From positions 62,001 through 126,000 of the IMG/VR virus record IMGVR_UViG_3300032242_003291: a stretch of DNA of 64,000 bases; one strand, written 5' to 3'. Position numbers and translations under genes: made by a program. Below are positions 1-64,000 of the stretch, piece after piece. Every line of letters begins with the position of its first letter. Positions within the stretch are counted from its first letter, which is position 1. The notes beneath the pieces are model-generated. The model had not been told where the DNA came from and ran no database searches. It saw only the letters and a program-made list of their open reading frames with translations.

Positions 1-1066
1 TATCCAAGTCTTGGAATTCAGTTGCCTTCTTATATTTTCCATTTTGGATGTTTAACCAATATTCTTCTTTGTTGGTATACATTTTACCAATACTCTCGTG
101 TTCGATATATACACGGTCAGGAGCTTCAGCGTTGATATACTTTGTAATGTACTTCAAACCTGCGGCTTTGATACTTGAATTGATTGCTTGTGCTCTACGA
201 ACAGCGTGAATAATATCGATAACGTTATAACCCCAAATTGAAGTCTGAATATAATCTTCGACTTCATTTGCAAGTTTTAATATTGTTTCTTTTCTTGTGA
301 ACGAGTGTTGGGGATGTAATGAATGACAAGCCTTCTTTGGGTCAACACCTAATATTCTACATCTTTCAAATATCCAATGCCAGTCGAAGTTTGCGGAGTT
401 GTATCCACCAATAATACTTGGTTTGATTTCATCAATCACTTTGAAGAATTCAATGATGGCATTCTTCTCCTGAGACTCATCTATACACTCAATTACTCGG
501 TGGTACCCTTTATTCGTTTTGATTCCAATCATGAAAATACGACCATCCTTAGGGTCAAGAGCAGTCGTTTCTAAGTCGAATACAAGTCTGGTAACTTGCT
601 CATAGTCTTCAAAACCTTTGAATAATCTTTTTTCTTTTGAAATTAAGTATTGTTCTACAGGAGGTAGAATCATTATTTTGTCTTTGGATTTTTCACCCCA
701 AGGGTCACAACCACCATCTCTGAAGAATTGAATAAGTTCTCTATATCCTTTAAGAGATTTAACAATATAAGTTAAACCTTTCTCAAGTCTTTCATTACCC
801 TTTGTATCAAGTTTTTCAATCATGATACCATATTTGGACATTGCTTCTTTTTGTGCTGCTTTGGAGTCGCTATAAAATTTTAATCCTCGTAAGTCACCTA
901 CCCAAGCAAATGGGATAAATGTATCCTTACGGATTTCTTTACCTTTGCCAGGTATTTCTTTGATTTTGTAAATTGAATTGGATGCGTAGTCGAACTCGAT
1001 TGCGACTATAAATTCTTCAGGGTCATTACCATGTAAGAATGATTCTATCTCTTCATTAGATATCAT
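1..1066 (-). CDS. Family B DNA polymerase, N-terminal part with 3'-5' exonuclease domain (runs off the left edge; absent from ORF track)
   Basis: Manual translation from ATG at 1066: MISNEEIESFLHGNDPEEF... open to position 1. Contains ExoI VFDLETT and ExoII GGYNSANFDW motifs. Confidence 0.85.
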   Translation of the reverse strand, partial: MISNEEIESFLHGNDPEEFIVAIEFDYASNSIYKIKEIPGKGKEIRKDTFIPFAWVGDLRGLKFYSDSKAAQKEAMSKYGIMIEKLDTKGNERLEKGLTYIVKSLKGYRELIQFFRDGGCDPWGEKSKDKIMILPPVEQYLISKEKRLFKGFEDYEQVTRLVFDLETTALDPKDGRIFMIGIKTNKGYHRVIECIDESQEKNAIIEFFKVIDEIKPSIIGGYNSANFDWHWIFERCRILGVDPKKACHSLHPQHSFTRKETILKLANEVEDYIQTSIWGYNVIDIIHAVRRAQAINSSIKAAGLKYITKYINAEAPDRVYIEHESIGKMYTNKEEYWLNIQNGKYKKATEFQDLD

Positions 1067-1157
1067 AAAATATATTTTTAGATTGGTGTATTAGCTTTCA
1101 CAATACGTGAAATTTACCTTCTTCTATAAATATAAAAAATCTTACTAACTAATCAAA

Positions 1158-1535
1158 TTAACAACAAGCAGTTTCAGAAATAAAACTATCTTGGATATTG
1201 ATATAAAGCTCCTCTCTAATTGGTAATATTAAATTACCCTCATCGTTTTTAATTAAAAACTGACCTTGGTATCTACCCACGGTGTCTGTATCGTATTTTG
1301 TAAACTTAAAATAAATGTAATATTCAGGTGACGCTCCTTCAGGTAAAATTAAATTAACAATTTCACATGGGGCAGAAACAATCTTAGGAATACCCGTTTC
1401 TACATCAACCATAGAAAAATAAATTGATGATACTTCTAATGATTGCATCAGTTCAAGATACCCAGCTCTACCATCTTTTACTACCTGCATTTTCAACACA
1501 GGGAGTGTTGCATTTTTTTTGATAAAAAATTCCAT
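1158..1535 (-). CDS. Hypothetical protein, possibly BppU-N-like virion/baseplate adaptor
   Basis: Start reassigned to MEFFIKKNATLPVLKMQV (ATG 1535), 4 nt after a TATTTAT motif. Beta-rich, ends DTDTVGRYQGQF-type motif. Confidence 0.5.
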   Translation of the reverse strand: MEFFIKKNATLPVLKMQVVKDGRAGYLELMQSLEVSSIYFSMVDVETGIPKIVSAPCEIVNLILPEGASPEYYIYFKFTKYDTDTVGRYQGQFLIKNDEGNLILPIREELYINIQDSFISETACC

Positions 1536-1551
1536 AACAATAAATATATTG

Positions 1552-3228
1552 TTATGACTCTTTACGTAAGTCTCCGCTATAATGTTCAAATCTATTATGT
1601 TCAGTAGGTGTCATCAACAAGATACCAGGATATAACTCCTTTTTTTTGACTAACTGATACATATGACTCATCCAAGTTTGTTCGAAAGGATGTGCCCAAG
1701 TAGTATCCAAAAACATTTTTTTATTTCCTGTTTTACTTACAACTTGAGGCCAATTACAATAGTAAACCTCACCAACAGCATATGGTAATCCCTTATGTAT
1801 TATAATATTTTCGAACAAAGTTTTGGGAGCATTTGGGTCCAACCCTTGAACTGGTAATCTGTTTTTACCAGGCCAAAACTGTTCTCTAACATGTTGGGGA
1901 ACGTTATACCAAGCCCATTGAGTTCCATTGTCTCCATAAAATTCTGAGTAGTTCAACTTTAAAAAATCAAAATTTTCCTTTTTCATTATTTCTAATGACT
2001 TTGTATAAAGATTTGGAATAAATCTATTAAAACCGTTTCTACAAACTTCCCCTTCATGAGGAAAGAAAAACATATCATCTTCAAAAAACAAATAGTAATC
2101 CAAGTCAGTTGTATCAAAGTGCTCAGCAATAAATTGTCTTCCACCACAAATACCTAAATTATCTTTTTTAATATGTGTAAAATTATGTTCTTCACAAAGT
2201 GCTGAGTATTCTTCAAAAGTTGATACATCCGATGAATTATCCAACAAAAATTTTTCTGTCTTAATTAAATAATCCTTATCGTATTCAATCATAGATTTAA
2301 TTAAAGTCCTAAACTGATTCGGACTATTAAATGTTATAACATATAATCCAACTTTTGATGTATCTAAGGTATTAACGCTTTCAATAACTTTAGCTTCATT
2401 CTTTATTTTAAGAGTTTCGTTCTTCAAGTCTTCAAAGAATTTACCTACCAAACCATTTGATTCAATTTCAAAATAATTTATTAAATCTGAATGCTTGTAA
2501 CACATTATACTGAATATTGATTCTTCAGTACCCATGTAACCCTCATCTAAAGTTGTTTTTAACAATGAATAATATATCCCATTAATATCTCCAATCGAGT
2601 CTTTTGGTCCACCAAAAAACCCTCCTCTTGCAACTTTATTTACTTTATCTCCTGCAATAGAATTTAACTTATTATATTCAAACCCATGTATTTCATTTTC
2701 TGCATCATATGGAAAACAAATGAATGAAAATTTAGAAATATATTTTGATAACTTGTCTAAGACTTTATCGTGTGTAAAGTAACCTGGATGTACAGTATTT
2801 GTTAATCCACCATCAATCCAAAAAAGATATTCAGAATTGAATTGGTCCATTATTTTAGCATCATTTAACATGAATACTTTTGACATTACAAGAGGATTAT
2901 AGTTTTCCAATCTTGCTTGAGTTGAATCTTTTAACCATCCTGCTCGATTTGCCCAATCTTCGTTTGTTCTGATTTTTTGAATCATATCAAAAAACTCACT
3001 ATTCCTAAACCAATCTAAAGGTCTAACAATAAATTGAGTATTATCTTTTGACCTTCTCTCAAAAACAAAATCTCTTAGGCTTTCTTCACCAAATATAATC
3101 ATATTGGCGTCTACACCTAACAATGAACTAAATTTATCTAAATAATGTTGATAAGGTCTTGACCAACCTTCTTTAAGTTCATCTCTACCGATATCCCAAA
3201 TACCAGTTACTAAAGTTATATTACTCAT
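1552..3228 (-). CDS. HtrL/YibB-like domain fused to a C-terminal GT-A (GT2-like) glycosyltransferase domain
   Basis: N-half ITLVTGIWDIGR, LFWIDGG, GGFFGG. C-half has DxD-like YYLFFEDDMF and FEQTW. Confidence 0.6.
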   Translation of the reverse strand: MSNITLVTGIWDIGRDELKEGWSRPYQHYLDKFSSLLGVDANMIIFGEESLRDFVFERRSKDNTQFIVRPLDWFRNSEFFDMIQKIRTNEDWANRAGWLKDSTQARLENYNPLVMSKVFMLNDAKIMDQFNSEYLFWIDGGLTNTVHPGYFTHDKVLDKLSKYISKFSFICFPYDAENEIHGFEYNKLNSIAGDKVNKVARGGFFGGPKDSIGDINGIYYSLLKTTLDEGYMGTEESIFSIMCYKHSDLINYFEIESNGLVGKFFEDLKNETLKIKNEAKVIESVNTLDTSKVGLYVITFNSPNQFRTLIKSMIEYDKDYLIKTEKFLLDNSSDVSTFEEYSALCEEHNFTHIKKDNLGICGGRQFIAEHFDTTDLDYYLFFEDDMFFFPHEGEVCRNGFNRFIPNLYTKSLEIMKKENFDFLKLNYSEFYGDNGTQWAWYNVPQHVREQFWPGKNRLPVQGLDPNAPKTLFENIIIHKGLPYAVGEVYYCNWPQVVSKTGNKKMFLDTTWAHPFEQTWMSHMYQLVKKKELYPGILLMTPTEHNRFEHYSGDLRKES

Positions 3229-4105
3229 AAATTCTATTAAATTCTTCTAATATTCTATAAAAACTTTTATTGTTTTGGAACAACTCTTCTGATGTTCCTT
3301 GTGGTGCATTATCTCTACACCACCATATATCAAAATGTTTTCTTACAAATAGTTCTTTATGGTTGAAATACATTAAGGTCATTATTTGTTCTTCATGTGG
3401 TAACCCCTCGTCATTACCCAAAATACTTTGAACATAATTTTCAAACGTAGTTACCATTTCATCCCACTTATCTCTATGTCCACCAAACAATCCACCAATG
3501 ATATGAATACTTCTATCATACTCTTTATACCACTTTGAATTCACAGTTCCTGACCAATAATTTCTATCATTTTCTTTACCAAGGATAAGAAATTTATCTT
3601 GAGTATCCTCGATTAAGTTTTTCAAAAAGTCATTATTAAAGATTGTACTCTCATAAAATCTTCTCATTGGATGTTTATCATAGGTGAGGTATTTCAATGG
3701 AATTAAACCACAATGAGATAACCCTGCATCAATCCAATAATAAAAATCATAAGACTTATCTTCATTCCACCACCAACTCCATTTAGAATATTGAATTTCA
3801 ATACACCTATCACCTTTCTTTATTTCTTCGACATTTTTTCTCAAATTAATTAAATCCTTAAACTTACAATTTGATATGTCAAAAACTTCAAACTTTAATT
3901 GTGATTCAGGTATTTTGTTTTCACCATAAAAAAATTCTTTTAATGAACTAATTTCTCTATCTGAAGTATAACAAAGAAAATCTGCGTCAGTCATCTTTAA
4001 TAAAGATAAAAGACTATATCTGTAGTGACTACCTCTTGCAGGTCTTCCACCTAATTCGGTTCCATTCAAATCGCTATATATAGCTGTTATAAATCTAGTT
4101 GACAT
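3221..4105 (-). CDS. HtrL/YibB-like putative glycosyltransferase
   Basis: FITAIY, YYWIDAGLSH, IGGLFGG and EEQIMT parallel the N-half of the neighbouring gene. Start reassigned to MSTRF (4105). Confidence 0.55.
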   Translation of the reverse strand: MSTRFITAIYSDLNGTELGGRPARGSHYRYSLLSLLKMTDADFLCYTSDREISSLKEFFYGENKIPESQLKFEVFDISNCKFKDLINLRKNVEEIKKGDRCIEIQYSKWSWWWNEDKSYDFYYWIDAGLSHCGLIPLKYLTYDKHPMRRFYESTIFNNDFLKNLIEDTQDKFLILGKENDRNYWSGTVNSKWYKEYDRSIHIIGGLFGGHRDKWDEMVTTFENYVQSILGNDEGLPHEEQIMTLMYFNHKELFVRKHFDIWWCRDNAPQGTSEELFQNNKSFYRILEEFNRIYE

Positions 4106-4838
4106 TGTATTGTAAATGTTGTTTCTGAAGTTTAATGTTTTTATTCCCCTCTTCACTTAAATATTGACCAGGTATTTTAACTGGAGAATATTGGTTCCAA
4201 TTATATGTTTGAGTATAAAAATTGTTGTATTGACCATGAGATACATCAGAATATGAATTCTTTTGTGGAGCTATTGGTAATATTGGACAATAACTTTGAA
4301 TTACAGGATAAACATGTTTGACTAGTTGTTCATCAATAGGAAGAACATAATCACCGCTCTGAAATGCATATTCTTTAATACTTTCCACAAGTTCAAAAGA
4401 AGAAACATCATAAATTAGAATATTAGTTGCAAATGTTTCTGTTAATCTTTCGTTAGGTTTTGGTGGTAGATTAGTTAAATCTAACAACATGTTATATTTG
4501 TCACTAATATTCATTGGTCTATTTAATGTTGGTGCCAAATTCATAACACCAAAATCAATGTATTGAATTTGTTTTTCCAAATCATCAATAAATGATTTTG
4601 CATAAGGCATCACATCACAATCATCTTCAATAACCATCACACGTTTATACCCTCTTTCCTTAGCAATATTTATAATTCCTAAATGAGAAAGAGTACATCC
4701 CATGTAACTGTTTCTGTTAACAGCTTTGAATACTTCGTAGTCCCAACCGATATAATCTAATTCAAATTTAATATTATCTAATCTATCAGGTCTTGTTTCT
4801 AAATTAACTACAAACTTTGGTATTTCGTTGAATTTCAT
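4095..4838 (-). CDS. GT25 family glycosyltransferase (LgtB/Lic2A-like beta-galactosyltransferase family)
   Basis: FVVNLETRPDRL, GCTLSH, VMVIEDD, PIDE motifs. Confidence 0.75.
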   Translation of the reverse strand: MKFNEIPKFVVNLETRPDRLDNIKFELDYIGWDYEVFKAVNRNSYMGCTLSHLGIINIAKERGYKRVMVIEDDCDVMPYAKSFIDDLEKQIQYIDFGVMNLAPTLNRPMNISDKYNMLLDLTNLPPKPNERLTETFATNILIYDVSSFELVESIKEYAFQSGDYVLPIDEQLVKHVYPVIQSYCPILPIAPQKNSYSDVSHGQYNNFYTQTYNWNQYSPVKIPGQYLSEEGNKNIKLQKQHLQYNVN

Positions 4839-6103
4839 TAACTAACAACATTATGATTTAGTTGACCTGTTAATCTATCACACCATCCTTTCGATTCTGA
4901 GTGTGGCCAAACAACCCAATAAGTTGGCATTACAGTAGTTTGGAATTCTCTCCACACTTTACAGTAACCATCAGGGTCTCTCATGAAACCAGCAATCTCA
5001 TTTTTATCAGCATCTTTTCTGAATAATGTTTCATCATTAGGTCCGTGGAATGCAACAACCCAAAAGTCATAATCTTTTTCAGGTACACTAGTATAACCAA
5101 CATCGATACAATGTTTGTATATTGTTGCAAAACTTGCTTTCCATTCTTCTTCATCCTCAATAAACGGACTTGGAGGATATTTTTTATCTAAACAATGTTG
5201 GTCAATTGCTCTTTTTTCAAATAATAAACCAGCATATCTTTCATAATCTCTTAATGTTCTAACAGTACCAAAACCATAAGGACCATCATGACCTTCTTGA
5301 GTTTCACCATCCATACCAAATAATTTTCTATTAGTTAAATGTGAAATTCTATTTTTCTCTCCCCAAGTCTTATCATCATCCCATTGTTTTGTTCTACCTT
5401 TACGAGTGTATTCGTGATAAACTACAGGGATATGTGGGTGGAACAAATCATAACCCCACGTGTAAGCTCTTGCGGCAATTGATATTTCTTCTCCGTGGAA
5501 ATAATATTCAGGATTATGTTGAACCTCAGTCGAAAATTCTCCCGTAGTAAAACAGAAGTGAGCTGAGTAAAATCTTGCAGGTACAGGTTTTGTCATTTCC
5601 CTCCAACCTGGAATTGTTTCAGGTAAAAAGAATACTGCACCTTCAGGAATGAATCTATCAAAAGCCATTCTCCAAGCATCATTTGCTCTTCCCGCAGGGT
5701 CATTCTCGGGGTCAAAAGATGGGACATAACCCGTAAGTAGAGGTTTCTTATACCCATCTTTTTGGAGCCCCTTTACCATCTTAATTAAGATATCATCCCA
5801 ATCTTGTACAAACCTCATGTGAGAATCAATTTGCATTGTATAAGTCTCACCATCATATAATTGTTGCGTTAGGTTTCTTGCCCAACAAACTCCTTTAGCT
5901 TCCTCATAAGGAATATCTAATATTTTGAATCTTTTGTCTGTTCTGAATTCATCTAAGTTGTCGAAACCATCAGTTTCACTGAATTGTCTTGCTATGGAAA
6001 AAACCAAATTCTTGGGTTTCTTGGCGTGTGCAATCATATCCTTTAAGGTAGGGATTAATTGTGGGTCCCTGTATGATGCAATTTGAATAAAAATTTTGCT
6101 CAT
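4838..6103 (-). CDS. GT60 family polypeptide alpha-GlcNAc transferase (Gnt1/OGNT-like)
   Basis: IFIQIASYRD, AKGVCWAR, MQIDSHMRFVQDWD, FHGEEISIAARAYTWGYDLFHP, YHEY match remembered GT60 motifs in order. Confidence 0.82.
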   Translation of the reverse strand: MSKIFIQIASYRDPQLIPTLKDMIAHAKKPKNLVFSIARQFSETDGFDNLDEFRTDKRFKILDIPYEEAKGVCWARNLTQQLYDGETYTMQIDSHMRFVQDWDDILIKMVKGLQKDGYKKPLLTGYVPSFDPENDPAGRANDAWRMAFDRFIPEGAVFFLPETIPGWREMTKPVPARFYSAHFCFTTGEFSTEVQHNPEYYFHGEEISIAARAYTWGYDLFHPHIPVVYHEYTRKGRTKQWDDDKTWGEKNRISHLTNRKLFGMDGETQEGHDGPYGFGTVRTLRDYERYAGLLFEKRAIDQHCLDKKYPPSPFIEDEEEWKASFATIYKHCIDVGYTSVPEKDYDFWVVAFHGPNDETLFRKDADKNEIAGFMRDPDGYCKVWREFQTTVMPTYWVVWPHSESKGWCDRLTGQLNHNVVS

Positions 6104-6126
6104 TTATTATGTTTTGTCTTAAAAAT

Positions 6127-6156
6127 AAAAAACCCCCTACAAAAGTAGAGGGTTTT
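6127..6156. terminator. Intrinsic terminator-like hairpin between the PT-repeat genes and the GT60 gene
   Basis: AAAACCC-CCTAC-AAAA-GTAG-AGGGTTTT with flanking A/T tracts. Confidence 0.65.
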
Positions 6157-6177
6157 ATTTATATAATTTTTTTTATT

Positions 6178-7272
6178 TTACGTATGTGATGGTGTTGGTG
6201 TTGGAGTGTGACTTGTTGTTACGGTTGGTGTTGGGGTGTGAGATGCGGTTGGTGTTGGTGTTGGGGTGTGCGATGCAGTTGGTGTTGGTGTTACACTACA
6301 AAGTGTGCTGTATCCAAGAGTTGCCCCTGTTGCACATCCAATACCGCAATCATTATTTACATAGTAAACTATACCATCAAGAGCGTACCATCCATCAGGA
6401 TTTCCTGTGTTTACACCACCTGGGTCAGAGAAGAATAATGTTGATGCACTAAATTGAGGATGGTTAGTCCAAATCGTTGCATTAGTACTACAACTACAAG
6501 CTTCATCAGCACTTGACTCACTATGACATAAAGAAGTGTGAACGTATCTTGCTGGTTCTGTTGTTGATGGTGTAACTGTCGGTGTTGGAGTTGCAGTTGC
6601 TGTTTGTGTTATTGTTGGTGTAGGTGTTACTAAGTTAGCACATCCTGAAGTGTATTTTCCTGTAACTTCACCGAATCCACCTGATACAACATATAATATT
6701 GTTCCATCAGAGTAGTATCCGTCAGTAGCTCGGAATGTAGTTGTTGAATTAGTATATAATATTTCTGATACTTCAATTGTTGGTCCACCTGACCTTGTAC
6801 CATAATAAGCTGTTTCAGTTGCTCCACAAGCATCGTTTGGTGTTACACCATATCCCAATTGGAATTGATAATTGATTGCTGTTGGTGTAGGTGTTGGTGT
6901 TACCGCTGCCGTTCCTGTTTGAGTTGGTGTAGGTGTTGGTGTTGCTGCTGCCGTTTCTGTTGGAGTTGGTGTTGCCGCTGCCGTTCCTGTTTGAGTTGGT
7001 GTTATACTTGGTGTAGGAGTATTAGTTGGTGTTGTTGTTGGAGTTGGTGTAGGTGTTGCAGTCGCATAAAGTGGAGGGAAAGTTCCTGTATTAACCAATG
7101 CAATTGAGTGGTTAAATGCTGTTGAATAAGTCCCGTTAATCAACCAAATGCTTTTAGTTTCTCCTGGTAATAGTTCAACTTGGTATTCCCACATTGAATC
7201 ATCGCATCTTCTATAATTAAAATTAGTTATAGTAGAGCCTGTATTTGTTACGATATATTTGCTACACGCCAT
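6178..7272 (-). CDS. Mucin-like Thr/Pro-repeat protein with Cys-bracketed beta domains (putative virion surface protein)
   Basis: 364 aa; three globular segments separated by (TP)n linkers; TATTTAT motif 16 nt upstream. Confidence 0.75.
   Translation of the reverse strand: MACSKYIVTNTGSTITNFNYRRCDDSMWEYQVELLPGETKSIWLINGTYSTAFNHSIALVNTGTFPPLYATATPTPTPTTTPTNTPTPSITPTQTGTAAATPTPTETAAATPTPTPTQTGTAAVTPTPTPTAINYQFQLGYGVTPNDACGATETAYYGTRSGGPTIEVSEILYTNSTTTFRATDGYYSDGTILYVVSGGFGEVTGKYTSGCANLVTPTPTITQTATATPTPTVTPSTTEPARYVHTSLCHSESSADEACSCSTNATIWTNHPQFSASTLFFSDPGGVNTGNPDGWYALDGIVYYVNNDCGIGCATGATLGYSTLCSVTPTPTASHTPTPTPTASHTPTPTVTTSHTPTPTPSHT
6628..6876 (-). repeat. 83-codon domain duplicated at 7802..8050
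   Basis: INYQFQLGYGVTPNDAC...YGTRSGGPTIEV...VVSGGFGEVTGKY..GC.NLV occurs in both genes, with many synonymous differences. Confidence 0.9.
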
Positions 7273-7339
7273 TTTTTTATGTTTTCTAATAAATACTACG
7301 AATTACTCTAATTTATTTTTTAGAATATAAAAAATGTTA

Positions 7340-8458
7340 TTAAATACATGAAAAAGGTGAACCAACCACAAAACCATTACTGTTCAATTCAAGAACTGTA
7401 TTAGTGACAGAATAGAATCCTGTCATGTTAATTGTAACAGGTCCTGTACTATTATTATAAAATTGTGTATTGATACCGAAGTTTGGTGAATCACCATAAA
7501 TTAAAACAGCACTGAATTGTGAACAAGCATCTGCAAAATTAGTTCCTGAGTAAGATAAGAATGCATATCTTCTATGTGTTGGCGTTGGCGTTGGTGTGTT
7601 AGATGATGTAATACTTGGTGTTGGCGTATTAGTAGAAGTAACACTTGGTGTTACCGTCACTGTTGGAGTATTAGTTGGTGTTTCAGTATTAGTTGGTGTT
7701 AATGTATTAGTAGGAGTTGGCGTTGGTGTTGATGTTTCTGTTACAGACGGAGTTGGTGTTGGTGTATTTGTTGTTGTTTGTGTTACTGTTGGCGTTGGTG
7801 TTACTAAATTAAGGCAACCATTATTATATTTCCCTGTAACTTCACCAAATCCACCTGATACAACGTATAGTATTGTTCCTTCTGAATAGTATCCATCAGG
7901 TGCTGGAGTAGTTACACTTGCATTTGTGTATAAAATTTCAGTAACCTCAATAGTTGGTCCACCTGACCTTGTACCATAGAAATCAGTATTGAATGTTGAA
8001 CAAGCCTCATTTGGTGTAAATCCATACCCTAACTCAAATTGATAATTTATTGAAGTTGGCGTTTGGGTTAAAGTTGGAGTAGGTGTTGGTGTTTCAGAAC
8101 TTGTAATTGTTGGTGTTGGAGTTTCCGTATTTGTTGGAGTATTAGTTGGAGTCTCTGTAGTTGTTGGAGTTTGAGTTGGTGTTTCAGTATTTGTTGGTGT
8201 TAAATATAAAGTTTCTGTGGGAGTTACTGTTGGTGTTGGAGTTGGTGTCGGAGATGGACAAGGAATACTGATTACATATGTATAAGCATATGTTGATACG
8301 TAACAATCATAATTTCCATACCAATAATCAGTAACATACGTAAATGGGAAAGTTTGTGTTCCTAAATCAATTGTTCCACCAGAACAAGGAAAAAAGGTAA
8401 CATTTGCAGTTTGACCGCTTAAATTATCACTAAAAATTGAAACTCCACAATATGACAT
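7340..8458 (-). CDS. Mucin-like Thr/Pro-repeat protein, paralogue of 6178..7272
   Basis: 372 aa; two long TPT linkers; shares the 83-aa domain; TATTTAT 5 nt upstream. Confidence 0.75.
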   Translation of the reverse strand: MSYCGVSIFSDNLSGQTANVTFFPCSGGTIDLGTQTFPFTYVTDYWYGNYDCYVSTYAYTYVISIPCPSPTPTPTPTVTPTETLYLTPTNTETPTQTPTTTETPTNTPTNTETPTPTITSSETPTPTPTLTQTPTSINYQFELGYGFTPNEACSTFNTDFYGTRSGGPTIEVTEILYTNASVTTPAPDGYYSEGTILYVVSGGFGEVTGKYNNGCLNLVTPTPTVTQTTTNTPTPTPSVTETSTPTPTPTNTLTPTNTETPTNTPTVTVTPSVTSTNTPTPSITSSNTPTPTPTHRRYAFLSYSGTNFADACSQFSAVLIYGDSPNFGINTQFYNNSTGPVTINMTGFYSVTNTVLELNSNGFVVGSPFSCI

Positions 8459-8488
8459 AATATATAAATACTTAAAAAAAATGTTTTA

Positions 8489-9043
8489 TTAAAAACAAAT
8501 ACCGTTATTGATTACAAGTCCATCAGCAAAATCAACTTGAATCCATGTCGCTCCATCAGATATAATATTTCCTTGTAGTGTTGGAGGTATTGTACAAGCC
8601 GCATTTCCGTAAACGTAATCACCCGCAACCAATGATTCGAATGGTATTGCACTGTAAATTGCAACATTTGAAGGACCATTCCCAGCCTCATAACACGCAT
8701 CTTCAAAATAACCTGCAGACCATAAATTATAAACAGGAATATGTGTTTGAGTAATACTTGGTGTAACTGTCGGTGTTGGAGTTGGTGTTTGAGTTATGTT
8801 TGTTGGAGTTGGCGTTGGTGTAAATGATGGTGTTGGAGTAACCGAAGGACATACTCCAATGTAATTTACATTTAGGGGAGCACCATATTCTTCAACATAC
8901 AAATTCAAGGCACATATTTGATGAGACTCTAAAGGATTGATTGGTGTTACACTAATAATACCTGTACATCCTGTCCAAGCATAAAATCCTTGTTGAACGG
9001 TATTGTAGTTGATTATTTCGTAAAAATTACAAATGTCTGACAT
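8489..9043 (-). CDS. Short Thr/Pro-repeat protein with two Cys-containing domains
   Basis: 184 aa; CPSVTPTPSFTPTPTPT linker; C-terminal EDAC...GLVINNGICF domain. Confidence 0.7.
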   Translation of the reverse strand: MSDICNFYEIINYNTVQQGFYAWTGCTGIISVTPINPLESHQICALNLYVEEYGAPLNVNYIGVCPSVTPTPSFTPTPTPTNITQTPTPTPTVTPSITQTHIPVYNLWSAGYFEDACYEAGNGPSNVAIYSAIPFESLVAGDYVYGNAACTIPPTLQGNIISDGATWIQVDFADGLVINNGICF

Positions 9044-9044
9044 G

Positions 9045-11747
9045 TTATATAAATTGTCCGTGATAATTTGATAAGTTGTATTCCAAACTTGTTATATTTT
9101 CCCCATCAATACAGTTACCCATTAATTCTAAAGTTACTACTGTACCGTTCGAAACTGCCCCATGTGCCGCAGTAAATCCTACATTAATAAATGTATATTC
9201 ATCAGGTACTGCAACCATAGTACCTCCTTTATATAATACGGCCTGAATGTAAACAGGATTAGAACCTACGGTTCCGTACCACGCAGCATTAGTTGTTATT
9301 GTGATTACATTTTGACTCGGATAGTCGTTTTTGAATTGAATTAAGTCGATTAAAACTGATTCAAACCCTACACCTGTATTATCTCCACCCCAAGTGAGGA
9401 TTGGAGCACCTGAAGGGTATTCAAAAGAACAACACCATCCTATATAATCAGAAAGATTATTTTGTCCAATATCAGGAACCGTAACTCTTGTCCTTGTATC
9501 TAAATCTGTTCCGTCATTGAATGCATATGTCACAACAATATAATCCGCATCAAACACAAAACCACCAGGTACAAAAGGTATTGGTGTTGGCGTTGGAGTT
9601 GGAGTAGATTCTGGTGTTTCACTTAATGTCACCGAAGGTGTTTGTGTTGGTGTTGGCGTAGGATTTTGAGTAGACCCAATAGACGGAGTTGGAGTTGGTG
9701 TTTCGGTATTTGTCGGTGTTAAAGTTGGTGTTGGCGTAGGATTTTGAGTAGACCCAATTGTTGGTGTTGGGGTTGGTGTTGGAGGACAATTATATAAATC
9801 ATATCCCAAGTCATTACAAGGTAACGACAGATAAATTAAATCATTACAAGGTAACGTTAGGTAATATATGTCATTACTAGGCGTCGTAACCCTACAGTTA
9901 GGACAATCAGGGTCTAAAAGATTATATCTATTTTTTAATATTCTGAAGTTATGTTTAACTTGGGATGCGTTTAATGGTTCGGTGTACATTCTGAATGCAC
10001 TAATATCACCAATTAAACTACCACCAAATATTTCTTCAAGTTTTATATGAGTTGTTAGACCAGAATAAATTGTGTGGTCTAAGTCATGTGTAGTTAAAGA
10101 TTCGGGGTCTTGTTGGTAAACAATATCATTAACGGTATCAGGACATCCTCCTGAAAAAGTTAAGTTGTCGTGAAGGCCTTGAGTACCACCCCCAACTGAA
10201 ATGTTATATCCAACACCAATTTGTTTTTCTTTTGGTGTATTCAATAATCTTGGAATGATTTCTTCAAAATTTTCAGCAACCATAAACAACTTACCGTTAA
10301 CATAAAACTTCAATGTTCCGAGTCTATATTTTTGTTCCTCAGTCCACATATCAGTAAATGTTACAATTTCAGTAGTTGCAGGGTTATAATCTTTTTCGTG
10401 TGTGATTGGAGGTTCAATTAAACTTACACTATTGTTGGCTGGCGTTGCAGTAAAAATTGTATCAACAATTAATCCAAGTCCACCTTTCATATTCAAATCA
10501 CAAGGGTCGAACCATTCATTTCTTTGAAATACTGCGTCAATCTGAACCCAATGTTCCACATTCACATATGGTGTTTTAATACAATTATCAAATATACCTC
10601 TTGTAGAACACCACTCACTCACAGTAGTTCCTGTTTCATACGTCAATCCTGTAAGACAAGTTCCACTTGTTTCACATCCTCCAGTCATTCTATATGTCTT
10701 AACACATAACCTTGGATTACCAGTTTCCCCACTCAATCTTAGAGATAGACCATTTGACATACCGTCAAATGTTGGGTCAGTTTCAGGATATTTCACTGTT
10801 GTAGAACAATTACAAGGACAACCACAACTACAATTTGTTGATGTTCCTCCTGATTGTTGATATACATCAATACAGCTATGCTCTGCGGTTTTTCCTGTTT
10901 GTTCACATTCACAAGTGTGCATACAAGTTAAACCTGAAGTTACCCTTGTATATCCCGTATCTTGTGACGGACTACCGTCAGGGTAGTGATAAAATTTATT
11001 TTCAGCACGAGCTCCTAAATAAAAAAACGTACCTTTATTTTCAGGATATCTTTTATTTAATCCGAAATCAGTATTACCTGTCCACCTATATCTTAACATG
11101 AATTCCGCAGTCCAACCAAGAGAAGGTCTCTGTGGATATATTTGATAATCATAACCAGGTAGTTTGTAAAACCCTTGATAAAATCCTCCTTCTAATCTTG
11201 AAAAATACCCAACTGAATCACTGTCGGTGTGGTATTCCAAAGTATAGTCATAAGACCCGTCATTCCATAATCTATTGTCTGAAGTTGTAAATCCTGTAAT
11301 AGGGTGCAACTTCATTCTTCTGTCGTATTTGTATCTACTATATGTGTCAGCAGATGATGTATATAGTCCTGTAGTTATTTCAATTGTTTCACCTGACATT
11401 TTTTTAACCAAACCATTGTCAATACCTGTTAAACCTACATCACATAATTCAGTTGTAATTGGACAAAAGTTTGGGTCAACATCAACAGGATTCCAATAAT
11501 TTTCAGAGACAATAATGTCGTTATCGAAACTACAAGAATTATCTTGACAAATCGTTGTTGCAGAGTTATTCAAGTCAAATTTGAATGGCATTCTATTACC
11601 ATCATTCTCTCCAATTAGAAGTGGCGAAAATACAACCTCTTGGTCATAATCTTTTTCATCAGATGCAAGACAAATGTCTGTTATTTCATTAACAGGTTTA
11701 AGACCCCACCTTCTGTAATTATATTGATTAATGTTTTGATATGCCAT
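9045..11747 (-). CDS. Large Cys-rich protein with LamG/ConA-like lectin-fold segment and Thr/Pro linker (putative virion protein)
   Basis: 900 aa; [46 protein letters not shown] are LamG-like motifs; PTPT linker near the C-terminus. Confidence 0.6.
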
Positions 11748-11756
11748 AAACTAATG

Positions 11757-11783
11757 ATAAATACCTTGTATCCGAGTATTTAT
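11757..11783. promoter_or_regulatory. Back-to-back putative late promoters (TATTTAT on each coding strand) at a divergent junction
   Basis: ATAAATA 11757-11763 serves the minus gene at 11747; TATTTAT 11777-11783 serves the plus gene at 11800. The same motif precedes at least 20 genes in the window. Confidence 0.65.
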
Positions 11784-11799
11784 AGATTAAAAAGAAGAG

Positions 11800-12630
11800 A
11801 TGATTACCACAGATAGAGAATTTTATTCATCACCATATTATTTTTTCCTTAGAGATAAGGGAAAAGATTATTCTTTATACTTCTCAGTTGAAGAAACTTT
11901 AACTGAAGCAAGAAAAAAAGATGAGATGATTAAAGTACCAAAAGATAAGGTTAAACATGTTAAAGCATATTTGGAAAAGTTATTGAAAGGAAAAAAGAAA
12001 AAATCCACGAAGGATATTTCTGGTGAATTAGAAGAACTTGTAAACTTAGATGGTGCAATGTCAAATAGTAAAATACCTATTTTAGACCCAGCACTTCACC
12101 CAAAGAAAACAATGGACCAAACAGTTGCTGCCGCAAGAATTACAAACGACCCTATCTCTCGTGGTTATAGAACTTATTATGGTGAATCTGTTGAAGAAGA
12201 AATGACAGAAATTGATATGTCTGGTGCGTTTGGATATGAAGAAACTGAAGACATGGATGGTAAAGAAACTTTCGATTACATGGTTAAGAAGTTAGACATG
12301 GACCCTGAAGAAGCTAAAGATAGAACAGAACAACAAGGTAAAGACCCATCAGGTAAAAGAGATAAAAAGTCAAAATATTTCAAGGACAAAAATTTCATAA
12401 CAAGAGCAACTTTATCTGAAATTCAAAAAATGAAGGCAATTAAAATGGTTGAAGATTTATTAACAAAAAAGAGTTCTGACAATTCTGAAGTAGGTAAAAA
12501 AGTGAATGCAGATAATATTGAAGAATTACCTTTATTAATCAGAAAAAATTTAAAGTCTCTATTAAGTCAAGTTGAGAAACACGGTTTTTCTAAAGAAGAC
12601 ATAATTAAACTTATTAAAAAAGGTGAATAA
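11800..12630 (+). CDS. Hypothetical phage protein (charged, probably late/virion)
   Basis: 276-aa ORF after TATTTAT; no recognised family. Confidence 0.7.
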   Translation: MITTDREFYSSPYYFFLRDKGKDYSLYFSVEETLTEARKKDEMIKVPKDKVKHVKAYLEKLLKGKKKKSTKDISGELEELVNLDGAMSNSKIPILDPALHPKKTMDQTVAAARITNDPISRGYRTYYGESVEEEMTEIDMSGAFGYEETEDMDGKETFDYMVKKLDMDPEEAKDRTEQQGKDPSGKRDKKSKYFKDKNFITRATLSEIQKMKAIKMVEDLLTKKSSDNSEVGKKVNADNIEELPLLIRKNLKSLLSQVEKHGFSKEDIIKLIKKGE

Positions 12631-13099
12631 AGATTTATATAGTTCGGCTAAAGGGGAAATAGAATTTCCTAAAGACAAACAAGAACATATGAGAAAGTGT
12701 TTTCATATGGTTAAGGGTGCGAATGAAAATACCGAAGGATTCAAGAGAAATAAAGAATTACAAGGTCAAAACTTTATCGATTACAAACAATTAAAAAGAA
12801 TTAAAAACTTTTTTGATAATTTCAAAGGAAATGAAAAACATCCTTCATTTATTTTGAATGGTGGAGTAGTTATCAAAAATTGGGTTAACGATGAGTTAAG
12901 AAAAATGAGAGATTATACCAAGATGACCAAAAGAAACAAGATGGATACTGGTATGCAAAATCAATTTATTAAGCCACATGAAAAAAAGGTATTCCATAAT
13001 GTGAGACCTTCTCAAGAACATTCAAAAACTGTTGATAAATATAATGCGGCAGTTACTGAAAGTTTAATAAGAATAAACGAAATAATGTCAAAATTGTAA
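12623..13099 (+). CDS. Hypothetical phage protein
   Basis: 158-aa ORF overlapping the upstream stop. Confidence 0.7.
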   Translation: MNKDLYSSAKGEIEFPKDKQEHMRKCFHMVKGANENTEGFKRNKELQGQNFIDYKQLKRIKNFFDNFKGNEKHPSFILNGGVVIKNWVNDELRKMRDYTKMTKRNKMDTGMQNQFIKPHEKKVFHNVRPSQEHSKTVDKYNAAVTESLIRINEIMSKL

Positions 13100-13102
13100 T
13101 TT

Positions 13103-13402
13103 ATGGCAAATGAAATAGCAATCGATTTATCGCAAAACATTGCAAACTCACTTACAGCATATGCTGATGCTGAGAGAGCTAAGTTAATCCCTAAAAACGA
13201 CTACAACGCAGTTGGTAATCAATATTCAGATGTGAATAAGGATGCTGTAGCTGACGGAGACTCTATGGGTAGAGGTACAGGAGCGTTTTTAGATGTTTAC
13301 AATGTAAACGCTGGTACTATCGATGATATAGTAGAAAGAAAAAACGAAATTAAAATTAACCCTTACAATTCATCAAAACCTTATCCAAACTTCACACCAT
13401 AA
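13103..13402 (+). CDS. Hypothetical phage protein
   Basis: 99-aa ORF in a tight operon. Confidence 0.65.
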   Translation: MANEIAIDLSQNIANSLTAYADAERAKLIPKNDYNAVGNQYSDVNKDAVADGDSMGRGTGAFLDVYNVNAGTIDDIVERKNEIKINPYNSSKPYPNFTP

Positions 13403-13827
13403 TGAAACTGAACGGTACCTTAAAATCTTTAATTTGTGAAATCGCTTCTATTGATAGTGTACAAAGTGCTGTCAATAATAGAAACGTTGCAATCATAAAT
13501 TATGATGGTGATGAACCAGGTGGAAAAGGTATTCGTGAAGTTGAACCAGTTGCTTTGGGTAAAAGTAAGGCGGGAAATTTAGTGATGAGAGCATGGGACC
13601 GTGAAGGTGCTTCTCACACTGGTTATAAAGGTGAACAACCATTACCTGGTTGGAGGTTGTTTAGATTAGATAAAATCTTATCGTTCAAACCCACTGGTGA
13701 GATTTACAATGAAGTAAGACCAGGTTATAATTCAAATGGAGACAGGAGTATGGTGAGCGTTATTACTATTGCAAAATTTAATAATACTCCAACACCAAGT
13801 CCAACACCTCCACCACAAAACGTATAA
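13402..13827 (+). CDS. Stand-alone WYL-like domain protein
   Basis: INY...IREVEPVALG...MRAWD...WRLFRLDKI pattern of the WYL SH3-like fold. Confidence 0.6.
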   Translation: MKLNGTLKSLICEIASIDSVQSAVNNRNVAIINYDGDEPGGKGIREVEPVALGKSKAGNLVMRAWDREGASHTGYKGEQPLPGWRLFRLDKILSFKPTGEIYNEVRPGYNSNGDRSMVSVITIAKFNNTPTPSPTPPPQNV

Positions 13828-13828
13828 T

Positions 13829-14455
13829 ATGGAAGATTTAATGTCAAAATTAGTTAATGCCAAAGCAATAATGAATGCTATGGACACTAAACCAAGAGGT
13901 TCATCTCAAGGAGGATTTCCTCAGGAGTCAATTCAACAGTTTGATGTACCTAGTGCAAAATATAATATTCCTCAAGAATTTTTACAAGAACAACCATCTC
14001 AACAAATGCAACCTTATTTGTCTCAAGTACCAAGAGAGAATACAAAACCTGTTGGACAACCAACCGTAGATGCAATTAAGAATTCAAAATTACCTGATGA
14101 AATTAAAAGACTAATGATGGAACATCCAATTGCACAACCAGCGTCTGCAGCAGGTGGAGCAACTTTATCAGATGAATTAGTTGAAAAAGCGTCAAGATTA
14201 ATGAGAGGAGATTCAAATAATTATATCCCTGAATCCGCAACACCAAAAACTCAAAAACAATCTGCCCCAACACAATCCAACTCTCCAATAGATTATAAAT
14301 TAATTAAAAGAATGATTAGAGAGGCGGTTGATGAAGCATTACAAGAAAATGGTTTATTAACTGAAACTAGTGAAAAGGCGAATGAAATGTTATCCTTTAA
14401 AGTTGGTAAACATGTTTTTGAAGGTAAAGTAACAAAAATCAAAAAGTTAGTCTAA
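13829..14455 (+). CDS. Hypothetical phage protein (Gln/Pro-rich)
   Basis: Start reassigned to MEDLMSK at 13829, immediately after the upstream stop. Confidence 0.65.
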   Translation: MEDLMSKLVNAKAIMNAMDTKPRGSSQGGFPQESIQQFDVPSAKYNIPQEFLQEQPSQQMQPYLSQVPRENTKPVGQPTVDAIKNSKLPDEIKRLMMEHPIAQPASAAGGATLSDELVEKASRLMRGDSNNYIPESATPKTQKQSAPTQSNSPIDYKLIKRMIREAVDEALQENGLLTETSEKANEMLSFKVGKHVFEGKVTKIKKLV

Positions 14456-14510
14456 GTAGTTTTCTTATTCGACATAAGTTATTATATTTCATTAAATATA
14501 TTAATAATTT

Positions 14511-15722
14511 ATGTCAAAAATCAATGTACTAGTAGTTCCTTCCGACAGAACAGGTGTTGGTAAATTTAGGTCTGTAGACCCTCACATCTTCCTTCAATCA
14601 TTATATCCTGATGATTTTCATGTGGATATTATTTATGATTTCTCATATGACGATTTAGAGTTTTTCAAAAAATATCAAATAGTTTCTTTCCACAGAAGTA
14701 TTGGTCCTGATTTTGAAAGAGCACACGATTTAATTATAAAATTAAATAATCTTGGTATTGCCACTGTCGGAGATATCGATGATTATTGGATGCCAGGTAA
14801 AGAACACCCAATTCACGACATCATCAGATTTAACAAAATCAATGAGAAAATTATCGCAAACCTAAAGGTTACGAAATACGTTACAACAACTACGTCATTA
14901 TTTGCTGATGAAATAATGAAAATGAATAAAAATGTTGTTGTATTTCCTAACGCAATTAATCCAAAAGAATCTCAATTTAGAGAGCCGACTCCTGAATCTG
15001 ATAGATTAAGAATTGGATGGTTAGGTGGTTCGTCTCATCTTCACGACTTAGAATTGTTAGACCAATCTTTTAGTAAATTAACATCATATAGTGATAAACT
15101 ACAATATGTTTTATGTGGATTCGATACAAGAGGAACTGTTACTGAAATTAATCAACAAACAGGAGAACATACAAAAAGAAACATTACACCTCAAGAAACT
15201 GTTTGGGCTCAATATGAAAGTATTTTTACTCAGAAATATTCAACGATATCTGAAGACTACAAAAAATATTTACAAAAATATATTCAAGAACCATATCCAA
15301 ATGAGAATAATGAGGCATATTCAAGAGTATGGACAAAACCAGTTCAATCTTATGCTAAGAATTATTCTAAATTTGATGTATCTTTAGCACCAATCAAAAA
15401 TCATATGTTTAATAGAATGAAGTCTCAATTAAAAGTAATTGAAGCAGGTTTCTATAAAAAAGCACTAATCGCATCAAATGTTGGTCCATATACCATAGAT
15501 TTAAAACATTGTTTACAAAATGGTAATTTTGTTGATGGTAATGCGTTATTAGTCGATGAAAATAGAAATCATAGTGATTGGGCTAAATTCATCGAAAAGT
15601 TAATCAAAAACCCAAATATGGTTACTGATATGGGTGAAAGATTATATGAAACAGTCAAAGACACATATGACTTAAATGTTGTAACGAAAGCAAGAGCAGA
15701 ATTTTATAAATCAATTGTATGA
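14511..15722 (+). CDS. GT4-like (GT-B fold) glycosyltransferase
   Basis: DIDDYW, RIGWLGGSSH, FDVSLAP, KSQLKVIEAG, ALIASNVGPY. Confidence 0.8.
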   Translation: MSKINVLVVPSDRTGVGKFRSVDPHIFLQSLYPDDFHVDIIYDFSYDDLEFFKKYQIVSFHRSIGPDFERAHDLIIKLNNLGIATVGDIDDYWMPGKEHPIHDIIRFNKINEKIIANLKVTKYVTTTTSLFADEIMKMNKNVVVFPNAINPKESQFREPTPESDRLRIGWLGGSSHLHDLELLDQSFSKLTSYSDKLQYVLCGFDTRGTVTEINQQTGEHTKRNITPQETVWAQYESIFTQKYSTISEDYKKYLQKYIQEPYPNENNEAYSRVWTKPVQSYAKNYSKFDVSLAPIKNHMFNRMKSQLKVIEAGFYKKALIASNVGPYTIDLKHCLQNGNFVDGNALLVDENRNHSDWAKFIEKLIKNPNMVTDMGERLYETVKDTYDLNVVTKARAEFYKSIV

Positions 15723-16420
15723 TAAATGTACCATTAACAAAAATTTTATTCTTAGATATCGAAACAGTTGGTTGCGAATCCAATTGGGAAAATTTTAAGA
15801 AAAATAAAAAGGAACTTTCATTCCAATTTGAACATATCCAAGATAACCTCAGGAAACGATTTCCTGAGGAATCTGAAACTCCTATTGACCAATTATTTGT
15901 GAATAGGGCGGCATTAGTTCCTGAATTCTTAAAGATAGTTTGTGTTAGCGTTGCATTTGTTATGGATGATGGTAGTGTTAAATTACAATCATTTCATAGT
16001 GAAGATGAAGGAAAATTACTTCAAGACGTACAAAAATTATTGAATCGTACAGGAGACTTAGGTTTTTTCTTGTGCGGACACAATGTTAAAGGATTTGATA
16101 TTCCAACACTAGCGAAACGTATGATGATGTACGGATTAGAACCACCTAAGTTGTTACCAAGTTATGATACTAAACCTTGGGAGGTTAAGGCCATTGATAC
16201 TAAAGATATATGGCAATATGGTGGGTATGGTCAGTTCGCATCTCTTGAACTAATGTGTGTGTGTATGGGTGTTGAATCATCTAAGAATACAGAGGTTACT
16301 GGTAATCGAGTTCATGAAGCGTACTGGGTTGATAAAAATATTGAAGGTATTGTAAAGTACTGTGAGAAAGATGTTATAGTTCTAATTGACATAATAAAAA
16401 AATTAAAAAAACTAAAATAA
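15719..16420 (+). CDS. DEDD 3'-5' exonuclease (PolB-exo-related)
   Basis: LFLDIET, CGHNVKGFDIP, YCEKDV. Confidence 0.8.
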   Translation: MINVPLTKILFLDIETVGCESNWENFKKNKKELSFQFEHIQDNLRKRFPEESETPIDQLFVNRAALVPEFLKIVCVSVAFVMDDGSVKLQSFHSEDEGKLLQDVQKLLNRTGDLGFFLCGHNVKGFDIPTLAKRMMMYGLEPPKLLPSYDTKPWEVKAIDTKDIWQYGGYGQFASLELMCVCMGVESSKNTEVTGNRVHEAYWVDKNIEGIVKYCEKDVIVLIDIIKKLKKLK

Positions 16421-17046
16421 TGCTCCAATTAAATAATGTGAAAGATTCCGAACTATGGAATCAAATACAAGAACAATTTGAAAAATTAAAGAAAGATGCT
16501 GGTATTGAACCAGATGCTGATTACCAAAAAGAACTCGAAGAACTTTTGGGTATATCTGAAGATGAGCTTCGAGAAATGGATGGTCAAACTAAAACTATGT
16601 TATCAACAAAAAAAATTCAAGTAGAATCTATAAATGAGTTAGCAGTACTTCCAAAGTACGCATATCCAACCGATTCAGGATTTGATTTACATTCTGTCGT
16701 AGATTACACATTACCTCCATTAGGAAGAGCAATAATTCCAACAGGAATAAAAGTATCTTTCAGTGAGGGAATTGAATTACAAATTAGACCTAAAAGTGGA
16801 TTAGCAATCAACCAAGGGATTACCGTATTGAATACACCAGGAACTGTCGATGCTGGTTACACAGGTGAAATTAAGGTAATTGTATTTAACTCAAACAATT
16901 ATGATTACACCATAACAAAAGGAATGAAAATTGCACAAGGTGTTTTTGCACCTGTCTTCAATGGTAGAGTCATAAGTTTTGAAATGGTAGATAAGGTTGA
17001 AAATAAAGATAGAGGTGAAAATGGATTTGGTAGTACAGGAATTTAA
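16420..17046 (+). CDS. dut: Trimeric dUTPase with N-terminal extension
   Basis: SGFDL, RPKSGLA, GTVDAGYTGEI, IAQGV, RGENGFGSTG motifs I-V. Confidence 0.93.
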   Translation: MLQLNNVKDSELWNQIQEQFEKLKKDAGIEPDADYQKELEELLGISEDELREMDGQTKTMLSTKKIQVESINELAVLPKYAYPTDSGFDLHSVVDYTLPPLGRAIIPTGIKVSFSEGIELQIRPKSGLAINQGITVLNTPGTVDAGYTGEIKVIVFNSNNYDYTITKGMKIAQGVFAPVFNGRVISFEMVDKVENKDRGENGFGSTGI

Positions 17047-17058
17047 AAAATTAAAATA

Positions 17059-18687
17059 ATGTTAACAGTAGCATACTCAACAAGAGAATCGAAACCTGAA
17101 TTTATAGAATACTTGAAAAAAAGTTCAGGACAAAAAAAAATAGAAGTAATTGAAAAAGTGAACAAGGGAGATAAGTCTCTTGCACAGGTATATAATGAAG
17201 TTTTGTCTGAAGCGACGACTGACATAATTGTTTTTTGTCATGACGACATTTATTTTGATACAAATGGTTGGTACCATAAATTAATCAAACATTTTGAAAA
17301 ATCTGATTACGGTATTATTGGAATGGCGGGAACTACTTCTATGCCTGCAAGTGGTAAATGGTGGGAAGATAGAAAAAAAATGATAGGTATTGTTAACCAT
17401 GAACACGAAGGAAAAAAGTGGGAGTCAAAGTATTCAGAATCATTAAATAACTCAATTGAACAAACAGTCATTGTCGATGGTCTCTTTATTGCTGTAGACA
17501 GAAAAAAACTTAAAAAGAACTTCAATGAGGACTTCAAAGGGTTTCACTTCTACGATATACCATTTTGTTTTGAAAACCATTTAGAAGGTGTTAAAATAGG
17601 TGTAATTACAAATATTAGACTGACACATAAATCTATTGGACAAACTAATGAGCAATGGGAAATTAATAGGCAATTATTTGAAGAAAAATATAAAGATAGT
17701 CTTCCATTTAAATTACCAATTAATCCAAACAAAAGACTCAAGATTTTAATCTCTTGTTTATTCTTTAGAACATTTACAGGCTCTGAATTATATGTTTATG
17801 AATTAGCCAAAAATTTAATTAATATGAATTGTGATGTTACCATCGTATCTCAAATAGGTGGACCATTAACAGACATGGCAAAAAGATTAGGTATAAAATG
17901 TTTAAGCTTTGAACAATCACCAGGGTTCAAACTTGGAGATGGTGTGTGGGGATTTAATACACCTGAAGGATTCAAGGCTTCGACTGAAAATGTAATGTAT
18001 AGAGTTTCTGAAGTTAATTTCGATTTAATTCATATTCAACATAAACCTGTTGCAGAAAGAATGATTCAATTTTATCCTGAAATAGATAAAATCTACTCAA
18101 TACATTCTGAAGTGATTGAATTAGAAGACCCAATTAAACATGAGTCAATTAAAAAATACATAGCAATAAGACCAGAAATTAAAGATTATATGATTAATGA
18201 ATTTCAAATACCTGAAGAAGATATTGAAATCATATACAATCCTGTTGATAACGAAAAATTCAAACCAAGAAAAGTTAATGAACAAAATGCTCTTTTGTTT
18301 GTTGGTACAATCGATTATTTAAGAAGAGAAACAATTTTAGATTTAATTGATTATACAAAAGAAAATGGTAAAGAATTATGGTTAATGGGTGAAGATAAAC
18401 AAAATTATTTACCTTCATTACTTACACAACCACATATAAAACATTTTAAGTCATCTTGGAATGTTGAAAAACTAATGAATGAGTGTAATGAAACAGCAGG
18501 AATTCAATTAGGTAGAACAACAATTGAAAGTTGGTTATCAGGAAAACCAAGTTGGATTTATAAAGTAGATTCCACAGGATTAATTCAATCGAAAGAAAAA
18601 TTTGACCCTCCAACAGATGTTGAAAAATATTACGCTGAAAATGTTACCAAACAAATCAAAGAACAATATTTCAAAATCCTTTCATGA
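17059..18687 (+). CDS. Bifunctional glycosyltransferase: GT2-like (GT-A) fused to GT4-like (GT-B)
   Basis: VFCHDD, IVDGLFIA, FHFYD in the N-half; FTGSELYVYELA, IYNPVD, GRTTIES in the C-half. Confidence 0.72.
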   Translation: MLTVAYSTRESKPEFIEYLKKSSGQKKIEVIEKVNKGDKSLAQVYNEVLSEATTDIIVFCHDDIYFDTNGWYHKLIKHFEKSDYGIIGMAGTTSMPASGKWWEDRKKMIGIVNHEHEGKKWESKYSESLNNSIEQTVIVDGLFIAVDRKKLKKNFNEDFKGFHFYDIPFCFENHLEGVKIGVITNIRLTHKSIGQTNEQWEINRQLFEEKYKDSLPFKLPINPNKRLKILISCLFFRTFTGSELYVYELAKNLINMNCDVTIVSQIGGPLTDMAKRLGIKCLSFEQSPGFKLGDGVWGFNTPEGFKASTENVMYRVSEVNFDLIHIQHKPVAERMIQFYPEIDKIYSIHSEVIELEDPIKHESIKKYIAIRPEIKDYMINEFQIPEEDIEIIYNPVDNEKFKPRKVNEQNALLFVGTIDYLRRETILDLIDYTKENGKELWLMGEDKQNYLPSLLTQPHIKHFKSSWNVEKLMNECNETAGIQLGRTTIESWLSGKPSWIYKVDSTGLIQSKEKFDPPTDVEKYYAENVTKQIKEQYFKILS

Positions 18688-19394
18688 TTATTTTAACAAC
18701 AACATATAATTGTGCTCAATACGTGGAAAGATGTTTGTTGAGTATAATGTCTCAAAGATTCAAAGACTTTACTTGTTATATTACTGATGATTTATCAACA
18801 GACAATACAAGAGAAGTAGTCAAAAAGACTATTGAAGGTGACCCAAGATTTATTTTAATCGAAAATCACATAAAACTTTACCAACCTGGAAATTACGACC
18901 AAATTATTAATTGGAGAGGAATTCCTGGTGAAGAAATTTGTGTTGAAGTTGATGGTGATGATTGGTTACCTAATCCAAGTGTGTTCGATATAATTAACGA
19001 TACATATAAAGATGAAAACGTTTGGATGACAAGTGGTTCATTTAAGTATCATGATGGTAGACAAGGATTTGCAAATCCACCAACAAAATTTACAGATGTA
19101 AGAAAACAAACATTCACATTATCTCATTTGAGAACATGGAAATCGTGGTTATGGAAAAAAATTAAAGAAGAAGATTTGAAAGATGAAAATGGAAATTATT
19201 GGGACGTTGCAGGAGATTTATCATTCATGTTCCCGATGTTTGAAATGTCAGGTGAAGAACATTATAGATTCTTACCAAACATAAATTATATTTATAATGA
19301 ATCTAATCCAATCAATGACCACAAGGTTAATATGAGTAATGTAATTCAAACGGTTAATAAGATTAGAAATAAACAACCATATAAAAAAATTTAA
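18684..19394 (+). CDS. GT2 family glycosyltransferase
   Basis: ILTTTYN, ITDDLSTD, VEVDGDDWL, HLRTW. Confidence 0.78.
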   Translation: MIILTTTYNCAQYVERCLLSIMSQRFKDFTCYITDDLSTDNTREVVKKTIEGDPRFILIENHIKLYQPGNYDQIINWRGIPGEEICVEVDGDDWLPNPSVFDIINDTYKDENVWMTSGSFKYHDGRQGFANPPTKFTDVRKQTFTLSHLRTWKSWLWKKIKEEDLKDENGNYWDVAGDLSFMFPMFEMSGEEHYRFLPNINYIYNESNPINDHKVNMSNVIQTVNKIRNKQPYKKI

Positions 19395-20003
19395 ATGCAT
19401 ACAGAACATAATGATAGATGGAATAAAGATAATGGTAACTTCCATCTAGTTGCTAATTACCCATTAACAGAAGATTCTTGGGTTATCGAATTAGGAGGAT
19501 ATAAAGGAGAGTGGACTAATAGAATAGCATCGAACTACAAATCCAACATACTTGTTGTCGAACCAATAAAAGAATTTTGTCAATATATAATTGATTCACA
19601 AGGAACAAATCCAAAAGTAATTATTGAGAATAACGGTATTTCAACTGTAGAAAGAGTCACTCAATTATCTTTTAACGGAGACGCCTCTTCTGAATATCTT
19701 GAACAAACAAATGAAAAAAGAGATGTTACTTGTTATACTTTAGATTATTATATGTCAAAATATAACATTGATAAAGTAGATTTAATGCAAGTCAACATTG
19801 AAGGAGAAGAATATCCTTTATTTGAGCAGTGGATTAATTCTGATATTTTAAAAAAGTTTCAATACATTCAAATACAATTTCATAGAGTTGGTGACAATTA
19901 TGAAGAAAGAAGACAAAATATTCATAGAGGAATGGAAAATTTAGGGTTTGAGTTAAGATGGGATTACGATTATGTTTTTGAGTCTTGGAAAAATAAGAAT
20001 TAG
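19395..20003 (+). CDS. FkbM-family SAM-dependent methyltransferase
   Basis: VIELGGYKG, VVEP, LMQVNIEGEEY, QIQFH. Confidence 0.75.
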   Translation: MHTEHNDRWNKDNGNFHLVANYPLTEDSWVIELGGYKGEWTNRIASNYKSNILVVEPIKEFCQYIIDSQGTNPKVIIENNGISTVERVTQLSFNGDASSEYLEQTNEKRDVTCYTLDYYMSKYNIDKVDLMQVNIEGEEYPLFEQWINSDILKKFQYIQIQFHRVGDNYEERRQNIHRGMENLGFELRWDYDYVFESWKNKN

Positions 20004-20049
20004 GTATAGACATTAATATTGAATATATTAAGTTTATTTTAAAAAAAAT

Positions 20050-20877
20050 ATGAAAAACTTAATATCATGTAATCTAATGGGTGGGCTTGGTAATCAATTA
20101 TTTGAAGCGGCTCATGCATTAGCACAAGGTTGGAAACATAATAGAGAAACTGTGTTCCTTCCACATTCTTGGACACCAGGTCAAGGGAGAGGTGCCGAAA
20201 ATTACGTCAATAATGTATTCAGAAATCTAAAGTTTGTTGACCAAATTGAATCCGCAACAACAGTAAACGAAGGTTCATTTGAATATTCAGAAGTTAATCC
20301 AGTTGAAGAAAATACCTCATTTCACGGATATTTTCAATCAACAAAAAACTGGTTCGGATATGAAGATAAAATAAGAGAAATTTTTCAGGCGCCAGTAGAA
20401 CTTGTGGAAGAGTTTATGGGAAAATATCCCCAACTATCCCAACCTAATACGTTATCACTTCACGTTCGAAGAAGTGAGTATCTTCAGTTCCCTGAAATAC
20501 ACCCTACAATTAGCATAGAATACATTAAAGAGGCTTTAAAAGTTATTGGTGAGTATTCTACTGTTTTTGTTTTTAGTGACGACCATGACTTTGTAAAAGA
20601 TAATCTTAATTTTCCTTCAGTTATTTTTGTTAATGAACCTGAAGATTATAGAGAATTATGGTTAATGGGTTTATGTCAAAACCACATCATATCAAACTCT
20701 ACCTTCTCATGGTGGGGAGTTTTCCTAAACAAAAAATTAAATAAAAAAATAGTTGCACCATCAACTTGGTTTGGACCGAGAGGACCTCAATCAAAAGACA
20801 TCTATGAAGACTATTGGATAACAATACCTACAGAATGGACTGAAGGTGGAATTATAAAACCTACAAACAATGGATAA
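20050..20877 (+). CDS. GT11 alpha-1,2-fucosyltransferase family
   Basis: GGLGNQLF, GYFQS, SLHVRRSEY, FVFSDD, HIISNSTFSWW. Confidence 0.88.
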   Translation: MKNLISCNLMGGLGNQLFEAAHALAQGWKHNRETVFLPHSWTPGQGRGAENYVNNVFRNLKFVDQIESATTVNEGSFEYSEVNPVEENTSFHGYFQSTKNWFGYEDKIREIFQAPVELVEEFMGKYPQLSQPNTLSLHVRRSEYLQFPEIHPTISIEYIKEALKVIGEYSTVFVFSDDHDFVKDNLNFPSVIFVNEPEDYRELWLMGLCQNHIISNSTFSWWGVFLNKKLNKKIVAPSTWFGPRGPQSKDIYEDYWITIPTEWTEGGIIKPTNNG

Positions 20878-21703
20878 AGTAAAAATTAGAAAAGTATCTG
20901 ATTGGTGGGGTGAGTACGATTGCTCATCTAACCGCAACATGCCAAAGTACATTCAATGGCTACCAATAGAAACTCAAGACCCTTACGATGTGAGTGTTTA
21001 TGTTGATAATTACATCAAGGATTGGGGGTTCAATGACCCATCGAGAGAAAAGATTGCTTGGTTATTGGAGTCACCACAAATTAATGAAGGTGTCATCAAA
21101 TATCTTATAGATAATATTGATTTGACAAGAGAACATTTCAAATGGATTTTCACTTGTGTTGATAGTTTATTAGAATTAGGTCCCCCGTTTGTTTACAATA
21201 TTTCTAATGCCGCTCCTTGGATTTGGGAGAAAAATAGAATGATTCACCCCAAAACTAAGTTAGTGTCGATGATTGCATCAAGCAAAGGATGGTTACGTGG
21301 ACATCAGAATAGATTAGAATGGGTTGATAAATTAAAAGATAAAGTTGACTTATTCGGTTCAGGGAGACCTAACCAATTAAACGATAAAGAAGATGGATTG
21401 AAAGATTATATGTTTTCGGTTGCAATTGAAAACGATAACTCAGACACTTACTTCACAGAGAAATTAACTGACTGTTTCGCTATGGGTACAGTACCTGTTT
21501 ATTACGGCTCAAGAAAAGTTATTGAAAAATACTTTGACCCAGCAGGTGTTATTTTTTTAGAAGATGACCCCAAATTAGAAACATTAACGGCAGAAAAATA
21601 TCAATCAATGATGCCAGCAATAGAAAGAAATTTAATTGCGGCAAATAACCTACCTGTATCTGAAGATTATATGTGGGAAAATTATTTAAAAAATTTATTT
21701 TAA
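20870..21703 (+). CDS. GT10 alpha-1,3/4-fucosyltransferase-like
   Basis: SMIASSK, YMFSVAIEN, YFTEKLTDCF..GTVPVYYG. Confidence 0.78.
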   Translation: MDKVKIRKVSDWWGEYDCSSNRNMPKYIQWLPIETQDPYDVSVYVDNYIKDWGFNDPSREKIAWLLESPQINEGVIKYLIDNIDLTREHFKWIFTCVDSLLELGPPFVYNISNAAPWIWEKNRMIHPKTKLVSMIASSKGWLRGHQNRLEWVDKLKDKVDLFGSGRPNQLNDKEDGLKDYMFSVAIENDNSDTYFTEKLTDCFAMGTVPVYYGSRKVIEKYFDPAGVIFLEDDPKLETLTAEKYQSMMPAIERNLIAANNLPVSEDYMWENYLKNLF

Positions 21704-21704
21704 T

Positions 21705-22520
21705 ATGAAATACTTAGTACTAGGGTCGGCAGGCCAAATCGGAGCAGAACTTTGTAAATTCTTGAAGAAAGAAGGACATGAAGTTTTAACCTTTGATGTT
21801 GAAGATGATGCAATGCAAGACTTAAGAATTAAAGGAATGGTCGACTCTCTTGTTAGTCAATCAGACTTTGTGATGTTTTTAGCATTTGACGTTGGTGGTT
21901 CAAGATACTTGAAGAAATACCAACACACATATGATTTTATCGACAACAATGCAAGACTTATGGTTAATACATTTGACGCATTAAAATCATATAGAAAACC
22001 ATTTATTTTTGCATCTTCTCAGATGTCTAACATGTCATATTCCCCTTATGGAATTGCCAAAGCATTGGGCGAATCATACACAAGAGCATTAGGTGGTATC
22101 ACTGTTAAGTTTTGGAACGTTTACGGACCTGAACATGATTTAGAAAAATCTCACGTAATCACTGATTTCATTTTGAAAGCAAAGGATTATGCACACATTA
22201 CAATGATGACCGATGGAACAGAAGAGAGACAATTCCTTCATGCTGAAGATTGTTCAAACGCTCTCATGATTCTTTCTCAAAAATACCGAGAAATAAGTAG
22301 AGATGAAGAATTACACATAACAAACTTTGAATGGAATACAATTTTAGAAGTTGCAGATATTATTAAAGAAAGAATCTCTTGTAAGATAACACCATCTACA
22401 GAAATTGATACGGTACAACTTAACAAAAGAAACGAACCAGACCCTTATATATTAAACTTTTGGCAACCAAAAATTTCACTGAGAGATGGTATAAATAAAA
22501 TCATAGACGAAATGATATGA
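21705..22520 (+). CDS. NAD-dependent sugar-nucleotide epimerase/dehydratase
   Basis: LVLGSAGQIG, FASSQ, YGIAK, NVYG, RQFLHAED. Confidence 0.8.
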   Translation: MKYLVLGSAGQIGAELCKFLKKEGHEVLTFDVEDDAMQDLRIKGMVDSLVSQSDFVMFLAFDVGGSRYLKKYQHTYDFIDNNARLMVNTFDALKSYRKPFIFASSQMSNMSYSPYGIAKALGESYTRALGGITVKFWNVYGPEHDLEKSHVITDFILKAKDYAHITMMTDGTEERQFLHAEDCSNALMILSQKYREISRDEELHITNFEWNTILEVADIIKERISCKITPSTEIDTVQLNKRNEPDPYILNFWQPKISLRDGINKIIDEMI

Positions 22521-23419
22521 GAAAACTAATAACAGGAGGTAATGGATTAGTTGGTTCTTCATTCAAAGAAGGTATAAAAGTTGGGTCTAAAGAATTCAAT
22601 CTTATAAATCCTGAGGAAGTGGATAGAATGATTGAAACACATAACCCTGAAGTTATTATTCATACCGCAGCAAAAGTTGGTGGGATTGGTGGAAATGCCA
22701 AATATCCTGCCGATTATTTCTACGAAAACATAATGATGAATACAAATTTAATTCATAGTGCCTATAAACATAATGTACCAAAATTAGTTTGTTTTTTATC
22801 CACATGTATCTTTCCTGAAAAAGTTGATTATCCATTGGAAGAAGATAAAATCCATTTAAGTCCTCCCCACCCGTTACATTTATCTTACGGATATGCTAAA
22901 CGTATGGCCGAAATACAAATACAAGCTTACAACAAACAACACAACACACATTATTTTTCGGTAATTCCGACAAATATTTACGGACCAAGAGATAACTACG
23001 ATTTAGAACAAGGTCATGTTGTACCTATGTTAATCCATAAATGTTATTTAGCAAAACAAAATAATACAGATTTTGAGGTTTGGGGAACAGGAATTGCACT
23101 AAGAGAATTTATATATTCTGAAGACTTATCGGATATTATTGATATATTAGTTGATAAGTACGAAGGTACCGACCCAATCATTTTATCAAATCCAAAAGAA
23201 TATTCTATAAAAGAAGTGGTTGATTTAATTGTGGAATCAATCGATTTTAAAGGTAACGTTGTTTGGAGAAATGATAAACCAGATGGTCAACTAAAAAAAC
23301 CATCTTCAAACAAAAAACTTGTTAACATTATAGGTGAATATAATTTTACTCCTTTAGAAGAAGGAATAAAAAAATCGGTTGATTGGTTTGTTGAAAATTA
23401 TCCAAATGTCAGAAAATGA
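22517..23419 (+). CDS. fcl: GDP-L-fucose synthase
   Basis: HTAAKVGGIGGN, FLSTCIFP, YGYAKR, PTNIYGPRDN, HVVPMLI, REFIYSED, DGQLKK. Confidence 0.88.
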   Translation: MRKLITGGNGLVGSSFKEGIKVGSKEFNLINPEEVDRMIETHNPEVIIHTAAKVGGIGGNAKYPADYFYENIMMNTNLIHSAYKHNVPKLVCFLSTCIFPEKVDYPLEEDKIHLSPPHPLHLSYGYAKRMAEIQIQAYNKQHNTHYFSVIPTNIYGPRDNYDLEQGHVVPMLIHKCYLAKQNNTDFEVWGTGIALREFIYSEDLSDIIDILVDKYEGTDPIILSNPKEYSIKEVVDLIVESIDFKGNVVWRNDKPDGQLKKPSSNKKLVNIIGEYNFTPLEEGIKKSVDWFVENYPNVRK

Positions 23420-24408
23420 AAAAAGCACTAATAACAGGTATCAATGGACAAGATGGTTCTTATTTAGCAACATTCTTAATGGAAAAGGGTTATGAAGTTC
23501 ATGGAACTATGAAAAGAAATTCTGTATCTGAAAATCAAACTTCAAGACTTAATGAAGTTTTTCCCATACTGAGGGAAAATTTACATTATGCTGACATGAC
23601 AGATATGGCATCTTTAATAAAAATTCTTAACAAAATTCAACCTGATGAGATTTATAATTTAGCCGCTCAATCTCATGTTAGAGTTTCATTCGAACAACCA
23701 ATATATACCGCACAAGCAACAGGATTAGGAGTATTGAATTTACTAGAAGCGGTCAAAGAAATTTGCCCCAAAGCAAAAATTTACCAAGCATCTTCCTCAG
23801 AAATGTTTGGTAATAGTGTTGATGATGATGGATATCAAAGAGAAACCACTCCATTCAAACCAGTTTCACCGTATGGATGTTCCAAAGTATTTGCACACAA
23901 CATTTCTGTAAATTACAGAAATTCATACAATATGTTTATTTCTTGTGGTATTTTATTTAATCACGAATCACCAAGGAGGGGAACCAATTTTGTAACAAAC
24001 AAAGTTGTTAAGGATGCTGTTAAAATCAAATATGGTTTGACTAACGAACTTAGAATGGGTAATTTAGATGCAGCAAGAGATTGGGGTCACGCAATTGACT
24101 ACGTTGAAGCAATGTGGTTAATGTTACAACAAGATGAACCAGAAGATTTTGTTTGTGCAACAGGGGTATCTCATACTGTAAAAGATTTGATTGAATACGT
24201 TTTTAATAAATTAGAACTTGATTGGACAAAATATGTTAAAGTTGATAAAAAATATTTGAGACCTGAAGAACTTAATGTGTTAAAAGGTGATTGTTCTAAG
24301 TTAAAAAAAATTACAGGGTGGGTACCTAAATACACTTTCGAAACTATGATAGATGAAATGATTGAATATTGGATGGAAGAAATAAAACATTATAAAATAG
24401 ATAATTAA
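23416..24408 (+). CDS. gmd: GDP-mannose 4,6-dehydratase
   Basis: ALITGINGQDGSYL, YNLAAQSHV, QASSSEMFG, GILFNHESPRRG, RDWGHA. Confidence 0.93.
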   Translation: MKKALITGINGQDGSYLATFLMEKGYEVHGTMKRNSVSENQTSRLNEVFPILRENLHYADMTDMASLIKILNKIQPDEIYNLAAQSHVRVSFEQPIYTAQATGLGVLNLLEAVKEICPKAKIYQASSSEMFGNSVDDDGYQRETTPFKPVSPYGCSKVFAHNISVNYRNSYNMFISCGILFNHESPRRGTNFVTNKVVKDAVKIKYGLTNELRMGNLDAARDWGHAIDYVEAMWLMLQQDEPEDFVCATGVSHTVKDLIEYVFNKLELDWTKYVKVDKKYLRPEELNVLKGDCSKLKKITGWVPKYTFETMIDEMIEYWMEEIKHYKIDN

Positions 24409-24422
24409 CATTTTTTAATTTA

Positions 24423-25376
24423 ATGAAAGTAATCGCAACAACTACAATCAATCCGCCAACCGACGCTTTGATGAAATACATTAAAATGAAAGATTGGTCT
24501 ATCATAATTGCTGGCGATTTGAAAACTCCACACGAAGATTATTTGAAACTAGAAAAAGAATATTCAAATGTAACTTATTTTTCGCCCGAAGACCAGTTTA
24601 AAAAATACAAACAACTAAGTGAATTAATTGGGTGGAATTGTATTGAGAGACGTAATATGGCAATATTAGAAGCATTGGTTAGAGGTGCAGATGTTGTCGC
24701 ACTTATTGATGACGATAATATTCCTTATGAAGATTGGGGTAAGGATTTATGCGTAGATATTGAAACATCAGTAACAAAATACAATATTGATGATATTGCA
24801 TTTGACCCCATAGGAGCAACCATAGAACATAAAAATCTATGGCATAGAGGGTTTCCATTAGAACGTATTTCTCATAGGGACTACTCAAATAAAGAATCCA
24901 CCACGATAATACCAAAAGTACAAGCTATTTTTTGGAACGGCGACCCAGATGTTGATGCAGTTTGTAGAATGATTTATAATCCAAATTGTAACTTTAGTCC
25001 CAATCAATTTCCAATATCGTCAAATAAAATGGCACCATTCAATTCTCAAAATACTATTTTGAGTAAAGATGTTATTTCTGATTATTTTTTATTTCCACAA
25101 ACAGAAAGAATGCAAGACATATGGGCGGCATATTATTTACAAGCCAAAGGTCATAATGTAATCTTCACAAAGCCAGGTGTTTATAGTGATAGAACTTTGG
25201 GTACTTCTGGTAGATATTCAATTATTAATGATATGAAAAAAGAGTATCTTGGTATGGAAAATAATTTACAATTAATCCGAGATATAACTGAAAACCCTGA
25301 TAACATAAAAAAATATATAAGTGAAAGGTCTTGGAATGCTTTTCAAGAATGGAAAAAAATTATAAACAATTTATAA
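24423..25376 (+). CDS. STELLO/DUF288-like (GT75-related) putative glycosyltransferase
   Basis: IATTTIN, AGDLKTP, RRN, LIDDDN, DPDVDA, PFNSQNT, RMQDIW. Confidence 0.68.
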   Translation: MKVIATTTINPPTDALMKYIKMKDWSIIIAGDLKTPHEDYLKLEKEYSNVTYFSPEDQFKKYKQLSELIGWNCIERRNMAILEALVRGADVVALIDDDNIPYEDWGKDLCVDIETSVTKYNIDDIAFDPIGATIEHKNLWHRGFPLERISHRDYSNKESTTIIPKVQAIFWNGDPDVDAVCRMIYNPNCNFSPNQFPISSNKMAPFNSQNTILSKDVISDYFLFPQTERMQDIWAAYYLQAKGHNVIFTKPGVYSDRTLGTSGRYSIINDMKKEYLGMENNLQLIRDITENPDNIKKYISERSWNAFQEWKKIINNL

Positions 25377-25396
25377 AATAAACTAAAAATATAAAA

Positions 25397-26488
25397 ATGA
25401 AAAAAATAGTAGTACTTGGTGGTGGTGGATTTATTGGTGGTCACTTAGCCAAAAGATTAAAAGATGAAGGTAATCACGTAAGAATATGTGATATTAAAAA
25501 ACACGAATATTTCTTTCAAGACGAAATATGTCATGAATTTATCCAAGCAGATTTAACAGACCCAAAAGTTGTTGAGCTAGTTATTGAAGAAGGTGTTGAT
25601 GAAGTTTACCAATTGGCTGCAGATATGGGTGGAGCACTTTACATTTTTACTGGAGAACATGATGCAGATGTGATGCATAATTCAGCAACCATTAATCTTA
25701 ATGTTGCAAAAGAATGTGTTAAGAAAAAAGTGGGTAAAGTATTTTATTCGTCTTCAGCATGTATGTATCCTGAACACAATCAGTTAGACCCCAACAACCC
25801 AAATTGTGAAGAATCATCCGCATACCCCGCTAATCCAGATTCAGAATATGGGTGGGAGAAATTATTCTCGGAAAGAGTATATCTATCCTTTCACAGAAAC
25901 TATAATTTAAATGTTAGAATAGCAAGATTCCACAATATCTTTGGACCACAAGGTACTTGGAAAGGTGGTAGAGAAAAATCACCAGCAGCAATGTGTAGAA
26001 AGGCAGCAGAATCTAAAGACGGAGATGTTATTGAGGTGTGGGGTAACGGATTACAAACTCGTTCATTCTTATACGTTGATGAATGTGTTGAAGCCGTTCT
26101 AAAGCTAATGAAGTCAGATTTTACAGGTCCTGTAAACATTGGTAGTGAAGAAATGGTCACAATTAATCAATTGGCTAGCATGGCTATTGCAATTTCAGAA
26201 AAAGATATCAAAATAAAGAATATTGAAGGAGATGAATTTGTTCAAAAGTATGGATTCAAATGTCCATTAGGCGTTAAAGGTAGAAATTCTGATAATAAAC
26301 TATATAGAGATAAGATTGGGTGGGAAGTTAGTCAACCTCTTTCTATTGGTCTAAAAAAGACTTACAATTGGATAAAATCACAAGTAGATAGTATTGAAAA
26401 AGAAACTCCTTGGATTTATGAAAGCCCCGATGGAAAAACGGTTTATAAAAGAGAACCAGGAAGTACAGAAAGGATACAAATTAAATAA
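25397..26488 (+). CDS. GDP-mannose 3,5-epimerase-like
   Basis: GGGGFIGGHL, QLAADMGG, FYSSSACMYP, SEYGWEKLFSE, GGREKSPAA.CRK, GVKGRNSDN. Confidence 0.85.
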   Translation: MKKIVVLGGGGFIGGHLAKRLKDEGNHVRICDIKKHEYFFQDEICHEFIQADLTDPKVVELVIEEGVDEVYQLAADMGGALYIFTGEHDADVMHNSATINLNVAKECVKKKVGKVFYSSSACMYPEHNQLDPNNPNCEESSAYPANPDSEYGWEKLFSERVYLSFHRNYNLNVRIARFHNIFGPQGTWKGGREKSPAAMCRKAAESKDGDVIEVWGNGLQTRSFLYVDECVEAVLKLMKSDFTGPVNIGSEEMVTINQLASMAIAISEKDIKIKNIEGDEFVQKYGFKCPLGVKGRNSDNKLYRDKIGWEVSQPLSIGLKKTYNWIKSQVDSIEKETPWIYESPDGKTVYKREPGSTERIQIK

Positions 26489-26494
26489 AATAAT

Positions 26495-26875
26495 ATGATA
26501 TCAATACCTGTTAGTATCGGAGAAATGATTGATAAGTTATCAATACTCCAAGTAAAAAAGACAAAAATAAATGACAATAATAAATTAGAATTAGTCAATA
26601 AAGAGTTTGAGTTATTGTATAATTTCTCTTTAGAGTATCTGAATGATACTGAAATAGAAATCATTTACCATCAACTTGTCGAAGTTAACTCTAGTCTTTG
26701 GGATATCGAAGATAAGTTAAGAGTAATGGAATCCCAACAAAAATTTGATGATGAATTTGTTAAACTAGCTAGAAATGTCTATTTTACGAATGATGAAAGA
26801 TTCAGATTGAAAAACGAAATCAACTCAATCTCTAACTCAGAAATTAAAGAAGTTAAAGATTACGTGAAATACTAA
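26495..26875 (+). CDS. Conserved hypothetical protein often linked to glycosylation loci (DUF6165-like)
   Basis: IPVSIGEMIDKLSILQVK, VNSSLWDIED, LARNVY..NDERF.LK. Confidence 0.6.
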   Translation: MISIPVSIGEMIDKLSILQVKKTKINDNNKLELVNKEFELLYNFSLEYLNDTEIEIIYHQLVEVNSSLWDIEDKLRVMESQQKFDDEFVKLARNVYFTNDERFRLKNEINSISNSEIKEVKDYVKY

Positions 26876-26892
26876 ACCACAAAAAAAATTTA

Positions 26893-27630
26893 ATGGGTAA
26901 ACAAACAAGAAGAAGTAGTCCGACACCAACTCCAAACGATGAGTGGGTAAGTCCAAAAACAAAAAAACAAATAATTTGTTCACTTGTAAAGAAGAAAACT
27001 AAAGAAAAATTTTTATCAGAAAGTCAAAGAGATTATTACAATTTATTATCAAAAAACCAAATAACAATTTGCTCAGGTCCTGCTGGTGTGGGTAAAAGTT
27101 ATATTGCAATGAAATGTGCAGTTGATTTATTGGTAGACCCTGACACACCTTATGAAAAAATTATTATTGTAAGGCCAGCGGTCGAAGCTGAAGAAAAACT
27201 TGGAAGTCTTCCTGGGGGTGTTGAAGAAAAATTAGACCCATACATTTTCCCATCTTATTATCTTTTGAATAAAATTATCGGAAAGGATGTTAGGGAAAAA
27301 TTAAAAGATGCTGAAGCTATTGAAGTGTTTGCACTAGCATATATGAGGGGTATGAATATTGATAATTCAATATTAATATTTGAAGAGGCTCAGAATTCAA
27401 CTCCAAGTCAAATGAAACTTTTATTAACAAGAATTGGATTTAATTCTAAGTTTTTTATTTCGGGTGATTTGGAACAATTTGATAGACATAAAGATAAAAC
27501 ACAGACAGGTCTTTGGGATTCATTACAAAAGTTTCAGAACATGGACGATGTTGGTGTTTTTGAATTTAAACCTGAAGATATTGTTAGAAATCCTTTGATT
27601 TCAAAAATATTAAAAAGATATGAAGAATGA
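26893..27630 (+). CDS. phoH: PhoH-family ATPase
   Basis: GPAGVGKS, IVRPAVE, LGSLPG, YMRG, EEAQN, LTRIG, GDLEQ.D, VRNPL. Confidence 0.92.
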   Translation: MGKQTRRSSPTPTPNDEWVSPKTKKQIICSLVKKKTKEKFLSESQRDYYNLLSKNQITICSGPAGVGKSYIAMKCAVDLLVDPDTPYEKIIIVRPAVEAEEKLGSLPGGVEEKLDPYIFPSYYLLNKIIGKDVREKLKDAEAIEVFALAYMRGMNIDNSILIFEEAQNSTPSQMKLLLTRIGFNSKFFISGDLEQFDRHKDKTQTGLWDSLQKFQNMDDVGVFEFKPEDIVRNPLISKILKRYEE

Positions 27631-28238
27631 AAATAGGGATTGAAATAAATGGGGTGTTAAGAGATACGTTAAAGAAAGTCCAACAAGAGTATGAGAAATG
27701 GTACCTAAATGAAAATCTTAAAGAACTTAAATTAATTGAAAACGACCCTGAAGTTGAAAGAAAAATAATTTCCGATGTAACATCTTTAGAATTATCAAAA
27801 CACTTGTCGTTCAAAAATAATGACGAAGTCTACGATTTTTTATATAAGGAACACACAATGGAAATATTTGGTCATGCTGGTTCGGTAGAATATAGTAGTA
27901 TGAATGATTTGAATGACTTCTACTTTGAGACTAGAGATAACCATGACATTTTAATTGTTTCTGATGAAATAGGAAAATCAAAACCAGCGTCTTTATTTTT
28001 CTTAGCTAAGTTTGGATGTTTGATAGAAACTATAAAATTTTATAGCGAAATTACAATAAATTCGATGTGGGACTCAGTAGACGTTTTACTTACAGCAAAT
28101 CCTAATCTATTATTAACACACCCAACAAATAAATTAGTTATTAAATTTAATACTGAATATAATTCACATATTGAATCTGAACATTCGATATCAAGTATTA
28201 AAGAACTAACAAACAAAATAAAAGAAATTTATGATTAG
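27627..28238 (+). CDS. HAD/5'(3')-nucleotidase-like protein with degenerate motif I
   Basis: MKIGIEINGVLRD replaces the usual IGIDIDGVL. Confidence 0.5.
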   Translation: MKIGIEINGVLRDTLKKVQQEYEKWYLNENLKELKLIENDPEVERKIISDVTSLELSKHLSFKNNDEVYDFLYKEHTMEIFGHAGSVEYSSMNDLNDFYFETRDNHDILIVSDEIGKSKPASLFFLAKFGCLIETIKFYSEITINSMWDSVDVLLTANPNLLLTHPTNKLVIKFNTEYNSHIESEHSISSIKELTNKIKEIYD

Positions 28239-28509
28239 TGTTTTAGGAGAAAATTATTACATCGACTTAGATGTAATTGAAAAATATTTGGATATGAGTG
28301 ATTCTGAGCCAATTGAACCTGTGTCAGGTTCTACTGAAATGAGAATCAACATCATAAAATTTGAAATGGTAAAAATGTTACTTGAAACTGTTCTTAGTGA
28401 ATCTTTCGGTGAAGATGAAAAATTAGGAATGAAAAATTCGGCAACATCAATACCATTCAGGATAGCATTTAACAGTTTATTAAATAAAAAATTAATCAAT
28501 CACTACTAA
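28231..28509 (+). CDS. Hypothetical phage protein
   Basis: 92-aa ORF in the operon. Confidence 0.6.
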   Translation: MISVLGENYYIDLDVIEKYLDMSDSEPIEPVSGSTEMRINIIKFEMVKMLLETVLSESFGEDEKLGMKNSATSIPFRIAFNSLLNKKLINHY

Positions 28510-28510
28510 T

Positions 28511-29563
28511 ATGGAAAATTCATTAAAAGACAAAGTATTAAAGTCCATCGAGATATTAAAAGACAAACAAGCTAGATTATATTTCTTAGTTCAAGACACT
28601 AAGGGAAATGCAAAAGCTTCTGTTAGATTTATATATCAAGTGGCAAAAACATTAAAGGAAAATGGTTTCAATCCCATTCTACTACACGAAAAGAAAGACT
28701 ATGCAGGGGTTGCCGCATGGTTAGATGAGGAATATATGAAATTACCTCACAGAGTAATCGAAGGTCAAAATTTAGAAATTTCACCAGAAGATTTTTTAAT
28801 TATCCCTGAGATTTTTGCGTTTATGATGGACCAAGTGAAACAACTACCTTGTGCAAAAATTGTGTTAGCACAATCTTATGCATATATTGTTGAAACTTTA
28901 CAACCAGGTCAAAACTGGGCACAATATGGTTTTTTTAAATGTATCACAACAACAAACAATCAAAAAGAATATATTGAAAAGGTAATGAGACAATCAAGTT
29001 TTGATATAATTAAACCGTATATAACTGAAAGTTTTTACCCTAAATCGGTACCCCCGATGCCAATTATTGGTGTTCACACAAAAGAGCAAAGCGATGCTGT
29101 TAACATTATCAAAACATTTTATTTGAAATTTCCACAATATAGATGGTTCACTTTCAGAGATTTGAGAGGTCTCTCAGAAAGGGAATTTTCAAATTCACTA
29201 AGAGACTGTTTTGTAAGTGTTTGGATTGATGATGAAAGTGGATTTGGTACTTTTCCGTTAGAATCTATGAAATCTAATGTACCTGTAATTGGTAAGATAC
29301 CAAACTTAAAAGCTGAGTGGATGACTGAAGAAAATGGAATTTGGATTACTGACAAAACACTATTTGCTGATGTTATTGCAGACTTTATACAAAATTGGTT
29401 AGAGGATAATATCAAACCTGAACTTTATGACGAAATGAAGAAAACAGTCGAACCTTATACTAATAAACAAGAATTTGATAATTCTGTTGTTAACTTATTT
29501 AGTAGTTACTTAGAAAACAGAGGAAAATCATTTGAAGAACAATTAAACAAAACCGAAGAATAA
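28511..29563 (+). CDS. GT4-like (GT-B) glycosyltransferase
   Basis: DFLIIPE, FVSVWID..SGFGTFPLESM, VPVIG. Confidence 0.7.
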   Translation: MENSLKDKVLKSIEILKDKQARLYFLVQDTKGNAKASVRFIYQVAKTLKENGFNPILLHEKKDYAGVAAWLDEEYMKLPHRVIEGQNLEISPEDFLIIPEIFAFMMDQVKQLPCAKIVLAQSYAYIVETLQPGQNWAQYGFFKCITTTNNQKEYIEKVMRQSSFDIIKPYITESFYPKSVPPMPIIGVHTKEQSDAVNIIKTFYLKFPQYRWFTFRDLRGLSEREFSNSLRDCFVSVWIDDESGFGTFPLESMKSNVPVIGKIPNLKAEWMTEENGIWITDKTLFADVIADFIQNWLEDNIKPELYDEMKKTVEPYTNKQEFDNSVVNLFSSYLENRGKSFEEQLNKTEE

Positions 29564-29564
29564 C

Positions 29565-30371
29565 ATGGAAAATAAATTATCATTATCAGTTATATTACCA
29601 ATTAAATCATCCAAAGCGAGAAACTTTGATGAATATTTTCAAAAAGCAATAGATTCTTTGAAAAACCAAAAAGTTGAATTTGAAGAATTGGTAATTGTTC
29701 ATACTTTAGAAGAATCATTAATATCATTATTAGAAACATATGATTTTGGTAACTTAACTGTTACAAAAGTTTTATGGGATAAAGAACCAAATTACTGCTC
29801 ACAAGTTAATTTTGGAATTGAAAAGGCAAGAGGTCAGTGGGTTTCCTTGTTTGAATTTGATGATGAATACTCATCAATATGGTTCAAAAATGTTAAAACA
29901 TATATTAATTCATATCCAGAAACACAAATGTTTTTACCTGTAGTTGTTGAGACGGATGAAAAAGGTATGTTTGCTGGTTTTACAAACGAAGCAACATTTG
30001 CAGCTAATTTTACTCAAGAAATGGGTACATTAACAAATGAAACATTACACGACTATCAAAATTTTCAAACTGCTGGTAGTGTAATTAAAAAACAAGTGAT
30101 TGAAGATTTCGGTGGATTCAAACCATCAGTAAAACTGACATTTGTATACGAATTCTTATTAAGACTTACATATAATTCAGTTTCAGTAATGACAATACCA
30201 AAACTTGGATACAAACATACTAATCTAAGAGAAGGTTCAATCTTTTGGAATTATAAGAACGGTGACGTAAAAATGTTAGAAGATGAAGTAAAATTTTGGA
30301 TTCAAACCGCAAAAAAGGAATATTTTTTCACCGACGATAGAGTCATAAAATATCAATCAGAAAATGTATAA
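29565..30371 (+). CDS. GT2-like (GT-A) glycosyltransferase
   Basis: LSVILPI, NFGIEKA, SLFEFDDEY, YEFLLRL, GYKHTN. Confidence 0.7.
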   Translation: MENKLSLSVILPIKSSKARNFDEYFQKAIDSLKNQKVEFEELVIVHTLEESLISLLETYDFGNLTVTKVLWDKEPNYCSQVNFGIEKARGQWVSLFEFDDEYSSIWFKNVKTYINSYPETQMFLPVVVETDEKGMFAGFTNEATFAANFTQEMGTLTNETLHDYQNFQTAGSVIKKQVIEDFGGFKPSVKLTFVYEFLLRLTYNSVSVMTIPKLGYKHTNLREGSIFWNYKNGDVKMLEDEVKFWIQTAKKEYFFTDDRVIKYQSENV

Positions 30372-31153
30372 TGACAGAAACAATCTCTGCATCAACAGAG
30401 GATGTTTTATCTGAAACATTCTCTGCAACGACGGAAGATGTTTTATCAAAAAAAAGAGGTAGGAAGGCAGTTAAAGAAAATTATTTTGACATTCGAGAAG
30501 AAACTGCGGTTAGAAATTTTTTAGTCGCGGAAACTTATGAAGAAAAAAATAAAATATATAATCAATATCTTCGTGCACCTTTAGATAAGATGATTTCATC
30601 AATTATTAGACGATATAAATTATATCGTAAGGATATGGAATTTAATGAAATCCATACGGATACTCATTCATTCTTAATGACAAAGGTTGATAAGTTCAAA
30701 CCAGATAAAAATAAAAAAGCTTATTCATATTTTGGTACTATTTGTAAAAATTACTTAATGGGTCAAATTATCAAAGACCAAAAAGAAACAAATAGAAAAA
30801 TTTCATACGAAGATATTTCATCAAGTATTGAAGAAAGACCTGATTTGGTCTATCGAATAGATGATGATATTGTAGAAACTGATGTAATTATTGTTCAATA
30901 TCTAAAAGAATTACGTGAGTTCATCGAAACAGAAAACTTAAACGAAAATGAAAAGAAACTAGGATATGCTTTAATTGATTTGTTTGATAACTATGAAACT
31001 ATTTTTTCTGGTGCTGATAATAACAAATTTAACAAAAATGTTATTTTACTTTCTTTGAGAGAAATGACAAATTTAAGTACAAAAGAAATTAGAAGTTCCA
31101 TTAAAAGATTCAAAAAACTTTATTTAATTATTCAATTTAAGATGAAAAACTAA
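30371..31153 (+). CDS. T4 gp55-like late-transcription sigma factor
   Basis: KENYF, LDKMISSIIRRY, KFKPDKNKKAYSYFGTICKNYL (region-2-like); 260 aa; no recognisable host-type region 4. Confidence 0.65.
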   Translation: MTETISASTEDVLSETFSATTEDVLSKKRGRKAVKENYFDIREETAVRNFLVAETYEEKNKIYNQYLRAPLDKMISSIIRRYKLYRKDMEFNEIHTDTHSFLMTKVDKFKPDKNKKAYSYFGTICKNYLMGQIIKDQKETNRKISYEDISSSIEERPDLVYRIDDDIVETDVIIVQYLKELREFIETENLNENEKKLGYALIDLFDNYETIFSGADNNKFNKNVILLSLREMTNLSTKEIRSSIKRFKKLYLIIQFKMKN

Positions 31154-31171
31154 ATAAAAGTATTTATAGAT

Positions 31172-31537
31172 ATGCCAAGACCATTACGAAAAGAAATTAA
31201 TTTTACAAAAGATTCAATTTTGTCTCTATTACAAGAGATTTACAATGAACTTGTTGAACAAAGACAAACTGCAATTAGAATTCAAAATAAAATGTTGTCT
31301 ATGTTAAAAGACCCTACCGACATGGTAACTATCGGTCCTGTTATTGAAAAACAACAAAAAATTGTAAATGATTGTGTCGAGAAAAAAATTAGTCTTTCTA
31401 AATTACAATCAAGTATTTGGGAGAAATCAAATGCAAATACGGAATCATTTTCTCTTGCAGATTTGGATGATGACTTAATTCAAAATCTCATAGAGAAAGA
31501 TGTTTCTAATGATGAAGAAACATATAAAATGAAGTAA
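31172..31537 (+). CDS. Hypothetical phage protein (coiled coil)
   Basis: 121 aa; TATTTAT-N4-ATG. Confidence 0.65.
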   Translation: MPRPLRKEINFTKDSILSLLQEIYNELVEQRQTAIRIQNKMLSMLKDPTDMVTIGPVIEKQQKIVNDCVEKKISLSKLQSSIWEKSNANTESFSLADLDDDLIQNLIEKDVSNDEETYKMK

Positions 31538-31545
31538 ACTACATT

Positions 31546-33630
31546 ATGCCTTCACCAGATTTAAATTCCTTATCACAGAATATTTCAAGTAAGATAAATT
31601 CTGCTAAAACTGCAGTAGAGGCACTTAAGAATCAAAAAGACCTACAGAGCTCGGCTGCAAACTCGGCAACACAAGGATTAAATTTAATCACGTCTCAATT
31701 GGATTCTGTAAAAAATTTACAAAAAAGATACCAAAGAGACCCTCCTAATTCTACTGACCAATTATTAAATTTTTTAGGACAAACAAGAGGTACGGGACAA
31801 AATACGTTAAAATATCTAAGAAAAAAAATACTAGAAACGTCGACAACAATACAACCCAAAGTTGTTAATATATTCAAAGAACAAACAATGAAAGCTCTCG
31901 GGTGTTCTCAAGAGCAAACTTATAAAGGAGTAAGTGCTAACAGTTTATCGTTACAACCATTACCTCTAAGACCACAACAAGAAGGTATCTATATACCAGT
32001 TCAATCAGTTGACTTTTTTTCGAATCTAAAAAATTCAACTACTTCACCCGTTGGTCAAGTTTATTATGAACTACCAGAACCTTCGTCTGATACAAAATTT
32101 ATTCCTTACGGTGGAGATGTTCCGTTCCCAATGAATAAACAACTTAATCAGTTAATGGATTCTTCGAATGCAAATAGGTCTTATTCACAAATAAATGGAA
32201 AAAATTATCAGGGAAAATCAGGACAAAACCTTTTTGACATACAATATACAAGCACAAATAATTTTGGTGTGACAGGAGATTACTATAGGGTAATCTTGAT
32301 TGATAGGAGTGGTTCAGGTACAACAACGGTTAACAAAGTTGGTGAATTTATAAGTGATTACTATAGTACAATTAATTTTGTAGACCCTGTAAATGTGGGA
32401 GCTCAACTAGTAAATATTTTGTCGGGTGCAATGAGTATTAAAGCCAAACTTGGTTCGGGGGAAATACAAAATCAATCTGAATTTTTTCTTATCGCCCAAA
32501 GAATTTTAGGTTTATGTTTTGATGATAGGAGAGAAATTGATGTTAGTGGTATTTCTAAAGTTGCTGAGCTGGATGGAGTTGACCAATCATTTTACAAGTT
32601 AAACGAAATTGATTTAAGAAATATTGAACTTAATTTAACTAATGTTCAGAATGGTGTAATGGAATTTGAAGATTGTCAGAATGTAAAATTACCAGTAAAT
32701 GCGGACAATTTAGTTAGTCAATTAATTGATTTTAGAAATACTACAGGACAAACAACTCAACAACAAGTTAATAATTTAGAAACTATTTTAGATTCCATTT
32801 CTCAAAACCCAGATTGGAAATTGAAGCTTCCTAGTGATTTTAATGCTAATTTATCTATTGACCAAAATGTTATCAAGAAAATTCCTTTAGCTGTAGCCGC
32901 TGGAGTTCTAACGCCAAAAAATTTATTACCAGTATTCACTTTAATGTCGATTGTACAATCAGGTGCAACGTTTACTTACAATCAAGCCGTAACAAGTGCA
33001 AATACATTTATTACATCGGCTAATACCGCAAACCAAGATATAAGTGCTGCAGGAGCTAACATTATAAAAAACGGTACTGACTTTTTGAAAAAATGGGAGA
33101 AGTTTTCAATTCAGGTTATTAGTCAAATAAATGCTGAATTTCTGAATGTATTATTTGAATTATTAAAAAAAGATATAATTAATTTGATTGCCGCAATTAT
33201 ACTGGATATTGAAAAAGGAAAAATAACAAAAAGATATCAAATTATTTTAAGACTTGCAGGATTGTTGATTGCTGTAGGACAATTAATCAAAGATTATAGA
33301 CAATGTAAGTCACTATTAGATGATATTTTAGCAATACTTCTTTCATTAAACGGTTTAGCAACTGACACTGGAATTCCAATTAGTTTACTTGCATTAACTA
33401 AGATATTACCAGGTTTTTCACCTGAAAGAGCATTCATCAACGTTATTGAAGAACTTCAAGCAATAGGTATACCAACAGGTACGCTCCCTGACGGTTCACC
33501 AAACTTAATGTTGTTATATAATTTAGCAACTCATAAAGGTTCAGATAAAGAAAAGTCAGAAAACGGAAAACTTCAAGCTTTTGGTGTTAGTGCTTCAGGC
33601 TATGTTGAAGTTTTTGGAAAAGATACTTAA
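31546..33630 (+). CDS. Large hypothetical protein, probably virion/baseplate-associated
   Basis: 694-aa ORF directly upstream of the gp5-like gene; helical C-terminal third. Confidence 0.6.
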   Translation: MPSPDLNSLSQNISSKINSAKTAVEALKNQKDLQSSAANSATQGLNLITSQLDSVKNLQKRYQRDPPNSTDQLLNFLGQTRGTGQNTLKYLRKKILETSTTIQPKVVNIFKEQTMKALGCSQEQTYKGVSANSLSLQPLPLRPQQEGIYIPVQSVDFFSNLKNSTTSPVGQVYYELPEPSSDTKFIPYGGDVPFPMNKQLNQLMDSSNANRSYSQINGKNYQGKSGQNLFDIQYTSTNNFGVTGDYYRVILIDRSGSGTTTVNKVGEFISDYYSTINFVDPVNVGAQLVNILSGAMSIKAKLGSGEIQNQSEFFLIAQRILGLCFDDRREIDVSGISKVAELDGVDQSFYKLNEIDLRNIELNLTNVQNGVMEFEDCQNVKLPVNADNLVSQLIDFRNTTGQTTQQQVNNLETILDSISQNPDWKLKLPSDFNANLSIDQNVIKKIPLAVAAGVLTPKNLLPVFTLMSIVQSGATFTYNQAVTSANTFITSANTANQDISAAGANIIKNGTDFLKKWEKFSIQVISQINAEFLNVLFELLKKDIINLIAAIILDIEKGKITKRYQIILRLAGLLIAVGQLIKDYRQCKSLLDDILAILLSLNGLATDTGIPISLLALTKILPGFSPERAFINVIEELQAIGIPTGTLPDGSPNLMLLYNLATHKGSDKEKSENGKLQAFGVSASGYVEVFGKDT

Positions 33631-33631
33631 T

Positions 33632-33841
33632 ATGAAAAAAGAAGATTTAGAAAAAATTGTAATTGAACAGACAAATTTGAAAAATTTACCTAACACCGAA
33701 TTAGTAAATTTTATGGATTTGTTATCTGAAGACTTTGAATTGACCAAAGATAATATAATCAAAAGTACTCTTTATTTAGATAAGATAGAAGAGCTATACA
33801 ATAACGTATTAAAAGTATACCAAGATAGAAATGGAAGATAA
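33632..33841 (+). CDS. Small hypothetical protein
   Basis: Start reassigned to MKKEDLE (33632). Confidence 0.6.
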   Translation: MKKEDLEKIVIEQTNLKNLPNTELVNFMDLLSEDFELTKDNIIKSTLYLDKIEELYNNVLKVYQDRNGR

Positions 33842-35360
33842 TTCAATATTTTTTCAGTGTAAGGTTTTAGATAATCAGGACCCGATGATGTTGGGTAGAA
33901 TTCGTGCTGTAAGATTAATAGATAATGTTGACGATATTCTTAAAAGTGTATCCGACCCTCCATGGAATCAAGAGAAAGATATATGGACATCAAGAGACCC
34001 TTTAGTTTTTAACCCACTGTTACCTTACTTTGTATACTCAACACCAAAAGACGAGGAGTTAGTCCAAGCCATGTATTTGAATAAAGATTTCAGATATCAA
34101 AACCAATACTATATCCAAAATAGTACGTTTTCGTCTCCGACATCAACTTATCAAGAATATTGGTTTGGTGGAAATAAATTCACAGGTAATGGTACACAAA
34201 TCAAAAATCCAAAACCATTAAAAAACCAAGATGGAACATTTACGGACCAAGCGGTTCATGCTGGTGTATTCCCACAACCTGGAGACAATGCTTTATTAGG
34301 TCGTGGTAGTGCAGATTTAATTGTAAAACAAGATGAAGTTTTATTAAGAGCTGGTAAATTCAAAGGTGAATTATTACAACCAAATGTTGTTCCTGTTGCA
34401 AACCAACAAAGAGCCTTCCTACAATTATCTAAATTTCAAACGACCAAACAAAAATTACCAGATAAAACATATTATGAATTAAAAGAAAACGTTGTTTTAG
34501 TAAAATATCTAATTGAATGGGTTATAACAAACCCTGAAAACACTAAAAATATTTTTATTGGTTCTGTTTATTTGTATCAATTGAAAGCTGACGCAAGTAC
34601 AAATTCAAAAAATTTAACTGTAGATAGTGTTGTTGCTGAAAACTTGAAAACTTTAATTATTGAACATAATTTGAAAGGGACGTTACTTGAAATAGTAAAT
34701 CAAATTAATGGATTTATAAAAACTTGTAATACATCAAATTTCTTTAATGGAATTAAAATATTCCCCGATAATAATAATGATACAAAGTTTCCTATTTTTT
34801 ACAGAGCATCAAATGCAATGTATTCAAAAATAAATCCAAGCTCACCTTCGGGTAATACATCGTCTGTTGAAATTAATAATATCACTGCAATCAATAAATC
34901 AGTAAAATTAAATCCGAGTATCCAAGGTAATGGTGGATTAATTTATACAAAAGGTCAAGTTGGTACACCGACAAATCCTGTAAAAGTTGTTGTTCCTCAA
35001 ACTCAGTTTATTCCTCAACAAGCAACTTATGGTGCGTTTGGTGGTGATAAATTATTCTTGTTGTCACATAATTCTGCAATACCAGGGAAAGGAAAAATTA
35101 ATTTTGACAATACTTTATATGGTATTTCACCTGAACAATTTGGTGATGAGATAGTTCCAAAAACTTCAAGTATGGTTAGAGGTGAAGAACTAATGAGTTT
35201 GATTAATTTAATTGTCAGATTCTTAGTCACACATACACACGCATATCCTGGACTTCCACCAGTACCTGTTACTCAAGACGGAAGTCAAGCGCAAGATATA
35301 CTTTCAGAATTACAAAATGCCGTTAATACAATACTTAACGGAAATATCAGACTTAATTGA
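33831..35360 (+). CDS. Baseplate hub/spike protein, gp5/VgrG-like
   Basis: N-terminal OB-fold motif CKVLDNQDPMMLGRIRA; GDNALLGRGSADL; C-terminal VRGEEL...THTH metal-site-like motif. Confidence 0.62.
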   Translation: MEDNSIFFQCKVLDNQDPMMLGRIRAVRLIDNVDDILKSVSDPPWNQEKDIWTSRDPLVFNPLLPYFVYSTPKDEELVQAMYLNKDFRYQNQYYIQNSTFSSPTSTYQEYWFGGNKFTGNGTQIKNPKPLKNQDGTFTDQAVHAGVFPQPGDNALLGRGSADLIVKQDEVLLRAGKFKGELLQPNVVPVANQQRAFLQLSKFQTTKQKLPDKTYYELKENVVLVKYLIEWVITNPENTKNIFIGSVYLYQLKADASTNSKNLTVDSVVAENLKTLIIEHNLKGTLLEIVNQINGFIKTCNTSNFFNGIKIFPDNNNDTKFPIFYRASNAMYSKINPSSPSGNTSSVEINNITAINKSVKLNPSIQGNGGLIYTKGQVGTPTNPVKVVVPQTQFIPQQATYGAFGGDKLFLLSHNSAIPGKGKINFDNTLYGISPEQFGDEIVPKTSSMVRGEELMSLINLIVRFLVTHTHAYPGLPPVPVTQDGSQAQDILSELQNAVNTILNGNIRLN

Positions 35361-35379
35361 TATTTATTGAAAAACATTA

Positions 35380-36882
35380 ATGTCAATTTTAAGGTCATAC
35401 ATAGATAAGAATAATACGATTATTTCTAATTCATATACAAATACGGCTCGTAACCCTATTATTGAATTGAATTTTGGTGCTTCGGATTATATCATTCCTA
35501 ACTACGGATACACAAGGTTTATATTTGAATTAAACCTTTCATTACTTAGAGAAAATATTCAATCAGGTGTCATCACAACAGGTTGTACTGATAATATGAC
35601 TCACGTTTTGAAGATGACAAATACATCTTCATTTGACAATGAATTACTTAATTCTTTCATGTCCAATGAAAGAAGAAGAGCAACTTCATTTGATTTAATT
35701 TTATTCAGAATACCACAAACATCAGGAGATACTGGAAACCCACAATATTGGGATGAAGGTGTTGGATACGATTACAACGATTTTAACATTACCAAAAATA
35801 GTGCCCAAGGTGGTTCAACCCCACTTACATATGTAGATAGTAGAGCATTCTCTAATAGACCATCCAACTGGTATCAAACAACAACAATTAATAAATGGTC
35901 TCAACCTGGTATCTACAATAACAAAAACGAAGGATTGGTTAATTTTTCAGGTCTTACAATCATAGCAAGACAACATTTCCAACTTGGAAATGAAGACCTT
36001 AATATGGATATGACAAACGAGATTAATGGAATCTTAGATGGAACTATCACAGGAGTTACAGGCTGGGGAGTTGCTTATTTACCTGAAATTGAAAACATTA
36101 CAGGTTTAACTGACAGTTATAGTGTTGCATTCTTTTCAAAATATACACAAACATTTTATCAACCGTACCTTTTAACAAACTATAATGACTTAATTCAAGA
36201 CGATAGAAACATTTTCTTAAAAAGTCAGGAAAATAAATTGTTTCTGTACGTTTATCAAAATGGTGATTTAGTTAATTTAGATTCAGACCCATTTGTTAGA
36301 ATAGAAGATAGAACAGGTCTTGAGGTTTCGGGAATGGCAAGTTTGAGTACTTGTCCAAGAACAAAAGGTGTTTATGAAGTAGTAGTACCAAATGGTTTCC
36401 AAAATAGTCCAACTCCTTGCGTATTTTATGACGTATGGTCAGGATTAACAATTAACGGACAACCTCTTCCAAATGTCAGAAACCAATTTACACTACAACA
36501 ATATACCGCAGGAATTCAAATAGGTTCTGTATCTAAAGAACCACAAAAGTTTGGTTTTGATTTTTATGGTATATTACAAAACGAGCAAATTTTGGCTTCG
36601 GATATACGAAAGGTTGGGGTTACAATTAAAAAAGCCTATACAGGTCAACAAGTATTACAAAATGTTTCAGCATTTTATAGAGTTTATGTAAAAGAAGGAA
36701 CAACTGAAGTTCAAGTTCAAGATTGGACACCAATCAATAGAACACCAAATGAATACTATTTTATATTTGATATGAGAGACAAAATACCAAATCAATATTA
36801 TGTCGACATTCAAGTGAATACTTCAGGAGAGAAAGATACTTATAAGAAACAATTAACATTTAACATAGTGAACGTAAAATGA
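35380..36882 (+). CDS. Putative virion structural protein
   Basis: 500 aa, beta-rich; SFDL...WDEGVGYDY motif; TATTTAT 12 nt upstream. Confidence 0.6.
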   Translation: MSILRSYIDKNNTIISNSYTNTARNPIIELNFGASDYIIPNYGYTRFIFELNLSLLRENIQSGVITTGCTDNMTHVLKMTNTSSFDNELLNSFMSNERRRATSFDLILFRIPQTSGDTGNPQYWDEGVGYDYNDFNITKNSAQGGSTPLTYVDSRAFSNRPSNWYQTTTINKWSQPGIYNNKNEGLVNFSGLTIIARQHFQLGNEDLNMDMTNEINGILDGTITGVTGWGVAYLPEIENITGLTDSYSVAFFSKYTQTFYQPYLLTNYNDLIQDDRNIFLKSQENKLFLYVYQNGDLVNLDSDPFVRIEDRTGLEVSGMASLSTCPRTKGVYEVVVPNGFQNSPTPCVFYDVWSGLTINGQPLPNVRNQFTLQQYTAGIQIGSVSKEPQKFGFDFYGILQNEQILASDIRKVGVTIKKAYTGQQVLQNVSAFYRVYVKEGTTEVQVQDWTPINRTPNEYYFIFDMRDKIPNQYYVDIQVNTSGEKDTYKKQLTFNIVNVK

Positions 36883-37346
36883 GTAAAGTAGTAAAAATAA
36901 CAGAATCTGATTTATCAAGATTGGTAAAAAAAGTTCTTAAAGAACATGGTGAACAAACAAATTATATGTTCTTCAGTAATTTACAACAAATTAAAAGACA
37001 GTGTGAACTTTTAATGGAATTAGATAAACAAATGGTTGATGAAATATTAAATAACGGACATGATTGGGCTGATGACCATATTAGTGAAGCTAAAACAAAT
37101 ATTGACCAGGTTTTTGATTTTTTAATGAATGAAACTAAAAAACAAGATTCCTATGTTGATTATGAAGATATTCATGAAGGTAAGAAAAAAGCTGGTACAA
37201 AACTTTGTGCAAGAGGATTAGCAGCAGCAAAAGGAAAATTTAAAGTTCACCCCTCCGCTTATAGTAATGGGTACGGAGTCCAAGTATGTAAAGGTAAGAT
37301 GCCAGGTTTAGACGGTAAGAAACATTGTTCAGGAGCATATTGTTAA
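36879..37346 (+). CDS. Hypothetical protein with basic Cys-containing C-terminal module
   Basis: KITESDL.RLVK.VLKE N-terminus; LCARG...HPSAYSNG...CKG. Confidence 0.6.
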   Translation: MSKVVKITESDLSRLVKKVLKEHGEQTNYMFFSNLQQIKRQCELLMELDKQMVDEILNNGHDWADDHISEAKTNIDQVFDFLMNETKKQDSYVDYEDIHEGKKKAGTKLCARGLAAAKGKFKVHPSAYSNGYGVQVCKGKMPGLDGKKHCSGAYC

Positions 37347-37414
37347 AGTTTTTAAAAGGTTAAAATATTTTAACCTTTTTTTGTAATTTAATGTTTAGCC
37401 ATATATTTATTGAT

Positions 37415-37900
37415 ATGGATACTAAATTATGTACTATTTGTAGTCAAACAAAAACAATAGATAAATTTTATAAATCACAAAGGGGAAAGAAATGTATTTC
37501 TTGTGTTTTGGAAAAAGCCAGAAAATATAAAAAAAATAAACGTTCTAATATTGATGTTAGAAAAATTGAGGGTCAAAAACAAAAAGAAAGACGAGTTAGG
37601 TTATGGCAAAATACATTAATTAATGACTCAAAGAAAAGAGGTAAAGAACATACCTTAACTGTTAATGATATTAATGAAATGTATGAAAATCAAAACGGTT
37701 TATGTTATTGGTTTAAGATACCATTAATTCCATCTAACAATTCAAAAGACCCACAACAACCTTCGTTGGATAGATTGGACAGAAATAAAGGATATACGAA
37801 AGACAACGTAGTTTTAACTTGTTATTCGGCAAATATTGGTAGAAATGAAAATAATTTGGAAACTTGGAAAAATTTCTTAAATTTGCTATTCAAACATTAA
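37415..37900 (+). CDS. HNH-like (His-Me finger) free-standing endonuclease
   Basis: CTIC...CISC Zn motif; CYWF; PSLDRLDRNKGYTKDNVVLTC..AN..RN. Start 37415 follows TATTTAT-N4. Confidence 0.72.
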   Translation: MDTKLCTICSQTKTIDKFYKSQRGKKCISCVLEKARKYKKNKRSNIDVRKIEGQKQKERRVRLWQNTLINDSKKRGKEHTLTVNDINEMYENQNGLCYWFKIPLIPSNNSKDPQQPSLDRLDRNKGYTKDNVVLTCYSANIGRNENNLETWKNFLNLLFKH

Positions 37901-37901
37901 T

Positions 37902-38309
37902 ATGGAAAACAAAGTTGTAGGGTATATACCCCGTTTATTATTTAGAATTTATTTGAGTCTAAAAGAAAAATTTGACCCAACCCCACCTATTCCCGAAGAA
38001 GAAAGAATTACCGTAGAAATATGTAAAAAGTTAATTAATGACCCTGAGTCAAAATTAACTTACGCACCAATCTCAAACAAAAGATTTATCAAAAACGAAG
38101 AAAAAAGTATGTTTATCGTCATTGAACAACATACAATTAATCTTATTAATCACGTATATAGTTACTCGGTTTATTTGTCCAACTCAAATGATTACAACGA
38201 AATAATTACTAGCTTTGATAAAGTATTAGAATTTGAAAGACAATCCTTAGAAGATGAGATTAGAAGTAATATACAGCATTCTTTAACTACTATATTAGAA
38301 AAACTTTAA
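37902..38309 (+). CDS. Hypothetical phage protein
   Basis: 135-aa ORF. Confidence 0.6.
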   Translation: MENKVVGYIPRLLFRIYLSLKEKFDPTPPIPEEERITVEICKKLINDPESKLTYAPISNKRFIKNEEKSMFIVIEQHTINLINHVYSYSVYLSNSNDYNEIITSFDKVLEFERQSLEDEIRSNIQHSLTTILEKL

Positions 38310-38986
38310 TTAAAATTTTCTCTGATGACTCTCCTGATTATATCAGTTAGTTGTTCATTTTTTGGTTTGTAAGTAACCATTTTGGGCTTATTTCCTGTAC
38401 CTGACTTAGAATGAGTTTTTTCAGCCTTTCTTTTTTGTTGACACGCTGATTTTTTTTGGGATACAGACATTTTAGATGCAATGCCAGCGGCCCTACATTT
38501 AGGGTACCCCTTATCTTCGGCGTGTGACCTACCACAGGGAGGATGTTTTCCGTTTACCTTTCTACATATATTAACCCATGGACCTGCAGGTTGTTTACTG
38601 CCTTTGGGTTTTTTCTTTGTTCCGAACCAAACACCTAAATCTTCTCTAAACAATTCTTCTTTAATATTACTTGGTAATTGAACCTCATCTTGTCCAATAT
38701 CCCCACCATCATCATCGTTTTGATTTGTATAGAATTTTTTTAAATAATCATCAATTTCTGCAACTTTATCTGTTCTTGACTCAATACGTGCTCTTTCCTC
38801 AGGACTTTCTTTATAATCATCATCAGCTTCTTCATATGCCAGCTCAGCATTTTTATATTTATAAACTGGTTCAGTAAAAGGTCCTAATTGGTCATCCTTC
38901 CAAAGTTGTGGTGCCAGAACAATAGGAACTTTGAATTTTCCTGAACTTGATGCACCTGTGGCTTCATTTATTCGTCTTTTATTCAT
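38306..38986 (-). CDS. Hypothetical protein with basic Cys-rich module
   Basis: EDLGVWF...PWVNIC...PPCGR...YPKC...KMS...RK..EK; TATTTAT 8 nt upstream. Confidence 0.62.
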   Translation of the reverse strand: MNKRRINEATGASSSGKFKVPIVLAPQLWKDDQLGPFTEPVYKYKNAELAYEEADDDYKESPEERARIESRTDKVAEIDDYLKKFYTNQNDDDGGDIGQDEVQLPSNIKEELFREDLGVWFGTKKKPKGSKQPAGPWVNICRKVNGKHPPCGRSHAEDKGYPKCRAAGIASKMSVSQKKSACQQKRKAEKTHSKSGTGNKPKMVTYKPKNEQLTDIIRRVIRENFN

Positions 38987-39008
38987 ATATTACTATAAAT
39001 ATACTACT

Positions 39009-39236
39009 ATGGAAAAAGAAAAAACCCCAATTAAGTTATTGTTTGGAAACATTGCAATTTATAAAACTGAAGACGTAGATTCTTTAATTGATAATATGAA
39101 TTTTGAACAGTCTTTTTTTTATATTATGCAAGCCCTTCAATATGGACACAACTCAAATCTTTTTAGCTTACAAGAAAGTGAATTAATATCAAAAGCTTTA
39201 CGAATCTTAAATAAAGGAATTAAATCTGAAGAATAA
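39009..39236 (+). CDS. Small hypothetical protein
   Basis: Start reassigned to MEKEKTP (39009). Confidence 0.55.
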   Translation: MEKEKTPIKLLFGNIAIYKTEDVDSLIDNMNFEQSFFYIMQALQYGHNSNLFSLQESELISKALRILNKGIKSEE

Positions 39237-39263
39237 AAAAAGGACCTCACGGGGTCCTTTTTT
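39235..39263. terminator. Bidirectional intrinsic terminator
   Basis: AAAAAAAGGACC-TCACGG-GGTCCTTTTTT between convergent genes. Confidence 0.8.
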
Positions 39264-39265
39264 AT

Positions 39266-40096
39266 TTATAATTTGTTTCCACAAGACGGACAAAACTTAT
39301 AGTTTGATTTCATCTTGGTTCCACACTCAGTACAATATTGTCTAATTTCATCAACGTTAATGTTTTTTGAACTTTTAGGTTGAATCTTAAATTTAATTGT
39401 ATGGGATGTGTAATAATTAAATTGTTCGTAAGAGTTAGTAAAAGTTTGATTTGATTGTTCACCTTTTTCTACTCGACCAGTTTCTATGGATTTTTTTCCT
39501 TTTCTTTCAGAATATAAACCTCTGTCTTTAATGTCTCTCATTATTGCTCCAGTGTCAATTGAACTTGTATGAGTTGCATTTGAAGTGTTAAAGGTTGATA
39601 GTGAAGTTGTTCCATATGTAACTCCTCCTGTTGTACTTATCGTAGTTCCAAGTAATGGATTATAATTATGCATATGATTTCCATAGTATATACCACTACC
39701 ATAAATGGTTCTGTTACCACCTACATATAAAAAATTACTACTAATTTCTTGTTCATCATAGAACTCAATTTGAACGTCACCATTTAAATCAATTGCAGAC
39801 CTATTTTCAGACGTATCTTTTACCTGATAGGTACTGAACTCAAACTTGTTATTGGAGTCAAAGAAACGTTCTAAAAACACTCTCTGACCTGGTCTTAATA
39901 CAACACCATTGTTGGAAATGTATTCACCATTCAATTTGATTTTACAGAGAACCGATTTTTGTTTTGGATTATGGATTTCGAATTCGAAGTTGTCTTTATC
40001 GTTAAGGAAGACTACGTGGTCGTTATAGACCTTTAGACGTGACTTTTTCTTTGTAATGTGCGCAGTCGGCTTGCCCACTTGTGTTGCGTAATTCAT
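39266..40096 (-). CDS. Hypothetical protein with Ig-like N-domain and C-terminal double zinc ribbon
   Basis: LNGEYISNNGVVLRPGQRVFLERF; ETGRVEKG; CTECG...FCPSCG. Confidence 0.7.
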   Translation of the reverse strand: MNYATQVGKPTAHITKKKSRLKVYNDHVVFLNDKDNFEFEIHNPKQKSVLCKIKLNGEYISNNGVVLRPGQRVFLERFFDSNNKFEFSTYQVKDTSENRSAIDLNGDVQIEFYDEQEISSNFLYVGGNRTIYGSGIYYGNHMHNYNPLLGTTISTTGGVTYGTTSLSTFNTSNATHTSSIDTGAIMRDIKDRGLYSERKGKKSIETGRVEKGEQSNQTFTNSYEQFNYYTSHTIKFKIQPKSSKNINVDEIRQYCTECGTKMKSNYKFCPSCGNKL

Positions 40097-40234
40097 GTTT
40101 TTTAATTTTATATTAGCTTATGACTACGTTACCAATACCTTTATATCCGTGAATATTCAACAGCCTGTTATGGCTGGGGACTGATAAACTAAAATCTAAT
40201 AATAAATATATTCTACAATAAATTGTTGTAAATA

Positions 40235-40263
40235 AAAAAGGGTCCTTTTTGAGGACCCTTTTT
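40235..40263. terminator. Terminator downstream of the major capsid gene
   Basis: AAAAAGGGTCCT-TTTTG-AGGACCCTTTTT. Confidence 0.85.
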
Positions 40264-40281
40264 GTATCGTTAAAGAATAGA

Positions 40282-42093
40282 TTATCTCAATTCTTTTAAG
40301 TCGAATGTTCTTACGCCATCAACTGTGATTCTACCGTAGAATCTGTTGTTCACCATCTTCTTAGCGTATCTAGTCATGATACCTTTGATTGGTGTGAAGT
40401 TGAACGGATTGTACATTGTAGGAGTAAGTTGTAATGGAACGTATGGTGCGTAGATGTAACCTGTATCTAACAAAGAAGTACCTTTGTGACCCATTAACAC
40501 TTGGTTTGGTGGGAAGTAAGGGTCTCTGTAAACTTGGTATCTACCAGCTAATGTACCAACTCTTTCAATACCCATGTTGTATTGGTCTTGCTCAGGAGCT
40601 GCATTTGAAACGTGGAAATACTCCAAGTCATCAAAGATAGCACTGATTTCAGAAGAAACAACTATCCAGTTAGCACCACCTCTTAAAGTAGACTTATGGA
40701 TTTGTGCAGAAATTTGGTTGATTGCTGTGATTAACGTTTGGTTCCAGTCTTTTTGTGTGTAAGGTTGTGCCTGACCACCAAGTCTCTTCCATCCGTTGTA
40801 ATCCCATCTTAAGTTCCAAGCTGCACCTTTTCTTAAATCTCTCAAGATTTCTCTATCGATTTCAGCAGCAACTTGCTCAGATAATAATGCTGTTAATTCA
40901 GCTTCAGCGTCGATGTTGTGGAAAGCCGCAACGTCTTGAGCCATTTCAGGAGACCATTGTGCTCTTAATTTTCTTTCAGTTACAGAAACTGTTACTGACA
41001 TTAAGTCAAATGAAACCTCACCAATTTTATCTTCAAATTCTAAGTTCTTATAGATTCTATAAGTAGCTGAGAACGCGTTGTTAGTCGCTGTAGAAGAAGA
41101 GAATGTAGAACCTGTGTAACCGTCCATAGAACCGCCACAAGTAATACATACTGGTACTTGTAAATCAACCTCTAAGTAGATGAATCCTTGTGCATCACAG
41201 ATGTTGTCATATTGACCACCATCAGTTAATGAGTTAGGGAATACTAATGTAGTGTTGTTGTTACCGTATTGAACGATACCTTTACCATATCTTTGAGTTA
41301 CAACTCTGAATAAGTAAGGACCACCGCCTGCAGTTGTAGTGTTTGTAGAAACACCATTGATTGTTAAATCAGCTAAGAAAGACTCAGTATCCATTGGTTG
41401 ACCGTCTGGACCGATTAACTTACCAGCTCCATCAGATGCGAAACCTGACATGATAACTAATACTTTTCTGTAATCAGTTAATGCGTAAGCTGCTGGTTCT
41501 AAATTTAATGTTGTGCTATTCCATTGTGCAGTAACAACTGAAGTGTTTGCAGATGTAATAGAACTGAATTGTCCTTTAGAATAGTCATATAAACCTGGAG
41601 GGTCTAATGCTGGTTCAGCACCTTCGTAGAATCTATCGTAAAGGTCTCTACCTGTATTATAGTCATAACCTGCGTTAGGTGATGCTGGACCGTTTGGTGC
41701 TCCAAAAGGTGAATAATGAATACCAGTGTTGTCGTTTTGACCACCACCTACTTCATATTGTTGAATGTTTGGTACAAAGTAGAATAATTTACCGATTGGT
41801 AAGTTCATAGCTTGTACTGAAACGATATCGTTAGCTAACAATTTAGAGAAAACTCTTCTTACGATTGGAAATACAACAGTTTCAAATGCACCTGTGTCAG
41901 ATGTAGATGAAGCTTCGTTGATTAAGAAAGACGCTTGGTTTTCATATAATTGTGCTACGTTTTCTCTCATGTGACCTTTAAGACCTTCTAAAAAGCCTAA
42001 TTTGTCCCATTTGTTGATTGTATCTTCTTTGATAACTTTAAGGTGCTTAAGACCGATGTTACCAACAAGACCTGATTCTAATAATGCTCCCAT
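40282..42093 (-). CDS. Major capsid protein, T4 gp23-like
   Basis: IVRRVF, VSVQAMNLPIGKLFY, VTERKLRAQWS.E.AQD...H.IDAE.EL, EIDREI, YAPYVPL, GIMTRY. Confidence 0.95.
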   Translation of the reverse strand: MGALLESGLVGNIGLKHLKVIKEDTINKWDKLGFLEGLKGHMRENVAQLYENQASFLINEASSTSDTGAFETVVFPIVRRVFSKLLANDIVSVQAMNLPIGKLFYFVPNIQQYEVGGGQNDNTGIHYSPFGAPNGPASPNAGYDYNTGRDLYDRFYEGAEPALDPPGLYDYSKGQFSSITSANTSVVTAQWNSTTLNLEPAAYALTDYRKVLVIMSGFASDGAGKLIGPDGQPMDTESFLADLTINGVSTNTTTAGGGPYLFRVVTQRYGKGIVQYGNNNTTLVFPNSLTDGGQYDNICDAQGFIYLEVDLQVPVCITCGGSMDGYTGSTFSSSTATNNAFSATYRIYKNLEFEDKIGEVSFDLMSVTVSVTERKLRAQWSPEMAQDVAAFHNIDAEAELTALLSEQVAAEIDREILRDLRKGAAWNLRWDYNGWKRLGGQAQPYTQKDWNQTLITAINQISAQIHKSTLRGGANWIVVSSEISAIFDDLEYFHVSNAAPEQDQYNMGIERVGTLAGRYQVYRDPYFPPNQVLMGHKGTSLLDTGYIYAPYVPLQLTPTMYNPFNFTPIKGIMTRYAKKMVNNRFYGRITVDGVRTFDLKELR

Positions 42094-42124
42094 TTTTAGT
42101 ATTTTTTTTGTTTTATTTATTTTA

Positions 42125-43738
42125 TTAACCTAATTTACCCATCAAGTCCTTCATTCTTAAGAATTGAGGATTCTCATAAGTTTTTGATTCAATTAAGGTT
42201 GTTGAAGAACCAGAAGAAACTTGTTTGTTTAATTTAACTTCCACTGACTCGTTCATTGGTTTTGATTCTGTTTTTGCTAACTCGTCTTTCAAAGACTTAT
42301 AAAGATTTTTAGATTCTTTCAAAGTTTCAACATTGTCAAATCTTCTAAGAATATTAATTTTTTCTTTTTTAGTTGTTGAATGTTCAGTAAACAATCTTGT
42401 AGCATATGCCAAGTTGGAATTGAATATCGCAACTTCATTAAGTTTTTCTCTGAAAACATTTAATGCTTTTCTATATTCTTCATTCTTTTCTCTTAACATT
42501 TTGACTTCAATATCAACAGATTCTTTTTTGATAGCAGTATTTGCTTTAGAATGAGCTCTTGGTTTTGGTAAACCACCCTTTCTAAAATTACTACCCATTC
42601 CTAAAGTTCTTGCTTCTTCTTTCGTTTCCGCCTTTTTGATAACTTTAGATTTTCCTTCCATATTTGCACCTTTCTTGTATTCGAATTTAGCCTTGCCAGT
42701 TCCCATTGTTTTAGGTCCTTCTTTTTTATCTTCTTTGAAACCACCTTTACCAGTTGATTTGTAAGAAAACTTAGGGCCATGACCAAGTCCAACACCTTTA
42801 GGTTTTTTTACTCCTAATTTTTTAGCCTCTTTAATTGAGTTGTAAGATTCTTCCATTTCATCAGATTCATCCATTTCGTCATAAGACTCCTCCATTTCAT
42901 CGGACTCATCCATTTCGTCAGCTTCATCTAAATCATCAGCTTCATCTAAATCATCAGATTCATCTAAATCATCAGACTCATCCATTTCATCAGACTCATC
43001 CATTTCATCAGACTCATCCATTTCATCAGACTCATCCATTTCATCAGCTTCATCTAAATCATCAGACTCATCCATTTCATCAGCTTCATCTAAATCATCA
43101 GCTTCATCGAATTCGATTTCGTACATAACTTCATCGCTGTCCATCTCATCTTGGTCAACATCAAAATCTGAAGTTTTACCATCTTTTGAGAAAATTGCGT
43201 CAATAACATCTTGTGTATCAACGTCGTGTTGTTCTTTAATTTTCATTTTTTTGTTTAAGGGTTTTTCTTCAGACTCACCAAGTTTAACTAGATATTCTAC
43301 ATCAGCATCATTATCTTTTAAATGAACGTTGTCACCATCTTTTTTCACGATGATTCCATCTTCTTCACCCATAGCTTTGAATACTTTAAGAATTTCTTCG
43401 TCAGACGCGTCAGTTAAATCTATCGGAGAATCTTCGGAATCCATGTCCATATCCATGTCCATGTCATCCACATTATCTGCATCCATATCTACATCATCAG
43501 AATCCATATCCATGTCAACATCTGTGTCAACATCTGTGTCTTCGTCATCAGTATCAATATCAGCATCTACGTCAACCTCATCATCAGTTTGTTCTGAAAG
43601 AGATTCTTTTACTAATTGATTGATTTCTTGCTTCATTGTAGCAGCAAGTATTCCTTTTGCATTTTCGGCTATCGCTTCTTCAACGTTTTTCATTTGAATT
43701 AGGGCCTCTTCTACTGGATTTTTCTTAGTATCTTGCAT
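42125..43738 (-). CDS. Prohead core scaffolding protein (gp22-like position), extremely acidic
   Basis: Lies between protease and MCP; coiled-coil C-terminus (LNEVAIFNSNLAY...RFD.VET.KE); long D/E tracts. Confidence 0.75.
   Translation of the reverse strand: MQDTKKNPVEEALIQMKNVEEAIAENAKGILAATMKQEINQLVKESLSEQTDDEVDVDADIDTDDEDTDVDTDVDMDMDSDDVDMDADNVDDMDMDMDMDSEDSPIDLTDASDEEILKVFKAMGEEDGIIVKKDGDNVHLKDNDADVEYLVKLGESEEKPLNKKMKIKEQHDVDTQDVIDAIFSKDGKTSDFDVDQDEMDSDEVMYEIEFDEADDLDEADEMDESDDLDEADEMDESDEMDESDEMDESDEMDESDDLDESDDLDEADDLDEADEMDESDEMEESYDEMDESDEMEESYNSIKEAKKLGVKKPKGVGLGHGPKFSYKSTGKGGFKEDKKEGPKTMGTGKAKFEYKKGANMEGKSKVIKKAETKEEARTLGMGSNFRKGGLPKPRAHSKANTAIKKESVDIEVKMLREKNEEYRKALNVFREKLNEVAIFNSNLAYATRLFTEHSTTKKEKINILRRFDNVETLKESKNLYKSLKDELAKTESKPMNESVEVKLNKQVSSGSSTTLIESKTYENPQFLRMKDLMGKLG
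42842..43108 (-). repeat. Coding 18-nt tandem repeat, about 14 x D-E-[AS]-D-[DE]-[LM]
   Basis: Units such as TCATCAGACTCATCCATT on the plus strand; 89 codons in total. Confidence 0.92.
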
Positions 43739-43794
43739 GAAAAATTTTAATTATTTAATGATAAATAGTATCCTACTTGAAAAAAGTTGATTTT

Positions 43795-44118
43795 TTATAG
43801 TTGAACAAACGTTCTTTTTTGAAGTGATATGTTTTGAACTGACATATCTGTTTGTGCTTCAACCCATTTATTAACGTTTGAATAAGTATCATAAATGATG
43901 TATGTCGATATTGTATTTGTAATAGTATCTTTCAATCCAACATTATATGATTCGTCAGAAGACGAATTAACAAGGATAAGTGTTTGTTGTTGAATATTGA
44001 TTGATTGAATAATACTTCCTGTACCTTCTGCCCATGATGTACAATCTCCCCATGTGTTGCCGCTTACTAAAGATGCATTTCCAATACCACTAGTTTGTAA
44101 ACTTACGCTAAATAACAT
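43795..44118 (-). CDS. Hypothetical protein
   Basis: 107 aa, with its own TATTTAT motifs at 44135 and 44147. Confidence 0.55.
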   Translation of the reverse strand: MLFSVSLQTSGIGNASLVSGNTWGDCTSWAEGTGSIIQSINIQQQTLILVNSSSDESYNVGLKDTITNTISTYIIYDTYSNVNKWVEAQTDMSVQNISLQKRTFVQL

Positions 44119-44156
44119 ATTTTTATAATTTACTATAAATATGTCTATAAATAAAA

Positions 44157-44177
44157 AAAGTGGTCATAGACCACTTT
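44157..44177. terminator. Intrinsic terminator-like hairpin
   Basis: AAAGTGGTC-ATA-GACCACTTT, with a U tract on the minus strand. Confidence 0.7.
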
Positions 44178-44179
44178 AT

Positions 44180-44392
44180 TTAACCTTCGATTACTTCATC
44201 GATTTTACTTTCCGACACTGAAGTTATTCTCCAATCGTGTGTAAAACCCTCATATCGTTTTGTAACTTTCGCTTCAACGTCTGTTACTGAAAAACCTTTT
44301 ACAAGTTTTTCTTCTCTAATTTTTTTAATTTTTCCCGAATTTTCATCAGGTAAATCGTACTGAATTTTTGCTACAAAGAATTTTTCGTCCAT
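44180..44392 (-). CDS. Small conserved hypothetical protein in the head operon
   Basis: 70 aa, YDL..ENSGKIKK.REE.LV.G.SVTD.EAKV. Confidence 0.65.
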   Translation of the reverse strand: MDEKFFVAKIQYDLPDENSGKIKKIREEKLVKGFSVTDVEAKVTKRYEGFTHDWRITSVSESKIDEVIEG

Positions 44393-44396
44393 AATT

Positions 44397-45113
44397 TTAT
44401 TTTCCCAAAAAATCGGTTAATTTCTTCATTAAGTCAATAGACTTATCCATTCCTGTAGATTCTTGTTTAATTCTTCTCTCTTCATCTAAGTTTTCTTCAT
44501 ATTTGTCCCTATCCTCAACGTTTGAAAATAAATAAGCTCCTGGTGTTGATGGTGATGATACTAAGTCAAAACAAATTAATTCAAAATCATCTTGTACTTC
44601 ATTTCTTTCTCCCACTTTTTTGAGAGAACCCACACCTCTTGAAGATATACCTAAAGTAACCCCTTGTCTCATCAAGTTTGCCGCTTGGTCTCCTTTAGTA
44701 GAAACAATACCTCTTTCGTGAAAACCTGGTGAAGTTAATAATTTAAGTTTACCCATTAAAATATTTTTATCCCACCATATATCAGTAATAATATGAGATA
44801 CTCTATCTAAGTCTATTAAAGAGGATTCAGGATGATTTAATTCGGATGTTGATAATCCTTTGGCAATTGCCTTTTTATAGTTATCGGCTTCTCTTTTTAA
44901 TATTTGTTCGGGATAAAATCTACCATTTCTGTTTGGTGTATTATATTTTTGAAGAACCGCATAAAATTCGAATGGGTTTCTATAGTCCATGTTTGCCGCT
45001 TCTTTTAATATATCAGCGTTGAGTCTATCTTTTGGAGATATATAACCAGCATCCATTTCAACTAAAATACCGTGACCAACTTCGCTAGCCTCTAAAATTC
45101 TTAAATTTTTCAT
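44397..45113 (-). CDS. Prohead protease, T4 gp21-like
   Basis: NRNGRFYP, SELNHP, LGISSRGVGS, FDLVSSPSTPGA. Confidence 0.93.
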   Translation of the reverse strand: MKNLRILEASEVGHGILVEMDAGYISPKDRLNADILKEAANMDYRNPFEFYAVLQKYNTPNRNGRFYPEQILKREADNYKKAIAKGLSTSELNHPESSLIDLDRVSHIITDIWWDKNILMGKLKLLTSPGFHERGIVSTKGDQAANLMRQGVTLGISSRGVGSLKKVGERNEVQDDFELICFDLVSSPSTPGAYLFSNVEDRDKYEENLDEERRIKQESTGMDKSIDLMKKLTDFLGK

Positions 45114-45149
45114 CTAATCTTTTATGATAAATATATGATATACCGTAGT

Positions 45150-45590
45150 TTATACAGGAATGTCTTTTTTTGAAATTGAAAAATCAAAATATTTGTTTTG
45201 TTTAATGTTATCTCTGAATATGTTTTTTACTATTTGCTTAATTGAATCTTTCAATTCATTTGACTTGAAGTCAAGTTCAGACAATGTGTATAAGTTAACT
45301 TCTAAATTGAAAAAGGATTTTTTTCCATTAGATATCCCACTTGTTCGTAAATCTAAATCAACAATACTTTGCTCTTGAAATAATTCATGATTTATTGAAT
45401 TAAAAACTGAATGTTTTATTTCTCTACTTAAATTACAAACAATCCTATTCCAATTATCTGTTTCATATTTTGGTGTTACCCATGATTGTATGTTTATATA
45501 AACAGATTTAAGGTTTTTGGAATCCACCGTTCCATAGATTGATTTGATTGGATTAAATAGATTTAACTTTACACTTTTTCCTTTTTTCAT
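45150..45590 (-). CDS. Hypothetical phage protein
   Basis: 146-aa ORF. Confidence 0.65.
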   Translation of the reverse strand: MKKGKSVKLNLFNPIKSIYGTVDSKNLKSVYINIQSWVTPKYETDNWNRIVCNLSREIKHSVFNSINHELFQEQSIVDLDLRTSGISNGKKSFFNLEVNLYTLSELDFKSNELKDSIKQIVKNIFRDNIKQNKYFDFSISKKDIPV

Positions 45591-45685
45591 TAATTTTCAT
45601 AATTGTTATGGTTTATTTATTAAAAAATAACATATATAACCATCAATGTCAAAAATTTTCACAAAAAACAAGATATTTGTAGAAT

Positions 45686-45871
45686 ATGATAATAATAGAA
45701 ATTAAAAATGGTGATAACATAGAGAGAGCACTCAAGACTCTTAAATCTAAAGTTATCAAAACAAAACAAACACAAAAATTAAATTCGAAAAAAGAATATA
45801 CAAAAAAATCTGTACTTAGAAGGGCACAGATTTTGAAGGCGAAATATATTCAAAGTAAAAAAAATAATTAG
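45686..45871 (+). CDS. rpsU: Ribosomal protein bS21 homologue
   Basis: 61 aa, basic; IEIKNGDNIERALKTLK.KV.KT....L...KEYTKKSV.RR matches the bS21 pattern; antisense to the head genes. Confidence 0.82.
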   Translation: MIIIEIKNGDNIERALKTLKSKVIKTKQTQKLNSKKEYTKKSVLRRAQILKAKYIQSKKNN

Positions 45872-46563
45872 ATTGATTCTTCTAATTTTTTAAGTTTTAA
45901 AAAATTAACTTGGTCAAACTTTTCAGATTTTAATCTATCTATAGTCTCAGAAATTTTTGTTTTCAATTCAAATTCTTTTTCGTTTTCTAAGATAGTTTGT
46001 AATTTAGTTATTGTGCCTTCTCTTAAAGTTTCAAATTTTGTTTCCAACGATTTAGAATCTTCAGAAATTAATTTGAAAAATTCTTTTTTAGACGTTTCAT
46101 CTAAGTTATCGATGTATGTTCTCAAAGTTTGATTGGCAATGTTGACCATTGATTTAATTGGTATATTAATTGACTCTTTTACAGAATTTGACTCAGTTTT
46201 TAATAAGGAAATTATATTCTTCTTAGCTTGAATTCTTTCGTGTAAATTTAATTTTCCTGAAACTAACACATCAATATCGGAATATTTGTTATTAACATTT
46301 TCCTGAATTGGCTTTGGGAGTTTGATTGATGGTAAAATTTTTCCTAAAAGATTTAAACCTTCTTCTAAAAATTCTTTGGCGTCGGATTCTGAAAGACCTT
46401 GTGGTGTACTCAATTGGTCATACAAAGCATATGCTTTAGATATAGACTTATTGTTCAATACATTTTGTTTGAACTCTCTCAAGGACTTCTTGAATTCTTT
46501 TTCGTTTGTATACGACTCAAGAAGATTTTTTTCAATTATGGATTTGATTGTGCCAAAGGTCAT
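45868..46563 (-). CDS. Hypothetical helical protein of the head module
   Basis: 231 aa; TATTTAT 14 nt upstream. Confidence 0.65.
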   Translation of the reverse strand: MTFGTIKSIIEKNLLESYTNEKEFKKSLREFKQNVLNNKSISKAYALYDQLSTPQGLSESDAKEFLEEGLNLLGKILPSIKLPKPIQENVNNKYSDIDVLVSGKLNLHERIQAKKNIISLLKTESNSVKESINIPIKSMVNIANQTLRTYIDNLDETSKKEFFKLISEDSKSLETKFETLREGTITKLQTILENEKEFELKTKISETIDRLKSEKFDQVNFLKLKKLEESI

Positions 46564-46584
46564 CTTAATATTTTTCTATAAATA

Positions 46585-48465
46585 CTATGAATTTAGTAAC
46601 TTATTCAATTCTTTTGTAATTTCTCCTAAAGAATCTTGTCCGTGACCCAAATCAATAAATTTATCACCATGAATGAAGTTATTTTCTACTAAAATACTTA
46701 AATTATCCATTCTTGATTCAGGTATTGGTGGTTCAGCTCCTGGTGGTGCTTCTGGTGGTGGAGGTCCTCCTGCTTCAGGTGCTCCTCCTGCTTCTGGTGG
46801 TGGCGGAGCTCCTCCTTCTTCACCTCCACCTGATGATGGTGGTGGTGCACCTAATTCTTCAGTTCCTCCTGGTGTAGTTGCTGCGCCAGCATTTGCTGTG
46901 GCGCCTGAAGGACTACCATAAAGTTTATCTATATTATCAAATAATCCTGTCTTAGTAATGACTGTAGGTGTTGCCTTAAGTTCTTCACCAACCGCTCTTT
47001 CAATTCTTTGTTGTTGTAAATCAAGTCTAATTTCTTCATCAGACCAATCAAATATGTGTTTCTTAGCCCAAGTAGATGAAGTTGCTTGAATACCATTTCC
47101 TGGGTCTGCAACCAAATCTTTGTACAATAATATTTTTTCTTTCCAAACATCAACTTTCAACAAGTCAGCTTGAGTAGATGGGTTTGTAAGACCCAATGTG
47201 AAGTTTGAAAGTTCATCTTCAAATCCTAATAAAAATAAATGTATGATAGCAATCTTATTAAGTTCCGCTAACATACTTTTTTGAATCCTATTAATTGTAC
47301 GAGCAAATCTAATATCTTGTAGTGCAAGATTTTTTCCATCACCAACAACTTCTTCAAATCCTAAGAATGCCTTCGGAACACGAAGTGCAGTTAATAATTT
47401 CTTCTGAATATATTCAATGTCGGCAATTTCAGATAAATTTTGAGCTCCTGGTAAAGTATCAATTGGACTTGGTGCTGCTGGGTCTCTAACAGGAACAAAG
47501 TAATCTTGGTCAACTGCCATTTGATTAAATCTCATATCTACATTACCCGTCTTGTTATCAACAATTTGTTCTCTCTTGAATTTGTTAGCAACACGTTGTA
47601 CGTATGCTTCTACATCATCATCATTCATATTTCCAACAAACACTTTGAATATTCTTCTTTCAGGTGCTCTTGATGTTCTATATATTAACATCGCATCTTC
47701 ACACAACAAAAGTTGTTTCCAAGTTCTTCTTGCCTTTTCCAACATAGAAGTACCATAAGGAAGTTTTCTATCGTCACCTAACAATCTGAAGTGAGCAATT
47801 TCCCATGATTGAAATTCCATGTTTTTGTTCTTCCAAGTAAAGTGTAATGCTTTTTTATCTTTGTCTAACTCTTGTGTAATATCTACAGATATCTTTTGAC
47901 TAACACCAACTTCATGTCTTTCAATTTCAATTGTTGGTAATTGTTGTACTCCAGTCACACCTTTTTCAGGGTCCAATTTTAAGTAAACAAAGTTATCACC
48001 GTACTTACAAGTGTTTCTTGTCCACATTGGTAAGTTGGTATTAATATCAAGTGCATTGTTAAATAAGTCAGCTAGTACACCTTTAATTCTTTTTGATTCT
48101 GAATAAATTTGTAAAATAAATCCATCTTCGTTTGTTGTTGTAGATTCTTCCGCATAGATGTCTAACGCTGCAGAAATCTCAGGAGTATACTCCATTGACT
48201 CATAATCGTATTGTGATGACAATCTTGTTGGCTCATAATAAATTGCTTGAGAATATAAATTGTTCTCAACCTTAGCCCATTGATTAGCTAAATAAAAAGT
48301 TTGTTGAGCTTGTAGTTTTTCATTTTCGTACTCTTGCTTGTTTGTAGTACGCAATAATTCCTTCTTATCAAACTTAAAAGTTGGATAATCTTGTCCTAAT
48401 AGAGAGTTTGGTCCAAAAGTTTTGGATAATCTCTGCCATACCGTCTGATTGTTTTGTTCAGCCAT
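46585..48465 (-). CDS. Portal protein, T4 gp20-like
   Basis: EISAALDIY.EE, KYGDNF, YGTSMLE.AR..WKQL.L.EDAMLIYR.SRAPERRIF, EDY-like QDYFVP, DIRFARTI.RIQ. Confidence 0.93.
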   Translation of the reverse strand: MAEQNNQTVWQRLSKTFGPNSLLGQDYPTFKFDKKELLRTTNKQEYENEKLQAQQTFYLANQWAKVENNLYSQAIYYEPTRLSSQYDYESMEYTPEISAALDIYAEESTTTNEDGFILQIYSESKRIKGVLADLFNNALDINTNLPMWTRNTCKYGDNFVYLKLDPEKGVTGVQQLPTIEIERHEVGVSQKISVDITQELDKDKKALHFTWKNKNMEFQSWEIAHFRLLGDDRKLPYGTSMLEKARRTWKQLLLCEDAMLIYRTSRAPERRIFKVFVGNMNDDDVEAYVQRVANKFKREQIVDNKTGNVDMRFNQMAVDQDYFVPVRDPAAPSPIDTLPGAQNLSEIADIEYIQKKLLTALRVPKAFLGFEEVVGDGKNLALQDIRFARTINRIQKSMLAELNKIAIIHLFLLGFEDELSNFTLGLTNPSTQADLLKVDVWKEKILLYKDLVADPGNGIQATSSTWAKKHIFDWSDEEIRLDLQQQRIERAVGEELKATPTVITKTGLFDNIDKLYGSPSGATANAGAATTPGGTEELGAPPPSSGGGEEGGAPPPPEAGGAPEAGGPPPPEAPPGAEPPIPESRMDNLSILVENNFIHGDKFIDLGHGQDSLGEITKELNKLLNS

Positions 48466-48502
48466 ATTACAATTTTACTTATTACCTTGATAATATAAAT
48501 AG

Positions 48503-50260
48503 TTATTTAGCACCAAATAACCATCCATACTTCATGTAATCGGCTTTGCTCGGCCCTTCGTTTAATTGGCTTTGTCTACCCATTTGAGGTATATATGGGT
48601 TAAAGTATTCCGAAGTATTTTTGTTCTCGTTGGATATAGATGTCCAAGAGTTTAACATAGCCTTAGTATGATTAACGACTTTCTGTAAAGATTGGAATGA
48701 TTTTTCAGCAACGTAAATTGCCATTGAAATACCCATAATACAGTCATCATGGTGGCCCTTCTGATGGTCAGGTCTACCATTAATGTATACAAATGTATTC
48801 ATTTCATTATACAATCTATGAGAATAAATTTTGAAATCATGTCTTGCGGCTTCTTCTAACGATGCAATAATTTGAACTCTTTTGCTGTTGAAATTAATAC
48901 CAGGAATTTTTTCATTTATTTTAGGGTCCCATTTCCATTTGTTGGTTGTATCAACATTATCAACATACATTCCACCTTGGTATCCCAACTCCTGCATTTT
49001 TCTTGCTGTTGCAACTCCCATACCACCAGTTAAATCGACAACACAATATGCATTATACATTGTTCCCCACTTGTAAGCAATCTCGGCAGTTACATCTGGT
49101 GGTACTTTTCCGACGTATTCAAGGACTTGCTCTCTTGTATCAAAGTCAATTATCTCAATAGAACTAAAGTCTTCGGAATCCCCTCTTGATACGTCCACAC
49201 CCATTACATATTTGTGTCCCTGTTCTGCTTCTTTAAAAATCCACAAAGCACTACCCATCATTTTTGCAATAGGTTCTCTTAAATGGTTTTTGGCTATGTT
49301 TTGCATTAATTCAGAATCAAATACGTTATCACCCGAACCTAAGAAATTACATTCTAACTCCTGAGCCACCTTTCTCCTATCAAACTTCAATTTCTTAACC
49401 ATACCTTCAAACCAAGCTGAACATGGTTTATATCCTTTAGAGATATAATCGGTTGTAATTGAGTGGTCTCTTTCATAAGGATTATCAACAGATAAATCCA
49501 CAACAACATCCTGTGGATAGTCTTCTCTGTTTAATAAAAAATGAACCAAGTCATTTGTTTTAACCATATACAAATCTTTTGTATATCTTGGGTCACGGAA
49601 CCAAAACATTTCAGATATTTTGAAATCATTCATGTTTCTTAATGACTGGTCATAAATTTCATAATAGATTGGGTCATATCCGTTTGGTGTGGATACAACG
49701 ATAACCTTACCACCCGTAGATAGTGAGGCCATACAGGCAGACCAGAAATCTCCGTCTGCCTCAATGAACGCCGCCTCATCAAAGATAAGAATAGTCGGAG
49801 TATAACCTCTCAACGCATCCTTTGATGTCGCAACCGCCTTAACTTCGCAGTCATTTGTAAGTTTGAAATGTCTTTGTGAATTCTTTTCTTGTGAAAATCC
49901 AACGCCAACCCATGCTGGCCATTGTTCTGTAAAGTTTCTAATCTTGTTAGCCATCTCCACAGATGTATCTAACTTATTGGCAATGATTAGAATTTTTTCA
50001 GGCTTTTGTTTTTTAGCAAACACAAGTTTTTTAGAAGCCCATGCAGCAGTTACTGTTGATACACCTGCCTGACGATACTTCAATGCAATATTTTCATTAT
50101 ATGCATCGTAATCTTCTATTAGGCTAACTTGGTCGGGGAATAAATCTAACGGAACATATTTTGATACCGTATTATCGTAAGTCTGTAAATAAGTACGAAG
50201 TGCATATGGTGTGTTTCTCATGCACTTCGTAACTTCTATAATTAATTGTTCTTTAGTCAT
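48503..50260 (-). CDS. Terminase large subunit, T4 gp17-like
   Basis: LKYRQAGVST, IFDEAAF, VVSTPNG, GVDVSRGDSEDFS, HDDCIM. Confidence 0.93.
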   Translation of the reverse strand: MTKEQLIIEVTKCMRNTPYALRTYLQTYDNTVSKYVPLDLFPDQVSLIEDYDAYNENIALKYRQAGVSTVTAAWASKKLVFAKKQKPEKILIIANKLDTSVEMANKIRNFTEQWPAWVGVGFSQEKNSQRHFKLTNDCEVKAVATSKDALRGYTPTILIFDEAAFIEADGDFWSACMASLSTGGKVIVVSTPNGYDPIYYEIYDQSLRNMNDFKISEMFWFRDPRYTKDLYMVKTNDLVHFLLNREDYPQDVVVDLSVDNPYERDHSITTDYISKGYKPCSAWFEGMVKKLKFDRRKVAQELECNFLGSGDNVFDSELMQNIAKNHLREPIAKMMGSALWIFKEAEQGHKYVMGVDVSRGDSEDFSSIEIIDFDTREQVLEYVGKVPPDVTAEIAYKWGTMYNAYCVVDLTGGMGVATARKMQELGYQGGMYVDNVDTTNKWKWDPKINEKIPGINFNSKRVQIIASLEEAARHDFKIYSHRLYNEMNTFVYINGRPDHQKGHHDDCIMGISMAIYVAEKSFQSLQKVVNHTKAMLNSWTSISNENKNTSEYFNPYIPQMGRQSQLNEGPSKADYMKYGWLFGAK

Positions 50261-50266
50261 TAATTG

Positions 50267-51589
50267 TTATTTGGGTCTTGATATCCCCAAACTACCAAAG
50301 AAATCATCTAGACCATCATCTTCATCTTCGTCCTCGATGTCATTTTCTTCTTTGTAGTCTTCGTACTCGCTTTTCAAATTTTGAGCTTCTTTCATAATTT
50401 CTGTGAATTTGGAAGTTGCTTTTTTAACCTTTGACTCATCTTCAGAAATTGCGTTTCCTATAATTTCTAAAAATTCTTGTGCTGGTATTTGATATAACAA
50501 GATTTGGAACCAGTTTATTAAACCTTTATTTGAATCATCAAACATTTCATCTGGTAATGCATGTCTGAATTTTTCTACGATTTCAGGTCCTATTCTTAAT
50601 TGCATTGGTTCGTTAGATAATACATCAACCGCACCTCTTACTTTATCTCTGATACTTTTATTTTGGGAATGTCCGTGTCTACCTTTAGCTTCTTCTAATC
50701 CTTTAATAATTTCATGACATAAAATAGGGAATATCATTCCTGTTGCAACAATTTTTGTGTCAGGTTTTTCTTCACCTTCTCCTTCTTCATCACCACCTTC
50801 TTCTCCACCTTCTGAATCATCATTATTTTCTAATGATACTTTACCTGCAACACCTTGACCTGTTTGACTCATCATTTCAATCATTTGTTCCATACTAAAA
50901 TATAAGAAATCATTGATTGCCATGATACCCAAGTAATCTCTATAAAGGGATGGATTAATTTCATCTAATCTAGCCTTAACCCAAGGTTCTTGGAAAATAT
51001 AGTGTCCTCTTTTAGCTGACCCTTGGATGATAGCATTGATAATATTTCTCTTATGTTTTTCTAATTCTAATTCTTCTTCATCTGTCAAATCTTCAACATC
51101 GAATGATGGAATTTCTAATTCATCTTTTTCTTCATCATCATCATTTTCTTCTTCATCATCTGTTGGTTCTTCAGGTGCATATCTAAAATCTGAAACATCT
51201 GGCATCTCACCTAAATGTGGTTCAATTACATACCAATCTTCAGGTACTTGTTGCTCATGTAAACAAGCATCAATCGCTAATTGCTCAAGAGCCTGTTTAT
51301 TCGCAGCTTCGATACTCATAATACCTCTAAGCTTAGCCATTTGTTCCTGATAAATCATCTGTTGAACTCCTTGAGAACTGATATTTTGAATACCTGTAAC
51401 TTCTTTTAATTTATCAGCAACTTTACCAAATCTTTGACTAACTAACCTTTGTACGTCAGCAGGTCCTTTTCTCATAGCTGGATTTTGACCATATAAACTA
51501 TCAGGACTTGCCAACTTTCTTTCCAAACTTGGGTCCATTCTTTCACGTCTATTGCCGTAATCTAACTGTTCTTTTAATTTTTTTGCCAT
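50267..51589 (-). CDS. Acidic hypothetical protein
   Basis: Start reassigned to MAKKLKEQ (51589); E/D tracts; KRNIINAIIQG. Confidence 0.65.
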   Translation of the reverse strand: MAKKLKEQLDYGNRRERMDPSLERKLASPDSLYGQNPAMRKGPADVQRLVSQRFGKVADKLKEVTGIQNISSQGVQQMIYQEQMAKLRGIMSIEAANKQALEQLAIDACLHEQQVPEDWYVIEPHLGEMPDVSDFRYAPEEPTDDEEENDDDEEKDELEIPSFDVEDLTDEEELELEKHKRNIINAIIQGSAKRGHYIFQEPWVKARLDEINPSLYRDYLGIMAINDFLYFSMEQMIEMMSQTGQGVAGKVSLENNDDSEGGEEGGDEEGEGEEKPDTKIVATGMIFPILCHEIIKGLEEAKGRHGHSQNKSIRDKVRGAVDVLSNEPMQLRIGPEIVEKFRHALPDEMFDDSNKGLINWFQILLYQIPAQEFLEIIGNAISEDESKVKKATSKFTEIMKEAQNLKSEYEDYKEENDIEDEDEDDGLDDFFGSLGISRPK

Positions 51590-51593
51590 TTTC

Positions 51594-52301
51594 TTATTTT
51601 TGTAAAAGTTGCATAATAACATCTATAACCTCTTTTTTAGCCTTTTCAGGTGAAACCTTTTTTGCCTTTGGAGATTCTTTTTCACCTGGATTTGGATTTT
51701 TACCTGGATGTGCAGGTCTTTGAGGTTTTGTACCAGGTTTTGTTGTCGGTTTTGTAACTGGTTTTGTGGGTGCCGTTGATGGACTGTTCTCACTTAAATA
51801 CTTAACCAAATCACCTTTAGTGATTCTTGGAGGTAAATTTCTTTCTACTATATTCATAATTTGATTTTCAAGAAACAAAGATACAGGATTTTTTCCTTCT
51901 CCCAATTGTTTTTTTACTTCTCTTACACATCTTTCCCATTTTCTTGACTTTTTAGGTCCTACTTGAGAATGACAAATTGCCCATGGATTAGGTTTGTTTT
52001 TATCTTTTTCCTCAAACATACCCATACCGTCGTCCGTTGCATCAGGGTCTTTAGTCAAATCAACGTCTACATCCTCTTCCATTTCCTTTTCCGTCATAGT
52101 GACATTAACACCTTGAGCATTCAAATTTTTGGCAATTTGAGCTGCGGAAGGATTTTTACTACTTACTGCAGTAGTACCTTTCACTTGCTCGTTTATTAAT
52201 TTTGAATATAACACATCTATTTGTGACTCAGTCAATTTAGATACTGTTTTTGCCGACAATCCTTTATCAATTAATTTGACCGCTTTTTTATTAATTCTCA
52301 T
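51594..52301 (-). CDS. Hypothetical protein with NPWAIC module and TKP repeats
   Basis: NPWAICHSQVG...WERCV; PTKPVTKPTTKPGTKP. Confidence 0.65.
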   Translation of the reverse strand: MRINKKAVKLIDKGLSAKTVSKLTESQIDVLYSKLINEQVKGTTAVSSKNPSAAQIAKNLNAQGVNVTMTEKEMEEDVDVDLTKDPDATDDGMGMFEEKDKNKPNPWAICHSQVGPKKSRKWERCVREVKKQLGEGKNPVSLFLENQIMNIVERNLPPRITKGDLVKYLSENSPSTAPTKPVTKPTTKPGTKPQRPAHPGKNPNPGEKESPKAKKVSPEKAKKEVIDVIMQLLQK

Positions 52302-52686
52302 AAACTACTTTTTTTTCAAATTCCAAAATCAAATCTCTTTCGTAGAGCTTATCTTTTATTTCTTGTTCTGTTGTTCCAAATCTAAAAACTAGTCTTTTTT
52401 GACCATCAGTTTCTTCATTTTCCCAAGCTAATGCTACAACATCATCCATAGCATCTATCATACAAAAAAAATCGGAGTTCTGAATCAATTCCAACTTTAC
52501 ATCAGTATTTCTCAGAACTCCTACCTTCTTGATATATTTTAATTCAGGTGGAGTTGGGTATCCATTACATGGTTTACTTTCCCAAGATTCTCCCCAAACA
52601 TCTTCACTATCAGAGAAAATAAACTCGTAAAGATTGTCTCCCTTATAATTGGGTCCCAAACCATTTACGTAGATTAATTTACTCAT
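52291..52686 (-). CDS. Hypothetical phage protein
   Basis: 131-aa ORF in the operon. Confidence 0.65.
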   Translation of the reverse strand: MSKLIYVNGLGPNYKGDNLYEFIFSDSEDVWGESWESKPCNGYPTPPELKYIKKVGVLRNTDVKLELIQNSDFFCMIDAMDDVVALAWENEETDGQKRLVFRFGTTEQEIKDKLYERDLILEFEKKVVYEN

Positions 52687-52687
52687 A

Positions 52688-53956
52688 TTACGCCAATAAT
52701 CCTTCAGGTGATATTCTCACTTGTTTTCCTTTATTTTCGAATACTAGATTCTTCTTGTTTGTTTTACCTATAATTTTAGCACCAGAGTTTTCTTGTAAAA
52801 ATTTCTTGGAAGCTAATTCTTGTTCAATTGTTTCAGTTAATTTAACAACTTCTTTCATTTGTCTTTTAACCTCTAATACTTTTTTCTGTGTATTCTTTTG
52901 TCTGTTTTCTAAAATTTCTTTTTTACTAACTTCAAAATATTTTGAAATAACCTTATCTACTTTTGATTCACCAAATATATGGTCTAAAATTGCTCCGTGT
53001 TTTGATGCTTCTCTAAATTCTCCTTCAACAGGCATTTCTTGTCCGCCTTCTGCACCCATATCAGAACCCATATCACCTCCTAAATCAGGTTGCTCCTCGT
53101 TACCCATTTCATCACCACCCATATTCTCTCCACCTTCTTCTCTTTCGTCAGCATCTTCAAACTTAGTTAAAATGTCTTCTTTATCTTCTTCTGAAAGATT
53201 CTTCAAATCTAAGGATGATAAAACCATGTTGATAACGTATTTGATATCTTCAGAAGTCATTCCTTGTTCGTTATCTAAAGTTCTAATTTTTTGAGTTAAT
53301 TTACCAGTAAGTTTTTGAATTGTTTTGAAGGTAACTTTTTCATCTAAACCCTGTCCTCCTTCATTTCCCATATCTTCTCCACCCATATCTTCTCCACCCA
53401 TTTCATCACCACCTTCTGGTTGTCCGCCACCCATTTCATCACCCATAGGTGCTTCACCACCTTCTGCAGGTGGAACATCACCACCAACTGGAGATGGTGG
53501 AAGTTCTGGTGAAGGAACTGCTGGTGGAGCTGCAGGTGTCTCTGCTGCTGGTGCTGGTAATTCTTCAGGTGCTGGTTTTGGTGTTCTTAAAACAAACTTT
53601 TTTTGTTCACCATACAATGAAAGACCTTCTTCGTTTTCGTTAATTTTATTTAACTCGCCAGCAACAAGATTCAATCTTTTGAATGCTTGCGAATACGATG
53701 AATAATATTTTCTATTTTTCATCGGTTCGATATATTCTGTTTCAGATTCTGTCACAATTTTTTTGATAACATATCCTTGTCTCTCTCTTACAATTTCATA
53801 ATTGTTACCATCAGCTAATTGAATTGAATATTCTGATTTGGCAGTTTCGTTGATACTATTTGGAATAACTTCATTGAATCTAGCAATTTCCATTATTCTT
53901 TTTAATTTGTCTTGACCTTGAAGTTTTTCACTTCCAAGTGGTTTTAAATCTCCCAT
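52688..53956 (-). CDS. Hypothetical protein with Pro/Gly/Glu/Met low-complexity linkers
   Basis: 422 aa; PAPEELPAP..., GGDEMGGEDMGGEDM. Confidence 0.65.
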   Translation of the reverse strand: MGDLKPLGSEKLQGQDKLKRIMEIARFNEVIPNSINETAKSEYSIQLADGNNYEIVRERQGYVIKKIVTESETEYIEPMKNRKYYSSYSQAFKRLNLVAGELNKINENEEGLSLYGEQKKFVLRTPKPAPEELPAPAAETPAAPPAVPSPELPPSPVGGDVPPAEGGEAPMGDEMGGGQPEGGDEMGGEDMGGEDMGNEGGQGLDEKVTFKTIQKLTGKLTQKIRTLDNEQGMTSEDIKYVINMVLSSLDLKNLSEEDKEDILTKFEDADEREEGGENMGGDEMGNEEQPDLGGDMGSDMGAEGGQEMPVEGEFREASKHGAILDHIFGESKVDKVISKYFEVSKKEILENRQKNTQKKVLEVKRQMKEVVKLTETIEQELASKKFLQENSGAKIIGKTNKKNLVFENKGKQVRISPEGLLA

Positions 53957-53975
53957 TGTATATTAATTTATATTT

Positions 53976-54425
53976 TTAATTATTTAATCCGTTTTGTCCT
54001 CCAAGTTCAACCATATTTAATTGAACTACTTGGATAGTATTTCCATTATTTGTATCGCTAACCCATTTAGCATACGGTACTTGAACTCCCGCAGGTAATG
54101 TACCACCACTAAATGACCCTTCCATTTCTGCAGTATATTGATAAAACTCATTCACCGAAATACCACTGTAGAATGGAGTTGAACTTGGTGTTGGTGTATG
54201 TGTTGGTGTTGGTGTATGACTTGAAGTAATACTTGGTGTTACGCTTGGCGTGTTTGTTTGAGTAGGTGTATGACTCGGTGTAACACTTGGCGTCACTGTT
54301 GCAGATGCAGTAATACTTGGTGTAGGGGTATGTGTTGCAGATGCAGTAATACTCGGTGTAGGAGTATGTGTCGGTGTTATACTTGGGGTCACCGTTGGGG
54401 TCGGTGTCGGAGTCTCAGTTGCCAT
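53976..54425 (-). CDS. Thr/Pro/Ser-repeat (mucin-like) protein with small C-terminal domain
   Basis: About 80 N-terminal residues are TPT(P/A)S repeats; TATTTAT 19 nt upstream. Confidence 0.7.
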
Positions 54426-54483
54426 TATCTAAATTATTTTCTTTATAAATATATGATTAGTGGTAATTATCTTAACTTTGGAT

Positions 54484-55215
54484 TTAGTCCTCTATTTTTC
54501 TTTCAACAGATAACTCTTTATCCAAAGTTTTATTTAATGTATCAAATAAGTTTTGAATGTGTCCCGACCTCCTCAAGAATTTGAATACCAAATTTTCGTA
54601 AGAAAGTTCCCCATCTTTTTCAAGTCCAGAGTTTCTATATTCTTTTAACTTGTCTTTAAGGGTGTCTAATTTAGAATTATCTTCATCTTCAACTGCTGCG
54701 TCAATTTTGTCTGTCCAAGTTTTGATTTTGTGTTTTAGTACTTCTTGGTCTACTTGATTTTTCATCTTATTTGGAACATTAATCCATTCGTCATTCATAA
54801 TTGAAAAAACACCAGAACTATAATGAGCCTCCTCGGTATCTTGAGCATAAAGTTCAACATCGTATCCAAAGATTTTGATGTCATGTTTATCGTTGAAAAG
54901 TTGTTTTTTTAGGTTGAATAATTCTTTGTATAAATCAGATTCTTCATCATATTGACTTAAATCAACATGAACGTGTAAATCAAAATCTGAAAATTCGGAC
55001 CAATTAAAATTAGCCAAAGAACCTGTGAGCACAATATCCTCAACGAAAATTTCGTCACCTAAGTAGTCAATAAATTTTTCAGCAATTTTAAGAAGTGCTT
55101 TTCTAACCTTTGTGACCATTTTAGACTTTTTAGGGTCTTTAGGGTTTTCCCAAATTTTAGGATTCAAAGTACTCTTTACAGAAAAACTATCGAGGATTTT
55201 TTGAAAATTACTCAT
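54484..55215 (-). CDS. Pol-beta superfamily nucleotidyltransferase
   Basis: IVLTGSLANFNW..FSDFDLH (GS...DxD) and VELYAQD. Confidence 0.75.
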   Translation of the reverse strand: MSNFQKILDSFSVKSTLNPKIWENPKDPKKSKMVTKVRKALLKIAEKFIDYLGDEIFVEDIVLTGSLANFNWSEFSDFDLHVHVDLSQYDEESDLYKELFNLKKQLFNDKHDIKIFGYDVELYAQDTEEAHYSSGVFSIMNDEWINVPNKMKNQVDQEVLKHKIKTWTDKIDAAVEDEDNSKLDTLKDKLKEYRNSGLEKDGELSYENLVFKFLRRSGHIQNLFDTLNKTLDKELSVERKIED

Positions 55216-55236
55216 CCTTAATAAATACTACAAACC

Positions 55237-55479
55237 TTATAGTTTTTTGTATTTGTATTTTTTAGATATATCTGTGGTAAAAAATTTACCTTGAGATTCA
55301 GCTTTTCTGAATTTTGTGTACTCTTGGTGAGGTACTTCTTCGTACTGGTATCTATGACCGTTAGCAAATTCTACAATCATTAATTTTGTTTCAGTATCGT
55401 ATTCTGATTTTTTAAGATTTGAAGATTTAATTTCATTCAGAATCTTCGTCCCCTTGATTTCTTCTTTTGTAATCGACAT
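55237..55479 (-). CDS. KTSC domain protein
   Basis: SSNL..SEYD.ETK.MIVEF..G..Y.Y..VP...Y..F..A.S.GKFF...I. Confidence 0.85.
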   Translation of the reverse strand: MSITKEEIKGTKILNEIKSSNLKKSEYDTETKLMIVEFANGHRYQYEEVPHQEYTKFRKAESQGKFFTTDISKKYKYKKL

Positions 55480-55780
55480 GGCTTAATGGTGTTAATTCAT
55501 CAATTTTATTTAATAATGGCTGTAAATATGATACTAAGTCATCATCATTTATTTCAAAACCATAATCTTTTATTTGTTTTAATAAAGCGTTTTTTCTGTG
55601 AGTAAATTGGGATTCACTATTCATCATTCCTGTAGTATAAATTGGAGGGTTTTCCAAATCTTTTTGACTAAACCCAAGTTCTTGAAAATGTTGTCTCAAA
55701 AAAAGGTATATATCCAATAATTCTCTAACTTTTGAGTTAGTTTCTAAAAATTTATGTAATAGACGTTTATGTGGATTCAT
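55433..55780 (-). CDS. Hypothetical phage protein
   Basis: 115 aa; TATTTAT-N5-ATG. Confidence 0.55.
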   Translation of the reverse strand: MNPHKRLLHKFLETNSKVRELLDIYLFLRQHFQELGFSQKDLENPPIYTTGMMNSESQFTHRKNALLKQIKDYGFEINDDDLVSYLQPLLNKIDELTPLSHVDYKRRNQGDEDSE

Positions 55781-55841
55781 ACATTATAAATACAAAACCC
55801 CCACCAAAAATGATGAGGGTTTGTTTCGCGGTGTGTCTCAA

Positions 55842-56246
55842 TTAAAGTAGACTTACTCTTTTCTTCTCTTGTTTTTTGAAGTTAGGAATGAACACGGTTA
55901 GAAGACCGTCTTCTATTGTTGCCTCAATGGACTCGGGATTCAAATCAGTACCAATTGTAAATTTCTCTTCAATTGATTTTGTTTTTTCTTCCCCATTTAA
56001 TTTGTACGTTCTACTTCCTTGGATATGAATGATACCATTCTCCACTTCAACTTTCAAAGTTGTTTTATTAAAACCTGGCGCTTCAAAGAAAAGATATGCA
56101 CCGTCTTTTGTGTAATTAATCTCGTGAGCGTCAGCACCTTGAGTTGTTATTTTAGTTGTTCTATATGTTGGTCTTTCGTAATTTAACATTTCCAACACCT
56201 TTTCAAAATCATAACTAGGTCCTCCGAATAAACTTCTGTAAATCAT
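55842..56246 (-). CDS. Small heat-shock protein (Hsp20/alpha-crystallin)
   Basis: FEAPGFNK..LKVEVENG.IHIQG...F.I...LNPESIEAT.EDGLLTVFIP, C-terminal RVSLL. Confidence 0.85.
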   Translation of the reverse strand: MIYRSLFGGPSYDFEKVLEMLNYERPTYRTTKITTQGADAHEINYTKDGAYLFFEAPGFNKTTLKVEVENGIIHIQGSRTYKLNGEEKTKSIEEKFTIGTDLNPESIEATIEDGLLTVFIPNFKKQEKKRVSLL

Positions 56247-56290
56247 AATAGTTTTGTTTGTTTTAATTTTATTTATTTATCTTTACATAA

Positions 56291-56428
56291 TCAAGTTATG
56301 TGCCACCACGAATATACTGAAAAAATTTCAGTTCTTTTATTACACATACGACAAAATGTCAGTTAAAAAAAATATTACCGACAATTTGACAAATTATTTG
56401 GCAGTGTCCAATTTTTGATACACCTTTG
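56291..56428. promoter_or_regulatory. Divergent control region for hsp20 and clpC: sigma54-like box, three phased palindromes, Bacteroidota-type promoter
   Basis: TGGCAC-N5-TTGA (minus, 56291-56305); ACTGAAA-N3-TTTCAGT 56316-56332; GACA-N3-TGTCA 56350-56361; GACA-N3-TGACA 56380-56391; TTTG(56397)-N20-CACCTTTG(56421). Confidence 0.5.
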
Positions 56429-56444
56429 ATAAAATTATTTAATT

Positions 56445-58457
56445 ATGAACGATTTAATGGACGACGACGACAAAATGAGTAAAAAACAAAAACAATCCTC
56501 TGACAGCAGTACACCTGTGTTGGATAACTTTAGTCGAGACCTAAACAAATTGGCCGCTGATGGCAAATTAGACCCTGTCATTGGGCGTGACAGAGAGATT
56601 TTGAGAATCGCTCAGATTCTATCTCGTAGAAAAAAGAATAACCCAATTATTATTGGTGAACCTGGTTGTGGTAAAACAGCACTTGTTGAAGGTTTGGCTA
56701 TCAAAATTGTAAATGGTGATTGTCCTCGCAACTTAGTTGATAAACGAATCGTTAACCTTGACTTAACTTCAGTGGTTGCTGGTACAAAGTACCGTGGTCA
56801 ATTTGAAGAAAGAATGAAGGTTATTATTGAAGAACTTCAAGCAAACCCAAATATCATCGTATTCATTGATGAAATACATACCTTGGTTGGCTCAGGTAAT
56901 TCAGCTGGTTCTATGGATGGTTCAAACATATTCAAACCCGCATTATCTCGCGGTGAACTTCAATGTATTGGTGCAACTACATTGGATGAATTCAGAAAAA
57001 ATATTGAAAAAGACGGAGCACTCGAACGTAGATTCCAAAAGGTAATGGTTGAGCCATCATCAGTGGAGGAAACAATTCAAATCTTGAAGAATGTTCGTGA
57101 CAAATACGAAACATTCCATAAGGTAACTTACACAGATGAAATCATCGAGACTTGTGTTAAATTGGCTGACCGTTATATCACGGACCGTGAGTTTCCTGAT
57201 AAAGCGTTTGATATCTTGGATGAAGTTGGAGCTCGTATGCAAACCGAACTTAAGATTCCTGAATCAATCGAATTATTGAAGAAAGCTGCCGCTGATATCA
57301 AACAACAAAAAACTGATGTTGTTAAGAAACAAAACTATGAGCAAGCCGCTCAATTAAGAGACAAGGAGAAAAAATTGTTGGCAAAGTTAGAATCTGAAAA
57401 CTCAAAGTTCGAAGAAGCTATGTTGAAAGACAAACAAAAAATTGCTCTTGATGATGTTTATGATGTTGTATCTAATATGACAAAAATCCCTGTGAACAAA
57501 ATGAGTGTAGATGATGCAAAAGCATTAATCAACTTAGATAAAGAATTGATTGGTAAAGTTATTGGTCAAGACTCAGCTGTCGTTAAGATTGCAAAATCAA
57601 TTAAGAGAAACAGATTGGGTATCAAAGACCCTAACCGTCCAATCGGTTCATTCATTTTCTTAGGCTCAACAGGTGTAGGTAAGACTCACTTGGCTAAACA
57701 ATTGGCTAAAGAGATGTTTGGTTCTGAAGATTCACTTATCCGTGTGGATATGTCTGAATACCAAGAGAAACATACTGTATCTAAATTGGTGGGAGCTCCT
57801 CCAGGTTATGTTGGATATGAAGAAGGTGGTCAATTAACTGAAAAGGTAAAGAACAAACCATACTCAGTAATCTTATTTGATGAGGTTGAAAAAGCTCACA
57901 AAGATGTGTTTACAGTATTACTTCAAATCTTGGATGATGGTCACGCAACAGATAGTTTAGGTAGAAAGATTAACTTCAAGAATACTTTAATCATCTTGAC
58001 GTCAAATTTAGGTGTGAAAAAATTACAAGACTTTGGCACAGGTATTGGTTTCTCTAATAACTCTTACGGAAACGAAGAGGCTAAGAAACAAGTACTGATG
58101 AAAGAAATGAAGAATTTCTTTTCACCTGAGTTCTTAAACCGTATTGATGACACTATTGTCTTCAACTCTTTGACTCCTGAGGATATCAAGAAAATCACTG
58201 AAATTGAATTGAAGAAGTTAACAGCTCGTTTGTCTGAGATGAAATACAACATCAGTTATGATGAGACATTAGTTGACTACTTAGCTAAGATTGGTTTCGA
58301 CGAATTATACGGAGCTAGACCACTTAAAAGAGCAATCCAAGACAAAGTTGAGGACTTGTTATCTGAAGAAGTTCTAACAGGTAAAATGATTGAAGGTAAG
58401 AATTACATTATCAAAGTGGATAATGAAGAAGTTAAGGTTACCAAGAAAGGTAGATAA
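56445..58457 (+). CDS. clpC: ClpC-type AAA+ unfoldase lacking the N-terminal Clp-repeat domain
   Basis: Two AAA modules (GEPGCGKT/FIDEIH and GSTGVGKT/LFDEVEK); pore loops KYRG and GYVG; UVR-type middle domain (QNYEQAAQLRDKE); IGF ClpP-docking loop. Confidence 0.88.
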   Translation: MNDLMDDDDKMSKKQKQSSDSSTPVLDNFSRDLNKLAADGKLDPVIGRDREILRIAQILSRRKKNNPIIIGEPGCGKTALVEGLAIKIVNGDCPRNLVDKRIVNLDLTSVVAGTKYRGQFEERMKVIIEELQANPNIIVFIDEIHTLVGSGNSAGSMDGSNIFKPALSRGELQCIGATTLDEFRKNIEKDGALERRFQKVMVEPSSVEETIQILKNVRDKYETFHKVTYTDEIIETCVKLADRYITDREFPDKAFDILDEVGARMQTELKIPESIELLKKAAADIKQQKTDVVKKQNYEQAAQLRDKEKKLLAKLESENSKFEEAMLKDKQKIALDDVYDVVSNMTKIPVNKMSVDDAKALINLDKELIGKVIGQDSAVVKIAKSIKRNRLGIKDPNRPIGSFIFLGSTGVGKTHLAKQLAKEMFGSEDSLIRVDMSEYQEKHTVSKLVGAPPGYVGYEEGGQLTEKVKNKPYSVILFDEVEKAHKDVFTVLLQILDDGHATDSLGRKINFKNTLIILTSNLGVKKLQDFGTGIGFSNNSYGNEEAKKQVLMKEMKNFFSPEFLNRIDDTIVFNSLTPEDIKKITEIELKKLTARLSEMKYNISYDETLVDYLAKIGFDELYGARPLKRAIQDKVEDLLSEEVLTGKMIEGKNYIIKVDNEEVKVTKKGR

Positions 58458-58463
58458 TTAATG

Positions 58464-58491
58464 AACCCTCACAGAAATGTGGGGGTTTTTT
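58464..58491 (+). terminator. Intrinsic terminator after clpC (identical copy at 63195)
   Basis: AACCCTCACA-GAAA-TGTGGGGGTT-TTTT. Confidence 0.85.
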
Positions 58492-58509
58492 ATATCAATA
58501 TAATGCATA

Positions 58510-58536
58510 AAAAAAATCGGGTGAAAACACCCGATT
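58510..58536 (-). terminator. Intrinsic terminator for the peptidase gene
   Basis: AATCGGGTG-AAAA-CACCCGATT, with a U tract on the minus strand. Confidence 0.75.
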
Positions 58537-58558
58537 ATAAAAAGATATATAAGTTTAA

Positions 58559-59398
58559 TTAAAATAAGAATCTAGCAAACTCTTTTGGTTGTGATTCTTT
58601 GTAGTGAAGTTTGTATCCCAAACTTTCTATCATTTTTCTACCCATATCAATTCCGTTAAAAACATCCTCAACAACGACATATTCATTTTTTGTGTGGTAG
58701 TTATAATATCCGATTGAAAAATTGATACAAGAAAAATTAAATTTAGTTCTTAAAGCATAAACATCAGTGTATGGATGTACCATATATTGCATGTCCTCAT
58801 TATTCATTCCTTCAGTTAATATTTGGTCCACCTTTTCAAAAAACTCTGAATTTCTGTCGAATAGAACTTGACCAAAACATTTTTCAGTAATCATCCAGTT
58901 TTCAGGTGCATCAAATTGAATTCCATATCCAACATTATTGAAGAATTCTTCTTTAGCTTTCTTTGAACCGTGACATCCTGTTTCCTCAGAAACAAAAAAT
59001 GCGGCCTTAAGATAAGGTAATTCTTTCAAAAGGGTTAAACACGCAAATACTCCACACTTATCATCACCACCAATCCCTGTTGGATTTCCTAAGTCGTTAT
59101 ACGCTTTATATGATAGTTTTAATTCACCTTGTGTATTAGGTAATTGTTCTTCTTGGATGTTGATTGTATCAATATCATGAACTGTGTCCGTATGCGCAAT
59201 TACGCAAGGGAAATAGAAATCAGGAGGAATCAATACAGACTCTTGTTTTGTTGCATACACATTTTTGTATTCATCAACAAAAAATTCAATATTATTTTCT
59301 TTAAGCCATTGAACTAAGTAGACGACCATAAGGTCTTCTTTATAAGTTTTGGTTGGGACACTTAAAACGTCCTTTAATAGTTGTAAATTTTTTTCCAT
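58559..59398 (-). CDS. M28/M20-clan zinc peptidase
   Basis: IAHTDTV, GIGGDDKCG, FVSEETGCHGS, QFDAP, GYYNYHTKNE. Confidence 0.85.
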   Translation of the reverse strand: MEKNLQLLKDVLSVPTKTYKEDLMVVYLVQWLKENNIEFFVDEYKNVYATKQESVLIPPDFYFPCVIAHTDTVHDIDTINIQEEQLPNTQGELKLSYKAYNDLGNPTGIGGDDKCGVFACLTLLKELPYLKAAFFVSEETGCHGSKKAKEEFFNNVGYGIQFDAPENWMITEKCFGQVLFDRNSEFFEKVDQILTEGMNNEDMQYMVHPYTDVYALRTKFNFSCINFSIGYYNYHTKNEYVVVEDVFNGIDMGRKMIESLGYKLHYKESQPKEFARFLF

Positions 59399-59402
59399 AC
59401 CA

Positions 59403-59434
59403 CAAAGGTAGGTAAATTATTCGTCATCTCCAAA
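59403..59434 (-). promoter_or_regulatory. Bacteroidota housekeeping-sigma promoter (-33/-7)
   Basis: TTTG-N20-TACCTTTG on the minus strand, ending 4 nt before the peptidase ATG. Confidence 0.72.
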
Positions 59435-61231
59435 TAAATCAAACAATTCAGGTTGATATAACAATTTTAAAAATGCTTCTTCGGATAGTGAAAAATCTTT
59501 GGACCCTTTAAAACTAGAAGTAATTCTAACATTTACTTTCATTTTGTCTCTGTCAAACCCTAAAACTTTAAATTTTATATTTTTGTCTTTTGGTAATTCA
59601 TACCAAGTATTAATTTTATATTTAGATTCTATCCTTTTCCTAAATTCAATGAAATTTTTCAATTCACCTTCTTCATTTTCAATTTTGTCAATAATTTTGT
59701 CAAAATATGATTCCGCGGTTCTATTAAATGATACGGAATCAAAATTGTCAGAATCTTGGAATTCATAAGAATTTTCTGCCCATCCTCCTATATCTTTACC
59801 ATGTTGTTCGATTATTTGATTAAATAAAGATATTACATCTGTTTTATGTATATCTAATCTTGTGGACCACATCAACAAATTAGCAACAGTTGTAGAAATA
59901 TAATCATATTTTCTATGGATTTTAAATCCAACAGATTCGAGTAAATTATTCAAATCTTTGTCAATTTGTACTCTTGCTGTTGCATTCATTTCATTTTCTT
60001 TTTCCGAATGATAATCACCAATAATCCAATCCATTTCATTTTCAAATGTGTCCAATAATGCTTCTGCAAGTTGTTGTCTATAACCCTCGTCATCCAACTT
60101 ATACTCTATGTTAGGTAAAAGTGCGGATGCAATTTCTTTTAATTTTTCTTTATTTTCATCATTTAATTCATAAAAAATAATATATCCGTTTTTGAAATCA
60201 TCTTCGATGGTATATCTATCCATAAATTCATACCCACTATAGTGACTTTCAATTGCATTTAAAAACCAAATATCATCCTCATGTAAATCTAATGAATTAA
60301 AAAATTTATCGTCGTTGTCAAAGTCAATTATTATAATACTTTGACCTAAGGGTTCTCTTTCATCTACCGCGTATATTCCATCATCAGAATTTGCTAAACC
60401 TGTGGAAGAAACCTTTTTTCTAATGAACCCTCTCAACGACTTTGAAAAATCACTTACTCCGAGTAATTCATCTATCAAATCTATTTGTTGTGGAAATTCT
60501 TTTCTCAATTCATCAGGACCAACTAATACATCCGATGAGTTATAAACTTCTTTTCTTTTTTCTTCCGTATCTACGAACAACGCGAGTTTATTTCCGTCAT
60601 TTTTATTAATGAAATAATATAATTCCCCTTTTTCTGCATATTGTCTAAAATAATGAGATGTCTGTTTGTTTGTAGTGCACCATTTAGTATTTGCACCATA
60701 ATAACAAGAGGCGGCATATGTCTTTGGCATAACAACCAAAACATTTTCATCTTCATACAATTTTTCAGCTTGAGATTTCAATTCTCTCTCAAGTTCTTTA
60801 TTTGTTTTTCTACTATCAACAACTTCCATCAATTCTTCTAAAAAGGCTGGGTTTGTATATTGGTTGATATCTTTTGGATTGTCAGCAAGATTATTGATAT
60901 TATCGAATACTCCATGTCTTGCTCTATACTTTGTTTCAGTTTTCCAAATGTCATCTGAAGTTATCTTATCAACATTTTGGTGAAACCAAGGAATAATCGT
61001 ATAAAAAACATCAGAAACTGCTGTTCTTTGGTCTAAATTCAATCCACCTTCAGGACCACTTAATTGAGGTATGATTTTATTTAATTGATTGGCAAGATAA
61101 TCCACATACTTGTACCTTGTTGGGTCAATATTCAGTACTTGGTCAATAAAATTAGTGTCGTATTTAAACTTTTGTTTAAGTTTTTTAGCAACTTCCTCTT
61201 TTTTCCCTTCTATTAGTATCTTTTTGGACAT
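59417..61231 (-). CDS. Large protein with PcfJ-like domain
   Basis: KLYEDENVLVV.PKTY.ASCYYGANTKWCTT...YF..Y...GELYYFI; TATTTAT-N5-ATG. Confidence 0.6.
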   Translation of the reverse strand: MSKKILIEGKKEEVAKKLKQKFKYDTNFIDQVLNIDPTRYKYVDYLANQLNKIIPQLSGPEGGLNLDQRTAVSDVFYTIIPWFHQNVDKITSDDIWKTETKYRARHGVFDNINNLADNPKDINQYTNPAFLEELMEVVDSRKTNKELERELKSQAEKLYEDENVLVVMPKTYAASCYYGANTKWCTTNKQTSHYFRQYAEKGELYYFINKNDGNKLALFVDTEEKRKEVYNSSDVLVGPDELRKEFPQQIDLIDELLGVSDFSKSLRGFIRKKVSSTGLANSDDGIYAVDEREPLGQSIIIIDFDNDDKFFNSLDLHEDDIWFLNAIESHYSGYEFMDRYTIEDDFKNGYIIFYELNDENKEKLKEIASALLPNIEYKLDDEGYRQQLAEALLDTFENEMDWIIGDYHSEKENEMNATARVQIDKDLNNLLESVGFKIHRKYDYISTTVANLLMWSTRLDIHKTDVISLFNQIIEQHGKDIGGWAENSYEFQDSDNFDSVSFNRTAESYFDKIIDKIENEEGELKNFIEFRKRIESKYKINTWYELPKDKNIKFKVLGFDRDKMKVNVRITSSFKGSKDFSLSEEAFLKLLYQPELFDLFGDDE

Positions 61232-61252
61232 TAAACATAAATATAATTTTTG

Positions 61253-61283
61253 TTTGGAATTTCAATATTTATCATTATCTTTG
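61253..61283 (+). promoter_or_regulatory. Bacteroidota-type promoter with embedded TATTTAT motif, driving tmRNA
   Basis: TTTG(61253)-N19-TATCTTTG(61276). The core AATATTTATCATTATCTTTGT recurs at about 62334-62354. Confidence 0.75.
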
Positions 61284-61303
61284 TGATAGTTCTTTAAAAT
61301 ATT

Positions 61304-61700
61304 GGGGATGCAAGGTATTGACGGCCATTCGTATGGTAAATGGGCACGTAGTCAGAATTCATCTATGACTTAAATCCACGGTGAAAAAACTCAAATGGCA
61401 ATACTTTTGCTAAAATGGCTACTTTAGGTTTAACTAGAGAAGCTGTTGTTGTTGCTGCTTAATAGTAGAGAACAACGTTCGGGTCGGTTAGGACATATAA
61501 CCTAGGAACAGAAGTCCGTAATACGGGTCACAGGTCAGAGCTCGTTTAAAATAATTCTGAGACCAGGTAATTTGTGAGTTTGGTTCCCACATATATCAAA
61601 CTTAATATTTCGTAACATTGAGAAACAATGTTGTACTAAACGTGTAGTCCATTTATGGTTCAGTGGTTCGGACGCGGCTTCGATGCCGCCATCTCCACCA
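61304..61700 (+). ncRNA. ssrA: tmRNA (397 nt)
   Basis: 5' GGGGATG pairs with 3' CATCTCC-A-CCA, including the G3:U alanine identity pair; T-arm GCGGC/GCCGC; internal ORF ending ...GCT GCT TAA TAG TAG. Confidence 0.93.
61397..61462 (+). other. tmRNA tag reading frame, (A)GNTFAKMATLGLTREAVVVAA*
   Basis: In-frame translation ending in AA and triple stop. The resume codon GGC is inferred from position after the A-rich AAACTCAAAT segment. Confidence 0.7.
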
Positions 61701-61705
61701 TATAT

Positions 61706-61734
61706 AAAAAAGGTTCCTATTTGGAACCTTTTTT
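61706..61734. terminator. Bidirectional terminator between tmRNA and the HNH gene
   Basis: AAAAAAGGTTCC-TATTT-GGAACCTTTTTT; contains the HNH TAG stop. Confidence 0.85.
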
Positions 61735-62262
61735 ATTTTCAATAATTAATTCTATCAATTCATTAACCATATCATCAGACATATCATTTTTCATCCAATT
61801 AATGGCTCTTGACACCCATCTAATATTTCCTTTAATATAACCTTTAGAACTATCTATTCTATCCAAAGATGCTGTATAAATTGGGTTTTTGTTAATCTTA
61901 CTATAAGTTGATAGTATAAGATTTACTCCACTAAATTCGCAAATACCGTTTTGTTTTTCCCATTTTTCTTTCAAATCATCAATTGTTATATCAATAACTT
62001 GATTTCTGGTTTTAATATTCCTAAAATGATATTTGAATTTAGTATATTCATCACCTTTTCGTTTATACCCAAATTTTGATATATCAATTCTTTTATCTCC
62101 AAAATTTTTAATATTGTGTTTCCCGACACAAGTTCTAGTACAAAAATTAGGTCTATTTAATTTTTCATTTCTTCTTATTTCTGTTAAAGGTTTTTCAAAT
62201 TCAATACCGCAGTTTTTACAAACACATTTACCCATTTTGTATTTTTTTGTTTTGATTCCCAT
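61717..62262 (-). CDS. HNH-like free-standing endonuclease with N-terminal Zn finger
   Basis: CKNC...FCTRTC; CEFSG; ASLDRIDSSKGYIKGNIRWVS..IN.MK; TATTTAT-N4-ATG. Confidence 0.75.
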   Translation of the reverse strand: MGIKTKKYKMGKCVCKNCGIEFEKPLTEIRRNEKLNRPNFCTRTCVGKHNIKNFGDKRIDISKFGYKRKGDEYTKFKYHFRNIKTRNQVIDITIDDLKEKWEKQNGICEFSGVNLILSTYSKINKNPIYTASLDRIDSSKGYIKGNIRWVSRAINWMKNDMSDDMVNELIELIIENKKGSK

Positions 62263-62321
62263 ATTAATAAATATATGGATATGGGTTAAAAATCGTGGAG
62301 ATGATAAAAAATATTAAACTA

Positions 62322-62353
62322 TTTGGTTAATTTAATATTTATCATTATCTTTG
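62322..62353 (+). promoter_or_regulatory. Bacteroidota-type promoter with embedded TATTTAT
   Basis: TTTG(62322)-N20-TATCTTTG(62346). Confidence 0.75.
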
Positions 62354-62367
62354 TTTAAATTCTTAAT

Positions 62368-62529
62368 ATGAAAAAACTATTATTTTTTTTATTGATTGCT
62401 ATGACTTTCAGTAGTTGTATGTATTATCCTTATGGATATTCATATCGTCCTCATTATGGTGGTATATACCGTGGTGGATATCATGGTGGTGGTTCATTCC
62501 GTGGATACGGAGGATATAGAAGACATTAG
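62368..62529 (+). CDS. Small Gly/Tyr/Arg-rich lipoprotein (53 aa; below the ORF-track cutoff)
   Basis: MKKLLFFLLIAMTFSS-C-MYYPYGYSYRPHYGGIYRGGYHGGGSFRGYGGYRRH; SPII-type signal with Cys17. Confidence 0.72.
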   Translation: MKKLLFFLLIAMTFSSCMYYPYGYSYRPHYGGIYRGGYHGGGSFRGYGGYRRH

Positions 62530-62635
62530 GACACTCAACCTAAACCATTGATTTTAACAATCAATTAACTATTTATAAGAGTATGTAAAATAATTTTTCA
62601 TATTTTATATGCAATAAAATTCTAAACAAAAAAAC

Positions 62636-63172
62636 ATGAAAAAACAATTTAAATTCATTTTAGGAGCTTTGGCATTAATGTTCATTTCGCTTACCTCAAA
62701 TGCACAATTTAAAAAAACAGAAAAGTTCTTAGAAGGAACAGTTTCTTATTCAAAAGCTACAGGTGCTGTAAGACAGTACAGTATTAACCCTTCATTCGGT
62801 TATTTCTTAACTAATCGTTTTGCAGTAGGTGTTAATGGTGGAATTGGTGAAGATGCTTCAACAAAGAAAACAGTATTAGGTGCTTTCGGAAGATGTTACA
62901 TAATGAACATTGGAGATAAATTAAACATTTTCTCTCAATTAAGTGTTTCAAGTAACAAAGCAGAAATTGGTAAAACTAAAACAACAACAACTAACTCAAA
63001 TTTAGGTATTGGTGCAAATTATTTCGTATCTAAGAAAATAGCACTTACTACAACGTTAGCTGGTTTAGTTGATTATAGTGAAGTTCATTCCAAATCTACA
63101 TTCTCAGTAGGATTCAACGGAATTAACAACCCATTAACTACAGCTCAATTTGGTGTTTTATACAAATTTTAA
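62636..63172 (+). CDS. Outer-membrane beta-barrel protein (8-strand, Bacteroidota-type)
   Basis: Signal peptide ending SNA-Q; alternating amphipathic strands (FGYFLTNRFAVG, GANYFVSKKIAL); terminal GVLYKF BAM signal. Confidence 0.8.
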   Translation: MKKQFKFILGALALMFISLTSNAQFKKTEKFLEGTVSYSKATGAVRQYSINPSFGYFLTNRFAVGVNGGIGEDASTKKTVLGAFGRCYIMNIGDKLNIFSQLSVSSNKAEIGKTKTTTTNSNLGIGANYFVSKKIALTTTLAGLVDYSEVHSKSTFSVGFNGINNPLTTAQFGVLYKF

Positions 63173-63194
63173 TTAAAAAAAATAATACACAAAC

Positions 63195-63223
63195 AACCCT
63201 CACAGAAATGTGGGGGTTTTTTA
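63195..63223 (+). terminator. Intrinsic terminator after the OMP gene
   Basis: Identical 29-mer to the one at 58464. Confidence 0.85.
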
Positions 63224-63251
63224 TGTAATAAACTTTTACTATATTTGTATC

Positions 63252-63602
63252 ATGAATAGAATTTTAATAGGGTTATTTATTTTTGTAGCCTACACAATAT
63301 CTCAAATTTTTACGTTTTATCAATTACAGGGACACCTGTGGAATAAGTGGATTAAAGAACATCCACTTTTAATGACCATATTTGGACTCCCAATCGGTTA
63401 TGTGGTTATATTAGCCAGTAGACAAATGGTCGAACTGTGGGGAGGACAAACGTGGCCAAACAGGATTATAGGATTTTGTCTTGGGGTCATAGTTTTTAGT
63501 TTTATGTCTTGGTTTATGTTGAAAGAACCAATTACCGTTAAAACATCAGTTTGTCTCTTATTAAGTTTTGTTATTCTTGGGATTCAATTGTTTTGGAAAT
63601 AA
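63252..63602 (+). CDS. Small 4-TM membrane protein, SMR/DMT-like
   Basis: Start reassigned to MNRILIG (63252), 4 nt after TATATTTG; four hydrophobic helices; L.KEPIT.K...C..L motif. Confidence 0.6.
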   Translation: MNRILIGLFIFVAYTISQIFTFYQLQGHLWNKWIKEHPLLMTIFGLPIGYVVILASRQMVELWGGQTWPNRIIGFCLGVIVFSFMSWFMLKEPITVKTSVCLLLSFVILGIQLFWK

Positions 63603-63617
63603 AAGGTATTTATGAAT

Positions 63618-64000
63618 ATGAAATTCATGGGTATCTTATTAAAGGAGGGTCGTAGAGAAGATTTAAAGAAAAAATATTCAACAAAGTTTAATGAAGAAGA
63701 CTTAGACTTTATTTTGAATATTTCCGATTTGAAAGATTTCAATCACAAGTACACCGATTTTGTATTAAAAAATACAGATGGTGATGGTGAATTGGATACT
63801 AATGAATTAGAACATCTGATAGGTCTCATAAAAGATTTTGACAAGTATCAATCTCAACTCCCTAAAAAAGATATCAATCAATATGTATCCATGAATGAAC
63901 TTGAAAAAGTAATTCTATATATTAGGGGAAAAAACAAAGATAAAGAATTAGAAAAACAAGTAGACAAAATTTATGAAGATGATAAGTTTCTTGTTGTAAA
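63618..64000 (+). CDS. N-terminal part of a paralogue of the PcfJ-like protein (runs off the right edge)
   Basis: MKFMGILLKEGRREDLKKKY...KDINQY...KELEKQVDKIYEDDKFLVV parallels 59417..61231 (KDINQY...RELKSQAEKLYEDENVLVV). Confidence 0.72.
   Translation, partial: MKFMGILLKEGRREDLKKKYSTKFNEEDLDFILNISDLKDFNHKYTDFVLKNTDGDGELDTNELEHLIGLIKDFDKYQSQLPKKDINQYVSMNELEKVILYIRGKNKDKELEKQVDKIYEDDKFLVV

What the first reader, a model, noticed from the sequence alone, without database searches (positions are those of the whole stretch)
55842..61700. Phage proteostasis and ribosome-rescue module: Hsp20 + ClpC + aminopeptidase-type peptidase + tmRNA within 6 kb
Seen: a holdase, an unfoldase with a ClpP-docking IGF loop, an M28/M20 peptidase and an ssrA gene, mostly under host-type promoters. 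Established: tmRNA tags stalled chains, Clp ATPases deliver tagged proteins to ClpP, and peptidases recycle the products. Inference: the phage brings a near-complete tag-unfold-recycle pipeline, borrowing host SmpB and ClpP (neither seen in this window). With its own tag sequence it could be semi-orthogonal and redirect host ClpP.
Basis: partly seen in the sequence, partly recalled or inferred. Interest (0 to 1): 0.74.

Follow-up and report, generated by a model that had tools for sequence, protein, structure and literature searches.

The report
Phage tmRNA plus N-less ClpC protease set
A 317-kb freshwater jumbo phage of Bacteroidota carries its own ribosome-rescue RNA (tmRNA) with an unusual, conserved 21-residue tag beside a ClpC unfoldase that has lost its regulatory N-domain, a peptidase and a small heat-shock protein, and it encodes its own ClpP elsewhere; the gene set is real and conserved, but whether the parts work as one pipeline is untested.

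Summary
All four features are confirmed at the stated coordinates: Hsp20, a ClpC-type double-AAA+ unfoldase with an IGF loop, a clan-MH (M20/M42-like) metallopeptidase and a full-length tmRNA.

Three points change the picture.
- The phage does not borrow ClpP. Its genome encodes a canonical ClpP about 17 kb past the window. SmpB is absent from the genome, though two relatives carry it.
- The ClpC lacks the whole N-terminal domain in all 74 complete phage homologues (664-719 aa, against 839-906 aa in 78 Bacteroidota ClpCs). Published work on S. aureus ClpC shows that removing this domain opens an activated ClpC to SsrA-tagged substrates.
- The tag is 21 aa (GNTFAKMATLGLTREAVVVAA) against the 9-aa GENNYALAA of Flavobacteriales. 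Its length and a K-M-x-x-L-G-L-x-R-E core hold across 45 distinct family tags.

The order ClpC, peptidase, orf604, tmRNA is fixed in every related contig with enough flank. Hsp20 is the variable member and alternates, never together, with a double-UVR-motif protein. RNA-library contigs from lakes and estuaries cover the tmRNA but not its neighbours. Functional coupling of tag and ClpCP is plausible but unshown: the synteny comes from one lineage, and an unrelated 642-kb phage has an N-less ClpC without a tmRNA.

The parts
55842..56246 (-). Small heat-shock protein (Hsp20, alpha-crystallin domain), 134 aa, transcribed divergently from ClpC. This is the variable member of the set.
   Evidence: PF00011 E 5.8e-11 and phrog_432. 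Present in 19 of 78 and 25 of 80 related loci. The same slot holds a double-UVR protein in 40 loci, and never both.
56445..58457 (+). ClpC-type Hsp100 unfoldase without an N-terminal domain, 670 aa. It comprises D1, a short M-domain with a UVR motif, and D2 with an IGF ClpP-docking loop (residues 534-536).
   Evidence: Walker A/B motifs, the KYRG and GYVG pore loops, sensor 2 and [IV]GF are conserved in 75 phage sequences. All 74 complete phage homologues are 664-719 aa, against 839-906 aa for 78 Bacteroidota ClpCs. The aromatic residue equivalent to S. aureus F436 is kept (Y298).
58463..58536 (.). Two facing intrinsic-terminator-like hairpins between the convergent ClpC and peptidase genes.
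   Evidence: 58463-58488 (+) and 58536-58515 (-).
58559..59398 (-). Clan-MH (M20/M42-like) di-metal exopeptidase, 279 aa. It is the catalytic domain only, with no lid or dimerisation domain.
   Evidence: The ligand set H69, D112, E138-E139, D163, H235 is invariant in 30 homologues. AF2 pLDDT is 93. The top folds are PepT, PepD and TET aminopeptidases.
59403..59434 (-). Bacteroidota-type promoter motif (TTTG-N20-TAccTTTG) directly upstream of the peptidase start codon.
   Evidence: consensus match only.
59417..61231 (-). Conserved protein of unknown function, 604 aa, lying 18 nt upstream of the peptidase on the same strand. The N-terminal part is variable (PcfJ-like hint). The C-terminal ~340 aa are the family core.
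   Evidence: AF2 pLDDT is 90.5, but no informative fold match was found.
61253..61283 (+). Bacteroidota-type promoter (TTTG-N19-TATCTTTG), 20 nt upstream of the mature tmRNA 5' end.
   Evidence: TAnnTTTG lies upstream of 45 of 54 family tmRNAs. The identical 18-mer recurs at 62336-62353.
61304..61700 (+). tmRNA (ssrA), 397 nt, one-piece, with CCA encoded.
   Evidence: RF00023, 80.6 bits. The acceptor stem is 100% canonical with compensatory changes in 54 distinct relatives, and G3:U70 and discriminator A are invariant. RNA-library contigs cover it.
61397..61462 (+). Tag reading frame: GGC resume codon, 21 codons (GNTFAKMATLGLTREAVVVAA), then UAA followed by UAG.
   Evidence: ARAGORN predicts the same tag in relatives, and L034 is identical.
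61706..61735 (.). Bidirectional terminator hairpin (A-run, GGTTCC-TATTT-GGAACC, T-run) after the tmRNA.
   Evidence: Read from the sequence. Similar hairpins follow the tmRNA in relatives.
61717..62262 (-). HNH homing-type endonuclease, 181 aa. It is sporadic next to the tmRNA in relatives and is probably a mobile passenger, not a module member.
   Evidence: phrog_3322 and phrog_1035. Present in only about 10 of 80 loci.

Best explanation
The locus is part of a phage-encoded ribosome-rescue and proteolysis set in a T4-like, 317-kb jumbo phage of freshwater Bacteroidota.

Shown:
- The tmRNA is a real, selected and transcribed RNA. It carries the alanine identity pair and a conserved 21-codon tag frame.
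- The ClpC is an intact double-ring unfoldase with a ClpP-docking loop and no N-domain.
- The genome has its own catalytically complete ClpP.
- The peptidase has a complete di-metal site.

Inferred mechanism:
- During infection the tmRNA is charged by host AlaRS and delivered by host SmpB to stalled ribosomes. This frees the ribosomes and adds the 21-aa tag to the nascent chain.
- The N-less ClpC has lost the domain that in S. aureus ClpC acts as a selectivity filter against SsrA substrates. It threads tagged and other unfolded chains into phage ClpP.
- The protein in the divergent upstream slot (Hsp20 here, a double-UVR protein in relatives) acts as a ClpC cofactor or activator.
- The exopeptidase trims the released peptides to amino acids.
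- The long, internally conserved tag suggests recognition by something other than the host ClpX C-terminal LAA rule.
For: tmRNA:
- One search gives a full Rfam match.
- One search shows covariation and an invariant G3:U70 pair.
- Searches show 45 distinct tags, all 21-22 aa. G11-L12 is invariant and L12 is encoded by four different codons. ARAGORN independently gives the same tags.
- One search shows RNA-library contigs at about 96% identity over the tmRNA, with zero depth over orf604.
- One search finds no recent host copy in 401 Bacteroidota genomes.

ClpC and ClpP:
- Searches cover ClpC integrity, the IGF loop and N-domain loss.
- Searches cover the phage's own ClpP. It has the Ser/His/Asp triad and is not the prohead protease, which is the separate S77 enzyme.
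- Searches show no ClpX and no ClpS.

Peptidase and synteny:
- Searches cover the peptidase.
- Searches show invariant adjacency.
- Searches show the Hsp20/UVR alternation in one slot.

Literature:
- PMC12583610: the ClpC N-domain is a selectivity filter, and an activated delta-N ClpC gains GFP-SsrA degradation.
- PMC6274998: Mtb ClpC1 unfolds an SsrA substrate without its N-domain.
Against: - All the synteny comes from one phage lineage with generally collinear genomes. Adjacency may therefore reflect descent and not function.
- A 642-kb phage has an N-less ClpC among sugar-modification genes and no tmRNA.
- One complete relative has the ClpC and tmRNA but no ClpP.
- In S. aureus, delta-N ClpC alone is inactive unless M-domain contacts are also broken (PMC12583610). 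The phage keeps the contact aromatic (Y298).
- ClpP lies 17 kb from the module.
- pN/pS over the tag is only 0.58.
- The last two tag residues vary (VAA, VVA, TVA, VTI, VKA). This argues neither for nor against a Clp degron.
- Docking modelling gave no answer.
- No evidence links the peptidase to ClpP products.
Confidence: 0.45

Rival explanations
1. The genes are independent auxiliary genes that merely sit together. The tmRNA only restores ribosome capacity, for example when host or phage nucleases create non-stop mRNAs or when tRNA- or mRNA-cleaving defences act, and its tagged products go to host ClpXP or other host proteases. The N-less ClpC-ClpP has another job, such as degrading host or defence proteins or quality control of the adjacent T4-like head assembly. 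The peptidase is unrelated.
For: - N-less ClpC occurs without a tmRNA in the 642-kb phage LR756502.1.
- A complete relative lacks ClpP.
- ClpP is 17 kb away.
- The module abuts the terminase, portal, prohead protease and capsid genes.
- Most tags end in hydrophobic-x-Ala, as host degrons do.
- Huge phages in general carry tmRNA and SmpB as translation helpers (PMC7162821).
Against: - The tag is twice the host length, with a conserved internal core that ribosome release alone would not need.
- Loss of the ClpC N-domain is the change shown experimentally to admit SsrA substrates (PMC12583610).
- Adjacency is retained down to 68% ClpC identity, while the flanking HNH and Hsp20 genes come and go.
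Confidence: 0.35
2. The phage tmRNA is a competitor or decoy of the host tmRNA. By out-competing host ssrA for SmpB it replaces the host degron with a long tag that host ClpXP reads poorly. Truncated phage proteins are then spared, or marked for a phage-specific fate such as binding by orf604 or by the Hsp20/UVR slot protein, and are not degraded.
For: - The penultimate tag residue is free to vary, including E and K, and some tags end in TI or VS.
- The strongest conservation is internal (K6, G11, L12, R14, E15).
- The phage lacks its own SmpB, so it must compete for the host protein.
- A conserved unknown protein sits next to the tmRNA.
Against: - 36 of 39 21-aa tags end in Ala after hydrophobic residues, a pattern typical of degradation tags.
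- An unfoldase with a ClpP loop and a ClpP are both encoded.
- No binding evidence exists for orf604.
Confidence: 0.12
3. The ssrA sequence is a remnant or attachment-site copy picked up by integration into a host tmRNA gene, and has no function in the phage.
For: Many temperate elements integrate into ssrA and carry its 3' part (general knowledge).
Against: - The gene is full length, with its own promoter and terminator.
- It shows compensatory changes across 54 distinct copies.
- It resembles none of 401 Bacteroidota tmRNAs beyond the 3' 35-50 nt.
- It lies in a T4-like phage.
- It is found in RNA libraries.
Confidence: 0.02

Closest known systems
Bacterial trans-translation with ClpXP/ClpAP degradation (tmRNA-SmpB, ssrA tag)
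   Same: One-piece tmRNA with a G3:U70 acceptor, a T-arm, a resume codon in the host-like context (AAAT-GGC), a tag ending in hydrophobic residues plus Ala, and a double stop. An AAA+ unfoldase with an IGF-type loop and a ClpP are also present.
   Different: - The system is carried by a virus, and this genome has no SmpB.
- The tag is 21 aa, against 9 aa in Flavobacteriales, and has a conserved internal core.
- The only phage unfoldase is ClpC-type, not ClpX or ClpA.
- No SspB-like adaptor is recognisable.
ClpC of Firmicutes, Actinobacteria and Bacteroidota (class I Hsp100 with MecA/McsB control)
   Same: - 55-60% identity to Bacteroidota ClpC and E 1e-227 to S. aureus ClpC.
- D1 and D2 are both present, with a short UVR-type M-domain and the F436-equivalent aromatic residue.
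- The VGF/IGF loop is present.
   Different: - The whole N-terminal domain, which binds adaptors and phospho-arginine and locks the resting state, is absent in all phage copies.
- No MecA, McsA or McsB is seen.
- A small Hsp20 or double-UVR protein occupies the adjacent slot.
Mesoplasma/Mycoplasma long ssrA tag read by Lon (specificity switch; cited from memory, Gur and Sauer 2008; discussed in PMC8403727 and PMC10695633)
   Same: A much longer tag than usual, with determinants spread along it, associated with a protease other than ClpXP.
   Different: - In that case the host lacks ClpXP and uses Lon.
- Here the candidate reader is an N-less ClpC-ClpP brought by a phage.
- Nothing has been shown biochemically here.
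tmRNA, SmpB and chaperone genes of huge and jumbo phages (Al-Shayeb et al. 2020, PMC7162821; 'moraphages', PMC12619734)
   Same: - Huge phages are known to carry tmRNA and SmpB.
- Moraphages are 200-307-kb freshwater T4-like phages of predicted Bacteroidota hosts. Their core genes include a Clp ATPase, a 'putative peptidase' and a 'Lys-tRNA ligase' (KTSC) gene, and some have HSP20. That is the same gene neighbourhood as here.
   Different: - Neither paper describes the tmRNA of this lineage. ARAGORN, used by the huge-phage study for tmRNAs, finds only 13 of 55 here.
- Neither describes its 21-aa tag, the loss of the ClpC N-domain, the phage ClpP or the fixed ClpC-peptidase-tmRNA adjacency.
TET/M42 and PepT (M20B) peptidases acting downstream of ATP-dependent proteases
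   Same: Clan-MH fold and a complete co-catalytic metal site. These peptidases have a known role in trimming the oligopeptides released by proteasome- or Clp-type machines.
   Different: - It lacks the PDZ-like or lid domain that builds TET dodecamers or PepT dimers.
- Its specificity and oligomeric state are unknown.
- The link to ClpP products is inference only.

Membership tests
tmRNA (Rfam RF00023) | Covariance-model score above the curated threshold over the whole model | tested here: met
   80.6 bits against a gathering score of 47, model positions 1-374.
tmRNA (Rfam RF00023) | tRNA-Ala-like acceptor with a G3:U70 pair, discriminator A and a T-arm, kept by compensatory changes | tested here: met
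   In 54 distinct family members the 7 acceptor pairs are 100% canonical. Pairs 4-7 covary, and G3:U and the discriminator A are invariant.
tmRNA (Rfam RF00023) | Internal tag reading frame with a resume codon and an in-frame stop | tested here: met
   Window 61397-61462. The frame is kept at 21-22 codons in 45 distinct tags. ARAGORN gives the same frame in 9 relatives.
tmRNA (Rfam RF00023) | Works with SmpB, EF-Tu and AlaRS on stalled ribosomes | not testable with these tools
   No SmpB in this genome. Two complete relatives carry SmpB.
ClpC (class I Hsp100 with ClpP coupling) | Two AAA+ modules with intact Walker A/B motifs, pore loops and sensor 2 | tested here: met
ClpC (class I Hsp100 with ClpP coupling) | Short coiled-coil M-domain with a UVR motif, not the long ClpB M-domain | tested here: met
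   UVR motif at residues 282-311. It aligns without a gap to the S. aureus ClpC M-domain.
ClpC (class I Hsp100 with ClpP coupling) | ClpP-docking [IVL]-G-F loop in D2 | tested here: met
   IGF at residues 534-536. [IV]GF is present in 75 of 75 phage copies.
ClpC (class I Hsp100 with ClpP coupling) | N-terminal Clp_N repeat domain (binds adaptors and pArg) | tested here: not met
   No Clp_N hit. The alignment starts at S. aureus residue 146. Phage copies are 664-719 aa, against 839-906 aa for cellular ones.
ClpC (class I Hsp100 with ClpP coupling) | Physical docking to ClpP and ATP-dependent proteolysis | tested here: inconclusive
   The complex prediction scored 0.00, with the verdict 'no answer'.
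ClpP (peptidase S14) | Full-length CLP_protease domain with a Ser-His-Asp triad, and not a prohead protease | tested here: met
   - PF00574, 189 bits.
- The GMAASMG, MLHQ and RD motifs were read.
- It is 45-48% identical end to end to Bacteroidota ClpP.
- A separate S77 prohead protease is present in the window.
Small heat-shock protein (Hsp20/alpha-crystallin) | Alpha-crystallin domain above the Pfam threshold | tested here: met
   PF00011, 42.8 bits against a cut-off of 20.8.
Clan MH metallopeptidase (M20/M28/M42) | Co-catalytic metal ligands His, Asp (bridging), Glu-Glu, Asp/Glu and His on the MH fold | tested here: met
   H69, D112, E138-E139, D163 and H235 are invariant. The fold matches PepT, PepD and TET at E 1e-10 to 1e-13.
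Clan MH metallopeptidase (M20/M28/M42) | Lid or dimerisation domain (M20), or PDZ-like domain (M42) | tested here: not met
   At 279 aa only a short beta-hairpin fills that place. It is therefore not assignable to M20 or M42 proper. The sequence scores sit near the thresholds.

The most novel reading that the evidence does not exclude
The phage runs a private degradation channel. A 21-aa tag evolved from a short Bacteroidota tag by extension, and its conserved internal core is read specifically by the N-less ClpC. The exchangeable Hsp20 or double-UVR protein in the adjacent slot helps or unlocks the ClpC through its M-domain. Together with phage ClpP, this would let the phage decide the fate of every rescued nascent chain independently of host ClpXP. 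It would be a viral counterpart of the Mycoplasma tag-to-Lon specificity switch.
Probability: 0.25. Interest if true: 0.8.

Novelty: new variant of a known kind. Interest (0 to 1): 0.62.

Why it matters
- **Known parts, new combination.** Phage tmRNAs and phage Clp genes have been listed before, but not as a fixed set with an altered tag and an unfoldase stripped of its gatekeeping domain.
- **What it would show if coupled.** It would be a naturally occurring orthogonal tag-protease pair, and a case of a virus taking over translational quality control and not merely supplementing it.
- **Ecological weight.** The family is abundant in lakes, rivers and estuaries, with hundreds of contigs and its tmRNA visible in metatranscriptomes. 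The effect on Bacteroidota hosts could therefore matter ecologically.
- **A natural ClpC experiment.** Recent biochemistry shows that the ClpC N-domain filters out SsrA substrates, and this phage ClpC lacks that domain.
- **An annotation gap.** ARAGORN misses most of these tmRNAs, so phage surveys that rely on it undercount them.

Tried and rejected
- **ARAGORN on the window and genome** found no tmRNA. It detects only 13 of 55 relatives. This is a tool limitation, not absence.
- **Strict Bacteroidota promoter motif over the window** is not enriched: 5 found against 3.9 expected. The sigma-70 scan is at the shuffle level.
- **Complex prediction of ClpC D2 with two ClpP copies** scored 0.00, 'no answer'. 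It is not used as evidence either way.
- **orf604** gave a confident AF2 model but no informative match in the PDB (Foldseek), in AFDB clusters, where only uncharacterised proteins matched via the N-terminal part, or in VIA wide, where Z stayed under 7. The Atlas search gave only viral hypotheticals and a weak PcfJ hint. No SmpB-like or SspB-like assignment is possible.
- **Search for a close host tmRNA** in 401 Bacteroidota genomes matched only the universal 3' end. No host could be named from it.
- **A second retrieval through the peptidase profile**, meant to reach other phage lineages, returned the same family. It adds replication but no independent lineage.
- **The N-terminal likeness of the Hsp20 and UVR-protein families** is weak (hhalign P 0.0045, probability 8%). 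It is kept only as a hint.
- **The attachment-site remnant idea** was rejected (see rivals).
- **The idea that ClpP is the prohead protease** was rejected, because a separate S77 protease is present.


Full report
**What the window is.** The window is bases 62001-126000 of a 317,259-bp IMG/VR virus record that CheckV rates as complete. It carries T4-like head genes: the Gp23 capsid protein at 40282-42093, an S77 prohead protease at 44397-45113, the portal at 46585-48465 and the large terminase at 48503-50260. The whole genome has 20 tRNA genes. DNA of this phage is held by lake, estuary, wastewater and other aquatic metagenomes. The nearest cellular relatives of its ClpC are almost all Bacteroidota, mostly Flavobacteriales, at 55-60% identity. 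Its ClpP is 45-48% identical end to end to Bacteroidota ClpP. A Bacteroidota host is therefore well supported, but no genus can be named. The gene content resembles the 'moraphages' described in PMC12619734. Those are 200-307 kb, freshwater and T4-like, with predicted Bacteroidota hosts. Their core genes include a Clp ATPase, a 'putative peptidase' and a 'Lys-tRNA ligase' VOG, and some carry HSP20. That paper does not mention a tmRNA, and I could not test membership.

Rfam finds a full-length tmRNA at 61304-61700 (+), at 80.6 bits against a threshold of 47. ARAGORN misses it. Hsp20 is at 55842-56246 (-), with PF00011 at E 5.8e-11. The 670-aa Clp ATPase at 56445-58457 (+) has two AAA+ modules, a UVR-type short M-domain and the D2-small domain. 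The 279-aa peptidase at 58559-59398 (-) scores weakly to M20 and M42 but strongly to phrog_4191. It lies 18 nt upstream of the peptidase on the same strand.

**The tmRNA.**
- *Structure.* In 54 distinct tmRNAs from related contigs, all seven acceptor pairs are canonical. Pairs 4-7 change by compensatory substitutions. G1-C, G2-C, the G3:U alanine identity pair and the discriminator A are invariant. CCA is encoded in 30 of 54.
- *Transcription signals.* A Bacteroidota-type promoter (TTTG-N19-TATCTTTG, 61253-61283) lies 20 nt before the mature 5' end. TAnnTTTG is found upstream in 45 of 54 relatives. A hairpin with a T-run follows the gene.
- *Tag.* The Rfam alignment places the resume codon on GGC at 61397. 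The frame reads GNTFAKMATLGLTREAVVVAA, then UAA and UAG. Forty-five distinct tags in the family all have 21 or 22 codons and no internal stop. G11 and L12 are invariant, and L12 is encoded by four different codons. G1, N2, K6 and A21 are nearly invariant. pN/pS is 0.58, which is modest because the RNA itself is also constrained.
- *Independent check of the tag.* ARAGORN, where it detects a relative, gives the same 21-22-aa tag in 9 cases. In 3 cases it gives a shorter internal start, and in 1 case an unrelated frame at a different position. Conservation of the first 12 codons and the host-like AAAT-GGC context both favour the long tag.
- *Comparison with hosts.* Flavobacteriales genomes that hold the nearest ClpCs have the 9-aa tag GENNYALAA. 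A Sediminibacterium genome reads GNTQYAMAA by eye. The phage tag looks like a short Bacteroidota tag extended by 12 codons. That is an inference.
- *Origin.* None of 401 Bacteroidota genomes has a tmRNA resembling the phage one beyond the universal 3' 35-50 nt. It is therefore neither a recent capture nor an attachment-site fragment.
- *Expression.* In four metatranscriptome runs from estuaries and lakes, assembled contigs cover 61332-61650. Examples are a 254-nt contig with 11 differences and a 111-nt contig with 3. orf604 has no coverage and the peptidase almost none. The runs were chosen for holding tmRNA words, so depths cannot be ranked. The silent neighbours nevertheless argue against DNA carry-over.

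**The unfoldase.** The best solved relative is S. aureus ClpC (E 1e-227), aligned only from its residue 146. All 74 complete phage homologues are 664-719 aa, while all 78 nearest Bacteroidota ClpCs are 839-906 aa. Loss of the N-domain is therefore a fixed trait of the phage lineage. The Walker A/B motifs, the KYRG and GYVG pore loops, sensor 2 and the [IV]-G-F ClpP-docking loop are fully conserved. So is the aromatic residue equivalent to S. aureus F436, which makes the M-domain head-to-head contact (Y298 here). The genome has no other AAA_2 protein, so no ClpX, and no ClpS.

Published biochemistry bears directly on this.
- In S. aureus ClpC the N-domain stabilises the resting state and acts as a selectivity filter.
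- An activated ClpC gains the ability to degrade GFP-SsrA once the N-domain is deleted.
- Delta-N ClpC alone stays inactive unless the M-domain contacts are also broken (all three points from PMC12583610).
- M. tuberculosis ClpC1 unfolds an SsrA substrate without needing its N-domain (PMC6274998).

**ClpP and SmpB.** The genome encodes a 226-aa ClpP at G000:143091-143771 (PF00574, 189 bits). It has the Ser, His and Asp motifs, sits beside a carbamoyltransferase-like gene and is distinct from the S77 prohead protease. 'Borrowing host ClpP' is therefore wrong for this phage. ClpP is present in four of five related large contigs but absent from one complete 321-kb relative. SmpB is absent here but present in two complete relatives. 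The genome also has one J-domain protein and no DnaK.

**The peptidase.** Thirty homologues share invariant H69, D71, D112, E138, E139, D163 and H235, the co-catalytic metal set of clan MH. The AF2 model (pLDDT 93) matches PepT, PepD and TET/M42 aminopeptidases at E 1e-10 to 1e-13. It lacks their lid or PDZ-like domain. It is most likely an active exopeptidase. Its place downstream of ClpP is inference.

**orf604.** Its C-terminal ~340 aa are the conserved core and the N-terminal part varies in length. The AF2 model is confident (pLDDT 90.5), but no search gave a functional lead.

**Conservation of the arrangement.** Eighty related contigs were found through ClpC (68-92% identity, more than 595 hits). 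They share the order orf422, nucleotidyltransferase, KTSC protein, [orf115], [slot], ClpC, peptidase, orf604, tmRNA wherever the contig is long enough. In a second set found through the peptidase, 50 of 50 loci with enough flank have both ClpC and the tmRNA.

The slot directly upstream of ClpC varies.
- It holds Hsp20 in 19 loci.
- It holds a 123-144-aa protein with two UVR motifs (PF02151, E 1e-15) in 40 loci.
- It never holds both, and neither was detected in 21 loci.

The UVR motif is the same motif as in the ClpC M-domain. That makes the slot a candidate cofactor position, but this is a hypothesis.

**Limits on the coupling claim.** All the synteny evidence comes from one lineage. The 642-kb phage LR756502.1 has an N-less ClpC (707 aa) among glycosyltransferase and aminotransferase genes and no tmRNA. 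N-domain loss is therefore not tied to a tmRNA outside this family. The docking model gave no answer.

**Verdict.** Hsp20 is optional, the promoter claim is only partly true, and the tag-to-ClpC link remains an inference. Huge phages are already known to carry tmRNA and SmpB (PMC7162821). The fixed association with an N-less ClpC, a peptidase and an extended conserved tag appears undescribed in the literature searched. I rate it a new variant of a known kind.

Noticed in passing
Relatives L012:9455-9823 (-), L015:9312-9743 (-), L018:478-873 (-); the same slot as window 55842-56246: In 40 related loci the gene divergent from ClpC is not Hsp20. It is a 123-144-aa protein with two UvrB/UvrC motifs, the motif of the ClpC M-domain. 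It is mutually exclusive with Hsp20, and the N-termini of the two families look faintly alike (hhalign P 0.0045). It may be a ClpC regulator.
   Followed up: partly
L029:12871-13087, L043:15130-15346, L083:15113-15340, L085:10641-10865: In four relatives the T-loop of the tmRNA gene is interrupted by a group I intron (RF00028, 72-98 bits).
   Followed up: partly
G000:C1:143091-143771 (outside the window; L004:1366-2046): The phage has its own canonical ClpP next to a carbamoyltransferase-like gene. ClpP is present in 4 of 5 related large contigs, and SmpB in 2 of 3 complete relatives but not here.
   Followed up: yes
window 55237-55479 (-) and 54484-55215 (-): A KTSC-domain protein (PF13619, E 3.5e-18) and a 243-aa Pol-beta-type nucleotidyltransferase (phrog_36119) are conserved just upstream of the module in all relatives. 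About half of the family tmRNAs do not encode CCA. The role of the nucleotidyltransferase is unknown.
   Followed up: no
window 61266-61283 and 62336-62353: The identical 18-mer TATTTATCATTATCTTTG, within a TTTG-N19/20-TAnnTTTG motif, precedes both the tmRNA and the next plus-strand genes. It is a likely shared phage promoter of Bacteroidota type.
   Followed up: partly
window 61717-62262 (-): An HNH homing-type endonuclease abuts the tmRNA terminator. It is present in only about 10 of 80 relatives, so it is probably mobile.
   Followed up: partly
window 40282-50260 (-): A T4-like head module (Gp23 capsid, S77 prohead protease, Gp20 portal, large terminase) lies a few kb from the proteostasis genes.
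   Followed up: partly
L085:11887-12296 (-) and L179:14007-14413 (+): GOLLD RNA (RF02032, 275-330 bits) occurs in one relative about 1.2 kb from its tmRNA, and in the 642-kb phage LR756502.1 next to a tRNA.
   Followed up: no
window 61304-61700 and 55 relatives: ARAGORN detects only 13 of 55 tmRNAs of this family, and not the one in the window. Phage surveys that rely on it will miss them.
   Followed up: yes
window 62636-63172 (+): A 178-aa ORF has a weak outer-membrane beta-barrel match (PF13505, E 1.7e-4, below the cut-off). That is unusual for a phage gene.
   Followed up: no
G000:C1:269069-269248 (-): A J-domain protein (PF00226, 88 bits, in a 314-aa ORF) is present without a phage DnaK.
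   Followed up: no

What the first reader, a model, noticed from the sequence alone, without database searches (positions are those of the whole stretch)
62322..63602. Host-envelope remodelling cassette: Gly/Tyr/Arg-rich lipoprotein + beta-barrel OMP + SMR-like inner-membrane protein
Three consecutive genes target three envelope locations, with host-type promoters. The 53-aa lipoprotein, missed by the ORF track, has a low-complexity YGG/RGG mature part of only ~37 aa. By analogy to lambda Lom/Bor and T5 Llp/Cor this could be superinfection exclusion or receptor masking. An alternative is a small-molecule conduit across both membranes.
Basis: partly seen in the sequence, partly recalled or inferred. 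Interest (0 to 1): 0.6.

Follow-up and report, generated by a model that had tools for sequence, protein, structure and literature searches.

The report
Phage outer-membrane gene pair plus transporter-like gene
A 317-kb freshwater jumbo phage carries a swappable gene pair (a tiny lipoprotein and a small outer-membrane barrel with trimmed loops) next to a separate, conserved SMR-like membrane gene; they are real envelope genes of a recently described kind, not one three-gene machine.

Summary
Three real genes lie at 62368-63602: a 53-aa lipoprotein, a 178-aa beta-barrel and a 116-aa four-helix membrane protein. All are under purifying selection (dN/dS 0.02-0.27). They are not one cassette. The lipoprotein and the barrel form an accessory pair known only from this phage and a few near relatives. 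The pair runs from a copy of the phage tmRNA promoter, or directly behind the tmRNA, and ends at a strong terminator. The 116-aa gene sits behind that terminator with its own -7 box. It is a core gene of a large clade of about 320-kb phages (63 IMG/VR loci) and also occurs with no barrel gene nearby. Its fold is SMR-like (Gdx-Clo Z 9.2), but it has no conserved acidic residue in helix 1 and no Pfam SMR match. The barrel belongs to a phage-borne subfamily. Its nearest named relatives are 210-aa outer-membrane proteins of Flavobacterium and Chitinophagaceae (about 30% identity), and it lacks residues at four alternate strand connections. In 35 of 58 related loci the same slot holds a 700-aa or larger gene; all six sampled are TonB-dependent receptors. 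Beta-barrels in huge phages were described in October 2026. A Lom-like surface role is the most likely function, but it is untested.

The parts
61253..61283 (+). Bacteroidota-type promoter-like site (TTTG ... TATCTTTG) in front of the tmRNA; the template of the copy at 62322
   Evidence: repeat found
61304..61700 (+). Phage tmRNA. In relatives L008 and L084 the lipoprotein start codon follows its CCA end by about 15 nt.
   Evidence: Rfam RF00023, 80.6 bits, E 1e-30; also found in L008, L083 and L087
61717..62262 (-). HNH homing-endonuclease gene inserted between the tmRNA and the lipoprotein gene. It is absent in L008 and L084; L083 has a different HNH gene at the same place.
   Evidence: phrog_3322 E 8.5e-22
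62322..62353 (+). Promoter-like site of the lipoprotein-barrel unit, a copy of the tmRNA promoter; its -7 box ends 14 nt before the ATG
62368..62529 (+). Mini-lipoprotein, 53 aa; lipobox FSSC with Cys17; 36-aa Gly/Tyr/Arg/His-rich mature peptide
62530..62635 (+). Conserved A-rich spacer with no recognisable promoter or terminator; the pair is probably co-transcribed
62636..63172 (+). 178-aa outer-membrane beta-barrel: signal peptide 1-23, OmpX/OmpA-TM-like fold, C-terminal Phe
63195..63224 (+). Intrinsic terminator (10-bp stem plus T-run) ending the pair; an identical 30-bp copy lies after the ClpB-like gene at 58464-58493
63240..63247 (+). -7 box TATATTTG, 4 nt before the ATG of the 116-aa gene, implying a leaderless or near-leaderless transcript
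   Evidence: conserved in relatives
63252..63602 (+). 116-aa four-helix SMR/DMT-fold membrane protein, a core gene of the phage clade

Best explanation
There are two independent units, not one cassette. Unit 1 (62322-63224) is an accessory, moron-like operon made of a 36-residue lipopeptide anchor and a small 8-stranded outer-membrane barrel. It is transcribed by the host polymerase from a tmRNA-type promoter, or in relatives as a read-through of the tmRNA gene. Inferred: the host Sec, Lol and BAM machineries export the two proteins to the outer membrane of the infected Flavobacterium-like cell. The barrel descends from a family of about 210-aa Bacteroidota outer-membrane proteins. It has lost about 30 residues at the N-terminus and at four alternate strand connections, which are the presumed surface loops. 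What remains is an OmpX/Lom-like barrel with tight turns. The most likely role (inferred, untested) is to alter the surface of the infected cell. It could interfere with a receptor so that sister or rival phages do not adsorb, as lambda Lom and other small barrels do. Less specifically, it could keep the outer membrane intact during a long jumbo-phage infection. Unit 2 (63240-63602) is a separately transcribed core gene for a phage-specific SMR/DMT-fold inner-membrane protein. It has no conserved acidic residue in helix 1, so it is not a classical proton-coupled SMR pump. It happens to border a hypervariable slot that takes up outer-membrane genes.
For: - **Real genes:** dN/dS is 0.02-0.27 for all three.
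- **The pair travels together:** all 4 database homologues of the lipoprotein, plus L008, sit directly upstream of the 178-aa barrel gene.
- **Promoter logic:** L008 and L084 have no endonuclease, and there the ATG follows the tmRNA CCA end by about 15 nt. The window and L083 each have a different HNH gene inserted, and each has a promoter copy.
- **Unit boundary:** the terminator plus own -7 box in front of the 116-aa gene is conserved.
- **Barrel fold:** AF2 pLDDT is 78.9. The top Foldseek hits are NspA, OprF-N, OmpA-TM, Ail, OmpW and OmpX, with E 1e-5 to 1e-3.
- **Barrel relatives:** homologues of 50-93% identity lie on phage-like contigs at unrelated positions. The nearest named bacterial relatives are Flavobacterium sp. 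7E (29% identity) and Chitinophagaceae (31%).
- **Trimmed connections:** against 23 relatives of about 210 aa, the missing residues fall only after residues 24, 44, 73, 113 and 149, that is at every second strand connection.
- **The slot:** a 700-aa or larger gene lies just upstream on the same strand in 35 of 58 related loci. All six sampled are TonB-dependent receptors. This genome has no TonB-dependent receptor.
- **116-aa protein:** AF2 pLDDT is 85.9. Gdx-Clo is the top hit in two independent fold searches (TM 0.55-0.74; Z 9.2, the only Z of 8 or more). Clusters are viral only. The homologue in Flavobacterium phage immuto is gp219.
- **Precedents:** small barrels, including Lom, block phage adsorption (bioRxiv 10.1101/2025.02.28.640651). 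1,603 beta-barrel proteins have been reported in huge phages, with the same hypothesis (bioRxiv 10.64898/2026.10.24.761521).
Against: - No functional or localisation data exist, and no RNA run holds this sequence.
- The barrel fails Pfam's cut-off (22.3 against 28.7 bits) and has no sequence relation to Ail/Lom.
- DSSP gives nine beta segments, so the last strand is poorly modelled.
- A barrel with almost no loops offers little surface with which to mask a receptor.
- Nothing shows that the lipopeptide binds the barrel; the complex test gave no answer.
- The host and its receptor are unknown.
- The fold match of a four-helix bundle at Z 9 is below the level that excludes a common arrangement (note).
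- Co-transcription of the pair is inferred only from the lack of signals in the spacer.
Confidence: 0.4

Rival explanations
1. Trans-envelope uptake route. The outer-membrane protein in the slot (here the small barrel, in relatives a TonB-dependent receptor) and the conserved SMR-like inner-membrane protein work together to move a small molecule across both membranes.
For: The SMR-like gene always borders the slot. In 35 of 58 related loci a 700-aa or larger gene lies directly upstream on the same strand, and all six sampled are TonB-dependent receptors. DoxX-like and PspC-like membrane genes also occur there.
Against: A terminator and a separate promoter lie between the two. 22 of 58 loci, and Flavobacterium phage immuto, have the SMR-like gene with no outer-membrane gene beside it. 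The barrel family occurs elsewhere without the SMR-like gene. 8-stranded barrels of this fold have no open pore. There is no conserved acidic residue in helix 1 and no Pfam SMR match at E up to 10.
Confidence: 0.1
2. Envelope maintenance. The barrel and the lipopeptide are structural outer-membrane fillers or stabilisers (an OmpA/OmpX-type housekeeping role) that keep the envelope intact while host gene expression is shut down during a long jumbo-phage cycle. They have no role in exclusion.
For: The host-derived family is kept under strong purifying selection. The unit is linked to a tmRNA and a ClpB-like chaperone neighbourhood, which suggests host-maintenance genes. Relatives carry nutrient receptors in the same slot. 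The genome encodes many other exported proteins.
Against: The barrel has no periplasmic OmpA-like peptidoglycan-binding domain. The pair is confined to a few near relatives, so it is dispensable for the clade.
Confidence: 0.2
3. Lysis genes. The mini-lipoprotein is an o-spanin-like outer-membrane lipoprotein and the 116-aa four-helix protein is a holin or antiholin.
For: The size and lipobox resemble o-spanins (own knowledge of lambda Rz1). An M23 peptidase gene lies about 4-5 kb downstream in relatives and in this genome's syntenic block.
Against: There is no i-spanin partner next to the lipoprotein; a barrel gene follows instead. The lipoprotein is absent from most of the clade. The 116-aa protein is far more conserved than holins usually are (65-93% identity, dN/dS 0.02-0.045), and its best fold match is SMR. 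The promoters are of the host type and linked to the tmRNA, which does not suggest late lysis timing.
Confidence: 0.07
4. Chance ORFs or decaying remnants with no function.
For: The lipoprotein ORF is short and of low complexity. The barrel is below Pfam's cut-off.
Against: dN/dS is well below 1 for all three, indels in the lipoprotein are in frame, and the Cys is invariant. Both AF2 models are confident.
Confidence: 0.02

Closest known systems
Beta-barrel outer-membrane proteins of huge phages (Yuan & Chen, bioRxiv 10.64898/2026.10.24.761521)
   Same: An 8-stranded barrel encoded by a phage of over 200 kb from fresh water with a Bacteroidota-type host, related to host proteins. TonB-dependent receptors also occur in such phages. 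The same receptor-interference hypothesis is proposed.
   Different: That survey found envelope genes to be rare next to 8-stranded barrels. Here the barrel has a dedicated mini-lipoprotein partner, is tied to the tmRNA transcription unit, sits in a slot that holds TonB-dependent receptors in relatives, and has lost residues at four alternate strand connections compared with its bacterial relatives.
Lambda Lom (Ail/Lom family) and other small barrels that block adsorption
   Same: A phage-encoded 8-stranded barrel of about 170-200 aa with an OmpX/Ail-like fold. Lom gives strong defence against lambda vir and is reported to bind LamB (as cited there).
   Different: There is no sequence relation and no Pfam Ail_Lom hit. 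The gene is carried by a jumbo phage, with no evidence of lysogeny looked for here. Receptor and effect are unknown.
T5 Llp, phi80/N15 Cor and lambda Bor (small phage lipoproteins)
   Same: A small phage-encoded lipoprotein with a lipobox. Llp and Cor inactivate the phage's own outer-membrane receptor (own knowledge).
   Different: No sequence similarity was found in Pfam, PHROGs or NCBIfam. The mature part is only 36 aa, of low complexity and probably disordered. It is always paired with a barrel gene.
SMR family (EmrE, Gdx) within the DMT superfamily
   Same: About 110 aa with four helices. Gdx-Clo and EmrE are the best fold matches. 12 of 26 family members give faint EamA hits. The homologue in phage immuto is annotated 'EmrE and related'.
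   Different: There is no Pfam PF00893 match at E up to 10 and no PDB sequence hit. No acidic residue is conserved in helix 1. An invariant Gln18 lies roughly where the coupling Glu would be, but this is inferred from the alignment offset, not shown. The family is viral only, with no relatives in 185,579 species' genomes by motif scan.
'Outer membrane beta-barrel protein' of Flavobacterium and Chitinophagaceae (e.g. WP_173856431.1, 210 aa)
   Same: Full-length homology at 29-31% identity, with the same strand order and C-terminal signal.
   Different: The phage form is about 30 residues shorter, with the deletions confined to the N-terminus and four alternate strand connections.

Membership tests
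Small 8-stranded outer-membrane beta-barrels (OmpA-TM/OmpX type; Pfam PF13505 OMP_b-brl) | Cleavable Sec signal peptide | tested here: met
   The sequence reads MKKQFK, then a hydrophobic core, then SNA|QF, and this is conserved across 26 homologues. This is a judgement by eye; no SignalP run was available.
Small 8-stranded outer-membrane beta-barrels (OmpA-TM/OmpX type; Pfam PF13505 OMP_b-brl) | Antiparallel beta-barrel fold | tested here: met
   AF2 pLDDT is 78.9. Foldseek finds 19 PDB hits at E of 1e-3 or better, led by the 8-stranded NspA, OprF-N, OmpA, Ail, OmpW and OmpX. DSSP gives nine segments because the last strand is broken. The indel pattern fits four loops and three turns.
Small 8-stranded outer-membrane beta-barrels (OmpA-TM/OmpX type; Pfam PF13505 OMP_b-brl) | C-terminal beta-signal ending in an aromatic residue | tested here: met
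   The protein ends ...FGVLYKF, and the terminal F or L is conserved in the family.
Small 8-stranded outer-membrane beta-barrels (OmpA-TM/OmpX type; Pfam PF13505 OMP_b-brl) | Score above Pfam's gathering threshold | tested here: inconclusive
   The score is 22.3 bits against a cut-off of 28.7 and 20.4 bits. Many homologues carry a precomputed PF13505 hit.
Small 8-stranded outer-membrane beta-barrels (OmpA-TM/OmpX type; Pfam PF13505 OMP_b-brl) | Location in the outer membrane | not testable with these tools
   This needs cell fractionation or surface labelling.
Ail/Lom family (lambda Lom) | Sequence membership (Pfam Ail_Lom) | tested here: not met
   There is no hit in Pfam at E up to 1. Only the fold class is shared.
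Ail/Lom family (lambda Lom) | Blocks adsorption or binds the phage receptor | not testable with these tools
   Host and receptor are unknown.
Bacterial lipoproteins (signal peptidase II substrates) | Lipobox with an invariant Cys after a hydrophobic signal | tested here: met
   F-S-S-C17 (F-T-S-C in one sequence) is present and the Cys is invariant in 6 of 6 sequences. Pfam LPAM_1 is weak, at E 0.12.
T5 Llp / Cor / Bor exclusion lipoproteins | Sequence relation to those families | tested here: not met
   There are no Pfam, PHROG or NCBIfam hits. Only 4 homologues exist, all from near relatives.
SMR transporters (Pfam PF00893) | About 100-120 aa with four transmembrane helices | tested here: met
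   Helices are at 3-30, 38-62, 68-89 and 96-114.
SMR transporters (Pfam PF00893) | SMR fold | tested here: met
   Gdx-Clo is the top hit in Foldseek (probability 0.99, TM 0.55-0.74, but E 0.3-1.1) and in the exhaustive VIA search (Z 9.2, 102 of 103 residues aligned). The helical-bundle caveat applies.
SMR transporters (Pfam PF00893) | Conserved membrane-embedded Glu in helix 1 (EmrE Glu14) | tested here: not met
   No Asp or Glu is conserved in helix 1 in the 26 aligned members. The invariant polar residues there are Tyr14, Gln18, Gln24, Gln26 and His28.
SMR transporters (Pfam PF00893) | Sequence match to the family model | tested here: not met
   There is no match at E up to 10 in the genome, no Pfam hit, and only faint EamA hits (best E 0.076) in 12 of 26 members.

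The most novel reading that the evidence does not exclude
The stretch between the phage tmRNA and the conserved SMR-like gene is a modular locus for reprogramming the outer membrane. Through it, a whole clade of about 320-kb Bacteroidota phages swaps surface proteins: TonB-dependent receptors, receptor plus lipoprotein pairs, or, as here, a minimal barrel plus a Tyr/Gly/Arg lipopeptide. In this reading the lipopeptide and the loop-trimmed barrel form a new two-component system that is switched on early together with the tmRNA. It disables or replaces a host receptor, giving superinfection exclusion in a lytic jumbo phage. The SMR-like protein without the glutamate would be the inner-membrane partner or regulator of that locus.
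Probability: 0.12. Interest if true: 0.65.

Novelty: new variant of a known kind. Interest (0 to 1): 0.4.

Why it matters
Outer-membrane proteins encoded by phages have only just been recognised as common in huge phages, and none from an environmental Bacteroidota phage has a known role. This locus offers a compact test case. It has a barrel trimmed at four alternate strand connections, with a dedicated 36-residue lipopeptide. It has a clear evolutionary source in host proteins. It sits in a slot where relatives carry TonB-dependent receptors. Its transcription is tied to a phage tmRNA. If the pair blocks adsorption, Lom-type exclusion would extend to lytic jumbo phages of Flavobacterium-like hosts. 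If it does not, the locus is an ordinary accessory gene pair. The SMR-fold core protein without a coupling glutamate is found in 63 IMG/VR loci, in Flavobacterium phage immuto and in megaphages of about 640 kb. It is labelled 'multidrug transporter' in databases, and that label is probably wrong.

Tried and rejected
- **Complex test:** Complex prediction on the mature lipopeptide plus the mature barrel scored 0.00 and gave no answer. It is evidence neither for nor against binding.
- **ARAGORN:** it found no tmRNA. Rfam then found one at 80.6 bits, so the ARAGORN blank was a false negative.
- **GTDB genomes:** motif scans for the 116-aa family found nothing, with a single sequence and with a profile. 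I read this as support for a phage-specific family, but the method depends on the motifs chosen.
- **INPHARED phages:** tblastn of the barrel gave no match. DNA search of the region matched only the HNH gene.
- **PDB sequence searches:** profiles of both families gave nothing meaningful.
- **Family libraries:** PHROGs and NCBIfam gave nothing for the three proteins.
- **Promoter scans:** sigma-70-type sites are at chance level (19 found, 18.1 expected). The Bacteroidota motif is not enriched over the whole window.
- **Expression:** no RNA run holds the locus.
- **ESM Atlas for the lipoprotein:** only leads scoring below 0.9 ('lipoprotein family protein').
- **First reading corrected:** I first took the contexts of the 116-aa homologues (TonB-dependent receptor, PspC, M23 peptidase) for bacterial chromosomes. 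Synteny with this phage genome showed that they are related phages.
- **Not done:** the residue of the 116-aa protein that corresponds to EmrE Glu14. No referenced SMR sequence or model coordinates were available, so the Gln18 assignment stays an inference.
- **Cost note:** the big protein search was used once, because the claim about bacterial relatives of the barrel depended on it.
Full report
**Source of the window.** The window is bases 62001-126000 of a 317,259-bp IMG/VR virus record that CheckV rates 100% complete. It is a jumbo phage. Runs that hold parts of the locus are freshwater, lake and wastewater metagenomes. None is an RNA run.

**The observation.** The three ORFs exist as described.
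- The 53-aa product has a basic N-terminus, a hydrophobic core and the lipobox FSSC. Its 36-aa mature part contains 11 Gly, 10 Tyr, 5 Arg and 3 His, with pI 9.8.
- The 178-aa product has a signal peptide ending SNA|QF and ends in ...GVLYKF. It gives a sub-threshold Pfam OMP_b-brl match (E 1.7e-4).
- The third product is best read from the ATG at 63252 (116 aa). The longer GTG frame begins inside a terminator hairpin.

Against the relatives L008, L083 and L084, dN/dS is 0.10-0.27 for the lipoprotein, 0.05-0.12 for the barrel and 0.02-0.045 for the 116-aa protein. All three are therefore maintained coding genes.

**Signals between the genes.**
- A Bacteroidota-type TTTG-N-TAnnTTTG site lies at 62322-62353, 14 nt before the lipoprotein ATG. 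The motif is not enriched in the window as a whole (6 found, 5.1 expected).
- This site is a near-copy of the one at 61253-61283, which precedes a tmRNA gene.
- The tmRNA lies at 61304-61700 (Rfam, 80.6 bits, E 1e-30).
- The 106-nt spacer between the lipoprotein and barrel genes is highly conserved. It has no recognisable promoter or terminator.
- After the barrel gene comes the only terminator-like site in the 3 kb scanned: a 10-bp stem plus T-run at 63195-63224.
- Then comes TATATTTG at 63240-63247, 4 nt before the ATG of the 116-aa gene.

**How relatives are built.**
- In L008 and L084 the lipoprotein ATG follows the CCA end of the tmRNA by about 15 nt, with no promoter of its own.
- In the window and in L083, two different HNH endonuclease genes are inserted on the opposite strand between the tmRNA and the lipoprotein gene. 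In both cases a copy of the tmRNA-type promoter precedes the lipoprotein gene.
- I infer that the lipoprotein-barrel pair is normally expressed with the tmRNA, and that its expression was kept when a homing endonuclease split the unit.

**The pair is accessory.** The lipoprotein has only four database homologues of 75-98% identity. Each of them, and the L008 copy, lies directly upstream of a 178-aa barrel gene. Among 67 loci that carry the 116-aa gene, only the nearest relative, L008, has the barrel and the lipoprotein.

**The barrel family.**
- The barrel has 27 homologues of 41-93% identity.
- Every context I read is phage-like and different from the others:
  - next to a secreted nuclease (L004);
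  - between a metallophosphatase and a clamp-loader-like ATPase (L005);
  - next to a GroEL-like gene (L085);
  - between SmpB, a GOLLD RNA and another tmRNA (L087);
  - on a 587-kb megaphage-like contig with IF3 and a Clp protease (L090).
- None of these has a small lipoprotein beside the barrel gene.
- A profile search of 1.84 billion proteins gave 20 clusters at E of 1e-30 or better, with lengths mostly 167-189 aa. A long tail of 2,125 further relatives is mostly about 200-220 aa long.
- Named members of the tail are 'outer membrane beta-barrel protein' of Flavobacterium sp. 7E and PL002, of Ginsengibacter, Hanamia and Flavisolibacter, and a Sphingobacterium protein. Identity to the window protein is 29-31% over the full length.

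**Barrel structure and trimmed connections.**
- The AF2 model (pLDDT 78.9) matches 8-stranded barrels best: NspA, OprF-N, OmpA-TM, Ail, OmpW and OmpX.
- I aligned the phage form with 23 relatives of about 210 aa. It lacks on average 5.9, 5.2, 11.0, 5.7 and 7 residues after positions 24, 44, 73, 113 and 149.
- Those positions are the mature N-terminus and the connections between strands 1-2, 3-4, 5-6 and 7-8. Nothing is missing at the 2-3, 4-5 or 6-7 turns.
- In an OmpA-like topology the affected connections are the four surface loops. That assignment is an inference.
- DSSP reports nine strand segments because the last strand is interrupted in a low-confidence stretch, so the strand count is not fully settled.

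**The 116-aa protein.**
- It has at least 190 homologues of 65-93% identity and 63 loci in IMG/VR, on contigs of up to 321 kb.
- I first took its neighbours (TonB-dependent receptor, PspC, DUF2061, M23 peptidase) for bacterial genes. They are syntenic with this phage genome downstream of the gene, so these contigs are related phages.
- Two motif scans of 185,579 species' genomes found no relative. ESM Atlas clusters are viral only.
- More distant homologues occur in Flavobacterium phage vB_FspM_immuto (gp219, 48% identity, annotated 'multidrug transporter EmrE and related'). They also occur in uncultured phages of 636-642 kb.
- AF2 gives four helices (pLDDT 85.9).
- Gdx-Clo and EmrE are the top Foldseek rows (TM 0.55-0.74, weak E-values). 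Gdx-Clo is the single best of 48,161 chains in the exhaustive search (Z 9.2), followed by DMT-superfamily members such as SLC35B1.
- The family has no conserved acidic residue in helix 1, no Pfam SMR match at E up to 10 and only faint EamA hits.
- It is SMR-like in fold. It is not a demonstrable SMR family member, and it is probably not a proton-coupled pump.

**The slot.**
- The stretch between the conserved block (ClpB-like ATPase, M20 peptidase, a 346- or 604-aa gene, tmRNA) and the terminator in front of the 116-aa gene is hypervariable.
- In 35 of 58 loci with enough upstream sequence (22 of 40 distinct architectures), it holds a gene of 700 aa or more on the same strand.
- All six that I scanned are TonB-dependent receptors, with CarboxypepD_reg, Plug and beta-barrel domains. 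Some are followed by a lipoprotein of about 400 aa.
- DoxX-like, PspC-like and other exported proteins also occur there.
- This genome has no TonB-dependent receptor anywhere and only this one small barrel.
- The arrangement of terminator plus own -7 box directly before the 116-aa ATG is present in 25 of 40 distinct upstream sequences. Exact TAnnTTTG is present in 14, and several more have near variants.
- So the 116-aa gene marks the right-hand border of the slot and is transcribed on its own.

[quoted passage not shown] 8-stranded barrels are the commonest class, and TonB-dependent receptors are also present. Phage proteins are usually closest to homologues from the predicted hosts, and some are highly transcribed. 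The authors propose receptor interference, citing work in which lambda Lom binds LamB. A functional-metagenomics study showed that small barrels, including Lom, block phage adsorption or infection. The kind is therefore known. The new features here are:
- the dedicated mini-lipoprotein;
- the coupling to the tmRNA;
- the trimming at four alternate strand connections relative to bacterial relatives;
- the shared slot with TonB-dependent receptors.

**Mechanism and verdict.**
- Shown: gene anatomy, selection, fold classes, distribution and the unit boundary.
- Inferred: export through the host Sec, Lol and BAM pathways; early transcription by the host polymerase; co-transcription of the pair; the surface position of the trimmed connections.
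- Guessed by analogy: a role in receptor interference or superinfection exclusion. Envelope maintenance is the main rival. A two-membrane conduit and lysis roles are minor rivals.
- A complex prediction for the lipopeptide and the barrel gave no answer.

Noticed in passing
window 61304-61700 (+): A phage-encoded tmRNA (Rfam, 80.6 bits) that ARAGORN missed. The likely tag frame starts at 61397 and reads GNTFAKMATLGLTREAVVVAA followed by a stop (21 aa, ending in Ala-Ala). Homologous tmRNAs occur in L008, L083 and L087, and L087 also encodes SmpB.
   Followed up: partly
window 61717-62262 (-); L083 4190-4777 (-); L069 1661-2209 (-): HNH homing-endonuclease genes inserted just after the tmRNA. L008 and L084 have none, and L083 has an unrelated one at the same place. 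In the window and in L083 the insertion comes with a copy of the tmRNA-type promoter in front of the next gene. A hairpin at about 61706-61734, seen by eye, could end both the tmRNA and the convergent HNH gene.
   Followed up: partly
window 58464-58493 and 63195-63224: An identical 30-bp terminator hairpin plus T-run occurs after the ClpB-like gene and after the barrel gene. Variants of the same AACCCTCA...TGGGGGTTTTTT hairpin precede the 116-aa gene in most relatives. Gene callers often read it as an 'MGVFY...' N-terminal extension, giving 130-aa calls.
   Followed up: partly
L012, L013, L016, L019, L022, L027, L043, L069 (slot upstream of the 116-aa gene): Related phages of about 320 kb encode full TonB-dependent receptors of 725-1110 aa (CarboxypepD_reg, Plug and barrel domains) in the same slot. 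Some have a lipoprotein of about 400 aa, a DoxX-like protein or a PspC-like protein alongside. L043 also has another small putative barrel (148 aa, no Pfam hit).
   Followed up: partly
window 59417-61231 (-), 63612-63998 (+, runs off the window); genome 159827-160867 and 250642-252402: A paralogous family of large proteins (604, 499, 346 and 586 aa) of unknown function with similar N-terminal regions (phrog_17056 and phrog_28193). Two copies flank the locus. The 499-aa copy is syntenic with the 116-aa gene across the clade.
   Followed up: no
window 56445-58457 (+), 58559-59398 (-): A ClpB/ClpA-like double AAA+ ATPase (phrog_4871, E 2e-242) and an M20-family peptidase lie just upstream. Together with the tmRNA they form a protein-quality-control neighbourhood.
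   Followed up: no
L087 6261-6662 (+): A GOLLD RNA (Rfam, 306 bits) lies directly downstream of a 51%-identical barrel homologue in another phage. Four tRNAs, SmpB and a tmRNA are also in this 10.5-kb locus.
   Followed up: no
L082 (Flavobacterium phage immuto, NC_055915.1 29194-29532): The immuto homologue of the 116-aa protein lies a few genes from the 7-deazaguanine DNA-modification genes (QueD, QueE, FolE, DpdA). This may be chance. No such link was looked for in this genome.
   Followed up: no
genome 139057-139728, 165651-168272, 190768-191433 and others: The phage encodes many further predicted exported proteins and lipoproteins. One is a secreted non-specific nuclease whose homologue lies beside the barrel gene in L004.
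   Followed up: no
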